From: Thermoplasmata archaeon
Lineage (GTDB): Archaea; Thermoplasmatota; Thermoplasmata; Lutacidiplasmatales; UBA184
Length of the DNA stretch: 50,146 bases
Assembly: GCA_030041075.1 (NCBI GenBank)
Contig: JASHOP010000029.1
Coordinates: 1 to 50,146 of the forward strand
Direction of reading: 5' to 3'
Part shown: positions 1 to 50,146 of the stretch, one piece after another
How positions within the stretch are numbered: position 1 is the stretch's first letter
Layout: the number at the start of each line of letters is the position of its first letter
Translations under genes and position numbers: made by a program
The notes under the pieces: model-generated
What the model saw: the letters and a program-made list of their open reading frames with translations, nothing else
What the model was told of the DNA's origin: nothing
Database searches by the model: none

Positions 1-22
1 GGCGCAAGGAGAAGCCGGCGCG

Positions 23-682
23 ATGAAGGGAGCCTCGGAGACCCCCCCACCGCACGAACCCGAGGACGACGCCGGGCCGATCGTCCAGCGCCCCCAGCCG
101 GTCGCGCCGCCGCCGTTCGCGATCCCGCCCCTGTTTGGAAAGTACGCGTTCGAGGGCGTCGAGGTCCGCGACCCGGGGCTCCTGCCGTACCTGTACCTCC
201 ATGCGGTCTACGCCCCCCACACCGAGGGGCGGCTCTGCGGCCGTCCGTTTCTCAAGGTCCGCATGCACATCGTGGAGCGCCTCGCGAACCAGCTGATGAA
301 GGGCGGGAAATTCACCGGGAAGAAGATGAAGGCGCTCGCGACGGTCCGCCTCGCGTTCGACGAGATCGCCGAGAAGGAGGGGAAGAACCCGATCCAGATT
401 CTCGTCGACGCCGTCGAGAACGCCTCCCCGCGCGAAGAGGTCACCCGCCTCCAGTTCGGCGGGATCTCCGTCCCACGCGCGGTCGACGCGTCCCCATCCC
501 GCCGCCTCAACGTCGCGATCCGCAACCTCGCGATGGGGGCGATCCAGGCGTCCCGCAAGTCCACGAAGCCGATCGAGACCTGCCTCGCGGACGAGATACG
601 GCTGGCCGCGAAGGGTGAGATGACGGCGTTTTCCATCGGGCGGAAGGAAGAGGTCGAGCGCGTCTCGCAGTCGGCGCGCTAG
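23..682 (+). CDS. rps7: 30S ribosomal protein uS7 (archaeal type)
   Basis: LFGKY..V.V.DPGL, IVERL.N.LM, NPIQILVDAVENASPREE, AVD.SP.RR, C-terminal KEEVERVSQSAR; directly upstream of EF-2. Confidence 0.97.
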   Translation: MKGASETPPPHEPEDDAGPIVQRPQPVAPPPFAIPPLFGKYAFEGVEVRDPGLLPYLYLHAVYAPHTEGRLCGRPFLKVRMHIVERLANQLMKGGKFTGKKMKALATVRLAFDEIAEKEGKNPIQILVDAVENASPREEVTRLQFGGISVPRAVDASPSRRLNVAIRNLAMGAIQASRKSTKPIETCLADEIRLAAKGEMTAFSIGRKEEVERVSQSAR

Positions 683-698
683 GATCCAGGGAACCCAC

Positions 699-2900
699 AT
701 GACGCACATCCGAAGCGAGCTGGCGAAGGCCATCCCCGAGATGATGCGCAACATCGACCGGATCCGGAACATCGGGATCGTCGCGCACATCCACCACGGA
801 AAGACGACCCTCTCCGACAACCTGCTCGCGGCCGCGGGGATGATCTCCAACGAGCTCGCGGGCAAGCAGCTCTACCTCAACTTCGACGAGCAGGAGCAGG
901 CCCGCCTCCTGACGATCAACAACGCGGACGTGACGATCGTCCACGAGTTCGAGAACGAGAAGTATCTCATCAACCTCATCGACACCCCAGGTCACGTCGA
1001 CTTCGGGGGGGACGTCACCCGCGCGATGCGCGCCGTGGACGGCGCGATCGTGGTCGTGTGCGCCGTCGAAGGGGTGATGGCCCAGACCGAGACCGTGCTT
1101 CGGCAGGCGCTCCGCGAGAAGGTGAAGCCGGTCCTGTTCATCAACAAGGTCGACCGGGCGATCAAGGAGCTGAAGCTCACCCCCGAGTCGCTCCAGAAGC
1201 GGTTCACCTCGATCATCGGGGAGGTCAACGAGCTCATCCGGCGGATGGCCCCCGAGGAGTTCGTCGATGCCTGGTCGGTCGACCCGCGCGACGGGTCGGT
1301 CGCGTTCGGCTCGGGCTACGAGAACTGGGCGATCAGCGTCCCGTACATGCAGCGGACGGGCGTCAAGTTCCCCGACATCATCGACTACGTCTCGACCGGG
1401 CGTTCGCGCGAGATCGCCCAGAAGGCGAAGATCAACGACGTCGTCTTCGACATGGTCGTGCGTCACCTGCCGACGCCCCGCGTCGCTCAGAAGTACCGCA
1501 TCCCGAACATCTGGCGGGGGGACATCGGCTCGCCGATCGGCCAAGCGATGGTCGACACCGACCCCGCCGGACCGACCTCGTTCATGGTCACCGACATCAC
1601 GATGGACCCGAGCGCGGGCGAGATCGCGACGGGCCGGGTGTTCTCCGGGCACCTCGCCAAGGGGATGGAGCTCTCGATCGTCGGCACGAAGATGAAGGAC
1701 CGGATCCAGCACGTATCGCTCTTCATGGGCCCCGAGCGCCTGATGGTCGACGACGTCCCCGCCGGGAACATCGCCGCCGTGATCGGGCTCACGGACGCGT
1801 TCGCCGGCACGACGACGTCGACGTTCTCCGACATGACCCCGTTCGAGGAGATCCGGCACGTCTCCGAGCCGGTCGTGACCGTCGCGATCGAGCCGAAGAG
1901 GATGGCCGACCTCCCGAAGCTGATCGAGGTGATGCGCAAGATCGCGAAGGAGGATGCGAGCCTGCGCGTCGAGATCAACCCCGAGACCGGCGAGCACCTC
2001 CTCTCCGGAATGGGCGAGCTTCATCTCGAGATCACGGAGTTCCGCGTCATCAACGACTACAAGGTCGACATCGTCGCGTCGACCCCGATCGTCGTCTACC
2101 GGGAGCTCGTCCGCAAGCCCGGGGGACCGTTCGAGGGCAAGTCGCCCAACAAGCACAACAAGTTCTACTTCGAGGTGGAGCCCCTCCCCGCCGCGGTCGT
2201 GGCGGCCGTCAAGGAGGGCGAGATCCCGCAGGGCAAGTCGTTCAAGGACACGAAGACCCTCGTCGCGAAGCTCCACGAGCTCGGCGTCCCGCGCGAGGAG
2301 GGACGCGGGATCATCGCGGTCGAGGGGACGAACATCCTGTTCGACGTGACGAAGGGGATCCAGTACCTCAACGAGACGATGGACCTGATCGTCGACGCGT
2401 TCAAGGAGGCGATGAACCGCGGTCCGCTCGCGAACGAGAAGGTCTACGGCCTCAAGGTCCGGCTCGTCGACGCGAAGCTCCACGAGGACTCCATCCACCG
2501 GGGGCCCGCGCAGACGATCCCGGCGGCCCGGTCGGGGATCTACGGCGCGATGTGCCTCGGCGACCGGATGCTGCTGGAGCCGTTCCAGAAGGTCACGGTC
2601 AACGTGCCCCAGGAGGTCCTCGCGGGCTCGACCCGCGAGCTGCAGCGGCGCCGGGGGGAGATCCTCGACATGACGAACGTCGGCGACCTCCAGACGATCG
2701 TCGCGAAGGTACCGGTCGCGGAGATGTTCGGGTTCGCCTCGGACATCCGCAGCGCGACTGGAGGGAAGGTCCTCTGGGCGACCGAGTCGCTCGGCTTCGA
2801 ACCGGTCCCGGTCGACCTCCAGGGCAAGGTCGTCGCCGAGATCCGGCAGCGGCGCGGGCTCAAGCCCGAGCCGTACGACGCGAGCTACTACTCGGGTTGA
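699..2900 (+). CDS. fusA: Elongation factor EF-2 (archaeal)
   Basis: IRNIGIVAHIxHGKTT, DTPGHVDF, NKVD, GMGELHLE, diphthamide loop HEDSIHRGPAQ; 733 aa. Confidence 0.98.
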   Translation: MTHIRSELAKAIPEMMRNIDRIRNIGIVAHIHHGKTTLSDNLLAAAGMISNELAGKQLYLNFDEQEQARLLTINNADVTIVHEFENEKYLINLIDTPGHVDFGGDVTRAMRAVDGAIVVVCAVEGVMAQTETVLRQALREKVKPVLFINKVDRAIKELKLTPESLQKRFTSIIGEVNELIRRMAPEEFVDAWSVDPRDGSVAFGSGYENWAISVPYMQRTGVKFPDIIDYVSTGRSREIAQKAKINDVVFDMVVRHLPTPRVAQKYRIPNIWRGDIGSPIGQAMVDTDPAGPTSFMVTDITMDPSAGEIATGRVFSGHLAKGMELSIVGTKMKDRIQHVSLFMGPERLMVDDVPAGNIAAVIGLTDAFAGTTTSTFSDMTPFEEIRHVSEPVVTVAIEPKRMADLPKLIEVMRKIAKEDASLRVEINPETGEHLLSGMGELHLEITEFRVINDYKVDIVASTPIVVYRELVRKPGGPFEGKSPNKHNKFYFEVEPLPAAVVAAVKEGEIPQGKSFKDTKTLVAKLHELGVPREEGRGIIAVEGTNILFDVTKGIQYLNETMDLIVDAFKEAMNRGPLANEKVYGLKVRLVDAKLHEDSIHRGPAQTIPAARSGIYGAMCLGDRMLLEPFQKVTVNVPQEVLAGSTRELQRRRGEILDMTNVGDLQTIVAKVPVAEMFGFASDIRSATGGKVLWATESLGFEPVPVDLQGKVVAEIRQRRGLKPEPYDASYYSG

Positions 2901-2922
2901 CCGCGGCGGCGCCGTCGGATAT

Positions 2923-2945
2923 AGCTACTACGACTCGTAGTAGCT
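2923..2945. repeat. Perfect palindrome AGCTACTACGA-C-TCGTAGTAGCT (copy 1)
   Basis: 11-bp arms with a 1-nt centre, read directly from the sequence; between convergent fusA and ogt. Confidence 0.9.
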
Positions 2946-3024
2946 TATCGATACGCCGAGCGCCGTCGCGGAGGGTGAGGACGCGCCGTACGTGCCCGGG
3001 CCGAACGTCGGGGGCTCGTGGAAA

Positions 3025-3636
3025 CTAACTACGGGTCGTAGTAGCTTGGCGGCCGGCCCTCGGCCGGGTCGGCGGCCCGCCGTCCCCGTCGAGCGTCCGC
3101 TGGCCGCGGGGCCTCGGTCCGTCGGCGGAGCGCGACCGCAGCGGCCAGGCTCCCTCGTGGTCGAGGAGCCAGCGCTTCCGCCACAGGCCGAGGCCGAAGC
3201 CGGTGATCGACCCCCCCGCCCCGACGACCCGGTGGCACGGGATCACGATCGGGATCGGGTTGCGGGCCATCGCGCCGCCCACGGCGCGCGCCGAGCCTTG
3301 AAACCCGGATCGTCGGGCGAGCTCCCCGTAGGTCACGGTGCGACCCGCGCGGACGGCCCGGAGCACGGTCCAGACCCTCCGGTCGAACTCGGAGGCGGTC
3401 TCGGGCTCGACGTTGACCTCGAGGTCGGAGAGGGTCCCGCGGAAGTACTCCCGCAGCTGCTGCGGCGGGCTCCCCTCGGCGAACGGCGCCCGACGGGGGG
3501 AGGCCCCGGCGGGCATGCCGGTCTGGTGCACGCCGTTCTCGAGCAGGTCGACCACGCGCACGGTGGATCCGGAGTAGGCGACGCGGAACGTCCCGATCGG
3601 CGAGGGGACGTCCGCCACCTCGAGCGACGACGTCAT
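3025..3636 (-). CDS. ogt: Methylated-DNA--protein-cysteine methyltransferase
   Basis: TYGELA, ARAVGGAMARNP, active site PCHRV; ATG 3636 preferred, with an AT-rich element at about 3661. Confidence 0.95.
   Translation of the reverse strand: MTSSLEVADVPSPIGTFRVAYSGSTVRVVDLLENGVHQTGMPAGASPRRAPFAEGSPPQQLREYFRGTLSDLEVNVEPETASEFDRRVWTVLRAVRAGRTVTYGELARRSGFQGSARAVGGAMARNPIPIVIPCHRVVGAGGSITGFGLGLWRKRWLLDHEGAWPLRSRSADGPRPRGQRTLDGDGGPPTRPRAGRQATTTRS
3028..3047. repeat. Imperfect second copy of the palindrome (ACTACGGGTCGTAGTAGCTT)
   Basis: 18/20 identical to 2927-2946, 101 bp downstream. Confidence 0.85.
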
Positions 3637-3671
3637 CGCACGCCCCACAGGGCTCCGGGCTTATCTTGGTT

Positions 3672-4364
3672 TCAACCGGGCCCGACCGACTCGAGCGACG
3701 TGGGGCCGATGCGGAACTCCGCCGCCCCCTCCGGGAGCGACCGGTGCTTCACGAGGACGATGCGCCGGCGGGGTCCCGTCTGACGCTCGAACCTGAGGAT
3801 CGTCTTCGCGGCATGGTTCAGGAACGAGCCGCCGATCGGCTCCAGCGTCCCGTCCCGCACGCTCCGCCAGACCTGGTTGGTGAGGACGACGGGGACGGAC
3901 GCCTGGCGGGCGGTGGCGACGAGCTCGGCGATCTCGAGGACCAGGGCCGTCCGCGCCTCGTCCTCGCCGTCGCCGGCCAGGGAGAGCCGGTAGTAGGCGG
4001 TGGCGGAGTCGACCACGATGAGCCCGACGGGCCGCTGGCCGTCCCGCGCGAGCGCGCAGGCGGTCGCAACCGCTCTCCCCTGCTGCTCGAGATCCTGGGG
4101 TGTGGAAACGAGAAGCCGCTTCAGGATCCGGTCGAGGTCGGGGCCCGCGACCTGGCGGAGACGGTCGGCGCTGACCCCCTCCGTGTCGATGTAGAGCGAC
4201 CAGCGCCCGGCCCGCGCGACCCGGACGGCGAGATCGAGGCAGAAGAGCGTCTTGCCGCTCCCCCCCTCGCCGTAGATCTCGGTGACGCAGTCGGTCTCGA
4301 GACCGCCGGCGAGGAGCCGGTCAGCGGAGGCGATCCCGGTCGGAAGCCGCTCGGCCGGCATCAC
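3672..4364 (-). CDS. radB: DNA repair and recombination protein RadB
   Basis: RecA-like without N-terminal domain; Walker A GEGGSGKT, IVVDS, TNQV, RadB-type KHR motif. Confidence 0.93.
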   Translation of the reverse strand: MMPAERLPTGIASADRLLAGGLETDCVTEIYGEGGSGKTLFCLDLAVRVARAGRWSLYIDTEGVSADRLRQVAGPDLDRILKRLLVSTPQDLEQQGRAVATACALARDGQRPVGLIVVDSATAYYRLSLAGDGEDEARTALVLEIAELVATARQASVPVVLTNQVWRSVRDGTLEPIGGSFLNHAAKTILRFERQTGPRRRIVLVKHRSLPEGAAEFRIGPTSLESVGPG

Positions 4365-4384
4365 CGCGGAGGAGGGAGACCGGC

Positions 4385-4390
4385 CTATAA
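4385..4390 (-). promoter_or_regulatory. TATA-like box (TTATAG) for radB
   Basis: AT-rich hexamer about 21-24 nt upstream of the start in GC-rich DNA. Confidence 0.55.
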
Positions 4391-4391
4391 T

Positions 4392-5753
4392 CTAGGAGGC
4401 GCGAGCCGGACGGCCGAGCGCGTACGGTCGGGCGAGGTCGGCGGAGACCACCGTCCCCGAATCCGAGCGGAACGCCTCGGGGTGCTCGGTGTGGATCGGG
4501 TAGACAGTGCGGGCGCGCAGCTGCGCGACGATCGCCTCGAGCTCGGGGCCGGAGGCGTGACCGCTCGCGTGCATCTGGTGGAACTCAAGACCGAAGTGGT
4601 CGAGCCAGTTGTGCATCACGCGGTCGTCGACGTCGTCCTCGCTGAACGGCTCGCTCATCGAGTGGACGAACGGGCTGCCCTTCGGCGGCCTCAGGTCGAT
4701 CAGCTCGGGGTAATGCGCGAGGTCGAGCGCGAGGAGGTAGCGCTTCCCGTCGGCCCGCACCTCCTCCGCCGTGAGCGCCTCGTCCAGGAACGGCTCCTCC
4801 CACTTGAAGAACCGCTTCTTCTTGCGGGCGTAGGTCCGGATCCCGGGGCTCGCCCCCGGCACCGGCAGCGATCCTCGGGGGAAACGGGAGGCGACAGCGG
4901 CGAGAAGGTGCGCGGTCCGGGTCGAGACGACCAGCGTCCTTCCCCCGGAGGTCGCCGCGCCGTGGAGCGTGCGAAGCCGGTCGACGTCCCGGGGGTAGGT
5001 GCACGCGAGCGCGAGCGTCGGCCGGTCCGCGAGGACGCCGTCGACCGCGGCCCGGACCCCCTCCTCCGTGAGGTTGCGGCGGGGATCCGGCCCCGCGCGG
5101 GTCCCCTCGATCAGGAGCGCGTCGGGTCGTTCGCCGGCCGCTGCCTCGAGGAACGCGCGGGTGTCCGCTGCCCGCGGCCCGTGATGGCGGAAGTCGCCGG
5201 TGTAGACGAGGGTGCCCTCGGAGGTCCGGACGACGAAGCCGTAGGCGAACGGGATCGAGTGGTCGACCGGATGCGGGACGACCTCGAGCCGGCCGACCTT
5301 CACGGGCGACCGGTCCGGCACGGTGCGCCACGCGTGCTCCCCGTACTTCATCGTCGGGCTCGACGACTGGATGGCGTCGAGGAGGACCTTCGTCCCCTCG
5401 CCGAGGTAGACCGGTATCTCCGGGTCGACCAGCGACAGGTATCCGGCGTGATCGGCGTGCGCGTGGCTGACGAAGATCCCGTGGATCTCCGGCGCCCGCC
5501 AGGCGAGGTCCGCGTCCGCGAGCGCCTCGCGGGAGTAGAGCCCCTCGACCCGGGGCAGGAGGTCGAACTCGAGGAGGTCCTTGACGGGGCTCGTCGAGCG
5601 AGGCTGCAGGAATCCGGAGTAGTATGCTTCGTACCGGGGGGCGAACGACGGCCCGAAGTCGAACAGGATCCGGTCGGGGCCGTCCTCGATCAGGATCTTG
5701 TTGCCGCCGATCTCCCGGATCCCGCCGAGGAACGTTACCGTGGGGCTTCGCAT
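4392..5753 (-). CDS. Metallo-beta-lactamase/beta-CASP nuclease, RNase J-like
   Basis: GG..EIGGN, DFG, HAHADH, DHS, YTGDF, C-terminal HASGH and PIHTEH. Confidence 0.85.
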   Translation of the reverse strand: MRSPTVTFLGGIREIGGNKILIEDGPDRILFDFGPSFAPRYEAYYSGFLQPRSTSPVKDLLEFDLLPRVEGLYSREALADADLAWRAPEIHGIFVSHAHADHAGYLSLVDPEIPVYLGEGTKVLLDAIQSSSPTMKYGEHAWRTVPDRSPVKVGRLEVVPHPVDHSIPFAYGFVVRTSEGTLVYTGDFRHHGPRAADTRAFLEAAAGERPDALLIEGTRAGPDPRRNLTEEGVRAAVDGVLADRPTLALACTYPRDVDRLRTLHGAATSGGRTLVVSTRTAHLLAAVASRFPRGSLPVPGASPGIRTYARKKKRFFKWEEPFLDEALTAEEVRADGKRYLLALDLAHYPELIDLRPPKGSPFVHSMSEPFSEDDVDDRVMHNWLDHFGLEFHQMHASGHASGPELEAIVAQLRARTVYPIHTEHPEAFRSDSGTVVSADLARPYALGRPARAS

Positions 5754-5849
5754 CGCTACGCGGGGAAGTCGCCCGGAGATTATCGATTTGGGGGGTCCTT
5801 CGGGTCGGCCCCGCCCCGGAGCCGGCGTGCCGAACGGAGGAGGGGACCC

Positions 5850-5984
5850 CTAGCGGGCCTTCAGGACCTTCTTCACGTTCGGGTGTTCCTTCGTGAAGAT
5901 CTTCCCCCCGCAGTTGTCGCAGCGAACCCCGAACAGGTTCGCATCCGACGGGAGTGCCTCACCGCAACGGATGCAACGGAACAT
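5850..5984 (-). CDS. rpoP: DNA-directed RNA polymerase subunit P (Rpo12)
   Basis: 44 aa MFRCIRCG...VRCDNCGGKIFTK...KVLKAR zinc ribbon; canonical position after rpl37ae. Confidence 0.93.
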   Translation of the reverse strand: MFRCIRCGEALPSDANLFGVRCDNCGGKIFTKEHPNVKKVLKAR

Positions 5985-6010
5985 CGACCGGGAACGACGC
6001 CGCCGAGAGC

Positions 6011-6280
6011 TTAAGAGTTGCCGGGGAGCGGAGCCTTCTCGGTCCGCACGATCGGGGGCGGGGCCGCGAAGACGTAGGCGTTCGACGCGAACCGGGTGCC
6101 GCACCGCCGGCACTCGAAGATCCCGCTCGCGACGCGCCGGAGCGTCGCGGTGGAGCACCGGGGGCACGCGGCGGGCCGGCGCCGCGCGCGGTCCAGCTCC
6201 AGGACCCGCCGCCGGATCCGGATCCCGTAGCGCGGACCCATCCAGCCGGTCGAACCGACCTTCTTCGTCCGCTGGCTCAC
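6011..6280 (-). CDS. rpl37ae: 50S ribosomal protein L37Ae (eL43)
   Basis: TKKVGSTG.MGPRYG, CPRC...CRRC zinc finger; GTG start overlaps the rrp42 stop. Confidence 0.95.
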   Translation of the reverse strand: MSQRTKKVGSTGWMGPRYGIRIRRRVLELDRARRRPAACPRCSTATLRRVASGIFECRRCGTRFASNAYVFAAPPPIVRTEKAPLPGNS

Positions 6281-7065
6281 GACCGGCCCCCCTTCACCAG
6301 CGAGCGCAGTCGCTCGCCGTGCGCGAACGCCCGGCGCGCGACCGCCTTGACATCGTCGGGAGAGAACGCGCCGACCAGGCCCTTCTGCATCGCCACGACG
6401 CGGCCGGTCTCGTCGGTCGCCACCGTCAGGCGTCCCTGCGCCGCATGCTCCTCCTCGAACGTCGGATCGACCATGATCGTGTCGCCGAGGCGCACGAACG
6501 TGCACTCGATTGGCACGTGCAGGACGTCGAGCGGGTAGTCCTCCGACGCGACCTCGAACCGCTTCGCCGGGACGGTCGCGTTCGAGAGCGCCGTGACCGC
6601 CGCCAGGAGCGAGGCGTCGATCAGGTTGCCCGCGTGCTCGAGGACGTGGACGTCCACGTAGCAGACCCAGGTCTTCTCGCCCGGGGTGACGCACAGGCGC
6701 GTCAGGTCGATCGTTTCCGCAGCGCGGATCGCGCGGTCGACCACCCGCGAGACCTCGATCGCCCCGGGCTGGGGCGGTCCGGGCTCGAACGTGGGGCTCG
6801 AGAGCGGGATCAGCTCGGCGTTGGTCGTGAGGACCCCCGCGTTCGGCGTGTCGGGGAACGGCTTCCCCGGCTCGAGCTTGATCCCGGCGAGGACCCGGGT
6901 CTGGCCGAGGCGGATGAGAGCGCTCCCGTCCGCCGTGGAGACGAACCCGGGCTCGGTCGTGATCGGGCGGTACTCGTCCGGCCCGCGGCCGTCGAGCCGC
7001 CGGCCGTCGGCGGCGAGGTCGAGGATGTGCGTCGTCAGGATCTCGGCGACGACCTCCTCGGTCAT
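6277..7065 (-). CDS. rrp42: Exosome complex component Rrp42
   Basis: RLDGRGPDEYR, ADGSA...LGQT, PFPDTP, FEPGPP, SRVVDRAIR, VDPTFEEE; ATG 7065 overlaps the rrp41 stop. Confidence 0.96.
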   Translation of the reverse strand: MTEEVVAEILTTHILDLAADGRRLDGRGPDEYRPITTEPGFVSTADGSALIRLGQTRVLAGIKLEPGKPFPDTPNAGVLTTNAELIPLSSPTFEPGPPQPGAIEVSRVVDRAIRAAETIDLTRLCVTPGEKTWVCYVDVHVLEHAGNLIDASLLAAVTALSNATVPAKRFEVASEDYPLDVLHVPIECTFVRLGDTIMVDPTFEEEHAAQGRLTVATDETGRVVAMQKGLVGAFSPDDVKAVARRAFAHGERLRSLVKGGRS

Positions 7066-7814
7066 GCCGCACCCCCCGCGACCGGGGTGAGGGCGTAGCG
7101 CTCGCGGAGCGCCGCCTTCATCCGGTCGTAGATCTCCCGGCAGCCCTTGACCCCCAGGTCGAGCGACCGTCCGAGCTCCTCCTCGGTCATGTGGCCCTCC
7201 ATCTGGAGGAGCACGAGGCGGCCCGACTGGGGGACGAGCGCCATCGGGAGGTCGGCCTCGCCGAAGTTGTCCTCCTCCTTCTTGAGGTCGAGGCAGATCT
7301 GGCCGGCGACCTTCCCGACGGCAACGGCCGGGACCAGGTCGACCATCGGGATTCCCGCGTCGGCGAGCGCGACCGAGGCCGCGACCAGGCCGGCGCACCG
7401 CGTTCCCGCGTTCGCCTGCAGCACCTCGATGTAGACGTCGATGCTCGTCCGCGGGAACTCCTCCGCGAAGACGACCGACTCGAACGCCTCGGCGATGACC
7501 TTCGATATCTCCTGGGAGCGTCGGTCGAGGCCGGGGCGCTTGCGCTCGTCGACCGCGAACGCGGCCATGTTGTACTTGCACTGGATGACCGCCTTGTGGT
7601 TCTGCTGGAGGTGGCGCGGGTGGACCTCCCGGGGCCCATAGACCGCCGCCATCACCTTGTTCTGTCCCCATTCGACGAACGCCGAGCCGTCGGCCTGGTG
7701 GAGGGTCCCCGCCTCGATCCGGATCGGCCGGAGCTCGTCGAGCCGTCGTCCGTCCAGACGGAGTCCCTCGGGGCTCAAGAGGACCGGTACGTCCTTCGCT
7801 CCTACGTTTCCCAT
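7062..7814 (-). CDS. rrp41: Exosome complex exonuclease Rrp41
   Basis: RLDGRRLDELRPI, AVYGPRE, RRSQEISKVI, GTRCA, EEDNFGEAD. Confidence 0.97.
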   Translation of the reverse strand: MGNVGAKDVPVLLSPEGLRLDGRRLDELRPIRIEAGTLHQADGSAFVEWGQNKVMAAVYGPREVHPRHLQQNHKAVIQCKYNMAAFAVDERKRPGLDRRSQEISKVIAEAFESVVFAEEFPRTSIDVYIEVLQANAGTRCAGLVAASVALADAGIPMVDLVPAVAVGKVAGQICLDLKKEEDNFGEADLPMALVPQSGRLVLLQMEGHMTEEELGRSLDLGVKGCREIYDRMKAALRERYALTPVAGGAA

Positions 7815-7830
7815 GCTGCCTCCTTGGATG

Positions 7831-8688
7831 CTACAGTTCCTCGGACCGGAACGACGGCGGGGCGTCGCCGCGGGTTCCGCCCCAGGGGCGTGGGTCCGTC
7901 TCGTCGGACCGGTCCCGCGCGCCGGCGGGCGCCGGAGGCCGCACCTCGGGCTCGACCGGCCCGTCGGGGACCGTCGACCGGAGGTACGCCTCGACCTCCT
8001 GGGTAAGGCCGGACCGCTGGCCGTTCTCGTCGATCCTCTTGAGGACCTCCGAGACCCGGTGGATCGCCCCGGGCGACCCTTCGACCCAGATCCGGCCGTT
8101 CTGGCCGATCGCCAGGCGCGCGCCCGTGAGCCGCGTGATCATCTCGACCATCGAGCCGCCGCGCCCGACGACCCGGGGGACGCGCGCGGGCGACACCCTG
8201 ACGATCGTTCCTCCCTCGAGCTTGCCGAGCCCCTCCCCGACCATCGTGACCCCGATCCGTCCGGTCGCCTCCAGGTTCTCGACCCGGACGACGACCGCGT
8301 CCCCGACGTGGAGGTAGCGCTCGGTCTCCCCGACCTCGATCGACCAGGGGGTGCCGGTCATGTGGAGCGGGGCCCAGCGGGGCGCCGCGATGTCGAGCAG
8401 CCAGAACGTCGTCTGGACGTCCGTGACCGTGCCGACCACGACGTCCCCGGCCCGGGGAATGTATCGCCCGGAGAGCGGGGTGACGTGGACGAGGGGAGGC
8501 CGCTCGGCCACGAGGCCGAGGACGCTGGCGTAGATCTTGCCCCCGACGCGGTACGTGCCCGGACCGGGCCTCAAGCCCCGGCTCGGGACCTCGTCCCCCG
8601 GAAGAACTAGTACGCGATCCCCTGAGGGATGCGAGGGAACTCCCTCGCGGCCACGCCCGCGGTGGCCCGATCGATGACCTCTGGACAT
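7831..8688 (-). CDS. rrp4: Exosome complex RNA-binding protein Rrp4
   Basis: VLPGD, YIPRAGDVVVG (S1), RVPRVVGRGGSM...GQNGRIWV (KH). Confidence 0.95.
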   Translation of the reverse strand: MSRGHRSGHRGRGREGVPSHPSGDRVLVLPGDEVPSRGLRPGPGTYRVGGKIYASVLGLVAERPPLVHVTPLSGRYIPRAGDVVVGTVTDVQTTFWLLDIAAPRWAPLHMTGTPWSIEVGETERYLHVGDAVVVRVENLEATGRIGVTMVGEGLGKLEGGTIVRVSPARVPRVVGRGGSMVEMITRLTGARLAIGQNGRIWVEGSPGAIHRVSEVLKRIDENGQRSGLTQEVEAYLRSTVPDGPVEPEVRPPAPAGARDRSDETDPRPWGGTRGDAPPSFRSEEL

Positions 8689-8724
8689 TGTGGTTGCTGC
8701 ACCGGTCCGCCCGACCGGAGTGCC

Positions 8725-9420
8725 CTATTTAACGAGAGCCGTCTCGGCGGCGCCCTTCGTGCGCGCGCTGAGCCTCTCGTAGAGCTCCGTCTGGACCCCG
8801 GCGGGGATCTCGACGATCCCGACCCAGGCGCCGTTCGACTGCCACTCCTCCTGGAGCAGCCGACCGAGGGACTTGACGTCCCCGATCACCCGCGGGTAGT
8901 GCTGGGCCGGGAGCCGGATCCGGACCCGGACGACATCCAGACGGATCGGGATCAGCGGCCGGAGCTTGTCGAGGACCTCCGGCACCTGGGCGTCCACGGG
9001 GCGGAACGGGTCGATGTGGACCTTCGCCTCGGCCATCGCCGCCTCGATCCGCGCCGGAGGGTGGGGCGCCCCCGTCTGGGGGTTCATCGCGTTGCGGGCG
9101 ATCGTCGCGACGACCTGCCGCCGCTTGGTCTCCTGAAGCTGGCGACGCTGCTCGGTCGTGACCTGGACCTCCCCCCGGAGCACGATCTGCTTCGCGATCG
9201 CCCCGATGTCCCGGGTGTGGAACGTCCGCTCGAGGTGCTCCTCGGAGATCTTGTCGCCCTTCTTCGCGTCCTTGAAGACGTGCTCCAAGGCGAGCTTGTC
9301 CGTGAGGTCGACGTCCTTCCCGTCCTTCAGCTCCTGGACGGCGGCCGGGTCGACGAGGACCTCGAACCGCGAGCCCTGGGTCTCCCACCGCGCGATGACC
9401 GCGTCCTCGACCTTCACCAT
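8725..9420 (-). CDS. Ribosome maturation factor SBDS/Sdo1
   Basis: FEVLVDP, VFKDAKKG, NPQTGAPHPPARIEAAM; conserved position between psmA and rrp4. Confidence 0.95.
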   Translation of the reverse strand: MVKVEDAVIARWETQGSRFEVLVDPAAVQELKDGKDVDLTDKLALEHVFKDAKKGDKISEEHLERTFHTRDIGAIAKQIVLRGEVQVTTEQRRQLQETKRRQVVATIARNAMNPQTGAPHPPARIEAAMAEAKVHIDPFRPVDAQVPEVLDKLRPLIPIRLDVVRVRIRLPAQHYPRVIGDVKSLGRLLQEEWQSNGAWVGIVEIPAGVQTELYERLSARTKGAAETALVK

Positions 9421-9443
9421 CGGAAGGGCCCGAGGCCACCGGC

Positions 9444-10193
9444 CTACGAGCGGCTCGAGCGCCCGCCGCCCGGGGCGGGGGGGAGGCGCTGGGCGAACTT
9501 CTGCACCTCGTCCGAGCCGAGACGCGTCATCCCGTCGCCGACCTGGAGGGTGCAGACCTCCACCTGGGCCAAGCTGCCCCCCTCGTCCAGCCCGGCGCGC
9601 AGTCCTTCGAGGGCGAGGAGGATCGCCCCGTCGCGGTCGAGCCCGGGCCGGTACTTCTGCTCGAACAGCTCCATCACCGGTCCCTTGTTGCCGCCGGTGC
9701 TCGCCGCTTTGAAGCTCGTGAGCGACCCGGACGGCTCCGTCTCGAACAGGTGGAGGCCCGCGTCGTCGTATCCGCCGACCAACAGCGCAGTGCCGAACGG
9801 CCGCACGCCGCCGAACTGCGTGTACTGCTGCTTGTAGTCGCAGATCCGCCGGACGAGCATCTCGACCGACATCGGCTCGGCGTACGTCACGCGGTTCACC
9901 TGGGCGGCGAGCCGGGCGTAGTCGACCAGGACCCGGGCGTCGGCGACGAGACCCGCGGTGGCGCAACCGATGTTCTCGTCGATCTGGTGGATCTTCTCGA
10001 GGCTCGCCGCCTCGGCGAGCTTCGGATTCGGGATACGACGGTCCGCGATCAGGACCACCCCGTTCGCGTAGACGACCCCGGCGGTCGTCGCCCCCCGGCG
10101 GACGGCCTCACGAGCGTACTCGACCTGGAAGAGCCGGCCGTCCGGCGAGAAGACCGTGATGGCCCGGTCGTAAGCCATCTGGCCCGGCTGCAT
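9444..10193 (-). CDS. psmA: Proteasome subunit alpha
   Basis: YDRAITVFSPDGRLFQVEYA signature, GLVADAR, TQFGGVRPFG; alternative ATG at 10199. Confidence 0.97.
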   Translation of the reverse strand: MQPGQMAYDRAITVFSPDGRLFQVEYAREAVRRGATTAGVVYANGVVLIADRRIPNPKLAEAASLEKIHQIDENIGCATAGLVADARVLVDYARLAAQVNRVTYAEPMSVEMLVRRICDYKQQYTQFGGVRPFGTALLVGGYDDAGLHLFETEPSGSLTSFKAASTGGNKGPVMELFEQKYRPGLDRDGAILLALEGLRAGLDEGGSLAQVEVCTLQVGDGMTRLGSDEVQKFAQRLPPAPGGGRSSRS

Positions 10194-10233
10194 CTCCATC
10201 GGGGGTGCCTCGGGCCGGGCACCTTGACCCTCC

Positions 10234-10239
10234 TTATAA
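10234..10239 (-). promoter_or_regulatory. TATA box (TTATAA) of the psmA-exosome operon
   Basis: Consensus-like archaeal TATA about 35-40 nt upstream of psmA. Confidence 0.65.
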
Positions 10240-10338
10240 CGCACGCGAGGGCGGTAACGTCTCCGACATCCGGTTACGGCGCGGGAGGGAATCCGGCGTC
10301 CCGACAACCGTAAGTGCGGCGGGCGGACGGCGTCCGGC

Positions 10339-12441
10339 GTGGACGCCTCGTCCGGGCCGGTGCGTCCGGCCGGCTGGAGGCTGGCGGGTGCGTCGTCGGT
10401 CTACCTGAGAGCGGCCGCCGAGCAGGGGATCGACTGGTACCCCTGGGGTAGCGAGCCGTTCGAGCTGGCCCGGCGCACCGGGCGGCCGGTCCTCCTCGAC
10501 ATCGGGGCCTCGTGGTGCCACTGGTGCCACGTCATGGACGAGACGACGTACTCGGACGCGGAGGTCGGGAGGCTCATCCGCCAGCATTTCGTCGCCGTGA
10601 AGGTCGACCGAGACCAGCACCCCGAGATCGACCGACGCTACCAGCGCCAGGTCGGCGCCCTGACCGGCGAGGGGGGCTGGCCCCTCACGGGGTTCCTCAA
10701 CCCCCAGGGCGAGCTGTTCCTGGGGGGAACGTACTTCCCCCCGGACGACGCGCACGGTCGCCCCGGGCTGCGTAGGGTCCTCAAGGAGGTCGCGCGCCTC
10801 TGGAAGGACGAGCCCGAGCGGATCCGGGAGAACGCCGAGGCGATCCAGGCGTCGCTGCGGCGGATGCGGGAACATCGCACGCCGGCGGCCACCGACCTCA
10901 TCCGGTTCGTCGACGGGGTCCGGTCGGAGCTCGAGTCCGGGTACGATCCCGTGAACGCCGGGTTCGGCACGGCGCCGAAGTTTCCCCACCCGACCGCGAT
11001 CGCGTTCCTTCTCTGGGACGCGTTCGCGAACGGAGCGGAGACGAGCGGGGAACACGCCCGCGAGACCCTGCTCGCGATGGCCCACGGGGGCCTCTACGAC
11101 CAGGTCGGCGGCGGTTTCCACCGCTACTCGGTCGACGACGGATGGCACATCCCCCACTTCGAGAAGATGGGGATCGACAACGCCGAGCTCCTCGGGGCGT
11201 ACGTGGAGGGGATACGACGGTTCGGGGAACCCCGGTTCGAGCAGGTCGCCCGGGGGATCCTCGGATGGGCCGACGCGGTCCTCGGCGACCCTGACGGCGG
11301 ATGGGGCGCGAGCCAGGACGCGGACAACGCGCCGGGGGACGACGGGGGCTACTTCACCTGGACCAAGGCGGAGCTCCGCGCGGCGCTCGATGCGGACGCC
11401 TACCGGCTCGTCACCCGGGCGTTCGGCGTTGGCACCGACGGGCGGATGCCTCACGAGCCCGAGCGCAACGTCCTGTTCCGCTGGCTTCCTCCCGACCAGG
11501 CGGCGGAGGGCCTCGCCCTCCCGCAGGGTCCCGAAGCGACGCTCCGCCAGGCGCTCGCGACGTTGCGGGAGGTTCGATCGCGACGTCCGGCACCGGCCGT
11601 CGATCCGGCGCTGTACGCGAGCATCAACGGCCGTTTCGTCGGGGCGTTCGCGCGCGCCGGGGCGGTGCTGGCCGATCCCGAGGTCACGGCCGGGGCCCGA
11701 CGGGCCGCGGACCGCTGGCTCGCCCGGGCCCACGATCCCGATCGGGGCGTTGCCCACCGACTGGGGCCGTCCGGGGCCGCCGGCTACGGTCTGCTCGAGG
11801 ACCAGGTTGAGTTCGCTCGGGGGCTCCTCGAGCTCGCGGAGGCATGCTCCGAGCCACGCTATCTCGACGCGGCGATCGGTCTCCTCACCCTCGTCGACCG
11901 CGAGTACCGCGGCGAGGACGGACTGCTGCGCGACGTGGCCCCCCGGCTGTACGACGGTCCCCCGATCGGAGGGATCGCCGAGCCGTCCTACCCTCTCGAG
12001 GACAGTCCGCATCTCTCCGGCAACGCCGCCGCGGCGCTCGCGTTCGTCCGGGCCGGGGACCTTCTTCACGACGCACGGTGGGTCGAGAAGGCGCGGGCCC
12101 TCCTCGTGCCGATCGCGTCGCGCGTCGGGGGCGCGGGACTCTTCGCGGCCGGCTCCGCCCTCGCCGCAGGCCTCCTCTCGGTCGAGCCCGCCAGCGTGGT
12201 GGTCGAAGGCGTCGGGGCCGGCGCCCGGGACCTGCTCCGGGTCGCCCGGCGCTCGCCTCGCCCGCGGCTCTCCGTGTTCGCGGGGCGACCCCCGCCGCCG
12301 TTCTCGTTCCCCGCCGACGTCCCCGTGGAAGCCGAGGGCACGTCCCCCCGCGCCCTGGTGTGCTTCGGCACCGCGTGCGCGCCCCCCGTCACCGACCCGG
12401 CCGAGCTGGCAACGACCCTGGCGGGTACGCGGGCCCCGTAG
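10339..12441 (+). CDS. YyaL/SSP411-family thioredoxin-domain + six-hairpin protein (DUF255)
   Basis: IDWYPWG, WCHWCHVM, KVDRD.HPEID, GGWPLT, APKFP, GGFHRYSVD..W.IPHFEKM. Confidence 0.92.
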   Translation: MDASSGPVRPAGWRLAGASSVYLRAAAEQGIDWYPWGSEPFELARRTGRPVLLDIGASWCHWCHVMDETTYSDAEVGRLIRQHFVAVKVDRDQHPEIDRRYQRQVGALTGEGGWPLTGFLNPQGELFLGGTYFPPDDAHGRPGLRRVLKEVARLWKDEPERIRENAEAIQASLRRMREHRTPAATDLIRFVDGVRSELESGYDPVNAGFGTAPKFPHPTAIAFLLWDAFANGAETSGEHARETLLAMAHGGLYDQVGGGFHRYSVDDGWHIPHFEKMGIDNAELLGAYVEGIRRFGEPRFEQVARGILGWADAVLGDPDGGWGASQDADNAPGDDGGYFTWTKAELRAALDADAYRLVTRAFGVGTDGRMPHEPERNVLFRWLPPDQAAEGLALPQGPEATLRQALATLREVRSRRPAPAVDPALYASINGRFVGAFARAGAVLADPEVTAGARRAADRWLARAHDPDRGVAHRLGPSGAAGYGLLEDQVEFARGLLELAEACSEPRYLDAAIGLLTLVDREYRGEDGLLRDVAPRLYDGPPIGGIAEPSYPLEDSPHLSGNAAAALAFVRAGDLLHDARWVEKARALLVPIASRVGGAGLFAAGSALAAGLLSVEPASVVVEGVGAGARDLLRVARRSPRPRLSVFAGRPPPPFSFPADVPVEAEGTSPRALVCFGTACAPPVTDPAELATTLAGTRAP

Positions 12442-13222
12442 GCGTGGCGAGGGCCCCGACGTCGGTCCCGTCGAGGAGATACGCCCGCGCGTCGCCCCGG
12501 CCCAGGAATCGCCGGAAGAGGAACGAGCGCCCCCGACGGGGGCGCTCGCGGTTGAGCGACTCCACCCCGGCGAGAGGGTTGAACGCCGGCAGCACGATCA
12601 TCTCGCGGGGGCCGACACGCCTCGATCCGCGGGCGCCCGCCCGGGGCCCGAGCGCCCCGGGGCCGAGGCGGACGCGGATCCAGCAGCGACGCTTCCCGTC
12701 CGGCTCGTCGGGGGTGGGGGCGAACCGGAACCCCGGGTGGAGGTGGCCCACGACGATCGTGGACGTTCTCAGGACCGCCGGGGCCGGCCAGCAGTGCCCG
12801 TGGAAGATCCCCACGCCGCCGCGCGCGACGCCATGAGCCGGGTAGACCCGCACCTCGCGCGGAAGGTGCGGGACCAGGCCGACGTCGTGGTTGCCCAGGA
12901 CCACGTCGACCGCGACGCCGTGCGCGAGCAGCGAGGCGAAGAACCCGAAGACCACGGGTCGGAGCGCCGGAGGGGTGCCGACGATCGGATGCTTGACATC
13001 ACCGGCGATCACGACCCGGTCCGCCCGGTGCTCGGCCGCCAGCCCGAGCAGCGACGCGGCGAGGCCCGCTGCCGACGCCTCGGGCGGGCCGTCCGGGGCG
13101 TCGGGGGTCCCTCCCAGACCCAGGTGGAGGTCGGCGACCACGAGCGCGGGGGGCCGACGGCGACCGACGTCCCTCCAGAGGAGGGCCGGCGCGTCCGGCA
13201 CGGGCCGAAGGTCGTCGCTCAC
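12389..13222 (-). CDS. Metallophosphoesterase, calcineurin-like (ICC/COG1407 type)
   Basis: ADLHLG, GDVKH, GNHD, HGH, GHLHP, LPAFNPL. Confidence 0.9.
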   Translation of the reverse strand: MSDDLRPVPDAPALLWRDVGRRRPPALVVADLHLGLGGTPDAPDGPPEASAAGLAASLLGLAAEHRADRVVIAGDVKHPIVGTPPALRPVVFGFFASLLAHGVAVDVVLGNHDVGLVPHLPREVRVYPAHGVARGGVGIFHGHCWPAPAVLRTSTIVVGHLHPGFRFAPTPDEPDGKRRCWIRVRLGPGALGPRAGARGSRRVGPREMIVLPAFNPLAGVESLNRERPRRGRSFLFRRFLGRGDARAYLLDGTDVGALATPTGPAYPPGSLPARPGR

Positions 13223-13303
13223 CTACGGTCCGGAGCGGCGCTCGGGCTTGACGATTCTCGGCCGATGCCGGACCTCGGTCTCCGAGGGTCCGGGTCGTCC
13301 CGA

Positions 13304-13311
13304 TTTATATA
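13304..13311 (+). promoter_or_regulatory. TATA box TTTATATA
   Basis: Matches the archaeal TATA consensus, about 33 nt upstream of ATG 13345. Confidence 0.75.
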
Positions 13312-13344
13312 CGAGCATTACTCCATCAAACTGGGGTGGCATGG

Positions 13345-14337
13345 ATGAGCCGACCGCGGGAGCGACGGATCGACCGGCTCCGGCGCCTCCTGGAGCGCGC
13401 GGGTTTCTACGTCACCGCGACGAGCGGCGTCCGCCCCTCGAGTTTCGATCTCGCCGCCCGTCGCGACGCGACGCTCCTCCTGCTCAAGGTCCTCAAGAAC
13501 ATCGACGCCCTCGACCCCGAGGAGGCGTCCCGGCTCCTCGATTTGGGCCGGGTGTTCCCCGCGGTCGTCATCCTGGTCGGGGAGCGCTCCGGCGCGTCCG
13601 ACCTCGAGAGCGGGGTCGTCTACACGCGCTACAACGTGCCGATTGTCAGCGAGGCGACGCTCGAGGAGTATCTCGAGAAGGCGTTTCCGCCGTTCCTGTA
13701 TGCAAGTCCCGGCGGGATCTTCGCGCGCGTCGACGGCGAGCGACTCCGATTCCTGAGGGTCTCGCGCGGGCTTTCGCTCGGGAGTCTCGCGGCGGTCGGC
13801 GGCGTCTCCCGGCGCGCGATCCAGCTATACGAGGAGGGCCAAGGAGCCGAGGCGAGCGTCGTCGAGCGGATCGAGGCGTACCTGGACGCGCCGATCGTCG
13901 TGCCGATCGAGCTGTTCCAGCTTCCGAGCCGGCCGGTCGCCCCGGGCTCCTCGGGCCGTCGTCGACGGGGCCACGACGCCGAGCCTTCCGAGCCCCCGCG
14001 CCCCTCCACCGGCGATGCGCTGCGCGACGGGGTCTTCGACCAGCTCGACGGGATGGGGCTCGAGGTCACGGTCACGATCCGCGCCCCGTTCGACGCGGTC
14101 GCGCGGGCCCGCGAGATCCTCCTCACGGGCGTGGGGAGCCTTCGGACCGCGGCCCACCGGGCCGAGGTCCTCCAGGGGATCGCCCGGGTCGCGGAGGGAC
14201 ACGCGATGTTCGTCGTGCGCGAGAGCGTGCACCGTCCCTCGATCGGGGGCCTGCCGATCCTGAGCGTGACCGAACTGCGGCGGCTTCGCGGGCCGGACGA
14301 GCTCCTCGACGACCTCACGGAGCGCGAGGGCCCGTGA
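13345..14337 (+). CDS. Archaeal HTH transcriptional regulator (COG1395-like; nuclease-like domain + Cro HTH)
   Basis: L.RAGF, SFDLAARR, LLKVLKNID, PGG.F..VDGE.L...R...GLSLGSLA...GVSRRAIQLYEEG, APFDA. Confidence 0.85.
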   Translation: MSRPRERRIDRLRRLLERAGFYVTATSGVRPSSFDLAARRDATLLLLKVLKNIDALDPEEASRLLDLGRVFPAVVILVGERSGASDLESGVVYTRYNVPIVSEATLEEYLEKAFPPFLYASPGGIFARVDGERLRFLRVSRGLSLGSLAAVGGVSRRAIQLYEEGQGAEASVVERIEAYLDAPIVVPIELFQLPSRPVAPGSSGRRRRGHDAEPSEPPRPSTGDALRDGVFDQLDGMGLEVTVTIRAPFDAVARAREILLTGVGSLRTAAHRAEVLQGIARVAEGHAMFVVRESVHRPSIGGLPILSVTELRRLRGPDELLDDLTEREGP

Positions 14338-14987
14338 TCCAGGAGAGGATCTCCGCCGGGGCGGACGTCCTCCTCCTCGCCTCGGTCCGCGGACTCTCCT
14401 CCGAGGCCCGGGCGCTCGGCCCCGCGCTCGACTCGTTCGCGCCGGAAGCGGTCGGGCTCGGGATCTCTCCCGAGGAGCTCCGGGCGCTCGTCGAGTACTT
14501 CGTCCTGCCCGACGCCGAGCCGCTCGTTCCGCTCACCGCGACCGAGGTGAACGAGGTCCGCGGGCTGCTTCGGTTCGGCGAGGTCCAGGTCCCGAACCCG
14601 TCGAACGTGGAGTCGCTCCGGTGGGGCCGCGCCCGGCAGGTCCCGGTCGCCCCGCTGGACCCGAGCGAGGAGCAGTCGGCGGAGCTGTTCAGCGAGCACA
14701 TCGGCTACGTCGAGCTCGTCCGCCGGACGGTCCGCGAACGGCGGATCGGCCGCCACCCCCCGACGCCGGCGTCGCCCGACGCGTTCGCCCTCTTATGGGA
14801 CGGAACCGTCGGCAAGGGCAAGGGCTCGCGACGGCTCGCGGCGGCCCGGGACGAGCACCTGGCGCGCGAGGTCGCCCGCTTGACCCAGGGCCGGAGCCGG
14901 GTCGCGGTCGTGGTCGACCGCGAGCGGTTCGACGGGGTCCGGTCGCAGCTGTCCGGCGGCGCGCCGGGCGCGCGGCCGGGGACGTAG
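14334..14987 (+). CDS. Hypothetical protein
   Basis: GTGA overlap with upstream stop, native codon bias, globular alpha/beta-like sequence (VRGL, VGLGISPEEL, RFGEVQVP). Confidence 0.7.
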   Translation: MIQERISAGADVLLLASVRGLSSEARALGPALDSFAPEAVGLGISPEELRALVEYFVLPDAEPLVPLTATEVNEVRGLLRFGEVQVPNPSNVESLRWGRARQVPVAPLDPSEEQSAELFSEHIGYVELVRRTVRERRIGRHPPTPASPDAFALLWDGTVGKGKGSRRLAAARDEHLAREVARLTQGRSRVAVVVDRERFDGVRSQLSGGAPGARPGT

Positions 14988-14992
14988 CCGCC

Positions 14993-15535
14993 CTACGCTT
15001 CGCGCTCGAGGATCCGCTCGAGCTCGGTCCGCGCGGTCCGGCGGAACGCGTCGAGCGGGCCCTCGTTCACGAGCATCCCGTCGGCGAGGGTGAAGGCGTT
15101 GCCGATCCCCCACTTGAGCTCGCGCCGGTCGCGCTCGTAGAACTCCTGGAGGTTCCCGCCGTCGTCCGACCGGCTCCGGCTGCGCATCCGTTCGTACCGG
15201 GTCTCGGGCGAGGCGTAGATCCCGAGCACGAACAGATCGCCGAAATGGTGGCGGTAGACGGTCACCTCCGTATCCGAGCGGCATCCGTCGACGAGCATGC
15301 GCGTCTCCGTGAGCTTCGGGAGCGACCGCTGCGCCCAGATGCCCGCCCCGTGCTTATCGCGCTCCTCCGAGGCGACGCGCGAGACGTTCCCGATCGACAG
15401 GGGCAGGCCGCGCCGCCGGGTCTCGTCGCGCACGAGGTCCCCCATCTTCAGCGTCGCGAGCCCCATCGACTGGGCGACCGTGACGAGCTCGTCCTTGCCC
15501 GAGCCGGGCATGCCGACCGTGACGACGAGCTTCAT
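14993..15535 (-). CDS. P-loop kinase, UPF0200/dephospho-CoA kinase-like (COG0237)
   Basis: VGMPGSGK, MGDLVR, VDGCRS..E, RDRRELKWG, NEG. Confidence 0.85.
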   Translation of the reverse strand: MKLVVTVGMPGSGKDELVTVAQSMGLATLKMGDLVRDETRRRGLPLSIGNVSRVASEERDKHGAGIWAQRSLPKLTETRMLVDGCRSDTEVTVYRHHFGDLFVLGIYASPETRYERMRSRSRSDDGGNLQEFYERDRRELKWGIGNAFTLADGMLVNEGPLDAFRRTARTELERILEREA

Positions 15536-16161
15536 GGAGCCTGGGTCGATCCCTCGGAGGCGCCCGGGGACGGCGTCGGCGATACCGCGGCGCCGGCCGC
15601 CGGCGCGTCCTGCTCGGAGACCATCTGGAGGCGGTCCGCGCGCTGCCGCAGCTGCCCCGCCTCCTGCTCCGCGATCCGGGCTGCCTCGTTGTAGCGGTCG
15701 ACGCGGACCTTGAGCTCGGCGGTCTTCTGGGTGCGCATGGCGGCCTTGAGCTCGAGCGTGTGCGCCCGGTGCTGGCGGTCGACCACCTTCTGCTGCAGCT
15801 TGCGGATGTTGTAGTGGAGCTTCGTCACGTCGGACGTCGGCGCGGAGCCGCTGCCGCGACCTGTCGCCGAGTCGATGTCGCGCTGATGCTGCTTGATCGC
15901 CTGCTGGATCTCGGGGATCTCGCCGAGCGTCCGCTCCTTCTTCTCCCGGAGGAGCGTCGCCTGGTGGCGAAGCTTCTCGATCTTGGTGTTGAGGCGCGAG
16001 ACCCGCTGCTGGGCCCGGGTCGCCGCGCGGTCCTGCCGCGCCGCGTGCTCTCGAAGCTTCGTGATGTCCGCGTACTGCTGGCCGCGCCACCGCGACTGCC
16101 GCGCGGCGAGGGGCGTCGCCGGAGCCGGAGGGTCCTTCGACGGGGTCCCTCCGGCCGACAT
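15532..16161 (-). CDS. Hypothetical coiled-coil protein
   Basis: 209 aa, rich in K/R/Q/E heptads; stop overlaps the kinase ATG; AT-rich element at about 16188. Confidence 0.75.
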   Translation of the reverse strand: MSAGGTPSKDPPAPATPLAARQSRWRGQQYADITKLREHAARQDRAATRAQQRVSRLNTKIEKLRHQATLLREKKERTLGEIPEIQQAIKQHQRDIDSATGRGSGSAPTSDVTKLHYNIRKLQQKVVDRQHRAHTLELKAAMRTQKTAELKVRVDRYNEAARIAEQEAGQLRQRADRLQMVSEQDAPAAGAAVSPTPSPGASEGSTQAP

Positions 16162-16196
16162 CGAGTCCCGGGTACGGGGTCCGCGAGATATAGCCG

Positions 16197-17726
16197 TTAT
16201 CGTACGGACCGGACCGCCGGTACCTCGCGGTCGGTGGGACGCGGGGGCCGGAGCGTCGGCCGGAGCCGGGATGCGAGCTCCGCGGTGGCGATCCTCTCCT
16301 GGGCCCTCGAGTCGCGCGCGCGCAGCGTGACGGTCCCTTGCCCGGGACCCTCGGCGACCGTCTCCCCGTCGACCGTCACGCAGTACGGCGTCCCGACCTC
16401 GTCCATCCGAGCGTACCGCCGTCCGATCGAGCTCGCGTCGTCGTACTGAACGGGCACCCCTTCGGTCGCCATCGCGTCGGCCAGGCGGAGGGCGTACGCG
16501 GCGTGCTCCTTCGCGATCAGCGGGAACACCGCGAGCGGAACGGGCGCGAGGTACGCCGGGAGTCTCCAGACGGTCCTCTCGCCGTCGTGCACCAGGTGCA
16601 CGTCGGCCAACGCCCAGAGGTTCCGGTCGACGCCGAACGTCAGCTCGAGGACGTGCGGCAGCACCGAACTCCCGTCCTTGCGGGAGGCGGCGAGGTCCTT
16701 GCCGGACGCGACGGAATGCCGGGTGAGGTCGTAGTCGCCGCGGTAGTGGATCGCGCCGACCTCCTTGAAGCCGCCCAGGCTCTCGAGGAAGACCTCGGCG
16801 TCGAACTGGATGCGGTTGTAGAACGCCCGCTCGGCCTCCGACTTCTCGAGGAACCGGATCCGCTCCGCGGGATAGCCGAGGACGTCCCGGAGGAAGCGCA
16901 GGAGGTGGACGAGGTGGTAGACGTAGAACTCGGGCAGGCCCGAAGCGGCCAAGGCCGACGCGGGGACCACCTCCCCTTCGGCGTGCCCGCGCTCGCGCTC
17001 GGCCGCGCGAACGACCGGGACCTTCTCGTCGCGGACCTCGGCGAACGGGACCGCAAAGTCGTTCGGATCGAAGAAGATCTGGAGCTCCGCCTGCGTGAAC
17101 GCCCGCATCCGGAACAGGACCTGCCGCGGTGCGATCTCGTTGCGGTACGCCTTGCCGATCACGCCGATCCCGAGCGGCAGCGCCTTCCGCCCGACGTCCC
17201 GCATCCGGGCGAAGGCGAGGTAGCTGCCCTGCGCGGTCTCCGGCAGGAGGTACGCGCGCTCCTCGCCATCGACGCCGAACGGGATCGAGAACATGAGGTT
17301 GAACGGCCGGGGGACGCCCAGGGCGGTCGACCCGCAGGTGGGGCACCGAATCTGGTGGGCGCGGAGCACCTCGCCGATCTGGCTCGGCGTCAGTCCGTCG
17401 ACGCCTCCCGGGCGCTCCTTCTCGAGGAGGGTCTCCGCGCGGACCGGGGTGTGGCACGCTTCGCAGACGACTTCGGGATCGGTGAAGTTCTCGAGGTGGC
17501 CGGACGCCCGGACGACCGATTCCGGGACGATTTCGGACGGCTCGATCCGGTAGTAGTCGCGGGAGAGCCCGAGGAACCAGGCCGACCACGCGTCCTCGAT
17601 CCGGCGCTTGAGAGCGGCTCCGAGCGGGCCGTAGTCGTACAGACCCTGGGCTCCCCCGTAGATCTCCGCCGAGGGCCACAGCACCCCCCGCCGCCGAAGG
17701 AGCGCGTAGAGCTCGTCGATCTTCAT
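16197..17726 (-). CDS. glyS: Glycine--tRNA ligase (alpha2, archaeal/eukaryotic type)
   Basis: EIYGG..G.YDYGPLG, ASGHLENFTDP, FNLMF, YL.PETAQG, RNEIAPR, FTQAE, FGVDR, SIGRRYARMDEVGTP. Confidence 0.96.
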   Translation of the reverse strand: MKIDELYALLRRRGVLWPSAEIYGGAQGLYDYGPLGAALKRRIEDAWSAWFLGLSRDYYRIEPSEIVPESVVRASGHLENFTDPEVVCEACHTPVRAETLLEKERPGGVDGLTPSQIGEVLRAHQIRCPTCGSTALGVPRPFNLMFSIPFGVDGEERAYLLPETAQGSYLAFARMRDVGRKALPLGIGVIGKAYRNEIAPRQVLFRMRAFTQAELQIFFDPNDFAVPFAEVRDEKVPVVRAAERERGHAEGEVVPASALAASGLPEFYVYHLVHLLRFLRDVLGYPAERIRFLEKSEAERAFYNRIQFDAEVFLESLGGFKEVGAIHYRGDYDLTRHSVASGKDLAASRKDGSSVLPHVLELTFGVDRNLWALADVHLVHDGERTVWRLPAYLAPVPLAVFPLIAKEHAAYALRLADAMATEGVPVQYDDASSIGRRYARMDEVGTPYCVTVDGETVAEGPGQGTVTLRARDSRAQERIATAELASRLRPTLRPPRPTDREVPAVRSVR

Positions 17727-18811
17727 CGTGGCGTACTCGACCGGCCGGGTCGGGCCCGAGCGATAAGGTGTTCGGTCGTCCGGGTCACGACCTGGTAGGC
17801 GGCGTCCTCGGGCGGGAGCCGGACGATGAGCGGTCGCGCGGACGTTCCGGCCTCGATCCGCGCCGCGTCGGGCTCGCCCAGCCACCTCCAAGGCTCGACG
17901 AGCGCCGCGCGCGCGAGGAACGGAGCGGACGCAGGTCGGCCCTTGAGCCGGGTGGCCACGTAGGCGAACTCGAGCTCACGCCAGATCGACGGGGCGTGGA
18001 ACATCGCATTGTCCGTCCCGAGCAGGACCGGGATGCCCAACCGCTCCATCGTCCGGAGGTCAGGCTGTCGGCCGAACAGCGCGTTCGACCGGGGGCATAC
18101 CACGACGGGGACCCGCGCGGCCCGGACCGACGCGAGGTCGTCCGCGGTCGCCCGGGCGAGATGGACGAGGAGGTCCGGCCGCACCGAGAGGTACCGTTCG
18201 GGCGGCTCGCGGACCGCCTCGCTCGCGTGCAGAGCGAACCGCTTCCCCGCGGCACGGCACGCGTCGGCGACGGTCCGCAGCGTCGACTCGGTCTCGTCGC
18301 GCGCGCTCGAGAGACCGATCCCGTCCGCGATCGCGAGGAGCGAGCGGAGCTCCTCGGGATCGACCGGGCGCTGGAGCGGTCGCCCGAGGGCAACGGCGCG
18401 GATCCCCGTGCCTTTGCTCGCGGCGCGCAGCAACTCGACCCCCGCCCGGCCTTCCTCGCGAAAGTCGACCGCCGCCGCGATCCCCTCCCTCGCCATCCGC
18501 ATCAGTGCGGTCCGCATCGCGGTCCGCTTCTCTCCGTCCGTCGATTCCCGGAGGAGGCGGAACTTGTACCCCCCCGGGTTCGCCACGATCCCGGCGATGG
18601 GGCCCCGGGGTGGCTCGCGCACCGAGACCGCGTCCCCGAGATGGACGTGCGCGTTGACCGGCGCGGGGATCACGATGCCCCGGACCTTGGAGGTCCGGCC
18701 GTGGGTCGAATCCGTCCCGAGGCGTCCGACCTCGGCGACGCGGCCACGGCGGAAGAGGACGTAGCCGGGCCGCGAGCCCTCGGCGTCCAGCACCGCTCCC
18801 TCGACCAGCAT
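17723..18811 (-). CDS. Amidohydrolase family protein (deaminase-like)
   Basis: NAHVHLGD, DFREEG, HASE, VHL, CPRSN, LGTDN. Confidence 0.88.
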   Translation of the reverse strand: MLVEGAVLDAEGSRPGYVLFRRGRVAEVGRLGTDSTHGRTSKVRGIVIPAPVNAHVHLGDAVSVREPPRGPIAGIVANPGGYKFRLLRESTDGEKRTAMRTALMRMAREGIAAAVDFREEGRAGVELLRAASKGTGIRAVALGRPLQRPVDPEELRSLLAIADGIGLSSARDETESTLRTVADACRAAGKRFALHASEAVREPPERYLSVRPDLLVHLARATADDLASVRAARVPVVVCPRSNALFGRQPDLRTMERLGIPVLLGTDNAMFHAPSIWRELEFAYVATRLKGRPASAPFLARAALVEPWRWLGEPDAARIEAGTSARPLIVRLPPEDAAYQVVTRTTEHLIARARPGRSSTPR

Positions 18812-18901
18812 CGACCGCCCGCGCGGGAGCCTCCCCGGGCCATAAGGCCGAGCGGAGGCCCGGACCGAACCAATATCCGACCGCGGCGTTCCCCCGCAGC
18901 G

Positions 18902-19825
18902 GTGCCGACGGTCGAGGGTGCGCCGGAGCGACCGCGCGACCTCCTCGTGGCGGGCCACGTCAACGTAGACCGGTTCCTTAAGGTCGCGGCCTTCCCCGCC
19001 CCGGACCGAACCGTCCCGGTCGTCGACCAATCCGTCGCTCTCGGCGGGACGGCCGCGAACCTCGCCCGGGTGGCGACGAGCCTGGGCGTCGCGACCGGCC
19101 TTGTCGCGCGCGTGGGAGCGGAGTTTCCCGCGGCGTTCCGCCGGCAGCTCGTGCGCGAAGGGGTCGACGTCCGGGGCCTCGAGGCGGTCTCGGGGTGCTC
19201 GAGCCCGACGTGCTATATCGTCGTGGACGGCCGGGGTCGTCAGCGGACGCTGATCGATCAGGGGCCGATGCGCGACGCCCGGGGCGCGCGGACCCCGGGC
19301 CCGTGGCTCCGGGAGTACGCCTGGCTCCATGTGACCACCGGCGACCCCCGTTTCGCGCTGGCGCTGAGCTCGCGCGCAATCGCCCTGGGGATGAAGGTCG
19401 CGGCGGACCCGGCCCAGGAGATCTTCTACCGATGGGACGCGGCGAAGCTGAAGCGTCTCCTCCGGAACGCCGAGATCCTCTTCGGCAACCGGGCCGAGAT
19501 AGAGCACGCGGCTGGACTCGTGGGGGGAGGCGGCCCGCACGGCCTCCTGGAGCGGGTCCCGATCGTGATACGGACCGAAGGACCCGACGGCGCCACGGCG
19601 TTCCGCCGAGGCGGCGCCGTCCACGTCGCCGCGCGGCGGCCCCGCAACGTCCGGAGCTACGTGGGCGGCGGCGACGCGTTCCGGGGAGGATTCTACTGCG
19701 CATGGTTCCATGGGGTTCCGCTACGGGGTTGCCTCGAAGCCGGGACGCGGGCCGCGGCCCGGTGGATCGAGCGGGGGCTGCCGACGGCTCGGGGATCGAC
19801 TTCCGCGCGATCGGGTCGCCCCTGA
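18902..19825 (+). CDS. PfkB-family carbohydrate/nucleoside kinase
   Basis: GHVNVD, GGTAAN, DPAQE, N..E, GGGDAFRGGF anion hole; GTG start inferred. Confidence 0.88.
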   Translation: MPTVEGAPERPRDLLVAGHVNVDRFLKVAAFPAPDRTVPVVDQSVALGGTAANLARVATSLGVATGLVARVGAEFPAAFRRQLVREGVDVRGLEAVSGCSSPTCYIVVDGRGRQRTLIDQGPMRDARGARTPGPWLREYAWLHVTTGDPRFALALSSRAIALGMKVAADPAQEIFYRWDAAKLKRLLRNAEILFGNRAEIEHAAGLVGGGGPHGLLERVPIVIRTEGPDGATAFRRGGAVHVAARRPRNVRSYVGGGDAFRGGFYCAWFHGVPLRGCLEAGTRAAARWIERGLPTARGSTSARSGRP

Positions 19826-20006
19826 GATCGGCGCCCCGCACGTCCCGACCCCGCGGGTCCGCCCGCGTTCCCCCGCACGTCCCGGGCCGGCGACGCCGGG
19901 AGGACCGCACCGCGCCACGGCCACAACCCCGCGCGCTCGCCGGGTCTCAAGTCACCGGCGCCGGGGTCCGGGCCAACGGTTAAGGCTCTCGCGCCCTCGG
20001 CGTTCC

Positions 20007-20837
20007 GTGGCCCGCCGGCCGATCCCGGTCGCGATCCTCTCGATCGAGGGGACCAACTGCGACCAGGAGCTCCGCGTCGCGCTCGCGGCGCTCGGGACGC
20101 GGCCCGAGGTCGTGGGGCTGAAGCAGCTGGAGGGCCGGGACGTGGCCGCCCGCGACCGGCGAAATCTCGACGACTACCGGATGCTGTTCCTCCCGGGCGG
20201 TTTCTCCGGCGGCGACTACGTCCGCGCGGGGGCGATCATGGCGGCGCGGATCCGTGCCGCGATCGGCCCCGAGCTGGTCGAGTTCGTGCGGTCGGGCCGC
20301 ATGGTGGGCGGGATATGCAACGGGTTCCAGGTCGCGATCGAGCTCGGCCTCCTCCCCGGCCGTCCGGGCCACGCGCTGGGCCCGCCCGAGGCCGCCTTGG
20401 TGGCGAACGACTCGGGGCGGTTCGAGTGTCGGCCGACGTTCGTGGCTTGGGAGGGAGGCGGGTTCCCTCCGCTGCGGGGCCTGGCCCGTGGATCGCGCTT
20501 CCTCTTTCCCTCGGCGCACGCGGAGGGCAAGCTCGTCCTCGGGGGCGACGCCGGGACCCGGCGCGCGGAGCTCGAGGCATCGGGGCAGGTGCTGTTCCGG
20601 TGGGTCGCCCCGGACGGCGGGCCGGCGACGTACCCGTGGAACCCGAACGGGTCGGAGGGCGACATCGCCGGCCTCACGGACCCGGAGGGAACGGTGTTCG
20701 GACTGATGCCCCACCCCGAACGATCGTTCTTCCGCGACCAGGCCCCGGACTGGACCCGCTCAGGGTCCGGGACGGGATTCGGTGACGGCCGGCGGTTCCT
20801 AGAAGCGGTCGTCCGTCATGCCGAGCGGTCCGGCTAG
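20007..20837 (+). CDS. purQ: Phosphoribosylformylglycinamidine synthase glutaminase subunit
   Basis: GTNCD.E, PGGFS.GDY.RAG, GICNGFQ, AHAEG, NPNGS, GLMPHPER; TTAAGG at 19980. Confidence 0.95.
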   Translation: MARRPIPVAILSIEGTNCDQELRVALAALGTRPEVVGLKQLEGRDVAARDRRNLDDYRMLFLPGGFSGGDYVRAGAIMAARIRAAIGPELVEFVRSGRMVGGICNGFQVAIELGLLPGRPGHALGPPEAALVANDSGRFECRPTFVAWEGGGFPPLRGLARGSRFLFPSAHAEGKLVLGGDAGTRRAELEASGQVLFRWVAPDGGPATYPWNPNGSEGDIAGLTDPEGTVFGLMPHPERSFFRDQAPDWTRSGSGTGFGDGRRFLEAVVRHAERSG

Positions 20838-21466
20838 GGCGGCGCCGGCTTCGCGCCTCGGTCCAGCCAGAGGTCCCAGACGGTAAGCCGCTCTCCCTCG
20901 AGGGACCGCTCCGCGGCGGCGGCGAGCGCCCCGCCCCGCGCCGTCCAGCCGTCCCGCACCCGGGCGAGCGCCGGCGCGGACTGGACCGACGAGACAAGAA
21001 CGTACGCGTGGCCCCCGGCCGCGAGGTGCTCGGGGAGCTCGCGCACGATCCGGGCCAAGACCCGGCACCCGTCGCGGCCGCCGTCGACCGCCAGGTCGTG
21101 CCACCGGTCCTCCGTCCTCTGATCGTGTTGCGTGGGGAGGTACGGAGGGTTGGCGAGGACCCGATCGAAGCTACCGAGGCCCCGGGCGAGGTCGGTCCGC
21201 ACGACCTCGACCGGCAACCGTTCCGCGCGGGCCACCGACCGAAGCCCCCGGAGCGCCTCGGGATTGAGGTCGGTCGCGACGGTCCGGGCCCCGTGGCGGG
21301 CCGCCTCGAGGGCCAGGCGCCCGTTGCCGGTGCCGATGTCTAGGAGCGAGCGGTCGCCCGCGGTGCGGGCGAACGGAAGCAGGAGGTGGGTGTCCTCGCG
21401 CTCCGGATAGACGGCCGGCGGGACGTCGCGCGCGTCGACGCGCCCTCCGCGAGCTTTCGGGCTCAT
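20834..21466 (-). CDS. HemK2/PrmC-like SAM-dependent methyltransferase
   Basis: VYPEREDTHLL, LDIGTGNG, TDLNP, NPPYLP, DGG.DG. Confidence 0.88.
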   Translation of the reverse strand: MSPKARGGRVDARDVPPAVYPEREDTHLLLPFARTAGDRSLLDIGTGNGRLALEAARHGARTVATDLNPEALRGLRSVARAERLPVEVVRTDLARGLGSFDRVLANPPYLPTQHDQRTEDRWHDLAVDGGRDGCRVLARIVRELPEHLAAGGHAYVLVSSVQSAPALARVRDGWTARGGALAAAAERSLEGERLTVWDLWLDRGAKPAPP

Positions 21467-21529
21467 GCTTGGGAGATGATTTCTTATTGGCATGGGGCCT
21501 ATTGAGGCGTGCTCACCGTTGTACCCCGC

Positions 21530-22087
21530 ATGCCGCGTCGTCTTTCTCCCCCGGTCAAGATCGGCATTACCGGACTGCCGGGTTCGGGGAAGACGCAGAC
21601 GCTGTTGCGCATCATCGAGCTCCTCGAGGAGGAAGGGGTGAAGGTGGGCGGGATGGTCACCGAGCCGATCGTCGTGAAGCAGCGACGGGTTGGATTCCGC
21701 ATCACCAACTGGCTCACGAAGGAGCACGAGGTGTTCGCCCAGGAGTCGCTCAAGTCCCGCGTCCACTCGGGTCGCTACGGCGTCAACCTGGCCGCGCTCG
21801 AGGGGCTCGGCACCCGGGCCCTCGCCGAGGCCCGCGAGTCCGCCGACGTGATCGTCATCGACGAGGTCGGCAAGATGGAGGTGGAGAGCGAAGTGTTCAC
21901 GAAGAGCGTCATCGACACCCTGGACGCGAGCAAGTCGATCGTGATGACCCTCCACAAGAAATCCCGCAACCCGCTGCTCCAGGACATCCGCCGGAGGGAT
22001 GAGCTACGACTTCTCGAGGTGACGCCGGTCAACAAGAACCTCCTCGCGTTCAAGATCGTCCACCTGATCACGGGGCAGTCGCACTAG
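21530..22087 (+). CDS. NTPase THEP1 family (COG1618)
   Basis: ITGLPGSGKT, GG..T, R.GF, G.YGV, IDEVGKME; alternative GTG at 21509. Confidence 0.92.
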   Translation: MPRRLSPPVKIGITGLPGSGKTQTLLRIIELLEEEGVKVGGMVTEPIVVKQRRVGFRITNWLTKEHEVFAQESLKSRVHSGRYGVNLAALEGLGTRALAEARESADVIVIDEVGKMEVESEVFTKSVIDTLDASKSIVMTLHKKSRNPLLQDIRRRDELRLLEVTPVNKNLLAFKIVHLITGQSH

Positions 22088-22164
22088 CGCCGATCCGCGA
22101 GGGCGGGACCGAGTTCCTCGGTCCGCCGATCCAGCCGGGGCGCGGACCCCGTCCCCGCGCGCCG

Positions 22165-23193
22165 GTGTTCTACAACCCGGTCATGGCGGCCGATCGCGAC
22201 CTCGCGATCGCGTTCGTGCGCGCCTGGCGCCCCGGACCCGATCGCGAGCTCACCGGCTGGGAGGTCACCGCGGCGACCGGGATCCGCGGGTTGCGGCTTC
22301 TCACGGAGTCGGAGCGGTTCGCCTCGTTCGTCTTCACCGAGCCGAACGACGACGCGTTCGCCGCGCTGGCCCCGAACGCCCGTCGCCACCCCGGCGCCGT
22401 CGCGATCCACGACGACGGGCGGCATCCCCCTACCGGGGCCCCGTTCGACTACGTCGACATCGACCCGTACGGGTCACCGGCGCCGTTCGTCCCCGCCGCG
22501 CTGGCCGCGCTGAGGACGGGCGGCGTGATCGGCGTGACCGCCACCGACATGCTCGTCCTGGCGGGGGCCCAACCGGCCGTGGCGAAGCGTCGGTACGGAG
22601 CCGTGCCGATCCGCGGACGTCTCGGCCAGGAGTCCGGCCTGCGGATCCTGCTCATGTTCCTCGCCCGTGCCGCCCGGTCCCAGGGCCGGAGCGTCCGACC
22701 GCTCCTTTCCTACGTCCGCGAGCACTACGTGCGGACGTACGTGGAGCTGGTCGACGCGGGGTCCGGCGACGACCCGGTCGGGACGATCGACCCCACGACA
22801 TGGGACGGACCTCCCGTCGGCGCGAGGGGTCCGTACGGCCCTCTCTGGTTGGGATCCCTCTTCGACGCGAGCATCGTCGCCCGGCTCACGACCCCCGGCT
22901 CGGCCGCGCAGACCCGGGAGGTCGACGCCCTCATCGCCCGGCTCCGAGGCGAGGCGGGGATCGACGGAGCGTTCTACTACGAGCCGAACTCGCTCGCCGC
23001 GTCGCTCCGGCTCGCCGCACCCCCCTCGCTCGCCGCCCTCCTCGGCGCGCTCGCCGCCGAGGGGTACCGGGCTGCGCGCACCCACGTTCGTCCGGAAGGC
23101 GTGCGATCGGACGCTCCGCGCTCGGCGGTCGAACGCATCGCCCGCGGACTCGCCGCGAACGATCAGTCCCAGAACGCGCGCGTCCGGGCGTAG
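22165..23193 (+). CDS. trm1: tRNA (guanine-26-N2)-dimethyltransferase; real N-terminus probably extends to about 22084-22093
   Basis: VFYNP.M..DRD, AATGIRGLR, DIDPYGSP, VTATD, GLRIL, HYVR, GPLWLG.L, RTH. Confidence 0.92.
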   Translation: MFYNPVMAADRDLAIAFVRAWRPGPDRELTGWEVTAATGIRGLRLLTESERFASFVFTEPNDDAFAALAPNARRHPGAVAIHDDGRHPPTGAPFDYVDIDPYGSPAPFVPAALAALRTGGVIGVTATDMLVLAGAQPAVAKRRYGAVPIRGRLGQESGLRILLMFLARAARSQGRSVRPLLSYVREHYVRTYVELVDAGSGDDPVGTIDPTTWDGPPVGARGPYGPLWLGSLFDASIVARLTTPGSAAQTREVDALIARLRGEAGIDGAFYYEPNSLAASLRLAAPPSLAALLGALAAEGYRAARTHVRPEGVRSDAPRSAVERIARGLAANDQSQNARVRA

Positions 23194-26009
23194 TCCCGCT
23201 CGGCCCGGAGGAGCTCCGTGAAGAACGCGTCGTCGCTCCGGTAGAGGCGGGCGAGGAGCCGACGGGCCGTGTCGGGCCCGACCCCCCGGGCGGCGAGGGC
23301 GAGGAGGGCCCGTTCGCCGTGGTGGGCGAGGAGCTCCGCGGACGTGTAGCCGGATCGGACGAGGGACTCCGTCTCCGGGGGAACGGGCCTCTCGCGCCGG
23401 GATTTCGGCGGAGACGCCGTCCGGCTGGCGCGACGCCGGCGCTTGGCGTAGCGGGAGAGCCGTTCGATCTCCCCCTCCCGCCGGGGCGACAGGACCGCGG
23501 ACAGCGATCCCCGGCAGAGGAGGCACCGGCTCCCGCCCTCGGCCCGGTAGCGCAGGGCGGTCGTCGTCCGAACGAACCCGCAGCGCAGGCAGACCAGGGT
23601 CAGGGGCTCGCGTTCGAGCCGCTCCCGGATCGCCTTCAGCAGCGTGGGCGGGGGGACGTCCGGAACGGCCCTCCAGCGCAGCCGGTCGAGGGGACCGTCG
23701 GTCAGGGGCGAGGGGGCCGATCCGACCACCTCGATCGCGCCCGACCGGACCCTCTCGAGGACCCGCTCGGCATGGTCGAGGTCGTAGCGGTCGTGGAGTG
23801 TCTTCTCGAGCGCCTCCTCCCCGAGGGGGGAGGCCTGGGCGGCCCGGAGCAGCGGGTCGAGGGTCCGCAGGTCGCGCGGGTCGGCCGAGGCCGGCAGGAC
23901 CCCGAGCTTGCGTGCGACGTTGAGGAAGACCCACCGGTAGTCGAAGCCGGTGGGGACGAGCCGTTCGACGAGCGGTCGCAGCGTCGCCGGCTCGATCGCG
24001 AACGCATCGGCGAGCGCGGGGATGTCCAGCGCGACCGGGAGCTCGAGCACGAACCAGGTCGGCTCGACCGAGGCGAGCTCGACCCGGCCGCCGAGCCGGG
24101 CGGTGAGAGTTCCCGCGACGGCCAGGGCCAGCGTTTCGTTCGTCCGGCTTCCGAAGCACGCTCCGAACACGGCGAGCCGGCCCCGGATCGTCACCGTGAC
24201 CCGCACGTCGGTCGCCATCGCGCCCGACGCGAGCGCCTCCGAGCGGCGGCGCGCGAGCCGCCCCCGGTCCACGGCCGAGATGGGATACGCGTCGAACGCG
24301 CCCGTCCGGCGGAGTTCGCCGATCTCCTGGGCGACGTCGAACGGCACCGGGATATCCTCCCCGACCCACCGGGGCTCCTGACCCAGCTCCTGGACCCCTT
24401 CCACGAGCAGCTCCCCTTCCCGGTGCTCGACGACCTTCCAGGTCCGCCCGTGGAGCAGGAAGATCTCCTCGGGCTGGGCGAGGACCTGAGTCAGGACGAA
24501 CCGCTCGTCCAGCGTTCCGATCAGCCGGCGGGTGGCCAGATCGCGCAGTCGGTACGTCCGCTCGTCCGGGATGAGGGAGAGCGAAGCGTAGAACCGTCGG
24601 AGGGTCCCGCGGCCCGGCTCCAGGCGCCGGTCGGACGCTCGGGCAAGGTGGAGCGCGACGAGATAGTTCACGAGCTCGTCCCATTCGCGCTCCCCGAGCT
24701 CCGCGACGCAGGCGGCCCGCCGGAGCCGTGCGACGATCGCCGCACGGTCCGCCGGCCCCTCGGCCCGCAGCTCGGCGACGATCTGCTGGGCCGCCGCGAG
24801 CCGGTTGCGGGTGCGCCACGCCACGGGCTCGACCAGTCCGGCCGTAGCCCGCCGAGCCAGGACCGCCGCCTCCTCGAGGTCGTCGTCGTCGAGGGCCACG
24901 ACCTGACCATGGATCGTGCGGTCGAGACGGTGGCCGGACCGGCCGACCCGCTGGACGAGCCGAACGACCTGGTGGGGGGAACCGAACTGGACGACGTGGT
25001 CGACCGCGCCGATGTCGATCCCGAGCTCGAGCGACGACGTCGCCACGAGCGCGCGGAGGCTACCTTCCCGGAACGCGCGCTCTGCCTCCTCGCGGACCTC
25101 GCGGGAGAGCGAGCCGTGATGGACCGCGATCGCGAGGTCGGGGGCCAGCCGTTGCAGGCGGGCCGCGAGGCCTTCCGCGGTCGGCCGGGTGTTGACGAAG
25201 ACGAGCGAGGTGCGGTGGGCCCGGATCTCCCGCTCGACCGCTCGGACCCCCCGGAGGAGCGCAGGGTCCGCCTTCAGCTCGAGAACGACCGCCGGGTCGA
25301 GCGGGGAGGTCGGCTCCTCCGCCTCCTCCGCCACGAGCGCCAGGGTCCGGCGTGCGGAGGCGGCTCGCACCTCGACCCGGCGCGGCTCGGGCGACAGGAA
25401 GCGGGCCACCGCATCGGGGTTGCCGACCGTGGCCGAGAGGCCGATCCGGCGGACCGCCCGCCCCGCGAGGGCGTCGAGTCGCTCGAGGGTGATCCCGAGC
25501 TGCGCTCCGCGATCGGAGCCGGCCAGCTCGTGGACCTCGTCGACGACGACGGCGCGCACGTTCGCGATCGCACGCCGTAGGAGCTTCCCGACCAGAAGGA
25601 TCTGGAGGGTCTCCGGTGTCGTCAGCAGGAGGTCCGGGGGACGGCGGGACTGCGCGAGCCGGGCGGAGGTCGGCGTGTCGCCGTGCCGGACCGCGGCCGT
25701 GAGGCCGACCTCCCCGACCAGCGAGAGGAGGCGGTGCTCGAGGTCGCGGTTGAGCGCGCGGAGGGGCGTGATGTAGAGGATCGAGACCGGGGGGCTAGGT
25801 TCGCTGAGCCGTCGCGTGAGGAGCGGCAGGAGGGCGGCTTCGGTCTTCCCCGTGCCCGTCGGAGAGAGCAGGAGCGCGTCCGCGTCGGTCGCGAGGACCG
25901 GGGCCGCGAGGCGCTGGATCTCGGTCAGCTCGCGGAACCCCCGGCGGTCGGCCGCGGCGGCGAGCCGTGGATCGATACCGGGGATCTCGAGGGGGGAGCG
26001 CGCGACCAT
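23163..26009 (-). CDS. lhr: Lhr-family SF2 DEAD/H helicase with C-terminal Cys4 motif
   Basis: PTGTGKT, RHGDT, TTPETL, DEVHEL, HHGSLS, SSLELGID.G, QRVGRSGH, IG.LDE.F, W.GE; CLRC...CLLC. Confidence 0.93.
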   Translation of the reverse strand: MVARSPLEIPGIDPRLAAAADRRGFRELTEIQRLAAPVLATDADALLLSPTGTGKTEAALLPLLTRRLSEPSPPVSILYITPLRALNRDLEHRLLSLVGEVGLTAAVRHGDTPTSARLAQSRRPPDLLLTTPETLQILLVGKLLRRAIANVRAVVVDEVHELAGSDRGAQLGITLERLDALAGRAVRRIGLSATVGNPDAVARFLSPEPRRVEVRAASARRTLALVAEEAEEPTSPLDPAVVLELKADPALLRGVRAVEREIRAHRTSLVFVNTRPTAEGLAARLQRLAPDLAIAVHHGSLSREVREEAERAFREGSLRALVATSSLELGIDIGAVDHVVQFGSPHQVVRLVQRVGRSGHRLDRTIHGQVVALDDDDLEEAAVLARRATAGLVEPVAWRTRNRLAAAQQIVAELRAEGPADRAAIVARLRRAACVAELGEREWDELVNYLVALHLARASDRRLEPGRGTLRRFYASLSLIPDERTYRLRDLATRRLIGTLDERFVLTQVLAQPEEIFLLHGRTWKVVEHREGELLVEGVQELGQEPRWVGEDIPVPFDVAQEIGELRRTGAFDAYPISAVDRGRLARRRSEALASGAMATDVRVTVTIRGRLAVFGACFGSRTNETLALAVAGTLTARLGGRVELASVEPTWFVLELPVALDIPALADAFAIEPATLRPLVERLVPTGFDYRWVFLNVARKLGVLPASADPRDLRTLDPLLRAAQASPLGEEALEKTLHDRYDLDHAERVLERVRSGAIEVVGSAPSPLTDGPLDRLRWRAVPDVPPPTLLKAIRERLEREPLTLVCLRCGFVRTTTALRYRAEGGSRCLLCRGSLSAVLSPRREGEIERLSRYAKRRRRASRTASPPKSRRERPVPPETESLVRSGYTSAELLAHHGERALLALAARGVGPDTARRLLARLYRSDDAFFTELLRAERDYARTRAFWD

Positions 26010-26053
26010 CGGCCGTCCGGGAACCCGGGTCCCGCGGAAAGGAATGTCGGACC

Positions 26054-26491
26054 CTACGTGCCTTTCGGGGGCTCGAGGTCGAGCATCCTCAACCCGAAGC
26101 TTTCCACCATCGGGCGTCCGAACGTGCGGCCAGGAAACGCGTCGACCAGCACCTCCTGCAGGATGCCGACGGTCGCACGGATCAGATGGCCTCCCACGAG
26201 CCGGTGGTCGGGGCCAGCGAGCGCGGCGTGGAGGTGGACCGACGGGTTGCCGTCCGCGTGCGCGATCGTCCCGTGAAGAGCGACCACCTCGTGGGGCTCC
26301 GCGATCGGGTGCGGTTGATACGCCGCGCCGTCCCAGTAGCCGACCGTGGCCGTGCGGAACATCCCGATTCCCGAGACGACCGCGGCCGCGCGGAGACCTT
26401 CGCGCCGTGCGAAGTCGGAGATCGCCTCGAAGAGGTCCTGTCCGTCGTCGAGGCGCAGCAGGTATCGATCGCCGTCCCGAGCGGTCTGCAT
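26054..26491 (-). CDS. PPC-domain protein (DUF296)
   Basis: RLDDGQDL, SGIG, EVVALHGTI, HLH, GGHL. Confidence 0.9.
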   Translation of the reverse strand: MQTARDGDRYLLRLDDGQDLFEAISDFARREGLRAAAVVSGIGMFRTATVGYWDGAAYQPHPIAEPHEVVALHGTIAHADGNPSVHLHAALAGPDHRLVGGHLIRATVGILQEVLVDAFPGRTFGRPMVESFGLRMLDLEPPKGT

Positions 26492-26577
26492 CCGAGGAGC
26501 GAAACGGTCCTCCGCTAAGGGGGTTGCGCGCCGGCTCAGGGAAAACGGTAAGGTGGCTCCCCCGCTTCGCGAAGGGG

Positions 26578-27408
26578 ATGACGAGGGAACCCGGGTCGTC
26601 GTCCGTCCCGAGGAGCGAGGGGGACGTTGTGACCTGGATCCGATCGCGGGGTCCCGCGCTCGTCGCCCTTTCCGGCGGAGTCGACTCGTCGCTCGTAGCG
26701 TCGCTCGCGCACGAGGCGCTCGGGGACCGGGCGGTCGCGGTCACGGTCGCGAACTCGGCGCTCGCGCCGCGGGAATCCCGCCTCGCCGCCCGCGTCGCGG
26801 CCTCGATCGGCATCGCGCACACCGTCTTGGGGGCCGAACCGCTCGATCGACCCGAGTACCGTGCCAACGGGCCCGACCGTTGTTACTTCTGCCGGGCCGT
26901 CGAGACCGCCGCGCTGCGGAGCTACGGGGGCTCCCACGGGGTGGCGCAGTACCTCGATGGGATCCACCTCGACGACCTCGCGGACGATCGACCGGGGATC
27001 CGCGCGGTCAACGAGGCCGGATTCTCGCATCCGCTCCTCTGGGCCGGATGGGCGAAACGGAACGTCCGCGAGATAGCGCGCACCCGCGGACTCCCGAACT
27101 GGGACCGGCCGTCCGACGCGTGCCTCGCGTCGAGGGTCGCCCGGGGCGAGCGCATCGACGCCGAGCTCCTGGCCCGAGTCGACACCGCCGAGGAGTTCCT
27201 CCTGGCCCAGGGGTTCCGCCGCGTCCGGGTGCGGACCCGAGCGGGGGCCGCTCGCGTCGAGGTCGATCCCGACGAGGTCCCCCGTCTTCTCGGGGAGCCG
27301 ATCGCCGGCGAGGTGACCCGACGGCTGGCGGCCCTGGGTTTCTCCTCCGTCACGCTCGATCCGCGCGGCTACCCGGGGGCGCGCGAGCCGATCGCGGTTC
27401 TGCGATGA
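26578..27408 (+). CDS. larE: LarE-family ATP-dependent sulfur transferase
   Basis: PP-loop SGGVDS, N..DRCYFC, DDL.D.RPG, PSDACLASR, RVR. Confidence 0.88.
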   Translation: MTREPGSSSVPRSEGDVVTWIRSRGPALVALSGGVDSSLVASLAHEALGDRAVAVTVANSALAPRESRLAARVAASIGIAHTVLGAEPLDRPEYRANGPDRCYFCRAVETAALRSYGGSHGVAQYLDGIHLDDLADDRPGIRAVNEAGFSHPLLWAGWAKRNVREIARTRGLPNWDRPSDACLASRVARGERIDAELLARVDTAEEFLLAQGFRRVRVRTRAGAARVEVDPDEVPRLLGEPIAGEVTRRLAALGFSSVTLDPRGYPGAREPIAVLR

Positions 27409-29462
27409 GCGCCTCGCGCGGGGTCCCGAGCTCTCCGGCGTCCACGGCTCGGGCGCCGGGCCGGTTCGAGCTCTCCACCGACCTCGTCCCTCAGGGGGAC
27501 CAGCCGGCCGCGATCGACGCGATCGTCGAGCGGATCGAGCGACGTGACAAGTTCGTCACGCTCCTCGGGGTCACGGGGAGCGGCAAGACGTTCACGATGG
27601 CCCACGCGGTCCAGCGCCTCCAGCGCCCGACCCTGGTCATCAGCCCGAACAAGACGCTCGCCGCCCAGCTGGTGAGCGAGTTCCGGTCCCTCTTTCCGAC
27701 CAGCGCGGTCGAGTACTTCGTGAGCTACTACGACTACTACCAGCCCGAGGCCTACGTTCCCCAGATCGACCTGTTCATCGAGAAGGACGCGGCGATCAAC
27801 GAGGAGATCGACCGGCTCCGGCACCGGGCGACGCAAGCGCTGCTCACCCGACGGGACGTTCTCGTGGTCGCGTCGGTCAGTTGCATCTACGGTCTCGGCT
27901 CCCCCGAGGACTACCGGGCGTCGGTCGTCGACCTGAGGGTAGGACAGGAGGTCGGACGCCAGGCGCTCCTCGAGCAGCTGGTCCGGATGAAGTACTCCCG
28001 CAACGACGTCGAGCTGCGCCGGGGCCGCTTCCGGGTCCGTGGGGGGACGATCGACGTGATGGGGGCCGGCGAGACGATCCACCGGATCGTCCTCGAGGGA
28101 AAGACCGTCGGGGCGATCGCCGAGCTCGACCCCGTGACCCAGGAGGAACGGCGCGAGCTCCCCGACCTCGCGATCTTTCCCGCGACCCACTTCCTCACGA
28201 TCGACGCTCGGATGCGGAGGATCCTGGGTGAGATCGAGCAGGAGCGCGACGCCCGCGTTGCCGAGCTGCGGGCCGAGGAGAAGATCGTCGAGGCGCAGCG
28301 GCTCCAGGGCCGCGTCACCTACGACCTCGAGATGCTCCGGGAGACGGGTTACTGCCCCGGGGTCGAGAACTACTCCCGCTACTTCTCCGGCCGCAAGACC
28401 GGCGAGCCGCCGTATACGCTCCTCGACTTCTTCCCGGACGATCTCCTCGTCTTCATGGACGAGTCGCACGTCGGCGTGCCGCAGCTCCAGGGGATGTACA
28501 AGGGCGATCGAAGCCGCAAGGACAACCTGGTCGAGTTCGGGTGGCGTCTCCCGTCCTGCCGCGACAACCGGCCGCTCCGGTTCGAGGAGTTCCTCGGGCG
28601 GGTGCCGCAGGTCGTGTTCGTCTCGGCGACCCCCGGACCGTACGAGCGCCGAGTGTCGCGGGATATCGTCGAGCAGATCATCCGGCCGACGGGACTCGTC
28701 GACCCCCCCGTCGAGGTCCGGCCGCTCAAGGGGCACATCGCCGACCTCGTCGCCGAGCTCAAGGCCTGCATCGCCCGGGGGGATCGCGCCCTCGTCACCA
28801 CCCTCACGAAGCGGACGAGCGAGGAGCTCAGCCGGTACCTCACCGGCCTCGGCCTTCGGGTCCGATACCTCCACTCCGACATCGAGACCCTGAAGCGGGT
28901 CGAGGTCCTCCGGGACCTCCGTCTCGGCCGATTCGACATCCTCGTGGGGATCAACCTCCTTCGAGAAGGGCTCGACCTCCCCGAGGTGAGCTTCGTCGCG
29001 ATCCTCGACGCCGACAAGGAGGGATACCTCCGGAGCGAGACGTCGATCGTCCAGACCGCCGGCCGGGCGAGCCGCAACCTCTCCGGCAAGGTCGTGCTCT
29101 ACGCGGACCGGGCCACCGGCTCGATGCGCCGCGCGATCGCCGAGATGGCCCGGCGGCGCGCCGCCCAGATCCGGTACAACGCCGCGCACGGGATCGTCCC
29201 CGAGACGGTCCGCAAGGAGGTCCGCTCGATCCTCGCCGCCGACGAGGAGGTCCCGTCGGGCGACCTCTCCGTCGCGGGGCTCGGGAAGCGCTGGAAGGAC
29301 CGGATCCCGCTCCTGCTCGCGAACCTCGAGGAGGAGATGCGGCTCGCCGCCGAGCGGCTCGAGTTCGAGGAGGCCGCGCGCATCCGGGACCGGATCCACG
29401 AGCTCCGTCGCCAGGCGGAGGAGGCCCGCGGCGGCCCGCGGGCCGGCGCGACGCCCGCGTGA
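27405..29462 (+). CDS. uvrB: Excinuclease ABC subunit B
   Basis: PQGDQP.AI, GVTGSGKT, YFVSYYDYYQPEAY, DESH, GINLLREGLD, C-terminal UVR FEEAARIRD. Confidence 0.98.
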   Translation: MSASRGVPSSPASTARAPGRFELSTDLVPQGDQPAAIDAIVERIERRDKFVTLLGVTGSGKTFTMAHAVQRLQRPTLVISPNKTLAAQLVSEFRSLFPTSAVEYFVSYYDYYQPEAYVPQIDLFIEKDAAINEEIDRLRHRATQALLTRRDVLVVASVSCIYGLGSPEDYRASVVDLRVGQEVGRQALLEQLVRMKYSRNDVELRRGRFRVRGGTIDVMGAGETIHRIVLEGKTVGAIAELDPVTQEERRELPDLAIFPATHFLTIDARMRRILGEIEQERDARVAELRAEEKIVEAQRLQGRVTYDLEMLRETGYCPGVENYSRYFSGRKTGEPPYTLLDFFPDDLLVFMDESHVGVPQLQGMYKGDRSRKDNLVEFGWRLPSCRDNRPLRFEEFLGRVPQVVFVSATPGPYERRVSRDIVEQIIRPTGLVDPPVEVRPLKGHIADLVAELKACIARGDRALVTTLTKRTSEELSRYLTGLGLRVRYLHSDIETLKRVEVLRDLRLGRFDILVGINLLREGLDLPEVSFVAILDADKEGYLRSETSIVQTAGRASRNLSGKVVLYADRATGSMRRAIAEMARRRAAQIRYNAAHGIVPETVRKEVRSILAADEEVPSGDLSVAGLGKRWKDRIPLLLANLEEEMRLAAERLEFEEAARIRDRIHELRRQAEEARGGPRAGATPA

Positions 29463-29515
29463 CGCGCCGGTCCCGCATCCGACGAGGATTTAGGAGACCC
29501 GGATACCCCCGTTCG

Positions 29516-30328
29516 ATGCCGCGACGCACGCCGGCGGCCCCGGGCGGGGGCGGGCTGGACGCCCTCCGTCGCAGCGGCTCCGCCACGGAGATGCTGTTCC
29601 TCTACGAGTGCGTGACCCAGAGCGTCCCGCGGCTCAAGATCGTCGCCGACCGGCTCGGCCTCACGGTCCAGGCCGCCTCGCATCTCTACCGCGAGCTCTC
29701 CCGCCGGGGTCTGGTGGAGCTCCGCGAGGGCCACTACCGCCCGACCGTGCGCGGCGTGGCAACGCTCCAGGGTAGCCTCTCCGCCGTGGCGGAGGAGGTC
29801 GGTCAGCGGTTGGAGCGGCTCGAGATCGTCCGTACGACGCGTGCCGTCGCCCGGCGGCCGATAGTCGGTGGCCAGCCCGTGGGGCTCGAGCTCGTCGACG
29901 GGATTCTCACGGCGATTCCGGGGGGGCGCGGCGGGTCGCGCGGAACGGCGAGGTCGTCGGCGCGCCCGGGGGAGCTGGTCGAGGTCAACGGGCTGAAGGG
30001 GATCGTCCCGATCACGACCGGCTCCGTCTCCGTCTGGGTCGTCCCCCGTGACCGCGCCGCGCTCGAACCGGCCCGCCGCAAGGCGAGTCGCTTGGTCCGG
30101 ACGACGATCCCCCCGCTCCTCGTGGCCCAGGGGCTCGAGGCGATCCACCTCGCGAGCCGCGCCACCCGGCAGCCCGTGACCCGGTTCGGGGCCGCGGCGG
30201 CCTGCCTCGAGGCGTCCCGCCTCGGCGTTGACAGCGTGGCGTTCGTCTCCGAGGACGAGCTCCCGCGCTTCCTCGCGTCGTTCTCGGGGGCGAACCCTCC
30301 ACCGGTGACCGTCGCGAGGCTCGGTTAG
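29516..30328 (+). CDS. Winged-helix transcriptional regulator (COG1497-like)
   Basis: N-terminal HTH (VADRLGLTVQAAS), then V.L..VDG.L.A, GELV.V..LKGI, C-terminal G.EA...FG....EA..LG. Confidence 0.75.
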   Translation: MPRRTPAAPGGGGLDALRRSGSATEMLFLYECVTQSVPRLKIVADRLGLTVQAASHLYRELSRRGLVELREGHYRPTVRGVATLQGSLSAVAEEVGQRLERLEIVRTTRAVARRPIVGGQPVGLELVDGILTAIPGGRGGSRGTARSSARPGELVEVNGLKGIVPITTGSVSVWVVPRDRAALEPARRKASRLVRTTIPPLLVAQGLEAIHLASRATRQPVTRFGAAAACLEASRLGVDSVAFVSEDELPRFLASFSGANPPPVTVARLG

Positions 30329-31365
30329 CCAACGGCCCCGGGGAATCGATCGGCGGACGCGCGCGCAGGGTACGCCCCGCAGGTGCGGCAGAAGTTCGAG
30401 TCGTCCCGGGGGAGCTCGAACCCGCACCCCTGGCACGGGTTGCGTCCGAACCGCACGAGTGGCGGCCGGTCCCCGAACACCTCGCGGAAGACGCGGTAGT
30501 AGGCGAGCTGCTCCGCGTCGCGGATCGTCACGCGGTCGTCCTCCCGGATCCGTTGAATCTCCCGCTTCAGGAGCTCGGGCGAGGTCCGGGACCGGAAGAA
30601 CTCGGGGAGAGCGTGGGTTCCCGATCCGACCTCGATCGGGTCCTTGCGTCGCCAGCACGATGAGGTCTCGGGAAACGCCTCGCGCAGCGCGATCTTCCCG
30701 AACGTCACCCCGTCGTGCACGCCGACCTTCCGTGCCTTCGGCAGCGCGGTGGCGAACCGGACCACGCTCGGATCGGTGAACGGGGCGCGGACCTCGATCC
30801 CCAACTCCCGTCCCAGCGGCACCGAGGAGAACTGCATCGACTCGGCCATCCGCCGCGAGTACTCCTCGAACTCCGCCGGGGGCTTCGCCCACATGAACGA
30901 GTAGCCCCCGAACAGCTCGTCGGCCGCGTCGCCGGTCATGACCGTCCGGCACCCCAGGGCGCCGGCCTCGCGAAGGCCGCGAGCGATCACGATGCTGTTG
31001 CGGAGCTCCATCGGGTCGAAGCTGCGCAGCACCCGCGCCACGAACCCGACCTCGTCGAGGAGCTCCTCGACCGAGACCTCGACCAGCCGATGGTTCCAGC
31101 CCAGCTCCGCCGCGATGCGCTGGGCGTATGCCCGGTCCGGCGCTTCGGGCGAGGTCAGTACCGTCACCGCCGTTCGGGTCCCGGAAGCCGCGGCGAGAGG
31201 AGCGAGAATCGACGTGTCGAGGCCGCCCGAAAGGAGCATCCCGTCCGAGGGCCTCCTACGCGCCGCGTCCTCGACAAGGCGACGCAGCTCGGTCCGCTCC
31301 GAGGTGGGGGACGGGGTGTGGTCCCGACGGGGCGTGGCGGCCGCCGCGGCTTCCAGGGCCGCCAT
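30325..31365 (-). CDS. Asparagine synthase C-terminal-domain protein (no glutaminase domain) with C-terminal zinc ribbon
   Basis: LLSGGLDTS, MTGDAADELFGGY, RAPF.D, K..LREAF; CQGC...CRTC; CCTATAG about 24 nt upstream. Confidence 0.88.
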   Translation of the reverse strand: MAALEAAAAATPRRDHTPSPTSERTELRRLVEDAARRRPSDGMLLSGGLDTSILAPLAAASGTRTAVTVLTSPEAPDRAYAQRIAAELGWNHRLVEVSVEELLDEVGFVARVLRSFDPMELRNSIVIARGLREAGALGCRTVMTGDAADELFGGYSFMWAKPPAEFEEYSRRMAESMQFSSVPLGRELGIEVRAPFTDPSVVRFATALPKARKVGVHDGVTFGKIALREAFPETSSCWRRKDPIEVGSGTHALPEFFRSRTSPELLKREIQRIREDDRVTIRDAEQLAYYRVFREVFGDRPPLVRFGRNPCQGCGFELPRDDSNFCRTCGAYPARASADRFPGAVG

Positions 31366-31400
31366 CCTCCGCTCGAGCCGAGCCGTGACTATAGGCGTTT

Positions 31401-31409
31401 GCCTTCGGT
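31401..31409. repeat. Probable target-site duplication, left copy GCCTTCGGT
   Basis: Identical to 35513-35521 and immediately outside the left MITE end. Confidence 0.8.
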
Positions 31410-31490
31410 GGTTCTGTTGCGCATTCGCGGGGCGGAGAGGGCTCGCGCCATCATGATCGAGGACTCGGCTCCGCGAAGTGCGACAATGCC
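31410..31490. mobile_element. 81-bp MITE-like element with IS6-family-like terminal inverted repeats (copy L)
   Basis: Ends GGTTCTGTTGCGC / GTGCGACAATGCC; whole element is an imperfect hairpin; 69/81 identical to 35432-35512. Confidence 0.8.
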
Positions 31491-31807
31491 GTATGGGTGT
31501 CCCGATGGTTTCGGAGAACTGCCGTACGTTTGGTGCGGCCGTGGAACCACAGGAAACTGTTACCAATGCGGACGTACCCGTGGAGATACAGGTCGCTACA
31601 AACTATGAGAGGTGTCCTTCCGGCCCGACATCGGGTGGAAGGACACCTCTCATCAGTTTCATGGTTGCTGCGGGGGACGCGTCCTCTAACGTGCGTTGTT
31701 ACAACAACCTTGGAATGGGGGGAAGCCCGTCACAGAACGACGCGGACTCGATGGCCATCTACTACTGGCCAGGGTCGGTAGTCGACGGTGGGCCAGACTG
31801 CACGTAG
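31491..31807 (+). pseudogene. Probable 3' fragment of a secreted/Cys-containing protein gene truncated at the MITE
   Basis: Open frame abutting copy L and ending ...CYNNLGMGGSPSQNDADSMAIYYWPGSVVDGGPDCT*; no signal peptide or clear start. Confidence 0.35.
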
Positions 31808-31831
31808 ATTGAGTAATCAGCAAGGGCCGCC

Positions 31832-33184
31832 TTGACTTCCGAGGTCTTCGTGCAAGCCCCTTTGCCACGTCGTTCTCCTACCCGTCGACAAGTAGTAGCC
31901 GTGGTCGCGGTGGCGACGGCCCTGACCGTAGCGGGAGGGCTGGCAGTTGGGCTCGTCACCCTCGACCGACAGCCCAGCGGAGGTCCGCCGGTCGTCGACG
32001 ACGGACCGAACTTCTACCAGCTCCTCGCCATGGTCAACTCCTCCGTTGCCAACGTGACCGGGGGGCCCTGGTCTCTCTTCTCGGTAGTGGGGCTCGCGGC
32101 CCAAGGCGACTTCAGCCCGAATGTGAGAGGCTACGAGATCGAGAACCAGTCCCTTGTGGTGAACTCGTGCCAGAGCCTACTCGCGGGGGCTACCCTGTGG
32201 AACGGCACGATCCCGATCACATCCGGGACTCTCAACTCAGGTACCGCTCCGTTCTGGCAACTGGCGTACTACTCGAACGTCAGCCAGCAGCTGTTGATCA
32301 TAACCAGTTCTTCTGGGATCGTTCACGTCTTCTCGCCGATACCTGCCTCGAGCGGATGCGCGTACTCGTGGGACACCCATCCGTACAACTTTACGTTCTG
32401 GGGGAACCAGATCTACGCGAACTCGTCGCTTCCCGTGAACAGTCCTCAGGTGGCTCAGGTGATGTGGAACAACGTGGGGCAATACTGGTTCAAACAGAAC
32501 GTACCGGCGGTCGAGATACTTTGGTTGGGAGCCCAAGTATTCACGGAGATCGATGGCGTTCCCGGTGGGAACTGGGGAGTCGATTACCTCCGCTGCGGAA
32601 TCGCGGGCCTTTCGGGCTACCAGAACTTGATTGATGGTGCAGTCTATAGGGACGGCGAGTACGGGGGGATCCTGGGTGGGACAGTGAACTGCGCGATTCT
32701 CAACTATCCCCCGGACTCAGGCACCTACCAGATAGCGAGTTCGATGCCCAACGTCACCGTAGTTGGCACAACTCAGTATGTGGCAATCCCCGACCATCTC
32801 TACCTCGAGGAGGCCAATGAAAGCGTGGCGGACTTTGAGCCGTGGGGCCTCGCGAACTGGATGGTTAGCATGAACCTGACGAATGCGACGGGCCAGCCGC
32901 TTCCCGCGGGGACCCCGGCCTGCATGAGTTGGGTCTCGTCGATTACAGATTGCGCGGCAGACAGCTCAGGCTGGTATGTGGTTCTGTTGTCAGCGGGGGG
33001 TCTCTGGTTGGCGAGCTACGGCGCCACCCAGACCGGAACGGGGTGGTCCGTCCCCGTGACCGCGATGGTGAGCCATCAGCAGATCGTGGTCGTGGTTCCA
33101 CCCTCCTGGGATCTCACGGGTGACCAGCTGGGTCTAAACTCTACGGTTTCATACTGTACGGTGACGGGATCTGCCACGCTGTGA
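31832..33184 (+). CDS. Membrane-anchored surface glycoprotein, paralog A (unknown family)
   Basis: Basic stretch + N-terminal TM helix, many N-X-S/T sequons, conserved Cys; shares blocks with 33654-35015. Confidence 0.85.
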   Translation: MTSEVFVQAPLPRRSPTRRQVVAVVAVATALTVAGGLAVGLVTLDRQPSGGPPVVDDGPNFYQLLAMVNSSVANVTGGPWSLFSVVGLAAQGDFSPNVRGYEIENQSLVVNSCQSLLAGATLWNGTIPITSGTLNSGTAPFWQLAYYSNVSQQLLIITSSSGIVHVFSPIPASSGCAYSWDTHPYNFTFWGNQIYANSSLPVNSPQVAQVMWNNVGQYWFKQNVPAVEILWLGAQVFTEIDGVPGGNWGVDYLRCGIAGLSGYQNLIDGAVYRDGEYGGILGGTVNCAILNYPPDSGTYQIASSMPNVTVVGTTQYVAIPDHLYLEEANESVADFEPWGLANWMVSMNLTNATGQPLPAGTPACMSWVSSITDCAADSSGWYVVLLSAGGLWLASYGATQTGTGWSVPVTAMVSHQQIVVVVPPSWDLTGDQLGLNSTVSYCTVTGSATL

Positions 33185-33653
33185 CCGCGGCTCAGCAGGG
33201 GCTGGTTCACTAAGGTCCTGGCACGTGTTCGGCCCATCGCGGGTTGACGGCCCGAGCCGTCGCTTCTTGTCAGCCGCAACCAGCAAGTCCGGGGATTCTC
33301 GCTCCGTCGGAGCGAGGACCCATGGCCCGACCCCGCTCGCACTGGACCACCGAGGACAAGAGCGATGAGATCGCCGAGCTCCGTCGGCGTTTGCAGGTTC
33401 ATGAGTGTCACTGCCGCCGGCGAATTGGCCGGGACCGGCGTCGTTGACACAATGACTCCCGAAGTCGCGGGACTGGGGACAAGCATGGGAAGACGTTGCG
33501 TCGTGCCTTCGCGACTGTAGTAGCGATTGGCTTCGAGGAGGGCAGCCATCCTTCGCGAGTCGTCCCTCCCGCTGCGTTCGTGGCGGGACCAATCCAAGCG
33601 GGAAGCCCGAAGAACCCCGGAAAGCGTTGTATCGAGCGGTCGCCCTGTTACGG

Positions 33654-35015
33654 ATGATGGCTAGGAGCCCGCCCGGTCCCGAGTCGTCCTCGTCCACGGT
33701 GTCGCGTAGGGTCGGAAGACGGCGACGATATACGGGTGCGGTGATAGTCGTGGCCATCGCAGTCGTAGCCGGCATGTTAGGCGGCTACTACGCCTTGAAG
33801 CCTCGCGGCCATCCTACGCCATCGGTCGTCGACGACGGCCCGACGTTGTACCAAGCCCTGACCAGTGTCAATACATCCGCACGGGCTGTCGCTGGGGGGC
33901 CGTGGACCATCTCACAGATTTATGGTGTCGCGAGCCCCGTTCCGGTCGACCCCAGTTCGTGGGGATACGACCTGTACGACTGGGTACTGGCGAGTTGTCA
34001 GAAGGCTTTCGACGGTCTGACCTTGTGGAACGGCACGATCCCGCTCTTCAACGGAACCTACAACTCGGGAACCGCTCCCTTCTGGCAGCTCGTCTACTTC
34101 TCTAACGCCTCGCAGGAAATTCTGGTAGGTACCGATATCAATGGGATGGTCCGCGCTTATCCCCCCATTTCGATGACCAGCGAGTGCGCCGAAAGTTCCG
34201 GACTAGGGGGGGACCCGTGGGTCTGGTCGGAGTACTGGAGTCAAGACGGCTACCCCGCCAACAGTCCGATCGTTGCCAGCAACGATTGGAGCTTCATGGC
34301 AGCGCACTATGTGGCTTGGATGGACCGACCTGTCGCCGAGCTGTATCTGTTCGGTGCCGATCAGTTCGGGTCGGGTCAGGCAGGAGTGGATCAGATCAAC
34401 TTCGTCACTTGCGGAACCGTGGGCGGTGTAGGAGCAACCCCCGGCCTCGCCCTCTATGGCGGTTCGAATGGTGTCACCCCTCCGGGATCGTTTGAGACTT
34501 CGAACTACACGCTTGGGTGCACGCCCACGTCCGATAGCTGGACCGCTATCTCCGTAGAGATGATGTTCTCGAACACCACGGTCGAGGCCGGGATCGGCAC
34601 CGCGGTCCTTCAGCAGAACTTCACGTTCTACATGACTGGCCCCTCCCCCTTCGTGGGGCCAGGGTACGACCTGCGTGGGATGACCAGCTGGATGGTCGCT
34701 CTGAATCTGACCAACGCCACCGGAGTGCCGCTGCCCATGTCGGTCTCAGGATGTGGCAGCTGGGTCCCCTCGTTGACCGATTGCGCGAACACGTCCGGTT
34801 GGTACGCCGTCCTTCTGGGGCGGGATGGCACCTGGGACGGCAGTTACGGAGCGAGCGGTGCGGGTCCGGCCTGGTCCAACCCGGTACTTCCGATCGCGAA
34901 CAACGAAACCATCGCGATCGTCGTTCCTTCGGACTGGAATGTGGTCGGCGACACGCTCGCGGTCACGTCGACGACTCCCGGGCTGCCGCTCACCGGTTCG
35001 GTCCATCTCGCGTGA
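33654..35015 (+). CDS. Membrane-anchored surface glycoprotein, paralog B (unknown family)
   Basis: Shared blocks VVDDGP..YQ, GGPW, TLWNGTIP...GT.NSGTAPFWQL.Y.SN.SQ, WMV..NLTNATG.PLP, TDCA...GWY.VLL, VP..W...GD.L. Confidence 0.85.
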   Translation: MMARSPPGPESSSSTVSRRVGRRRRYTGAVIVVAIAVVAGMLGGYYALKPRGHPTPSVVDDGPTLYQALTSVNTSARAVAGGPWTISQIYGVASPVPVDPSSWGYDLYDWVLASCQKAFDGLTLWNGTIPLFNGTYNSGTAPFWQLVYFSNASQEILVGTDINGMVRAYPPISMTSECAESSGLGGDPWVWSEYWSQDGYPANSPIVASNDWSFMAAHYVAWMDRPVAELYLFGADQFGSGQAGVDQINFVTCGTVGGVGATPGLALYGGSNGVTPPGSFETSNYTLGCTPTSDSWTAISVEMMFSNTTVEAGIGTAVLQQNFTFYMTGPSPFVGPGYDLRGMTSWMVALNLTNATGVPLPMSVSGCGSWVPSLTDCANTSGWYAVLLGRDGTWDGSYGASGAGPAWSNPVLPIANNETIAIVVPSDWNVVGDTLAVTSTTPGLPLTGSVHLA

Positions 35016-35358
35016 TCCGCGGGACCGTTCCCCGACTTCGCCCCGGAGCCGACATCCCCTCGAGGATCGTGTGGCTATGCACGACCAGTTCCGGTCGGTC
35101 TCTAGGTCGCCCCGGGAGTCACTTCGAGCCGCTTGAACCGGGACGCCGGCCGAGCCTCCACCATCCTCCTCTCTTCGAGGACCCAGGCCAGCCTCCCTTC
35201 CCGGGGGAGCCCCCTTGACGGACGGCCATCACGCGGATCTTGCCGAGAGGTTCCGTCGGCGCCTTCACCGACAGGTGCAGGTCCCGCGCCTCCCACGGTA
35301 GGTGGCGTAGCAGCATCGGCCCCACCACGCAGAAGAACGCGTGCCCCGGGATCGCCCG

Positions 35359-36378
35359 TCACTCCGGACCCACCCCGGCTTGATCGAGATCACCAGGCGA
35401 TCCTTCGGCCCCTTGAACTCCTCCGCGATATGGCTCTGTTGCGCGTTCGCGGGGCGGAGAGAGCTCTCGCCTCGATGATCGAGGGCTCGACCCCGCGAGG
35501 TGCGACAGTGCCGCCTTCGGTCCATCCAGTTTGTACCCCCGGCCGCGCGGGATACGTCGGGCCCGCCCGGTCACCGACGGTCCGGGTACGCCCTGCTCCC
35601 CCGACGGGCCCCGCCGAGTTCGCGGAGCGAGCCGCGCTCCGGTGATCGAGAGTTGCCACGCCCGGGGCCGGGGGACCGCCGGCCCGAGCCGCAGTTCGAC
35701 GCGACGGTCGAACAGGGGGCTATCGACAACGATCGTGTGGTACTCGCCCTGCTCGCCACACGGGTCGAACCCCGCCGCTCTCCCGCACCGGAGGAGGTCA
35801 TGGCACGCCCTTGGCCCCAGCGCCCGACCGAGCCAGCGGCGGTCGAGCGGAGGGTCACGGACGTACGACACGAGCGCGGAGATCCGCTCTCGATGGATCG
35901 CGCCCAGCAACGCCTCCCGGCTCCGCTCCCAGAGGGGGGTCCGCACCCCGACCCCGGAGACCGAGGCCCGGTCGCGGATCCAGTTGGAGCAGTCCCCCAC
36001 GCGGTCGATGTCGCCGGTGACGAGGGTCTCGATGCCCGACGCTCGGAGCCGGTGGATCGCGTCCTCGTAGCCGCGCTTGAACGGCGGGGAGACCGGGATC
36101 GTCCACCACGCGAGGCCGAGAGACTCGGCTTGCAGGCGCATCACGGCGAGCGGATGGGCCCGGAACTCCCCTCGTCGGGGAACGAACGTGACGAGCGTGC
36201 GGACGTCGTGGCCGAGCGCGATCGACTCGTGCAGGGCCAGGGTGCAGTCCTTCCCTCCCGTCCAGAGGACCGCGACTGCTCCCGGCGGTCCGCCGACGTC
36301 GGGTCGGGAACCGGGTCGACGCACGATCGAACTCCGCCGCCGGGGAGCGTCGGGGCCGTCGAGGCGAGTGGGACCCAC
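35359..36378 (-). CDS. DUF71/COG2102 ATP-dependent amide ligase (Dph6-like), B12-associated subtype
   Basis: WTGGKDC, QAESLGL, LVTGDI, PLW, DPCGEQGEYHTIVVDSPLF; homology ends at about 35620 and the frame then runs through MITE R; GTG start inferred. Confidence 0.85.
   Translation of the reverse strand: MGPTRLDGPDAPRRRSSIVRRPGSRPDVGGPPGAVAVLWTGGKDCTLALHESIALGHDVRTLVTFVPRRGEFRAHPLAVMRLQAESLGLAWWTIPVSPPFKRGYEDAIHRLRASGIETLVTGDIDRVGDCSNWIRDRASVSGVGVRTPLWERSREALLGAIHRERISALVSYVRDPPLDRRWLGRALGPRACHDLLRCGRAAGFDPCGEQGEYHTIVVDSPLFDRRVELRLGPAVPRPRAWQLSITGARLAPRTRRGPSGEQGVPGPSVTGRARRIPRGRGYKLDGPKAALSHLAGSSPRSSRRELSPPRERATEPYRGGVQGAEGSPGDLDQAGVGPE
35362..35430 (-). pseudogene. Short gene remnant (IAEEFKGPKDRLVISIKPGWVRS), resembles the C-terminus of PPOX/pyridoxamine-phosphate-oxidase-like proteins
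   Basis: Host-like GC3-rich codons, cut off exactly at the inner end of MITE copy R; family resemblance judged by eye only. Confidence 0.35.
35432..35512. mobile_element. 81-bp MITE-like element with IS6-family-like terminal inverted repeats (copy R)
   Basis: Ends GGCTCTGTTGCGC / GTGCGACAGTGCC (reverse complement GGCACTGTCGCAC). Confidence 0.8.
35513..35521. repeat. Probable target-site duplication, right copy GCCTTCGGT
   Basis: Identical to 31401-31409. Confidence 0.8.
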
Positions 36379-36379
36379 G

Positions 36380-37663
36380 TCATCCCCTCGGCAGCCGCGA
36401 GGCGAGCTCGGCGAGCACTTGGTCGACGGTCCGGATCTCGGTGGCACCCCGACGGAGCAGTTCGGAGCGGATCTCGGTCGCCCGGCCGCCGGTGAAGTCC
36501 CACGGTCCGGGCCCCGCCTGCGCGAGGAGGAGGACCGTCCCCGGCCGCGCGAAGCCCCGCAGCTCCTCGAGGTTGGCGAGGTTCGTAGGGCCGACGGGGA
36601 ACGCCCCCACGACCACGGCCTCGCTCTCCTCGAGGAACGCTCGGACCCGGGACCGGGTCTCGGCCGAGATCGGAGCGAACGGGACCTCGACGGCGGTCGG
36701 GATCCGGAGCTCCTCCGTCAGCGCGCAGTCGGAGTCGAACAGCGGCAGGGCGCCCGCGCTGACGGAGTAGTCGGAGTCGACCAGCCGGCGGATCAACTCG
36801 ACCCCCGAGCCGCCTCCCGCGAGGACGTGGACCCGGGGCCGGACCGGGCCGCCGGGGGACGGTGCCGTCGGAGGGACGTCGGCGATCCGCGGGATGAGGT
36901 AGGGAAGGCGGCTCTGGGCGTCGTAGCGGAGCTCGGAGGCGATCCCCCACACGTCCGAGAGGAGCCGGGGGGAGAGGATCGCGCGGGGGACTCCGTCCGC
37001 GGCGACGCGCCCCCGATGGAGGACGACGATCCGGTCGGCGAACCGCGCCGCGAGGTTCAGGTCGTGGAGGGCGACGACGACCGCGGTGCGGTGCTCGTGG
37101 GCGATCGACCGGACGCGCTCGAGGAGATCCAGCTGGTGTCCGATGTCCAGATGCGCCGTCGGCTCGTCCAGGAGGACGATCGGGGCCTCCTGGGCCAGGA
37201 CGCGAGCGAACCGGACCCGCTGGCGCTCCCCGCCGCTCAGCTCCCAGAGGTACCGGTCCCTTAGGTCGTCCGCTCCGGAGAGTCGCAGTGCGTTCTCGAC
37301 CGCGACCCCGTCCCGAGGCGTTGGAGGAACGAACGCCGCCAAGTGGGGGTAGCGCCCGTATCGAACGTAGTCGGGCACGAGGAGGTTGTCGCCCGGTGGC
37401 TCCTCCTGCGGCATCCAGGCGACGCGCCGCGCCCGGGCCCGGAGCGAGAGCCCCTGGAGGCGCTCGCCGCCGAGGTCGATCGCCCCGTCCTCGTGCGGCT
37501 CCAGGCCGACCGAGGCTCGCAGGAGCGTCGATTTTCCCGATCCGTTCGGTCCGGCCAGCGCGACGACCTCCCCCGGGGGCGCCCGCATCGAGACGTCCCG
37601 CAACGCGACCCGGTCGCCGTAGCGCACGGTGACCCGGTCGAACGATAGCGCTCCGTCGTTCAT
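36380..37663 (-). CDS. ABC transporter ATPase, cobalamin/Fe-chelate type (BtuD-like) with extra C-terminal domain
   Basis: GPNGSGKST, LSGGERQR, LLDEPTAHLD, ALHDLNLAARFAD; C-terminal HVLAGGGSG domain. Confidence 0.92.
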   Translation of the reverse strand: MNDGALSFDRVTVRYGDRVALRDVSMRAPPGEVVALAGPNGSGKSTLLRASVGLEPHEDGAIDLGGERLQGLSLRARARRVAWMPQEEPPGDNLLVPDYVRYGRYPHLAAFVPPTPRDGVAVENALRLSGADDLRDRYLWELSGGERQRVRFARVLAQEAPIVLLDEPTAHLDIGHQLDLLERVRSIAHEHRTAVVVALHDLNLAARFADRIVVLHRGRVAADGVPRAILSPRLLSDVWGIASELRYDAQSRLPYLIPRIADVPPTAPSPGGPVRPRVHVLAGGGSGVELIRRLVDSDYSVSAGALPLFDSDCALTEELRIPTAVEVPFAPISAETRSRVRAFLEESEAVVVGAFPVGPTNLANLEELRGFARPGTVLLLAQAGPGPWDFTGGRATEIRSELLRRGATEIRTVDQVLAELASRLPRG

Positions 37664-38778
37664 ACCGGGCCTCCGCGGGGGGTCCGCCCGGCGCGCCGGT
37701 AGAGCAGGTACAGGAAGAATATGGCACCGAAGAACGCCGTCGGGATGCCGACCGGGATGACGACGGAGGGGATCACCACCTGGGCGATATCCCACGCGAT
37801 CACGAGGAATCCGCCCCCCACGAGCGCCGACAGCGCGATCACGCGGCGGTAGTCGACCCCCACCAGGCGGCGGACGACGTGGGGCGACACGAGGCCCACG
37901 AAGCCGATGATCCCGGCGAACGCCACCGCGGCGGCGGTGACCACGGTCGTGAGGAGGACGACCTGGCGCGTGAGCCGGCGCGGGTCGCTCCCGAGGCTCT
38001 GGGCGACGTCGGGTCCGAGCTGCAGGAGGTTGATCTCCTGGGCCCGGAGCACGAGGACGAGGCCGATGACGAGGACCAGCGGGATCACAAGCCCCTCGTT
38101 GCTCCACGAGGCGTACTCGAGCCCGCCGAGCAGCCAGAAGTTCACCGACAGGTTCGCGACCGGGTTGTAGAGGAGGAACGTCGCGAGGATCGCGGCCGCG
38201 ATCGCGTTGAGCGCCACCCCCGTCAGGAGCAGGGTCTGGGGCGAGCTCCGGCCCGAGCGCGCCGCGAGGTAGATGATCGACCCCGGCACGAGACCGCCGA
38301 CGAACGCGAACGCGGGCAGGACGAACGCCCGGCCCGCCGGATCGAGTCCGAACGTGTAGACCGCGGAGGCTCCCAGGGCGGCGCCGGCCGATAGGCCAAG
38401 GAGATACGGGTCGGCGAGCGGGTTGCGAAAGACCCCCTGTAGCCCGGCGCCCGAGAGGCCGAGCGCCGCGCCCACCACGACCGCGAGGATCAGGTCCGGG
38501 AGCCGGGCGTCCCAGACGATCTCGACCCAGATCGTGCACTGGTTCGCGGCGACGCCCGGACAGGGCGTCGGCGCGAGGCGACCGCCGGAGAGCTGGTGCA
38601 GAACGATGGCAAGCGTCGCCTCCCACGGTAAGGGTTCCGGTCCGATCGACGTCGAGAGGACGACCAGGAGCACGAGCCCGGCGACCAGCAGCGCCACGGC
38701 GGCTCCGAGCGAGAGCGTCCGGCGCCCCCCCGGCGCGGGGCCGGCGTCGGCTCGACCCCCGCCGGCCTTGGGGGCCAC
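37660..38778 (-). CDS. FecCD-family ABC permease (BtuC-like)
   Basis: RLP, GAAL..SGA.LQGVFRNPLADPYLLG, GIIGFVGLV.PH, IPVG. Confidence 0.93.
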   Translation of the reverse strand: MAPKAGGGRADAGPAPGGRRTLSLGAAVALLVAGLVLLVVLSTSIGPEPLPWEATLAIVLHQLSGGRLAPTPCPGVAANQCTIWVEIVWDARLPDLILAVVVGAALGLSGAGLQGVFRNPLADPYLLGLSAGAALGASAVYTFGLDPAGRAFVLPAFAFVGGLVPGSIIYLAARSGRSSPQTLLLTGVALNAIAAAILATFLLYNPVANLSVNFWLLGGLEYASWSNEGLVIPLVLVIGLVLVLRAQEINLLQLGPDVAQSLGSDPRRLTRQVVLLTTVVTAAAVAFAGIIGFVGLVSPHVVRRLVGVDYRRVIALSALVGGGFLVIAWDIAQVVIPSVVIPVGIPTAFFGAIFFLYLLYRRAGRTPRGGPV

Positions 38779-38781
38779 GGC

Positions 38782-40725
38782 CTACGGCGGCGGGACGAGC
38801 GATGGGTGCAGATCGTGCATCAGGAGCGGCAGGGCGAGGATCATCGTCGGATCGGCCTCGCTCGTCAGGGTCACGTCCAGCGGGATCTTCGAGCCGGTAA
38901 GCTGGCTCCAGTACGGGGCCGAGGACCAGACCGATGGCGTCTCGCCGGAAACGAGGTAGGTGTCGTTGCTCGTCCCGTAGAGGATGAACTGGGGCTGGTC
39001 GTCGAGGGCCACCGTCGCGTTCAATCCGAGGTACTGGAGGGGTACGGAGGCGGCGACGTTCACGCCCCCCGCGAGCGCGATCAGGGAGTCACCGAAGCTC
39101 CCCGGTCCGTATGTGTAGTAGGCCGAGCTGTCGAAGTAGTAGGTCAGGAGCACCGACGGGAGCGCCACGTGGTCGGTGGCGAACTCCGAGTCGAGCGCGC
39201 TCGCGTTCGCGAGCGCGCCGTCGAGCGTGGATTCGAGTTGGCTCGCGTGGCTCAGGCTTTCGGGAAAGATCTCCCCCATGAGGCGAACGTCGCTCACGAT
39301 CCCCTGGAGCGAGGCGGGCGCCAGCAGGACCACCGGGATCCCGAACACGTCGCTCAGCTCGTCGACGGCCTGGGCCGAGGTGATCGTGGCGGCCAGCACC
39401 AGCTGGGGTCCCAAGAGGGCGACGCCTCCCGTGTCCAGCTCCGGGTAGTCGGTCACGCAGGACGCGTTGGAGAGCGACCAGAGGGTGATCTGGCTGGGCG
39501 AATACTCGCTGTAGATCCCGCCGGGCTCGGCCGGGGTGCACCCGATCCCGACCACCGAGGAGCGAAGCCCCAGCCGATAGACGATGTCCATGACGCTCGG
39601 GGCGAGCACGACGACCCGCTGTGGGTCGAGGGGCACGGTCACGACCCGGCCGAGGTCGTCCGTGACCACGACGTTCGAGGTGTCGGAGATCACGGTCACG
39701 CTACCCGAGCCGGCGTTCGCGACGAACACCTCGCCCTTGCCGGAGTCGTACACCAGCCCGTCGGGGTCGCGGCCGACCGACAGCGAGGCCACGACCCGGT
39801 CCGACGCGTCCGAGACGTCGCTCACGTTGTCGGACCCCGCGTTGGCGACGAAGAACTCGCTCTTGGCCGTGTCGGGGGTCGCCCCGGCAGGGGCCGTTCC
39901 CACGGGGAGTGCCGCCACGGTACGGTTCGTGGCGTCCGAGATGACGGTGACGTTGTTCGAGCCCTCGTTCGTGACCAGGACCTCGGAGGTAGCGGCATCG
40001 TAGACGGTCTCGACCGGATCGGTACCGACCGCGATCGTGGCCTCGGTCGCGTTGGCGGCGGTCGAGATCAGACTCACGGTATCGGACCCGGCGTTCGCGA
40101 CGAAAACTTCTCCCAGAGCAAAATCGTAGGCGATCCCGGTCGGGTCGTCCCCCACGCCGATCGTAGCCACCACGGTGTCGGTCACGTTCGAGATCACGCT
40201 GACGTTGTGGGAGCCTTCGTTCGCCACGAACGCCTCCCCGTCCGTGGGGTCGTACGTGACACCGGCCGGGTGGTCCCCGACGTCGACTGTGGCGACGAAA
40301 TTGTAGTTCGAGTCCGGGAACACCGAGAACACCGAGACCGAGTTCGAACCGGAGTTCGTGACGAAGATCTCGCTGTCGTTGGGATCGTACGTCACGGCAC
40401 TCGGGGCGTCTCCGACGGGGATCGTCGCGACGACGCCGGCGGTGGTGTCCGAGATCACGCTCACGTTGTCGGAGCCGGTGTTGGCCACGAAGACGAGACC
40501 CAGTGCCGGGTCGTAGGCCAGACCCTCCGGGTCGGTCCCGACGGGGATCGTCGACACCACCGTCGGCTGGTTCCCGCCGCCGACCGATGGCGTGCTGGGA
40601 TGGAACTCGAAGTACGCGGCCGTGGTCCCGATCGAGACGGCAGCCACGAGGATGACGGCCACGGCGAAGAGCGATAGCGGGATCTGGCGTCGGGAGGGCG
40701 ATGGGGCCGGGGGAGTCAATGACAT
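38782..40725 (-). CDS. Class III substrate-binding protein (BtuF-like) with N-terminal TM anchor and 7-bladed YVTN beta-propeller
   Basis: Seven ~42-aa repeats (TI.VG..P....YD.....FV.N.GS..VSVI), then VTDDLGRVV.VP..PQRVV.LAPS; YGPGSFGDSLIALAGGVN. Confidence 0.9.
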   Translation of the reverse strand: MSLTPPAPSPSRRQIPLSLFAVAVILVAAVSIGTTAAYFEFHPSTPSVGGGNQPTVVSTIPVGTDPEGLAYDPALGLVFVANTGSDNVSVISDTTAGVVATIPVGDAPSAVTYDPNDSEIFVTNSGSNSVSVFSVFPDSNYNFVATVDVGDHPAGVTYDPTDGEAFVANEGSHNVSVISNVTDTVVATIGVGDDPTGIAYDFALGEVFVANAGSDTVSLISTAANATEATIAVGTDPVETVYDAATSEVLVTNEGSNNVTVISDATNRTVAALPVGTAPAGATPDTAKSEFFVANAGSDNVSDVSDASDRVVASLSVGRDPDGLVYDSGKGEVFVANAGSGSVTVISDTSNVVVTDDLGRVVTVPLDPQRVVVLAPSVMDIVYRLGLRSSVVGIGCTPAEPGGIYSEYSPSQITLWSLSNASCVTDYPELDTGGVALLGPQLVLAATITSAQAVDELSDVFGIPVVLLAPASLQGIVSDVRLMGEIFPESLSHASQLESTLDGALANASALDSEFATDHVALPSVLLTYYFDSSAYYTYGPGSFGDSLIALAGGVNVAASVPLQYLGLNATVALDDQPQFILYGTSNDTYLVSGETPSVWSSAPYWSQLTGSKIPLDVTLTSEADPTMILALPLLMHDLHPSLVPPP

Positions 40726-40748
40726 TGGACTCGAATCAAGTCTGTTTG

Positions 40749-40755
40749 AATATAA
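40749..40755 (-). promoter_or_regulatory. TATA box (TTATATT) of the transporter operon
   Basis: About 24 nt upstream of ATG 40725, implying a leaderless mRNA. Confidence 0.7.
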
Positions 40756-40913
40756 CCCTTCCGAGGCCAGGTCGTCGTGCCGTTCGGGCGCGCGGTACCG
40801 GGGCCGGCCGGAGCCGTCGCAGGGTCCCCCTCGCTCGGCCGCACACCGGAGAGCAGCCGGCCTCCTACCGAGGATAAAGGCTATGAGTTCTCAGGAACCC
40901 CTCCGGCCTCGGA

Positions 40914-41073
40914 GGGAGCATAGGCTAACCTGGCAGACCGGCGGGCTCCAGTCAGGATGCGGGCGCCGCATCCTGTGAATCGGGTCTGCGGAAGGGCGCT
41001 CGGCGCCCTCGTGACGAGTGACTGGAGCGCGCGGAGAGACCCGCACATCGGGGTTCAAATCCCCGTGCTCCCA
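40914..41073 (+). tRNA. tRNA-Trp(CCA) with 87-nt intron at 37/38 (intron 40952-41038)
   Basis: Acceptor GGGAGCA/TGCTCCC-A, anticodon stem GCGGG/CCCGC, CCA at 40948-40950, T arm CGGGG-TTCAAAT-CCCCG, BHB-like CTCC/GGAG helix with AG|T and AG|A bulges. Confidence 0.93.
40952..41038 (+). ncRNA. Intron-encoded box C/D-like guide RNA
   Basis: CGGGTCT (40981-40987) is complementary to the 3' junction AGACCCG and followed by CGGA; C' box GTGACGA 41011-41017; TGACTGGAGC is complementary to the anticodon loop/5' junction. Confidence 0.75.
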
Positions 41074-41310
41074 CTCCTTCCCGTCCATGATTCGCCTTCG
41101 CCTGCTGCCGGTGCGGCGCTTTCCAGCGGCTTCGTTCTCATGAGAACTCCCGGATCCACCCGTGAACTCGCGGCCGCGGGGTAGTCTATCTCTGCGCCGG
41201 CTTCGCTGTTACCTGCTGACCGAGCTCACGGAATCCGTCGATGCGCTCGAGGCTCTCGAAGGCGCGGGCGAACGGAGTCGCTGGCATGGAGGCTCGGCCC
41301 GGACCTCGGC

Positions 41311-43842
41311 CTACGCACTCAGGACTAGCTGGGGGGTGATCGAGACGGCGGTGAGGTCCCCCGACGCTTGCATGATGATCGCCGCCGAGGCGATCCCTAC
41401 CGCGAGAGTGTAGGCTTGCAGCGACAGGTACGACGAGATGTTGTAGGAGTTCCCGTGTACCAAGTAGAGCTCCTGAACCACCGTGATCGTCGCCTGGCCG
41501 GCCGGCCCCCAGAAGAACCAGCCGCAGGTGGACCAGTCCTGCTCGACGGTCGGGGTCGAGGCGTCGACCGTGATGGAAGCCGGACTCGACTCGGTGACGC
41601 GATCGGTCACCCCGACCGCGCCCCAAGCGAAGTCGAAGCCGAGCGGGATGAACAGCGCGGGATCCAGGCACGACGGATCGGTGTAAGCGTTGACAAAGGG
41701 CCAACTCACGCTCCAGGAGTAGAGCATCTGGTAGTACCCCGTCGCGGGTACCTTGACCGAACTCCACTCGTAGCCCGCTTGGAGGGCGATTCGGCCCCAA
41801 GACAGTCCCGAGGATAGGCTGCTGACCTCGGCATCCACCGTGCCGTCGGGATCGATGGAGGTGCCCGAGCCGACCACCCCGACGGTACTGAGCCACCCAA
41901 CCATCCCCCGGGTCGGCTCCGACTGAAGGATGTAGCTCGTGGCGTTCGAGGTCGGGTACGATACGGTCTGGGAGTTCGTACAGGTCGCGCAGGCGAGCAG
42001 CGCGGCGAGCGGTACGTGGAACGAGCCTGCGGAGCCCAACGGTGAGGCGAGGTAGGTGACGATGTCCGACCCAAACGGCTCCGTCCAAGCGCTCGACAGT
42101 TCGGAGAGCGGCGCGCTCGACAGGGACGCCACCGCCACGGTGGAGGAGCCCGAAGCGAGTTGGACGCCTTCTCCCGAGAAGGTCGTGGCCGCTTGGAAGG
42201 TCGGCGGCGCAAGGTAGACCCAATTGTAGTTCCAGGCCAGGTACGGGTTCGGTATCTCCACGAACCAGGTAGCCTCGCCGGACGGGGTGGGGGCCCGCCA
42301 GTACACGTCGTTCCCCGCACTCGGCTCCAGCAGATTGTTGCCGCGGACGTTGCCCGAGGGCCACGAGAAGCTCATCGTCCACTCGGCTTCGTCACCGATT
42401 GCTTGGTAGGTCAGCTGCACCGAGACCGTTTGGTCGGGACTCGGTTCGGCATAATAGTAGGGCACGGCGCCGGCGCTGTCCACGCCGACCTCGCAGCCCG
42501 ACGGGGCCGGAGCTTGGTCGTCGATGACCGCGTTGTAGTACCAGCCCGGGTACCAGCACTCGGCGCTCGAGTACCAGTCGTAATCGGGATTGCTCCAGTT
42601 CTCGAGTTCGTCCATGAACATGAACTGGACCGTGGTTCCGTTGGGAAGGAGCCACTGGCCGAGTCCCCCCTCGACCGACGTCTGGTAGTTCCCGAGTCCG
42701 CCGATCGCCACCCCCTCCATGGATTCGTCGGCCGTGAAACCCGCGTAGTTGGCATTGAAGGTGAGACCGGGAACGGTGAAGTTGGCGGTGACCTCGTTCA
42801 CGGGCGACGAGTAGTTCGCCACGTAACCTGTCCAATTGACCAGCGTGCCGTTCGGCGGGATGGTGAGCAGGGTCACGGACCCTGGAGCGCCGGCGACGAA
42901 CACCGCGCTCGTGCTCTGGTTGGACGCGTTTCCCACGGTCTCCCCCGGGGCGTACCACTGGTCGAACTGGTAACCGGGTTCGAGCTGGGCGGTGAGCGTC
43001 ATCGCGGCCCCCGCGGGGAGGTAACCGACGGATCCGTTCGTGAAGTTCTCGGTGACGTTGTCGACCGAGTTCCACAGCACGATCGTCCCCGGGTTGCCCG
43101 CGGCGTAGAACGATATCTTGAGCCACGGGGAGGCCTTGAGGGTCAACGTGAGCGTCCCCGTGAGACTCTCCCACGGGCCGGCGCTCGTGAGATTCGTAAG
43201 CGCGGAGCTCGCCGACTCAAGGTCGACGTTCGATGACCCGCTCCACGAACCGAACGAGTAGTTGGAGAACGGCAACGCTTGGATCAGGTAGGTTCCCGCC
43301 GAGTAGAGGTGGGCCACTTGACCGTTGCCCACGACCAGTGCGAGCTCCGAGGTCGGAGTCGGTCCCAGGATGCGCACCTCGCCATCGGCCGGGCTCACCT
43401 TGACCGTGACGTTGAAGAAGCCCCCTGTGACGAGGTCCATCGTGAGGGTGGGGCTCCCTGCGGTGGTCTTGACCTCGAGGGTGGTGGAGTACGCTGTCTT
43501 CGACCCCAGCGTCACGCCGGTTTCGACCCACGCCGAGAACGAGTACCCGATGTTCGGCTGGGCGCTGATCGAGTAGCTCGTGTTGGTAGCGACGACGGCG
43601 TACTGCTCGTTCGAGTACGACTCGCCTCCGATGTCCACTGTGCCGTTGTTCGGGCTCACCAGCACCAGCACGGCCACGTCGCTCGCGCCCCCGCCGCCAC
43701 CCCCTCCGCTACCCCCACCACCGCCTCCGCCGCCGGGACAGCAGGCGAACATCCCACGCGCGTTGCCGGTGGAGACTCCCATCACCGAGACGACCACAAC
43801 CGCGGCCACGATCAGAGGAAGGACGGACTTCCGGCGCCTCAT
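41311..43842 (-). CDS. Large secreted/surface protein: signal peptide, CC + Gly linker, three InlB-B/Flg_new-like repeats, peptidase G1(A4)-like domain, C-terminal beta-rich domain
   Basis: MRRRK + hydrophobic helix; GYSFSAW, YSFGSW and GYQFDQW repeats; NWTGY..V.EVTANFTVP..GVAIGG..WFVE. Confidence 0.8.
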   Translation of the reverse strand: MRRRKSVLPLIVAAVVVVSVMGVSTGNARGMFACCPGGGGGGGGSGGGGGGGASDVAVLVLVSPNNGTVDIGGESYSNEQYAVVATNTSYSISAQPNIGYSFSAWVETGVTLGSKTAYSTTLEVKTTAGSPTLTMDLVTGGFFNVTVKVSPADGEVRILGPTPTSELALVVGNGQVAHLYSAGTYLIQALPFSNYSFGSWSGSSNVDLESASSALTNLTSAGPWESLTGTLTLTLKASPWLKISFYAAGNPGTIVLWNSVDNVTENFTNGSVGYLPAGAAMTLTAQLEPGYQFDQWYAPGETVGNASNQSTSAVFVAGAPGSVTLLTIPPNGTLVNWTGYVANYSSPVNEVTANFTVPGLTFNANYAGFTADESMEGVAIGGLGNYQTSVEGGLGQWLLPNGTTVQFMFMDELENWSNPDYDWYSSAECWYPGWYYNAVIDDQAPAPSGCEVGVDSAGAVPYYYAEPSPDQTVSVQLTYQAIGDEAEWTMSFSWPSGNVRGNNLLEPSAGNDVYWRAPTPSGEATWFVEIPNPYLAWNYNWVYLAPPTFQAATTFSGEGVQLASGSSTVAVASLSSAPLSELSSAWTEPFGSDIVTYLASPLGSAGSFHVPLAALLACATCTNSQTVSYPTSNATSYILQSEPTRGMVGWLSTVGVVGSGTSIDPDGTVDAEVSSLSSGLSWGRIALQAGYEWSSVKVPATGYYQMLYSWSVSWPFVNAYTDPSCLDPALFIPLGFDFAWGAVGVTDRVTESSPASITVDASTPTVEQDWSTCGWFFWGPAGQATITVVQELYLVHGNSYNISSYLSLQAYTLAVGIASAAIIMQASGDLTAVSITPQLVLSA

Positions 43843-44269
43843 AGTTCCGAATCGCTTCCTCTCCTCCCTATCAAAAAGGCTCCGGCAGTGCCCCGCCGCG
43901 TTCGGTGTCGAAACAGGATGCGCACGCCCACGGGTGCATCCGCACTTACAATGGATTTCTGTGGACCGACGTACGGCTCGTATCGAACCACGGCTCCGTC
44001 TCTATCCCACGGTCGGGCAGAAAGGTCGCGAACCTCCTCCGACCCGAAGTCGCGCGGACCATCGCAGTCTATTCAAGCGGCGAAGCTCCGACCGCGTCCG
44101 GCCCGGCACGACGCTCTGCCGAGGGCGGACCCGGGATGGCCCCGGGCGCAGATGGGTATCGCGGGGTCGCGCCGCCTCCGGTGTATCTTCGGCCCCCTGT
44201 GGGGGTCGCATACCCAGGCTCGCCGCCTCTCGGCCAGTCCGTCGTGCGGATCCGTCGGCGGGCGGGGGC

Positions 44270-45193
44270 CTACGCCGACCCGTTCCGGATCCTCGAGGTC
44301 AACGCTTCGACGACCGCGTCGGAGTCGTTCGGCATCGGGACCCGGTGGTAGCCGATCCCGTGGCGGTCCGCGAATTCGCGTACCACGACATCGAGGTCGT
44401 ACAGCACCTCGAGGTGGTCGAAGACGAACCCGAACGAGGCGATGACCGGGTCGCGCGCCCCGCGCGATCGCCAGTCGAGCATCACGTCGGTGATGTCGGG
44501 GCCGAGCCACGGCTCCGTGGCGTTGCCCGGACTCTGGTACGAGAACGACCACCGGTCGAGGCCGGCGGCGCGCGCGATCGCCGACGAGGTCTCCCGGAGG
44601 ATCTCCGGATAGGGATCCCCCGCGTCGCGCATGCGCTGCGGCAGGCTGTGGGCGGAGAGGATCACCGCGCGATCCGGCGCCGGGTCGGTGCCCAGCTCCG
44701 CCCGGATCGCCCTCTTCCAGTACCCGATCCAGGCGGGGTCGAGATGCCAGCCCAGGCGCACGTCGACCTCGATCGGCGCGGGAGAAGCTCGCACGCCGTC
44801 CGCCACCCCCTGGCGGTACGGCTCGCTGATCCAGGTCGACGCATAGGGGGACAACGGTACGGCGACGAGATGCCGCAGGCCCTGCCGGGCGGCGTCGGGG
44901 ATGACGTCGCGCAGGGCCGGGTGGCCGTGCTTGACCCCGAGGAAGACCCGGGGCCCGGGGCCGTCGCGCGCGAGCCGCCGCTCGAGCTTCGTACGGAGCG
45001 ACGCGAGGATGCGATTCTGCGGCGATCCGCCGATCCGGTCGTAACGGCGGACGTACTCGGCGACCATCTCGGGCGACGGGGTCGCTCCGTGCAGGACGTC
45101 CGCGAGGTACGCGGGCAGATCGCCGGACCCGTTCGGACTCCCGTACCCCATCAAGAGGACCCCCGTGGTTCCCGGGTCCGCGCGCGCGCTCAT
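44270..45193 (-). CDS. hemH: Ferrochelatase (likely coproporphyrin ferrochelatase CpfC)
   Basis: LLMGYGSP, RY.RIGGSP, SAHSLP, GDPY, YQS.G...EPWLGPDI, GFV.DHLEVLYDLD. Confidence 0.94.
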   Translation of the reverse strand: MSARADPGTTGVLLMGYGSPNGSGDLPAYLADVLHGATPSPEMVAEYVRRYDRIGGSPQNRILASLRTKLERRLARDGPGPRVFLGVKHGHPALRDVIPDAARQGLRHLVAVPLSPYASTWISEPYRQGVADGVRASPAPIEVDVRLGWHLDPAWIGYWKRAIRAELGTDPAPDRAVILSAHSLPQRMRDAGDPYPEILRETSSAIARAAGLDRWSFSYQSPGNATEPWLGPDITDVMLDWRSRGARDPVIASFGFVFDHLEVLYDLDVVVREFADRHGIGYHRVPMPNDSDAVVEALTSRIRNGSA

Positions 45194-46230
45194 CGTTTCC
45201 TCACCTCCCGGCCGACCTCGTGGACGAACTCGACGAGCCCGCGCACCCGGTCGGGGTCGGTCTCGGGCAGGACACCGTGTCCCAAGTTGAAAACGTGCGC
45301 CTCTCCCCCGGGCAACTCGTCCATCACGCGGCGGGCTTCGTTCCGCATCGCCTCGGGCGTTCCGAGGAGCGCCCCCGGGTCGAGGTTTCCCTGCAGCGCG
45401 ATCCCCGACCCGATGCGCTCGCGGACCCGGCCCAGCGGCTCGCGCCAGTCGACCCCCAGCGCGTCGGCCCCGGTGCGGGCGAGCCGCTCGACCAGGTGGC
45501 TCGATCCGGTCGAGAAGTAGATCGTGGGTCGGCCGAGATCCCGAAGCCCCTCGAAGATCGACCGGGTCGCGGGGAGGAGATGCCGCTCGAACACCGTGGG
45601 GGAGACCGCTCCGACCCAAGAGTCGAACAGCTGGAGGGCCGCGGCCCCGCTCTCGGCCTGCGAGCGGAGGTACCGAACCGTCATCTCCGAGAGGCGGGCG
45701 ACGAGCCGGTCGAAGGCGACCGGATCGCCGTAGATCATCCGTTTGGTCCGGGGAAACTCGCGCGAGGGTCCCCCCTCCACGAGGTAGGCGGCCAACGTGA
45801 ACGGCCCCCCCGCGAATCCGATGATCGGGCGCTCTCGCTCGAGGCTGAGGTACCGTTCGATCGCGGCCCCGACGAACGGCACCGAGCGCCGGGCATCGAA
45901 GTCGGTCAGCGCCTCGACGTCGGCGCGGGTACGGATCGGGCGTTCGACGACCGGCCCGACCCCCGGGTCGATCGAGAACGGGACGCCGAGCCCGAGGAAC
46001 GGCAGGCTGATGTCCGCGAAGACGACGGCGGCGTCGACGTCGTAGCGCCGGACCGGTTCGAGCGTCACCTCGGCCGCCAGCTCCGGCGTCCGCGCGATCT
46101 CGAGCAGCGGGTGGGTCTCCCGCAGCCGCCGGTAACCCGGAAGATGCCGCCCGGCCTGGCGCATCAGCCAGATCGGCGTGGTATCGGTCGCCTCGCCCCG
46201 GAGGGCTCGGACGAGCCGGTCGCGCGTCAT
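45190..46230 (-). CDS. hemE: Uroporphyrinogen decarboxylase (UroD)
   Basis: PIWLMRQAGR.LP, FADI, GFAGGPFTLA.Y.VEG, QLFDSW, LQGNLDP, FNLGHG. Confidence 0.97.
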   Translation of the reverse strand: MTRDRLVRALRGEATDTTPIWLMRQAGRHLPGYRRLRETHPLLEIARTPELAAEVTLEPVRRYDVDAAVVFADISLPFLGLGVPFSIDPGVGPVVERPIRTRADVEALTDFDARRSVPFVGAAIERYLSLERERPIIGFAGGPFTLAAYLVEGGPSREFPRTKRMIYGDPVAFDRLVARLSEMTVRYLRSQAESGAAALQLFDSWVGAVSPTVFERHLLPATRSIFEGLRDLGRPTIYFSTGSSHLVERLARTGADALGVDWREPLGRVRERIGSGIALQGNLDPGALLGTPEAMRNEARRVMDELPGGEAHVFNLGHGVLPETDPDRVRGLVEFVHEVGREVRKR

Positions 46231-47534
46231 CGACCCCCGCGCGCCGCAGCCCGGAACCCGGCGCGGAAGACCCGACCGATTCCGGCGAGATCGGCGGACC
46301 TAAGGGCCGCCGAGGCGAACGCGGTCTCCAGGGGGGCGGGCGGGAGATACACGCCACGGTCGAGCAGCGCGTGGAAGAACCTCCCGTAGCGCGCGCGGTC
46401 CGAGCGTCGTGCGCCGCGGTCGTCGAAGACTGGCCCGCGGGCGAAGAACAGTCCCAGCATCGAGCCGACGCGCTGGACGGTGAACGGACCGACGCGTTCC
46501 TCCTCCGCGGCCCCGACCAGTCGGTCCTCCAGCAACGCCCCCGCCTTCTCGAGGGTCCGGTAGACCCCCGGGACGAGCCGGTCGAGCATCGCCGACCCGG
46601 CGGCCATCGCCAGCGGGTGGCCCGAGAGAGTCCCGGCCTGATAGACCGGACCGAGGGGCGCGACCGTCTCCATCAGTTCCCGGCGACCCCCGTAGACACC
46701 GACCGGCATGCCTCCACCGACTACCTTGCCGAGCGTCACGAGGTCGGCGGAGAGTCCGAGCTCGCGGTGGATCGTCCCCCGTCGGAGCCGAAAGCCGGTG
46801 ATTACCTCGTCCGCGATCACGACCGCGCCATGCCGGTGGGCGAGTTTCGAGATCGACGGGAGGAACCCCGGGCGGGGCGGGACGACGCCCATGTTGCCCG
46901 CCACCGGTTCGACCAGGACCGCGGCGATCGACCGGCCGTGGCGCTCGAACAGCGTCGCGAGCCCGTCGGGGTCGTTGTAGCGGCCCACCAACGTCTCCCC
47001 GACGATCGCGGGGGGGACCCCGGCCGAGTCGGGGATCGCGAGGCTCGCGAGCCCCGAGCCGGCCCGGGCGAGGAGCCCGTCGGAGTGGCCGTGGTACCCC
47101 CCCGCGAACTTCACGACCTTGGACCGGTGCGTGAACCCGCGGGCGACCCGGACCGCGCTCATCACCGCCTCGGTCCCCGAGCTGACGAACCGGAGCCGCT
47201 CGAGCTCCGGCGCCGCGGCGCGGATCCGCTCGGCGAGCTCGTGCTCGCGCGGCGACGGCGCGCCGAAGCTGAGCCCTTCGGTGGCCGCCCGGCGAACGGC
47301 CCTCACGATCCCGGTCGGTGCGTTCCCGAGGAGGTTCGCTCCCCAGGACCCCACGAGGTCGAGGTAGCTCCGTCCGTCGACGTCGGTGAGGTAGGCTCCC
47401 CGGCCCCGGGCGAAGAACACCGGGGCTCCTCCGACGCTCCGGAACGATCGGACCGGGCTGTCGACACCCCCCACGAGGATCCGGGCGGCCCGGCGTCCCA
47501 GGGCTCGGGAGCTAGCTCCCGGGGACGAGCTCAC
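46227..47534 (-). CDS. hemL: Glutamate-1-semialdehyde 2,1-aminomutase
   Basis: GGVDSPVR, SSGTEA.MSA.R, GGYHGHSD, EPVAGNMG, DEVITGFR, GKVVGGGMP, QAGTLSG. Confidence 0.97.
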   Translation of the reverse strand: MSSSPGASSRALGRRAARILVGGVDSPVRSFRSVGGAPVFFARGRGAYLTDVDGRSYLDLVGSWGANLLGNAPTGIVRAVRRAATEGLSFGAPSPREHELAERIRAAAPELERLRFVSSGTEAVMSAVRVARGFTHRSKVVKFAGGYHGHSDGLLARAGSGLASLAIPDSAGVPPAIVGETLVGRYNDPDGLATLFERHGRSIAAVLVEPVAGNMGVVPPRPGFLPSISKLAHRHGAVVIADEVITGFRLRRGTIHRELGLSADLVTLGKVVGGGMPVGVYGGRRELMETVAPLGPVYQAGTLSGHPLAMAAGSAMLDRLVPGVYRTLEKAGALLEDRLVGAAEEERVGPFTVQRVGSMLGLFFARGPVFDDRGARRSDRARYGRFFHALLDRGVYLPPAPLETAFASAALRSADLAGIGRVFRAGFRAAARGGR

Positions 47535-48250
47535 GGGACGCCTTCCGCCAGGTCGAGCATCCGCCCGGCCGGGGTGGCGACGCAGGTGAAGATCGGGGTC
47601 TCGAGGGCGGTGTACCGGCTCGCCTCGGTCGAGCGCAGGTCGCTCACGAGGTCGAGGAACTCCGCGGGCGACTCGGCCTCGAAGGCCAGGATGAACTCCT
47701 GATCGTCGAGCCCGAACGAGTAGCCCGTGTGGATCCGGACCTTCGGGTACTGGTGACCGATGCGGAAATGCTCGCCCATGATCCGCTTCCGCTCCTCGAG
47801 CGAAAGGCCGTACCACTCCCGTTTCTTCACGAACGGATAGACGAACAGGTACGGAAGGTCGAGCGGCCGGCGCTGCCCCCCTCCCCCCTCGCCGCCGTGC
47901 GCGTGCTCGCCGAGGTACTCCGAGCGCCGGCCCATTCCGAGGTAGGAGTATGGCGTGTCGAGGTAGCCCCCGAGGGGGGTCCCCAGGAGGCGCGCGTGCG
48001 ACTCCTGGAGGGGGACCAGCTCCGGACCGATCGACCAGACCATCATCTCGCACCCGGACTTGAGTCCGACCAGGGAGAAGGTCCGCGCGAGCACGCCTTC
48101 GGGCGGGTGGTCCAGGACGCGCGCGAACGCCGTCTTGCCCGCCTGACGCACGAGCGGGTCGAGCCGCCTCCACTCGGGACGGAGGTGGTAGAAGGTGTAC
48201 TTGACGAAGTCCCGACGTTCCCCGTCGTCGGCCGGCTCCCGACCGGTCAC
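47531..48250 (-). CDS. chdC: Coproheme decarboxylase (chlorite dismutase family, HemQ/ChdC)
   Basis: YPFVK, WY.L..EER...M.EH...G (proximal His), SFGLDDQEF; embedded in the hem operon. Confidence 0.85.
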   Translation of the reverse strand: MTGREPADDGERRDFVKYTFYHLRPEWRRLDPLVRQAGKTAFARVLDHPPEGVLARTFSLVGLKSGCEMMVWSIGPELVPLQESHARLLGTPLGGYLDTPYSYLGMGRRSEYLGEHAHGGEGGGGQRRPLDLPYLFVYPFVKKREWYGLSLEERKRIMGEHFRIGHQYPKVRIHTGYSFGLDDQEFILAFEAESPAEFLDLVSDLRSTEASRYTALETPIFTCVATPAGRMLDLAEGVP

Positions 48251-49266
48251 GGAGCCTCCCGGGCCCAGCGGGCGACATCTCGGGCAAAGTAGGTAACGGT
48301 AAGGTCCGCCCCGGCCCGTCGGAGCGCGACCAGCGTCTCCTCGACCGCGGCCCGCTCGTCCACCACGCCCCGCGCGCCGGCGGCCTTCAGCATCGCATAC
48401 TCCCCGCTGACCTGGAACGCCGCGAGCGGCACGTCGTAGCGGAGCCGGGCCCGGGCCAGGAGGTCGAGCGAGGTCAGCGCCGGCTTCACCATCACGATGT
48501 CCGCCCCTTCCGTCACGTCGGCCTCGATCTCCCGAAGCGCCTCGCGGGCGTTGCGGGGATCGAGCTGGTAGGTCCGGCGGTCCCCGAACGCCGGCGCCGA
48601 CTGCTCCGCCTCGCGGAACGGGCCGTAGAAGGCGGAGGCGTGCTTCGACGCGTACGCCAGGATCGCGGTCTCCGCATGGCCCGAGCGGTCCAGCGTCTCG
48701 CGAATCCGCGCGACCTGTCCGTCCATCATCGCGCTCGGCGCGACGATGTCGGCACCGGCGCGGGCGTGGGCGATGGCCACCCGGCCTAGCCGTTCCAACG
48801 TCGGGTCGTTCAGGACGACCCCCCGGCGGACCACCCCGCAGTGCCCGTGGGTAGTGTAGGCGCACAAGCAGACGTCGGTCGCGATCACGAGCCCGGGGGC
48901 GGCCCGGTGGATCGCTCGCACCGCGCTCGGCACGACCCCGTCCGGGCTCCACGCGTCGCTCCCTTCCGCGTCCTTCGACCGGCCGGCCCCGAACAGGAGC
49001 ACGGACCGGATCCCCTCGCTCGCGAGCTCGCCCGCGAGCGGGCCGAGGTCACGGACGGCGTAGCGATGGATCCCGGGCATCGAGCGGACCGGCGCCGGGC
49101 CGCCGCGACCGGGGCGGACGAAGATCGGATAGACGAGCCGTCGCACCTCGGCATCGGTCTCGGCGATCCAATCCCGCAGCGCGGGGGTGCGACGGAGGCG
49201 ACGAAGGCGGACGGGTCCCGGGCGAGCCGCGGCCGCGCGGGCGGGAGGCTCGCTACGCCGCGGCAT
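48247..49266 (-). CDS. hemB: Porphobilinogen synthase (Zn type)
   Basis: RLRRLR, DVCLCAYT.HGHCG, APSAMMDG, SAFYGPFREA, MVKPA, QVSGEYAM. Confidence 0.97.
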   Translation of the reverse strand: MPRRSEPPARAAAARPGPVRLRRLRRTPALRDWIAETDAEVRRLVYPIFVRPGRGGPAPVRSMPGIHRYAVRDLGPLAGELASEGIRSVLLFGAGRSKDAEGSDAWSPDGVVPSAVRAIHRAAPGLVIATDVCLCAYTTHGHCGVVRRGVVLNDPTLERLGRVAIAHARAGADIVAPSAMMDGQVARIRETLDRSGHAETAILAYASKHASAFYGPFREAEQSAPAFGDRRTYQLDPRNAREALREIEADVTEGADIVMVKPALTSLDLLARARLRYDVPLAAFQVSGEYAMLKAAGARGVVDERAAVEETLVALRRAGADLTVTYFARDVARWAREAP

Positions 49267-50017
49267 CGCGAAGCACCCGGAGCAGGCCCTGGGTAAATCG
49301 TTGCGCGCCCGAGGGCGGAACGATGGAGGCGTGGCGAAAGCCGTGTCCCCGGGCGGACCGAAGCGAGCGCTCGCCCAGGACGACGAGGCACACCGTGCGC
49401 GCGAGCCGCGCGAACGCGCGACGATCGAGCCGGTGTCGCAGCATCGAGAGCGTAGAGGGGCTGGTCGCAACCAGCACGTCGGCCCGCATCAGCTCGCGAC
49501 GCGTCCGGGGGGCCAGCCGGGAATCCGCATCGACCCGATAGACGATCACCTCGGTCGTCCGATGTCCGAGGCGTCGCAGCCGGCGGGCGAGCCGGGGTCC
49601 CGCCCGGTCCGACCGGAAGTAGAGAACGGTACGGCGCGGTGCGCGGCCCAGCGCATCGGCGACCGCCCCGGCCCCCGAGGATGCCGGTCGACGGGGGCGC
49701 CGGACTCCGGCCTCCCGCAACGCCCGAGCCGTCTCGGGCCCCGCCGCCCAGAACTCGACTTCCCGGGGGATGCCGCCCAGCGTCCGGGCCCACGGCACGA
49801 CGCCGGCCGTCACGGCGAACCGACTGGTCACCACCACGGTATCGGGCGGAGGGGGCCGCAGCGCCCGGTCGCGCCAGACGCGCGGGCGGATCGCCCGGGG
49901 GACCAGCATCGGGATGCGCACCACCCGCACCGGGGGGTTGGGGCCGAGCGAGCCGATACGGTCGAGCGTGCCCCGGGCCGAGGCCACGACCACCCGGGGG
50001 ACGGCGCGCGCGGTCAC
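49253..50017 (-). CDS. hemD: Uroporphyrinogen-III synthase
   Basis: VVTS..AV, AGPETA.AL, VYR, TSPS, LG..S; between hemC and hemB. Confidence 0.82.
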   Translation of the reverse strand: MTARAVPRVVVASARGTLDRIGSLGPNPPVRVVRIPMLVPRAIRPRVWRDRALRPPPPDTVVVTSRFAVTAGVVPWARTLGGIPREVEFWAAGPETARALREAGVRRPRRPASSGAGAVADALGRAPRRTVLYFRSDRAGPRLARRLRRLGHRTTEVIVYRVDADSRLAPRTRRELMRADVLVATSPSTLSMLRHRLDRRAFARLARTVCLVVLGERSLRSARGHGFRHASIVPPSGAQRFTQGLLRVLRDAAA

Positions 50018-50024
50018 TCCGCTC

Positions 50025-50146
50025 CTATCCGCGCTTCCGGCCCCAGAGTTGCATGGCTCCGCCGTCCAGCATCTCCTTCCCGAGCCGAAGGCCGATCCGG
50101 TCGGCCTGGGCGACGGGACCCTGCCGACGCGCGCGCAGGCGGGTCC
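50025..50146 (-). CDS. hemC: Hydroxymethylbilane synthase, C-terminal part only (gene continues beyond the window)
   Basis: Own translation ...RRQGPVAQADRIGLRLGKEMLDGGAMQLWGRKRG* matches the HemC C-terminal lG..la..ll..GA pattern; directly upstream of hemD. Confidence 0.7.
   Translation of the reverse strand, partial: TRLRARRQGPVAQADRIGLRLGKEMLDGGAMQLWGRKRG

What the first reader, a model, noticed from the sequence alone, without database searches (positions are those of the whole stretch)
31401..35521. Transposase-less composite element built from two 81-bp IS6/IS26-like MITEs with a 9-bp target-site duplication
Seen: 31410-31490 and 35432-35512 are both 81 bp, in direct orientation and 69/81 identical. 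GCCTTCGGT lies immediately outside both outer ends (8 bp if one boundary is shifted by 1 nt). The ~3.9-kb cargo is lower in GC and contains no transposase. Known: the ends GGTTCTGTTGC, GGCTCTGTTGC and GGCACTGTCGC resemble IS6-family IRs (IS257/IS1216, IS6100, IS26), and this family forms pseudo-compound transposons with directly oriented copies and 8-bp duplications. Inference: a miniature non-autonomous archaeal analogue of IS26 gene capture, mobilised in trans. The flanking repeat is perfect while the MITEs differ at 12 sites. That fits one MITE inserting first and a MITE+cargo circle (translocatable unit) integrating into it later, better than a single replicative event.
Basis: partly seen in the sequence, partly recalled or inferred. 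Interest (0 to 1): 0.85.

Follow-up and report, generated by a model that had tools for sequence, protein, structure and literature searches.

The report
MITE-bounded composite transposon in a peat archaeon
Two 81-base miniature transposon ends bracket a 3.9-kb pair of surface-protein genes in an uncultured peat archaeon, which looks like gene capture by a transposon that carries no transposase of its own.

Summary
Window 31410-31490 and 35432-35512 are 81-bp hairpin-forming repeats, 69/81 identical and in direct orientation. GCCTTCGGT abuts both outer ends; the chance of such a 9-mer match is 2.8e-5. They enclose 3,941 bp of lower GC (0.62 against 0.72 genome-wide) with no transposase.

The host is a Thermoplasmata MAG from peat. 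In its genus, 42 of 150 genomes encode an IS6-like (PF13610) zinc-finger transposase. Four distinct 2.0-2.4 kb ISs could be delimited. All four have GGnnCTGT tips and exactly 9-bp duplications. The MITE tips score in the top 5 to 6,882 of 3.2 million genomic 12-mers against a profile of those IS ends.

Another species (G114) has two identical 81-bp copies in direct orientation around a 758-bp low-GC gene. Contig C7 of this genome holds a remnant of a second MITE::cargo junction. In relatives, cargo homologues lie beside tRNA genes and without MITEs.

Missing evidence: no empty site was found, none of 6 other copies has its own duplication, and no cognate transposase was shown in this genome.

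Verdict: a real MITE-bounded pseudo-compound transposon, a new variant of a known kind.

The parts
30328..31362 (-). Left flanking gene, asparagine-synthase-like. Its ATG lies 38 bp from the duplicated 9-mer.
   Evidence: Pfam PF00733, 107 bits. A homologue was found in only 4 of 150 genus genomes.
31401..31409 (.). Left copy of the 9-bp target-site duplication, GCCTTCGGT.
   Evidence: 9/9 at zero offset. Chance is 2.8e-5.
31410..31490 (+). MITE A: 81 bp, an imperfect hairpin of terminal inverted repeats. Tips are GGTTCTGTTGCG and GGCATTGTCGCA (reverse complement).
   Evidence: -43.1 kcal/mol; left tip in the top 5 of 3,212,142 genomic 12-mers against the IS-end profile.
31491..31696 (.). Unique spacer inside the element. 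It holds a perfect 17-bp-stem palindrome at 31605-31653.
   Evidence: I11. The only related copy is at G000:C15:11294-11336.
31661..31807 (+). Small ORF of up to 48 aa, ending ...MAIYYWPGSVVDGGPDCT*. It is conserved upstream of cargo-1 homologues.
   Evidence: conserved in L093 and L097/L098. No Pfam family.
31832..33184 (+). Cargo gene 1: 450 aa, N-terminal membrane anchor, 12 N-glycosylation sequons, no known family.
   Evidence: 62 clusters; the named ones are Thermoplasmata hypothetical proteins; pLDDT 86; no meaningful PDB fold match, TM 0.25 or less.
33627..35015 (+). Cargo gene 2: 462 aa, a paralogue of gene 1 (35% identity), 11 sequons.
   Evidence: (repeats D1, D3-D5).
35016..35431 (.). 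416-bp tail of the cargo. It may hold a frameshifted gene remnant on the minus strand that starts at the MITE B boundary.
   Evidence: The only support is tblastx similarity to L009 of the unpublished genome G019, which is weak.
35432..35512 (+). MITE B: 81 bp, same orientation as A. Tips are GGCTCTGTTGCG and GGCACTGTCGCA (reverse complement).
   Evidence: -51.4 kcal/mol; tips in the top 264 and top 707 of 3.2 million.
35513..35521 (.). Right copy of the 9-bp target-site duplication, GCCTTCGGT.
35359..36447 (-). Right flanking gene, DUF71/diphthamide-synthase-2-like. Its open frame has no stop before the insertion and reads through MITE B to 35359.
   Evidence: Pfam PF01902 on residues 58-269.

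Best explanation
The 4.1-kb segment 31410-35512 is a non-autonomous composite (pseudo-compound) transposon. Two 81-bp MITEs, each only a pair of IS6-like terminal inverted repeats folded back on each other, bracket the cargo in direct orientation. The cargo is a small conserved ORF plus two paralogous membrane-anchored, probably N-glycosylated proteins. An IS6-like zinc-finger DDE transposase encoded elsewhere recognised the outer GGnnCTGT tips and inserted the unit between the DUF71 and Asn-synthase-like genes. That event duplicated 9 bp of target. Shown here: the anatomy, the match of the tips to the ISs of the genus, the 9-bp rule of those ISs, a second MITE-cargo-MITE in another species, and a different genomic home for the cargo family in relatives. 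Inferred: that a transposase acted in trans, and which one. The route is unresolved. My rough odds are 40% for transposition of a pre-formed MITE-cargo-MITE as a unit, 35% for a MITE+cargo circle joining a resident MITE, and 25% for replicative fusion of a small circular donor carrying one MITE followed by divergence of the two copies.
For: Anatomy and duplication: with a chance of 2.8e-5. Neither MITE has a duplication of its own (best 4/9 and 5/9), so two independent insertions are excluded. A matching autonomous family exists. PF13610 transposases are present in 42 of 150 genus genomes. In 37 fetched loci (34 distinct) I found 4 distinct ISs of 1,994-2,407 bp with GG(T/A)(T/A)CTGT tips and exactly 9-bp duplications. 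Only 0.16 such matches are expected by chance over the 5,830 tip pairs tested. Against a profile of the 8 ends of those ISs, the four MITE tips rank in the top 5, 264, 707 and 6,882 of 3,212,142 genomic 12-mers. The end of the G002 IS, GGTACTGTTGCGC, matches the MITE tips at 12 of 13 positions. The transposase is IS6-like. PF13610 scores 60.7 and 81.6 bits for the two transposases scanned as proteins (cut-off 27) and up to 89.4 bits in the genome searches. Every one of the 12 plasmid hits listed in the top 12 rows is annotated as an IS6-family transposase, the best being the ISCpe7 type at 29% identity and E 1e-30. Other copies: the genome holds 3. A covariance model hits 8 of 150 genus genomes, of which 5 are convincing. 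G114 carries two 81/81 identical direct copies 839 bp apart around one ORF, with GC 0.53 inside against 0.60 and 0.70 outside. G000:C7 holds MITE bases 1-64 joined to a 51-bp, 96% identical piece of the cargo's small ORF. This is a second MITE::cargo junction. Cargo homologues in relatives lie next to tRNA genes and lack MITEs. Cargo GC3 is 0.74-0.75 against 0.86-0.90 in the flanking genes. Independent contigs from 3 other samples bridge both junctions.
Against: No empty site was found. The Asn-synthase-like gene occurs in only 4 of 150 genus genomes and is never next to DUF71. Contigs of 4 runs showed no joint skipping the element. Contigs can hide rare alleles, and raw reads were not available. 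None of the 6 other copies has its own 9-bp duplication (best 6/9 even with shifts allowed), and the G114 pair has none at its outer ends (5/9). Copy number is low: 3 in this 89%-complete MAG. The only IS6-like IS assembled in this genome (C79) shares just the first ~9 bases of its ends with the MITE tips and shows no duplication, so no cognate transposase is shown here. The two MITEs differ at 12 of 81 positions, so the event is not recent, or the two copies were never identical. The IS6 assignment is loose. NCBIfam NF033587 scores 112.7 against a cut-off of 125, the duplication is 9 bp and not 8, and the ISs are more than twice the usual length. Lower GC is also seen around the cargo homologues in G017, so the GC dip alone does not prove recent arrival. 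A CTCCTCC motif about 8 nt outside the left tip of 3-4 copies is unexplained.
Confidence: 0.7

Rival explanations
1. The structure was built in place by recombination and not by transposition of the unit. A solo MITE inserted first and made the 9-bp duplication. Later a circular DNA carrying a related MITE plus the cargo crossed over with it. The crossover was either homologous or the IS26-type targeted conservative reaction. It is a sub-route of the best explanation, listed apart because it predicts a solo-MITE allele.
For: The two MITEs differ at 12 of 81 positions while the 9-mers are identical. The identical G114 pair has no outer duplication, as expected if a unit joined a resident copy. 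In L044 an IS sits directly beside a solo IS-end remnant, which suggests insertion next to existing ends.
Against: A perfect 9-mer is expected 24% of the time even if everything diverged together (0.852^9). No solo-MITE allele was seen in 4 runs. Homologous crossover within 81 bp at 85% identity would be inefficient.
Confidence: 0.25
2. The 81-nt hairpins are not mobile elements. They are structural or regulatory palindromes, REP-like or an RNA, that recur near surface-protein and glycosylation genes. On this reading the 9-mer identity reflects a sequence preference or chance.
For: No single copy has its own duplication (0 of 6). Copy number is low. The stem is conserved across species, with 20 predicted pairs of which 2 have compensatory changes. 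A CTCCTCC motif recurs outside the left tip. The C7 copy lies in a divergent promoter region of a glycosylation cluster.
Against: The tips match the IS ends of the same genus far better than chance. The 9-bp length equals the IS duplication length in 4 of 4 ISs. The chance of the 9/9 match is 2.8e-5. Identity of the G114 pair ends exactly at the GG and CC tips. Copies lie in unrelated contexts, and Rfam has no match. MITE B lies at the 3' ends of convergent genes, not in a promoter.
Confidence: 0.07
3. The segment is a genomic island integrated by a site-specific recombinase, with the 81-bp repeats as attL and attR.
For: Direct repeats bracket a lower-GC segment. Cargo homologues in relatives lie beside tRNA genes, the classic island sites.
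Against: There is no integrase or recombinase domain in the cargo ORFs and no tRNA in the window. The 9-mer lies outside the repeats on opposite sides, which is the geometry of a target duplication and not of att cores. The repeats are 85% identical rather than identical, and they carry IS-type tips.
Confidence: 0.04

Closest known systems
IS6-family pseudo-compound transposons (IS26, IS257, IS6100; for example Tn4003, Tn610, Tn2680)
   Same: Flanking copies are in direct orientation with cargo between them, and a target duplication lies only at the outer ends. The tips are GG with a cTGTt motif. These properties are described in PMC7986276 (passages read) and were seen here.
   Different: Here the flanking units are 81-bp MITEs without a transposase and not 0.8-kb ISs. 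The duplication is 9 bp and not 8. The host is an archaeon. The related autonomous ISs are 2.0-2.4 kb and carry a zinc-finger transposase.
MITE-flanked class 1 integrons of Acinetobacter and similar MITE-bounded composites in bacteria
   Same: Two copies of a non-autonomous MITE bracket cargo genes and are thought to move them with a transposase supplied in trans (PMC10969869, passages read).
   Different: Those are bacterial, use longer MITEs of another family, and carry resistance integrons. I found no archaeal or IS6-type example in the searches. Those searches cover only the held library.
IS6-family MITEs listed in ISfinder (MITEBth2, MITEHarch3; 227 and 336 bp)
   Same: They are non-autonomous derivatives made of IS6-type ends. 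By its name, which I did not check, MITEHarch3 appears to come from a haloarchaeon (PMC6807381 and PMC7986276, passages read).
   Different: The element here is much shorter at 81 bp, essentially the two inverted repeats alone. It belongs to a Thermoplasmata lineage and is seen as a pair around cargo. I could not compare sequences because those MITEs are not in the tools.
Long IS6-like elements with an N-terminal zinc finger (clostridial ISCpe7 group, clade h of PMC7986276)
   Same: They are the nearest annotated homologues of the genus's transposase: 29% identity over residues 96-363, E 1e-30. Both have a zinc-binding N-terminal extension.
   Different: The Thermoplasmata ISs are longer (2.0-2.4 kb against 1.2-1.8 kb), make 9-bp duplications, and can carry passenger genes such as the ABM-domain ORF inside the C79 IS. 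[quoted passage not shown]

Membership tests
MITE | Short and non-coding | tested here: met
   The unit is 81 bp. Its limits are fixed by the G114 pair, whose identity ends exactly at the tips.
MITE | Terminal inverted repeats | tested here: met
   The copies fold as long hairpins of -43.1 and -51.4 kcal/mol. There are 20 conserved pairs across 6 copies.
MITE | Ends match those of an autonomous IS in the lineage | tested here: met
   The tips rank in the top 5 to 6,882 of 3.2 million 12-mers against the IS-end profile. They match the G002 IS end at 12 of 13 positions.
MITE | Target-site duplication around single copies | tested here: not met
   None of 6 other copies has one; the best is 6/9 with shifts allowed. 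Only the composite as a whole has 9/9.
MITE | Several copies at unrelated sites | tested here: met
   There are 3 copies in G000. The model hits 8 of 150 genus genomes, 5 convincingly, in different contexts. Copy number is low.
IS6 family (for the ends and the presumed helper) | DDE transposase recognised by IS6 models | tested here: inconclusive
   PF13610 scores 60.7 and 81.6 bits for the two proteins scanned, up to 89.4 bits in the genome searches, above the cut-off of 27. All 12 listed plasmid hits are IS6-family transposases. NCBIfam NF033587 scores 112.7, below its cut-off of 125.
IS6 family (for the ends and the presumed helper) | GG tips and a cTGTt motif in the inverted repeats | tested here: met
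   for the ISs, for the MITEs. The motif definition comes from PMC7986276.
IS6 family (for the ends and the presumed helper) | 8-bp target duplication | tested here: not met
   The duplication is exactly 9 bp in 4 of 4 delimited ISs and in the composite.
IS6 family (for the ends and the presumed helper) | IS length about 0.7-0.9 kb | tested here: not met
   The ISs are 1,994-2,407 bp.
IS6 family (for the ends and the presumed helper) | Direct orientation of the flanking copies in pseudo-compound transposons | tested here: met
   The window pair and the G114 pair are both direct.
IS6 family (for the ends and the presumed helper) | Replicative cointegrate or translocatable-unit mechanism | not testable with these tools
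   This needs an assay or junction reads. Only contigs were available.
MITE-bounded composite transposon | The same unit at more than one site, or an empty site | tested here: inconclusive
   No empty site was found. The C7 remnant of a second MITE::cargo junction is partial support.
IS1 family (considered because of the 9-bp duplication and zinc domain; those IS1 properties are recalled) | Transposase recognised by IS1 models | tested here: not met
   NF033558 scores 40.8 against a cut-off of 100. The IS1/IS1595 zinc domain scores 26 against 28. Pfam gave no IS1 DDE hit.
Integrase-borne genomic island | Recombinase gene and att core inside the repeats, often at a tRNA | tested here: not met
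   The cargo ORFs have no Pfam recombinase. The window has no tRNA. The 9-mer lies outside the repeats.

The most novel reading that the evidence does not exclude
Thermoplasmata carry an uncatalogued clade of zinc-finger IS6-like transposases that make 9-bp duplications and favour TTCGG-containing targets. Their 81-bp MITEs would act as portable ends of transposase-free translocatable units. These units would shuttle surface-protein gene cassettes between loci and between species, an archaeal counterpart of IS26-driven gene capture in which the IS has been reduced to its two inverted repeats.
Probability: 0.3. Interest if true: 0.6.

Novelty: new variant of a known kind. Interest (0 to 1): 0.45.

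Why it matters
Gene capture by IS26-type elements is the main route by which resistance genes are assembled in bacteria. It has no experimental counterpart in archaea, and the archaeal IS6-like elements are themselves unstudied (PMC6807381, passages read).

This case shows the same architecture stripped to its minimum: two 81-bp ends and cargo, with the enzyme elsewhere. It occurs in an uncultured peat Thermoplasmata lineage. It also reveals that the lineage's IS6-like elements follow a 9-bp rule.

The cargo is a pair of lineage-specific, probably glycosylated envelope proteins. Such units could be one way these archaea vary their cell surface.

The value is moderate. The finding extends a known mechanism to a new domain and a new transposase clade, and it gives defined ends and a candidate transposase for a bench test. 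It does not overturn anything.

Tried and rejected
Empty site. DNA and protein searches of 41 and 150 relatives found no genome with DUF71 next to the Asn-synthase-like gene. G055 has ABC-Asn-up595 synteny without DUF71 or cargo, so it is not a usable empty site. Laying contigs of 4 runs gave no joint across 31410-35521. This shows nothing about absence, because contigs drop rare alleles.

Virtual empty site. The DUF71 frame stays open for 359 aa there, against 362 aa now, so it says nothing about gene disruption.

'Flank X'. I first read window 31712-31762 and the sequence after the C7 and G002 copies as a third MITE arm plus a conserved flank. Searches showed it is part of a conserved small ORF upstream of the cargo family. 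The G002 resemblance was not supported.

Genes next to the left tips. An SD-like GGAGG outside the left tip is followed only by 12-16 aa ORFs in G002, so it is not a gene start.

Cargo function. Pfam, the protein atlas (best score 0.76, unnamed Thermoplasmatota cluster) and Foldseek against the PDB (TM 0.25 or less) gave nothing usable.

Rfam. Only two chance-level hits, both to the 31605-31653 palindrome.

MITEs beside cargo homologues elsewhere. There were none at E below 0.01 in 21 loci. The E 0.04 hit is a tRNA-Arg leader/trailer stem.

Tail remnant. The similarity of 35016-35431 to an ORF in L009 is weak and has no Pfam family. It rests on the unpublished genome G019 and is not used as evidence.

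Weak covariance hits in G139, G049 and G155 do not look like the MITE, so I do not count them.

Supplementary files of papers were not consulted. Tables of TIRs and duplications in PMC6807381 and PMC7986276 may bear on whether any catalogued IS6 member makes 9-bp duplications.

Full report
**Observation.** Window 31410-31490 and 35432-35512 are each 81 nt, lie in direct orientation and are 69/81 identical. GCCTTCGGT sits immediately outside both outer ends, at 31401-31409 and 35513-35521. A scan allowing shifts of 0-3 nt finds the best match at zero shift, 9/9. Two random 9-mers of this genome are identical with probability 2.8e-5.

Each repeat folds on itself as a long imperfect hairpin (-43.1 and -51.4 kcal/mol). 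That is what two inverted repeats placed back to back would do. Neither repeat has a duplication of its own (best 4/9 and 5/9), so two independent insertions are excluded.

The enclosed 3,941 bp have GC 0.622 against 0.716 for the genome. The cargo genes have GC3 of 0.74-0.75 against 0.86-0.90 for the flanking genes. Contigs from three other samples of the same study bridge both junctions at depths similar to the flanks, so the arrangement is not a chimeric assembly.

**Host and surroundings.** The window is contig C22 of a 1.6-Mb, 107-contig, 89%-complete MAG. Relatives of its transposase carry record titles of Thermoplasmata archaeon MAGs. The runs that hold the sequence are peat metagenomes.

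On the left is an asparagine-synthase-like gene on the minus strand (30328-31362). On the right is a DUF71/diphthamide-synthase-2-like gene, also on the minus strand, followed by an ABC ATPase. The DUF71 frame has no stop before the insertion and reads through MITE B. The Asn-synthase-like gene is rare, found in 4 of 150 genus genomes. In G055 it sits next to the ABC gene without DUF71 or cargo. No orthologous empty site is therefore available among the species representatives.

**The cargo.** It has three parts:
- a small ORF ending ...MAIYYWPGSVVDGGPDCT*, whose sequence is conserved upstream of cargo homologues in two other contigs;
- two paralogous genes of 450 and 462 aa, with an N-terminal membrane anchor and 12 and 11 N-glycosylation sequons;
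- a 416-bp tail.

The protein family has 62 clusters. The few named ones are Thermoplasmata hypothetical proteins, and none has a Pfam domain. A confident model (pLDDT 86) has no meaningful PDB match. There is no room for a transposase and no sign of one.

In relatives the same gene pair or single genes lie beside tRNA genes: tRNA-Ile in G017 and L092, tRNA-Arg in L097. A covariance search of 21 such loci found no MITE. The cargo family therefore occupies a different home here.

**What the 81-mers are.** The genus holds IS6-like transposases. PF13610 is matched above its cut-off in 42 of 150 genomes and once in this genome, on contig C79. The proteins are 390-550 aa with a SWIM or IS1/IS1595-like zinc domain ahead of the DDE core. 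The NCBIfam IS6 model covers them end to end but scores 112.7 against a cut-off of 125. The nearest annotated homologues in plasmids are all IS6-family transposases, the best being the zinc-finger ISCpe7 type at 29% identity.

I scanned 37 fetched loci (34 distinct) for inverted GGnnCTGT-type tips. This gave four distinct ISs, in G002, G102, G149 and G120, of 1,994-2,407 bp. Each is flanked by a perfect direct repeat of exactly 9 bp. Only 0.16 such matches are expected by chance among the 5,830 tip pairs tested. The other loci gave no delimitable ends. Many are cut by contig ends or by the 1.5-kb flanks I fetched.

A profile built from the eight ends of those four ISs places the four MITE tips in the top 5, 264, 707 and 6,882 of 3,212,142 genomic 12-mers. 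One end of the G002 IS, GGTACTGTTGCGC, matches the MITE tips at 12 of 13 positions. The 9-bp duplication of the composite is thus the hallmark of this IS group and not an oddity. The canonical IS6 value is 8 bp (PMC7986276, passages read).

**Other copies.** A profile search finds only three copies in this genome: the two here and one on contig C7. A covariance model hits 8 of 150 genus genomes at E up to 1e-3. By eye five of these are convincing (G000, G002, G046, G114, G091) and three are not.

G114 is the most telling. It has two 81/81 identical copies in direct orientation, 839 bp apart, with identity ending exactly at the GG and CC tips. They enclose a 758-bp segment of GC 0.53, against 0.60 and 0.70 outside, that holds one membrane-protein ORF. 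This is a second and apparently younger MITE-cargo-MITE, although it has no outer duplication.

The C7 copy consists of MITE bases 1-64 joined to a 51-bp, 96% identical piece of the cargo's small ORF, and then unrelated sequence. Relative to the window it lacks about 247 bp. It is best read as the scar of a second MITE::cargo junction. That means MITE and cargo have been linked at more than one place.

**Mechanism.** IS6-family elements move by forming cointegrates and leave directly repeated copies around whatever lay between them (PMC7986276, passages read). The direct orientation, the duplication only at the outer ends, and the matching tips fit that family's way of building pseudo-compound transposons. 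The difference here is that 81-bp ends stand in for whole ISs and the enzyme is supplied in trans.

Which route made this copy cannot be decided. At that divergence a 9-mer survives unchanged 24% of the time. The C7 copy shares states with A at some positions and with B at others, which fits a star-like history as well as any other.

I put unit transposition at about 40%, circle into resident MITE at about 35%, and fusion of a one-MITE circular donor followed by divergence at about 25%.

**Evidence against, and gaps.**
- No empty site, solo-MITE allele or circle junction was found.
- None of six other copies has its own duplication.
- Copy number is low.
- The only IS assembled in this genome shares just the first nine bases or so with the MITE tips and has no duplication. 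IS copies are often missing from MAGs.
- The GC dip is also seen around the cargo homologues in G017.
- A CTCCTCC motif about 8 nt outside the left tip of three or four copies has no explanation.

**Rivals.** A structural or regulatory palindrome is unlikely, given the tip match, the 9-bp agreement with the ISs and the exact 81-bp identity limits in G114. An integrase-borne island is unlikely because there is no recombinase and no tRNA in the window, and the 9-mers lie outside the repeats. An assembly artefact is excluded.

**Comparison with what is known.** MITE-bounded composites are known in bacteria, for example the Acinetobacter integrons (PMC10969869, passages read). IS6-family MITEs are listed in ISfinder (PMC6807381 and PMC7986276, passages read). 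Pseudo-compound transposons are the signature of IS26 and its kin.

My four literature searches returned no description of a MITE-bounded composite in archaea or built from IS6-type ends. Those searches cover only the held library. Harmer and Hall argue that archaeal and long zinc-finger IS6-like elements may not belong in the IS6/IS26 family and note that none has been studied experimentally. The 9-bp rule found here adds to that argument.

**Verdict.** It is a new variant of a known kind and of moderate interest.

Noticed in passing
window 31661-31807 (conserved part 31697-31806); L093 about 5860-5930; L097 2143-2202: A small ORF ending ...YYWPGSVV.GG.P.C.* is conserved upstream of cargo-1 homologues in three lineages. 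Conservation extends upstream of the internal Met (CYN..G.GGS..Q..AD). It could be a leader peptide or a small secreted peptide. It has no Pfam family.
   Followed up: partly
G000:C7:3172-3288 (L036): MITE bases 1-64 are fused to a 51-bp, 96% identical fragment of the cargo's small ORF. The fusion lies between a GHMP-kinase-like gene and a GT4 glycosyltransferase gene. It looks like the scar of a second MITE::cargo junction.
   Followed up: partly
G114:C7:71027-71946 (L078): Two identical 81-bp MITEs in direct orientation enclose 758 bp of lower GC with one membrane-protein ORF of about 190 aa. There is no outer target duplication.
   Followed up: partly
G000:C79:6137-9689 (L013): The genome's only IS6-like IS has its 98-bp left end duplicated 1,481 bp upstream at 82% identity, bracketing a YCII-domain ORF. 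It also carries an ABM-domain ORF between the left end and the transposase. A second right-end-like repeat lies just inside the right end. No duplication was seen.
   Followed up: partly
L044 539-571 and 2630-2662 (G002:C2): A 24-bp solo copy of the IS right end sits directly left of the left target duplication of a complete IS. This gives a 33-bp direct repeat and suggests insertion next to a pre-existing end.
   Followed up: no
Target duplications: window 31401-31409; L044, L065, L052, L053: Three of five 9-bp duplications contain TTCGG (TTTCGGGCC, GTTCGGAGC, GCCTTCGGT). The background is 1.3% of genomic 9-mers. CTTCGG also recurs in flanks of the G114 copies. This may be a target preference, but n is small.
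   Followed up: partly
Left flanks of MITE B (window 35415-35421), G002a, G114 copy 1 and partly G002b: CTCCTCC or TCCTCC lies 7-8 nt outside the left tip in 3-4 of 8 copies, in otherwise unrelated flanks. It is not followed by a real gene on the other strand. It is unexplained.
   Followed up: partly
L097 1779-1892 (same sequence in L098 5544-5657): A tRNA-Arg(CCT) gene lies about 270 bp upstream of the small ORF (about 360 bp upstream of the cargo-homologue match). It is embedded in a leader/trailer helix of about 20 bp whose inner stem (TTCGCGGGG...CCCCGCGAGG) resembles the MITE stem (covariance hit E 0.04). This may be chance in GC-rich DNA.
   Followed up: no
window 31605-31653; G000:C15:11294-11336: A perfect 17-bp-stem palindrome lies inside the element's left spacer and has one related copy (91% over 43 nt) elsewhere in the genome.
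   Followed up: no
window 35359-36447: The DUF71-like ORF has no stop codon near the end of its conserved domain (about 35640). It runs on through the target duplication and MITE B, and it would also run on for 359 aa in a virtual empty site. Its true C-terminus is unclear.
   Followed up: partly
run X3, window 31415: One contig matches from inside MITE A rightwards but carries unrelated sequence to its left. This may be another MITE context in the community. The contig could not be inspected further.
   Followed up: no
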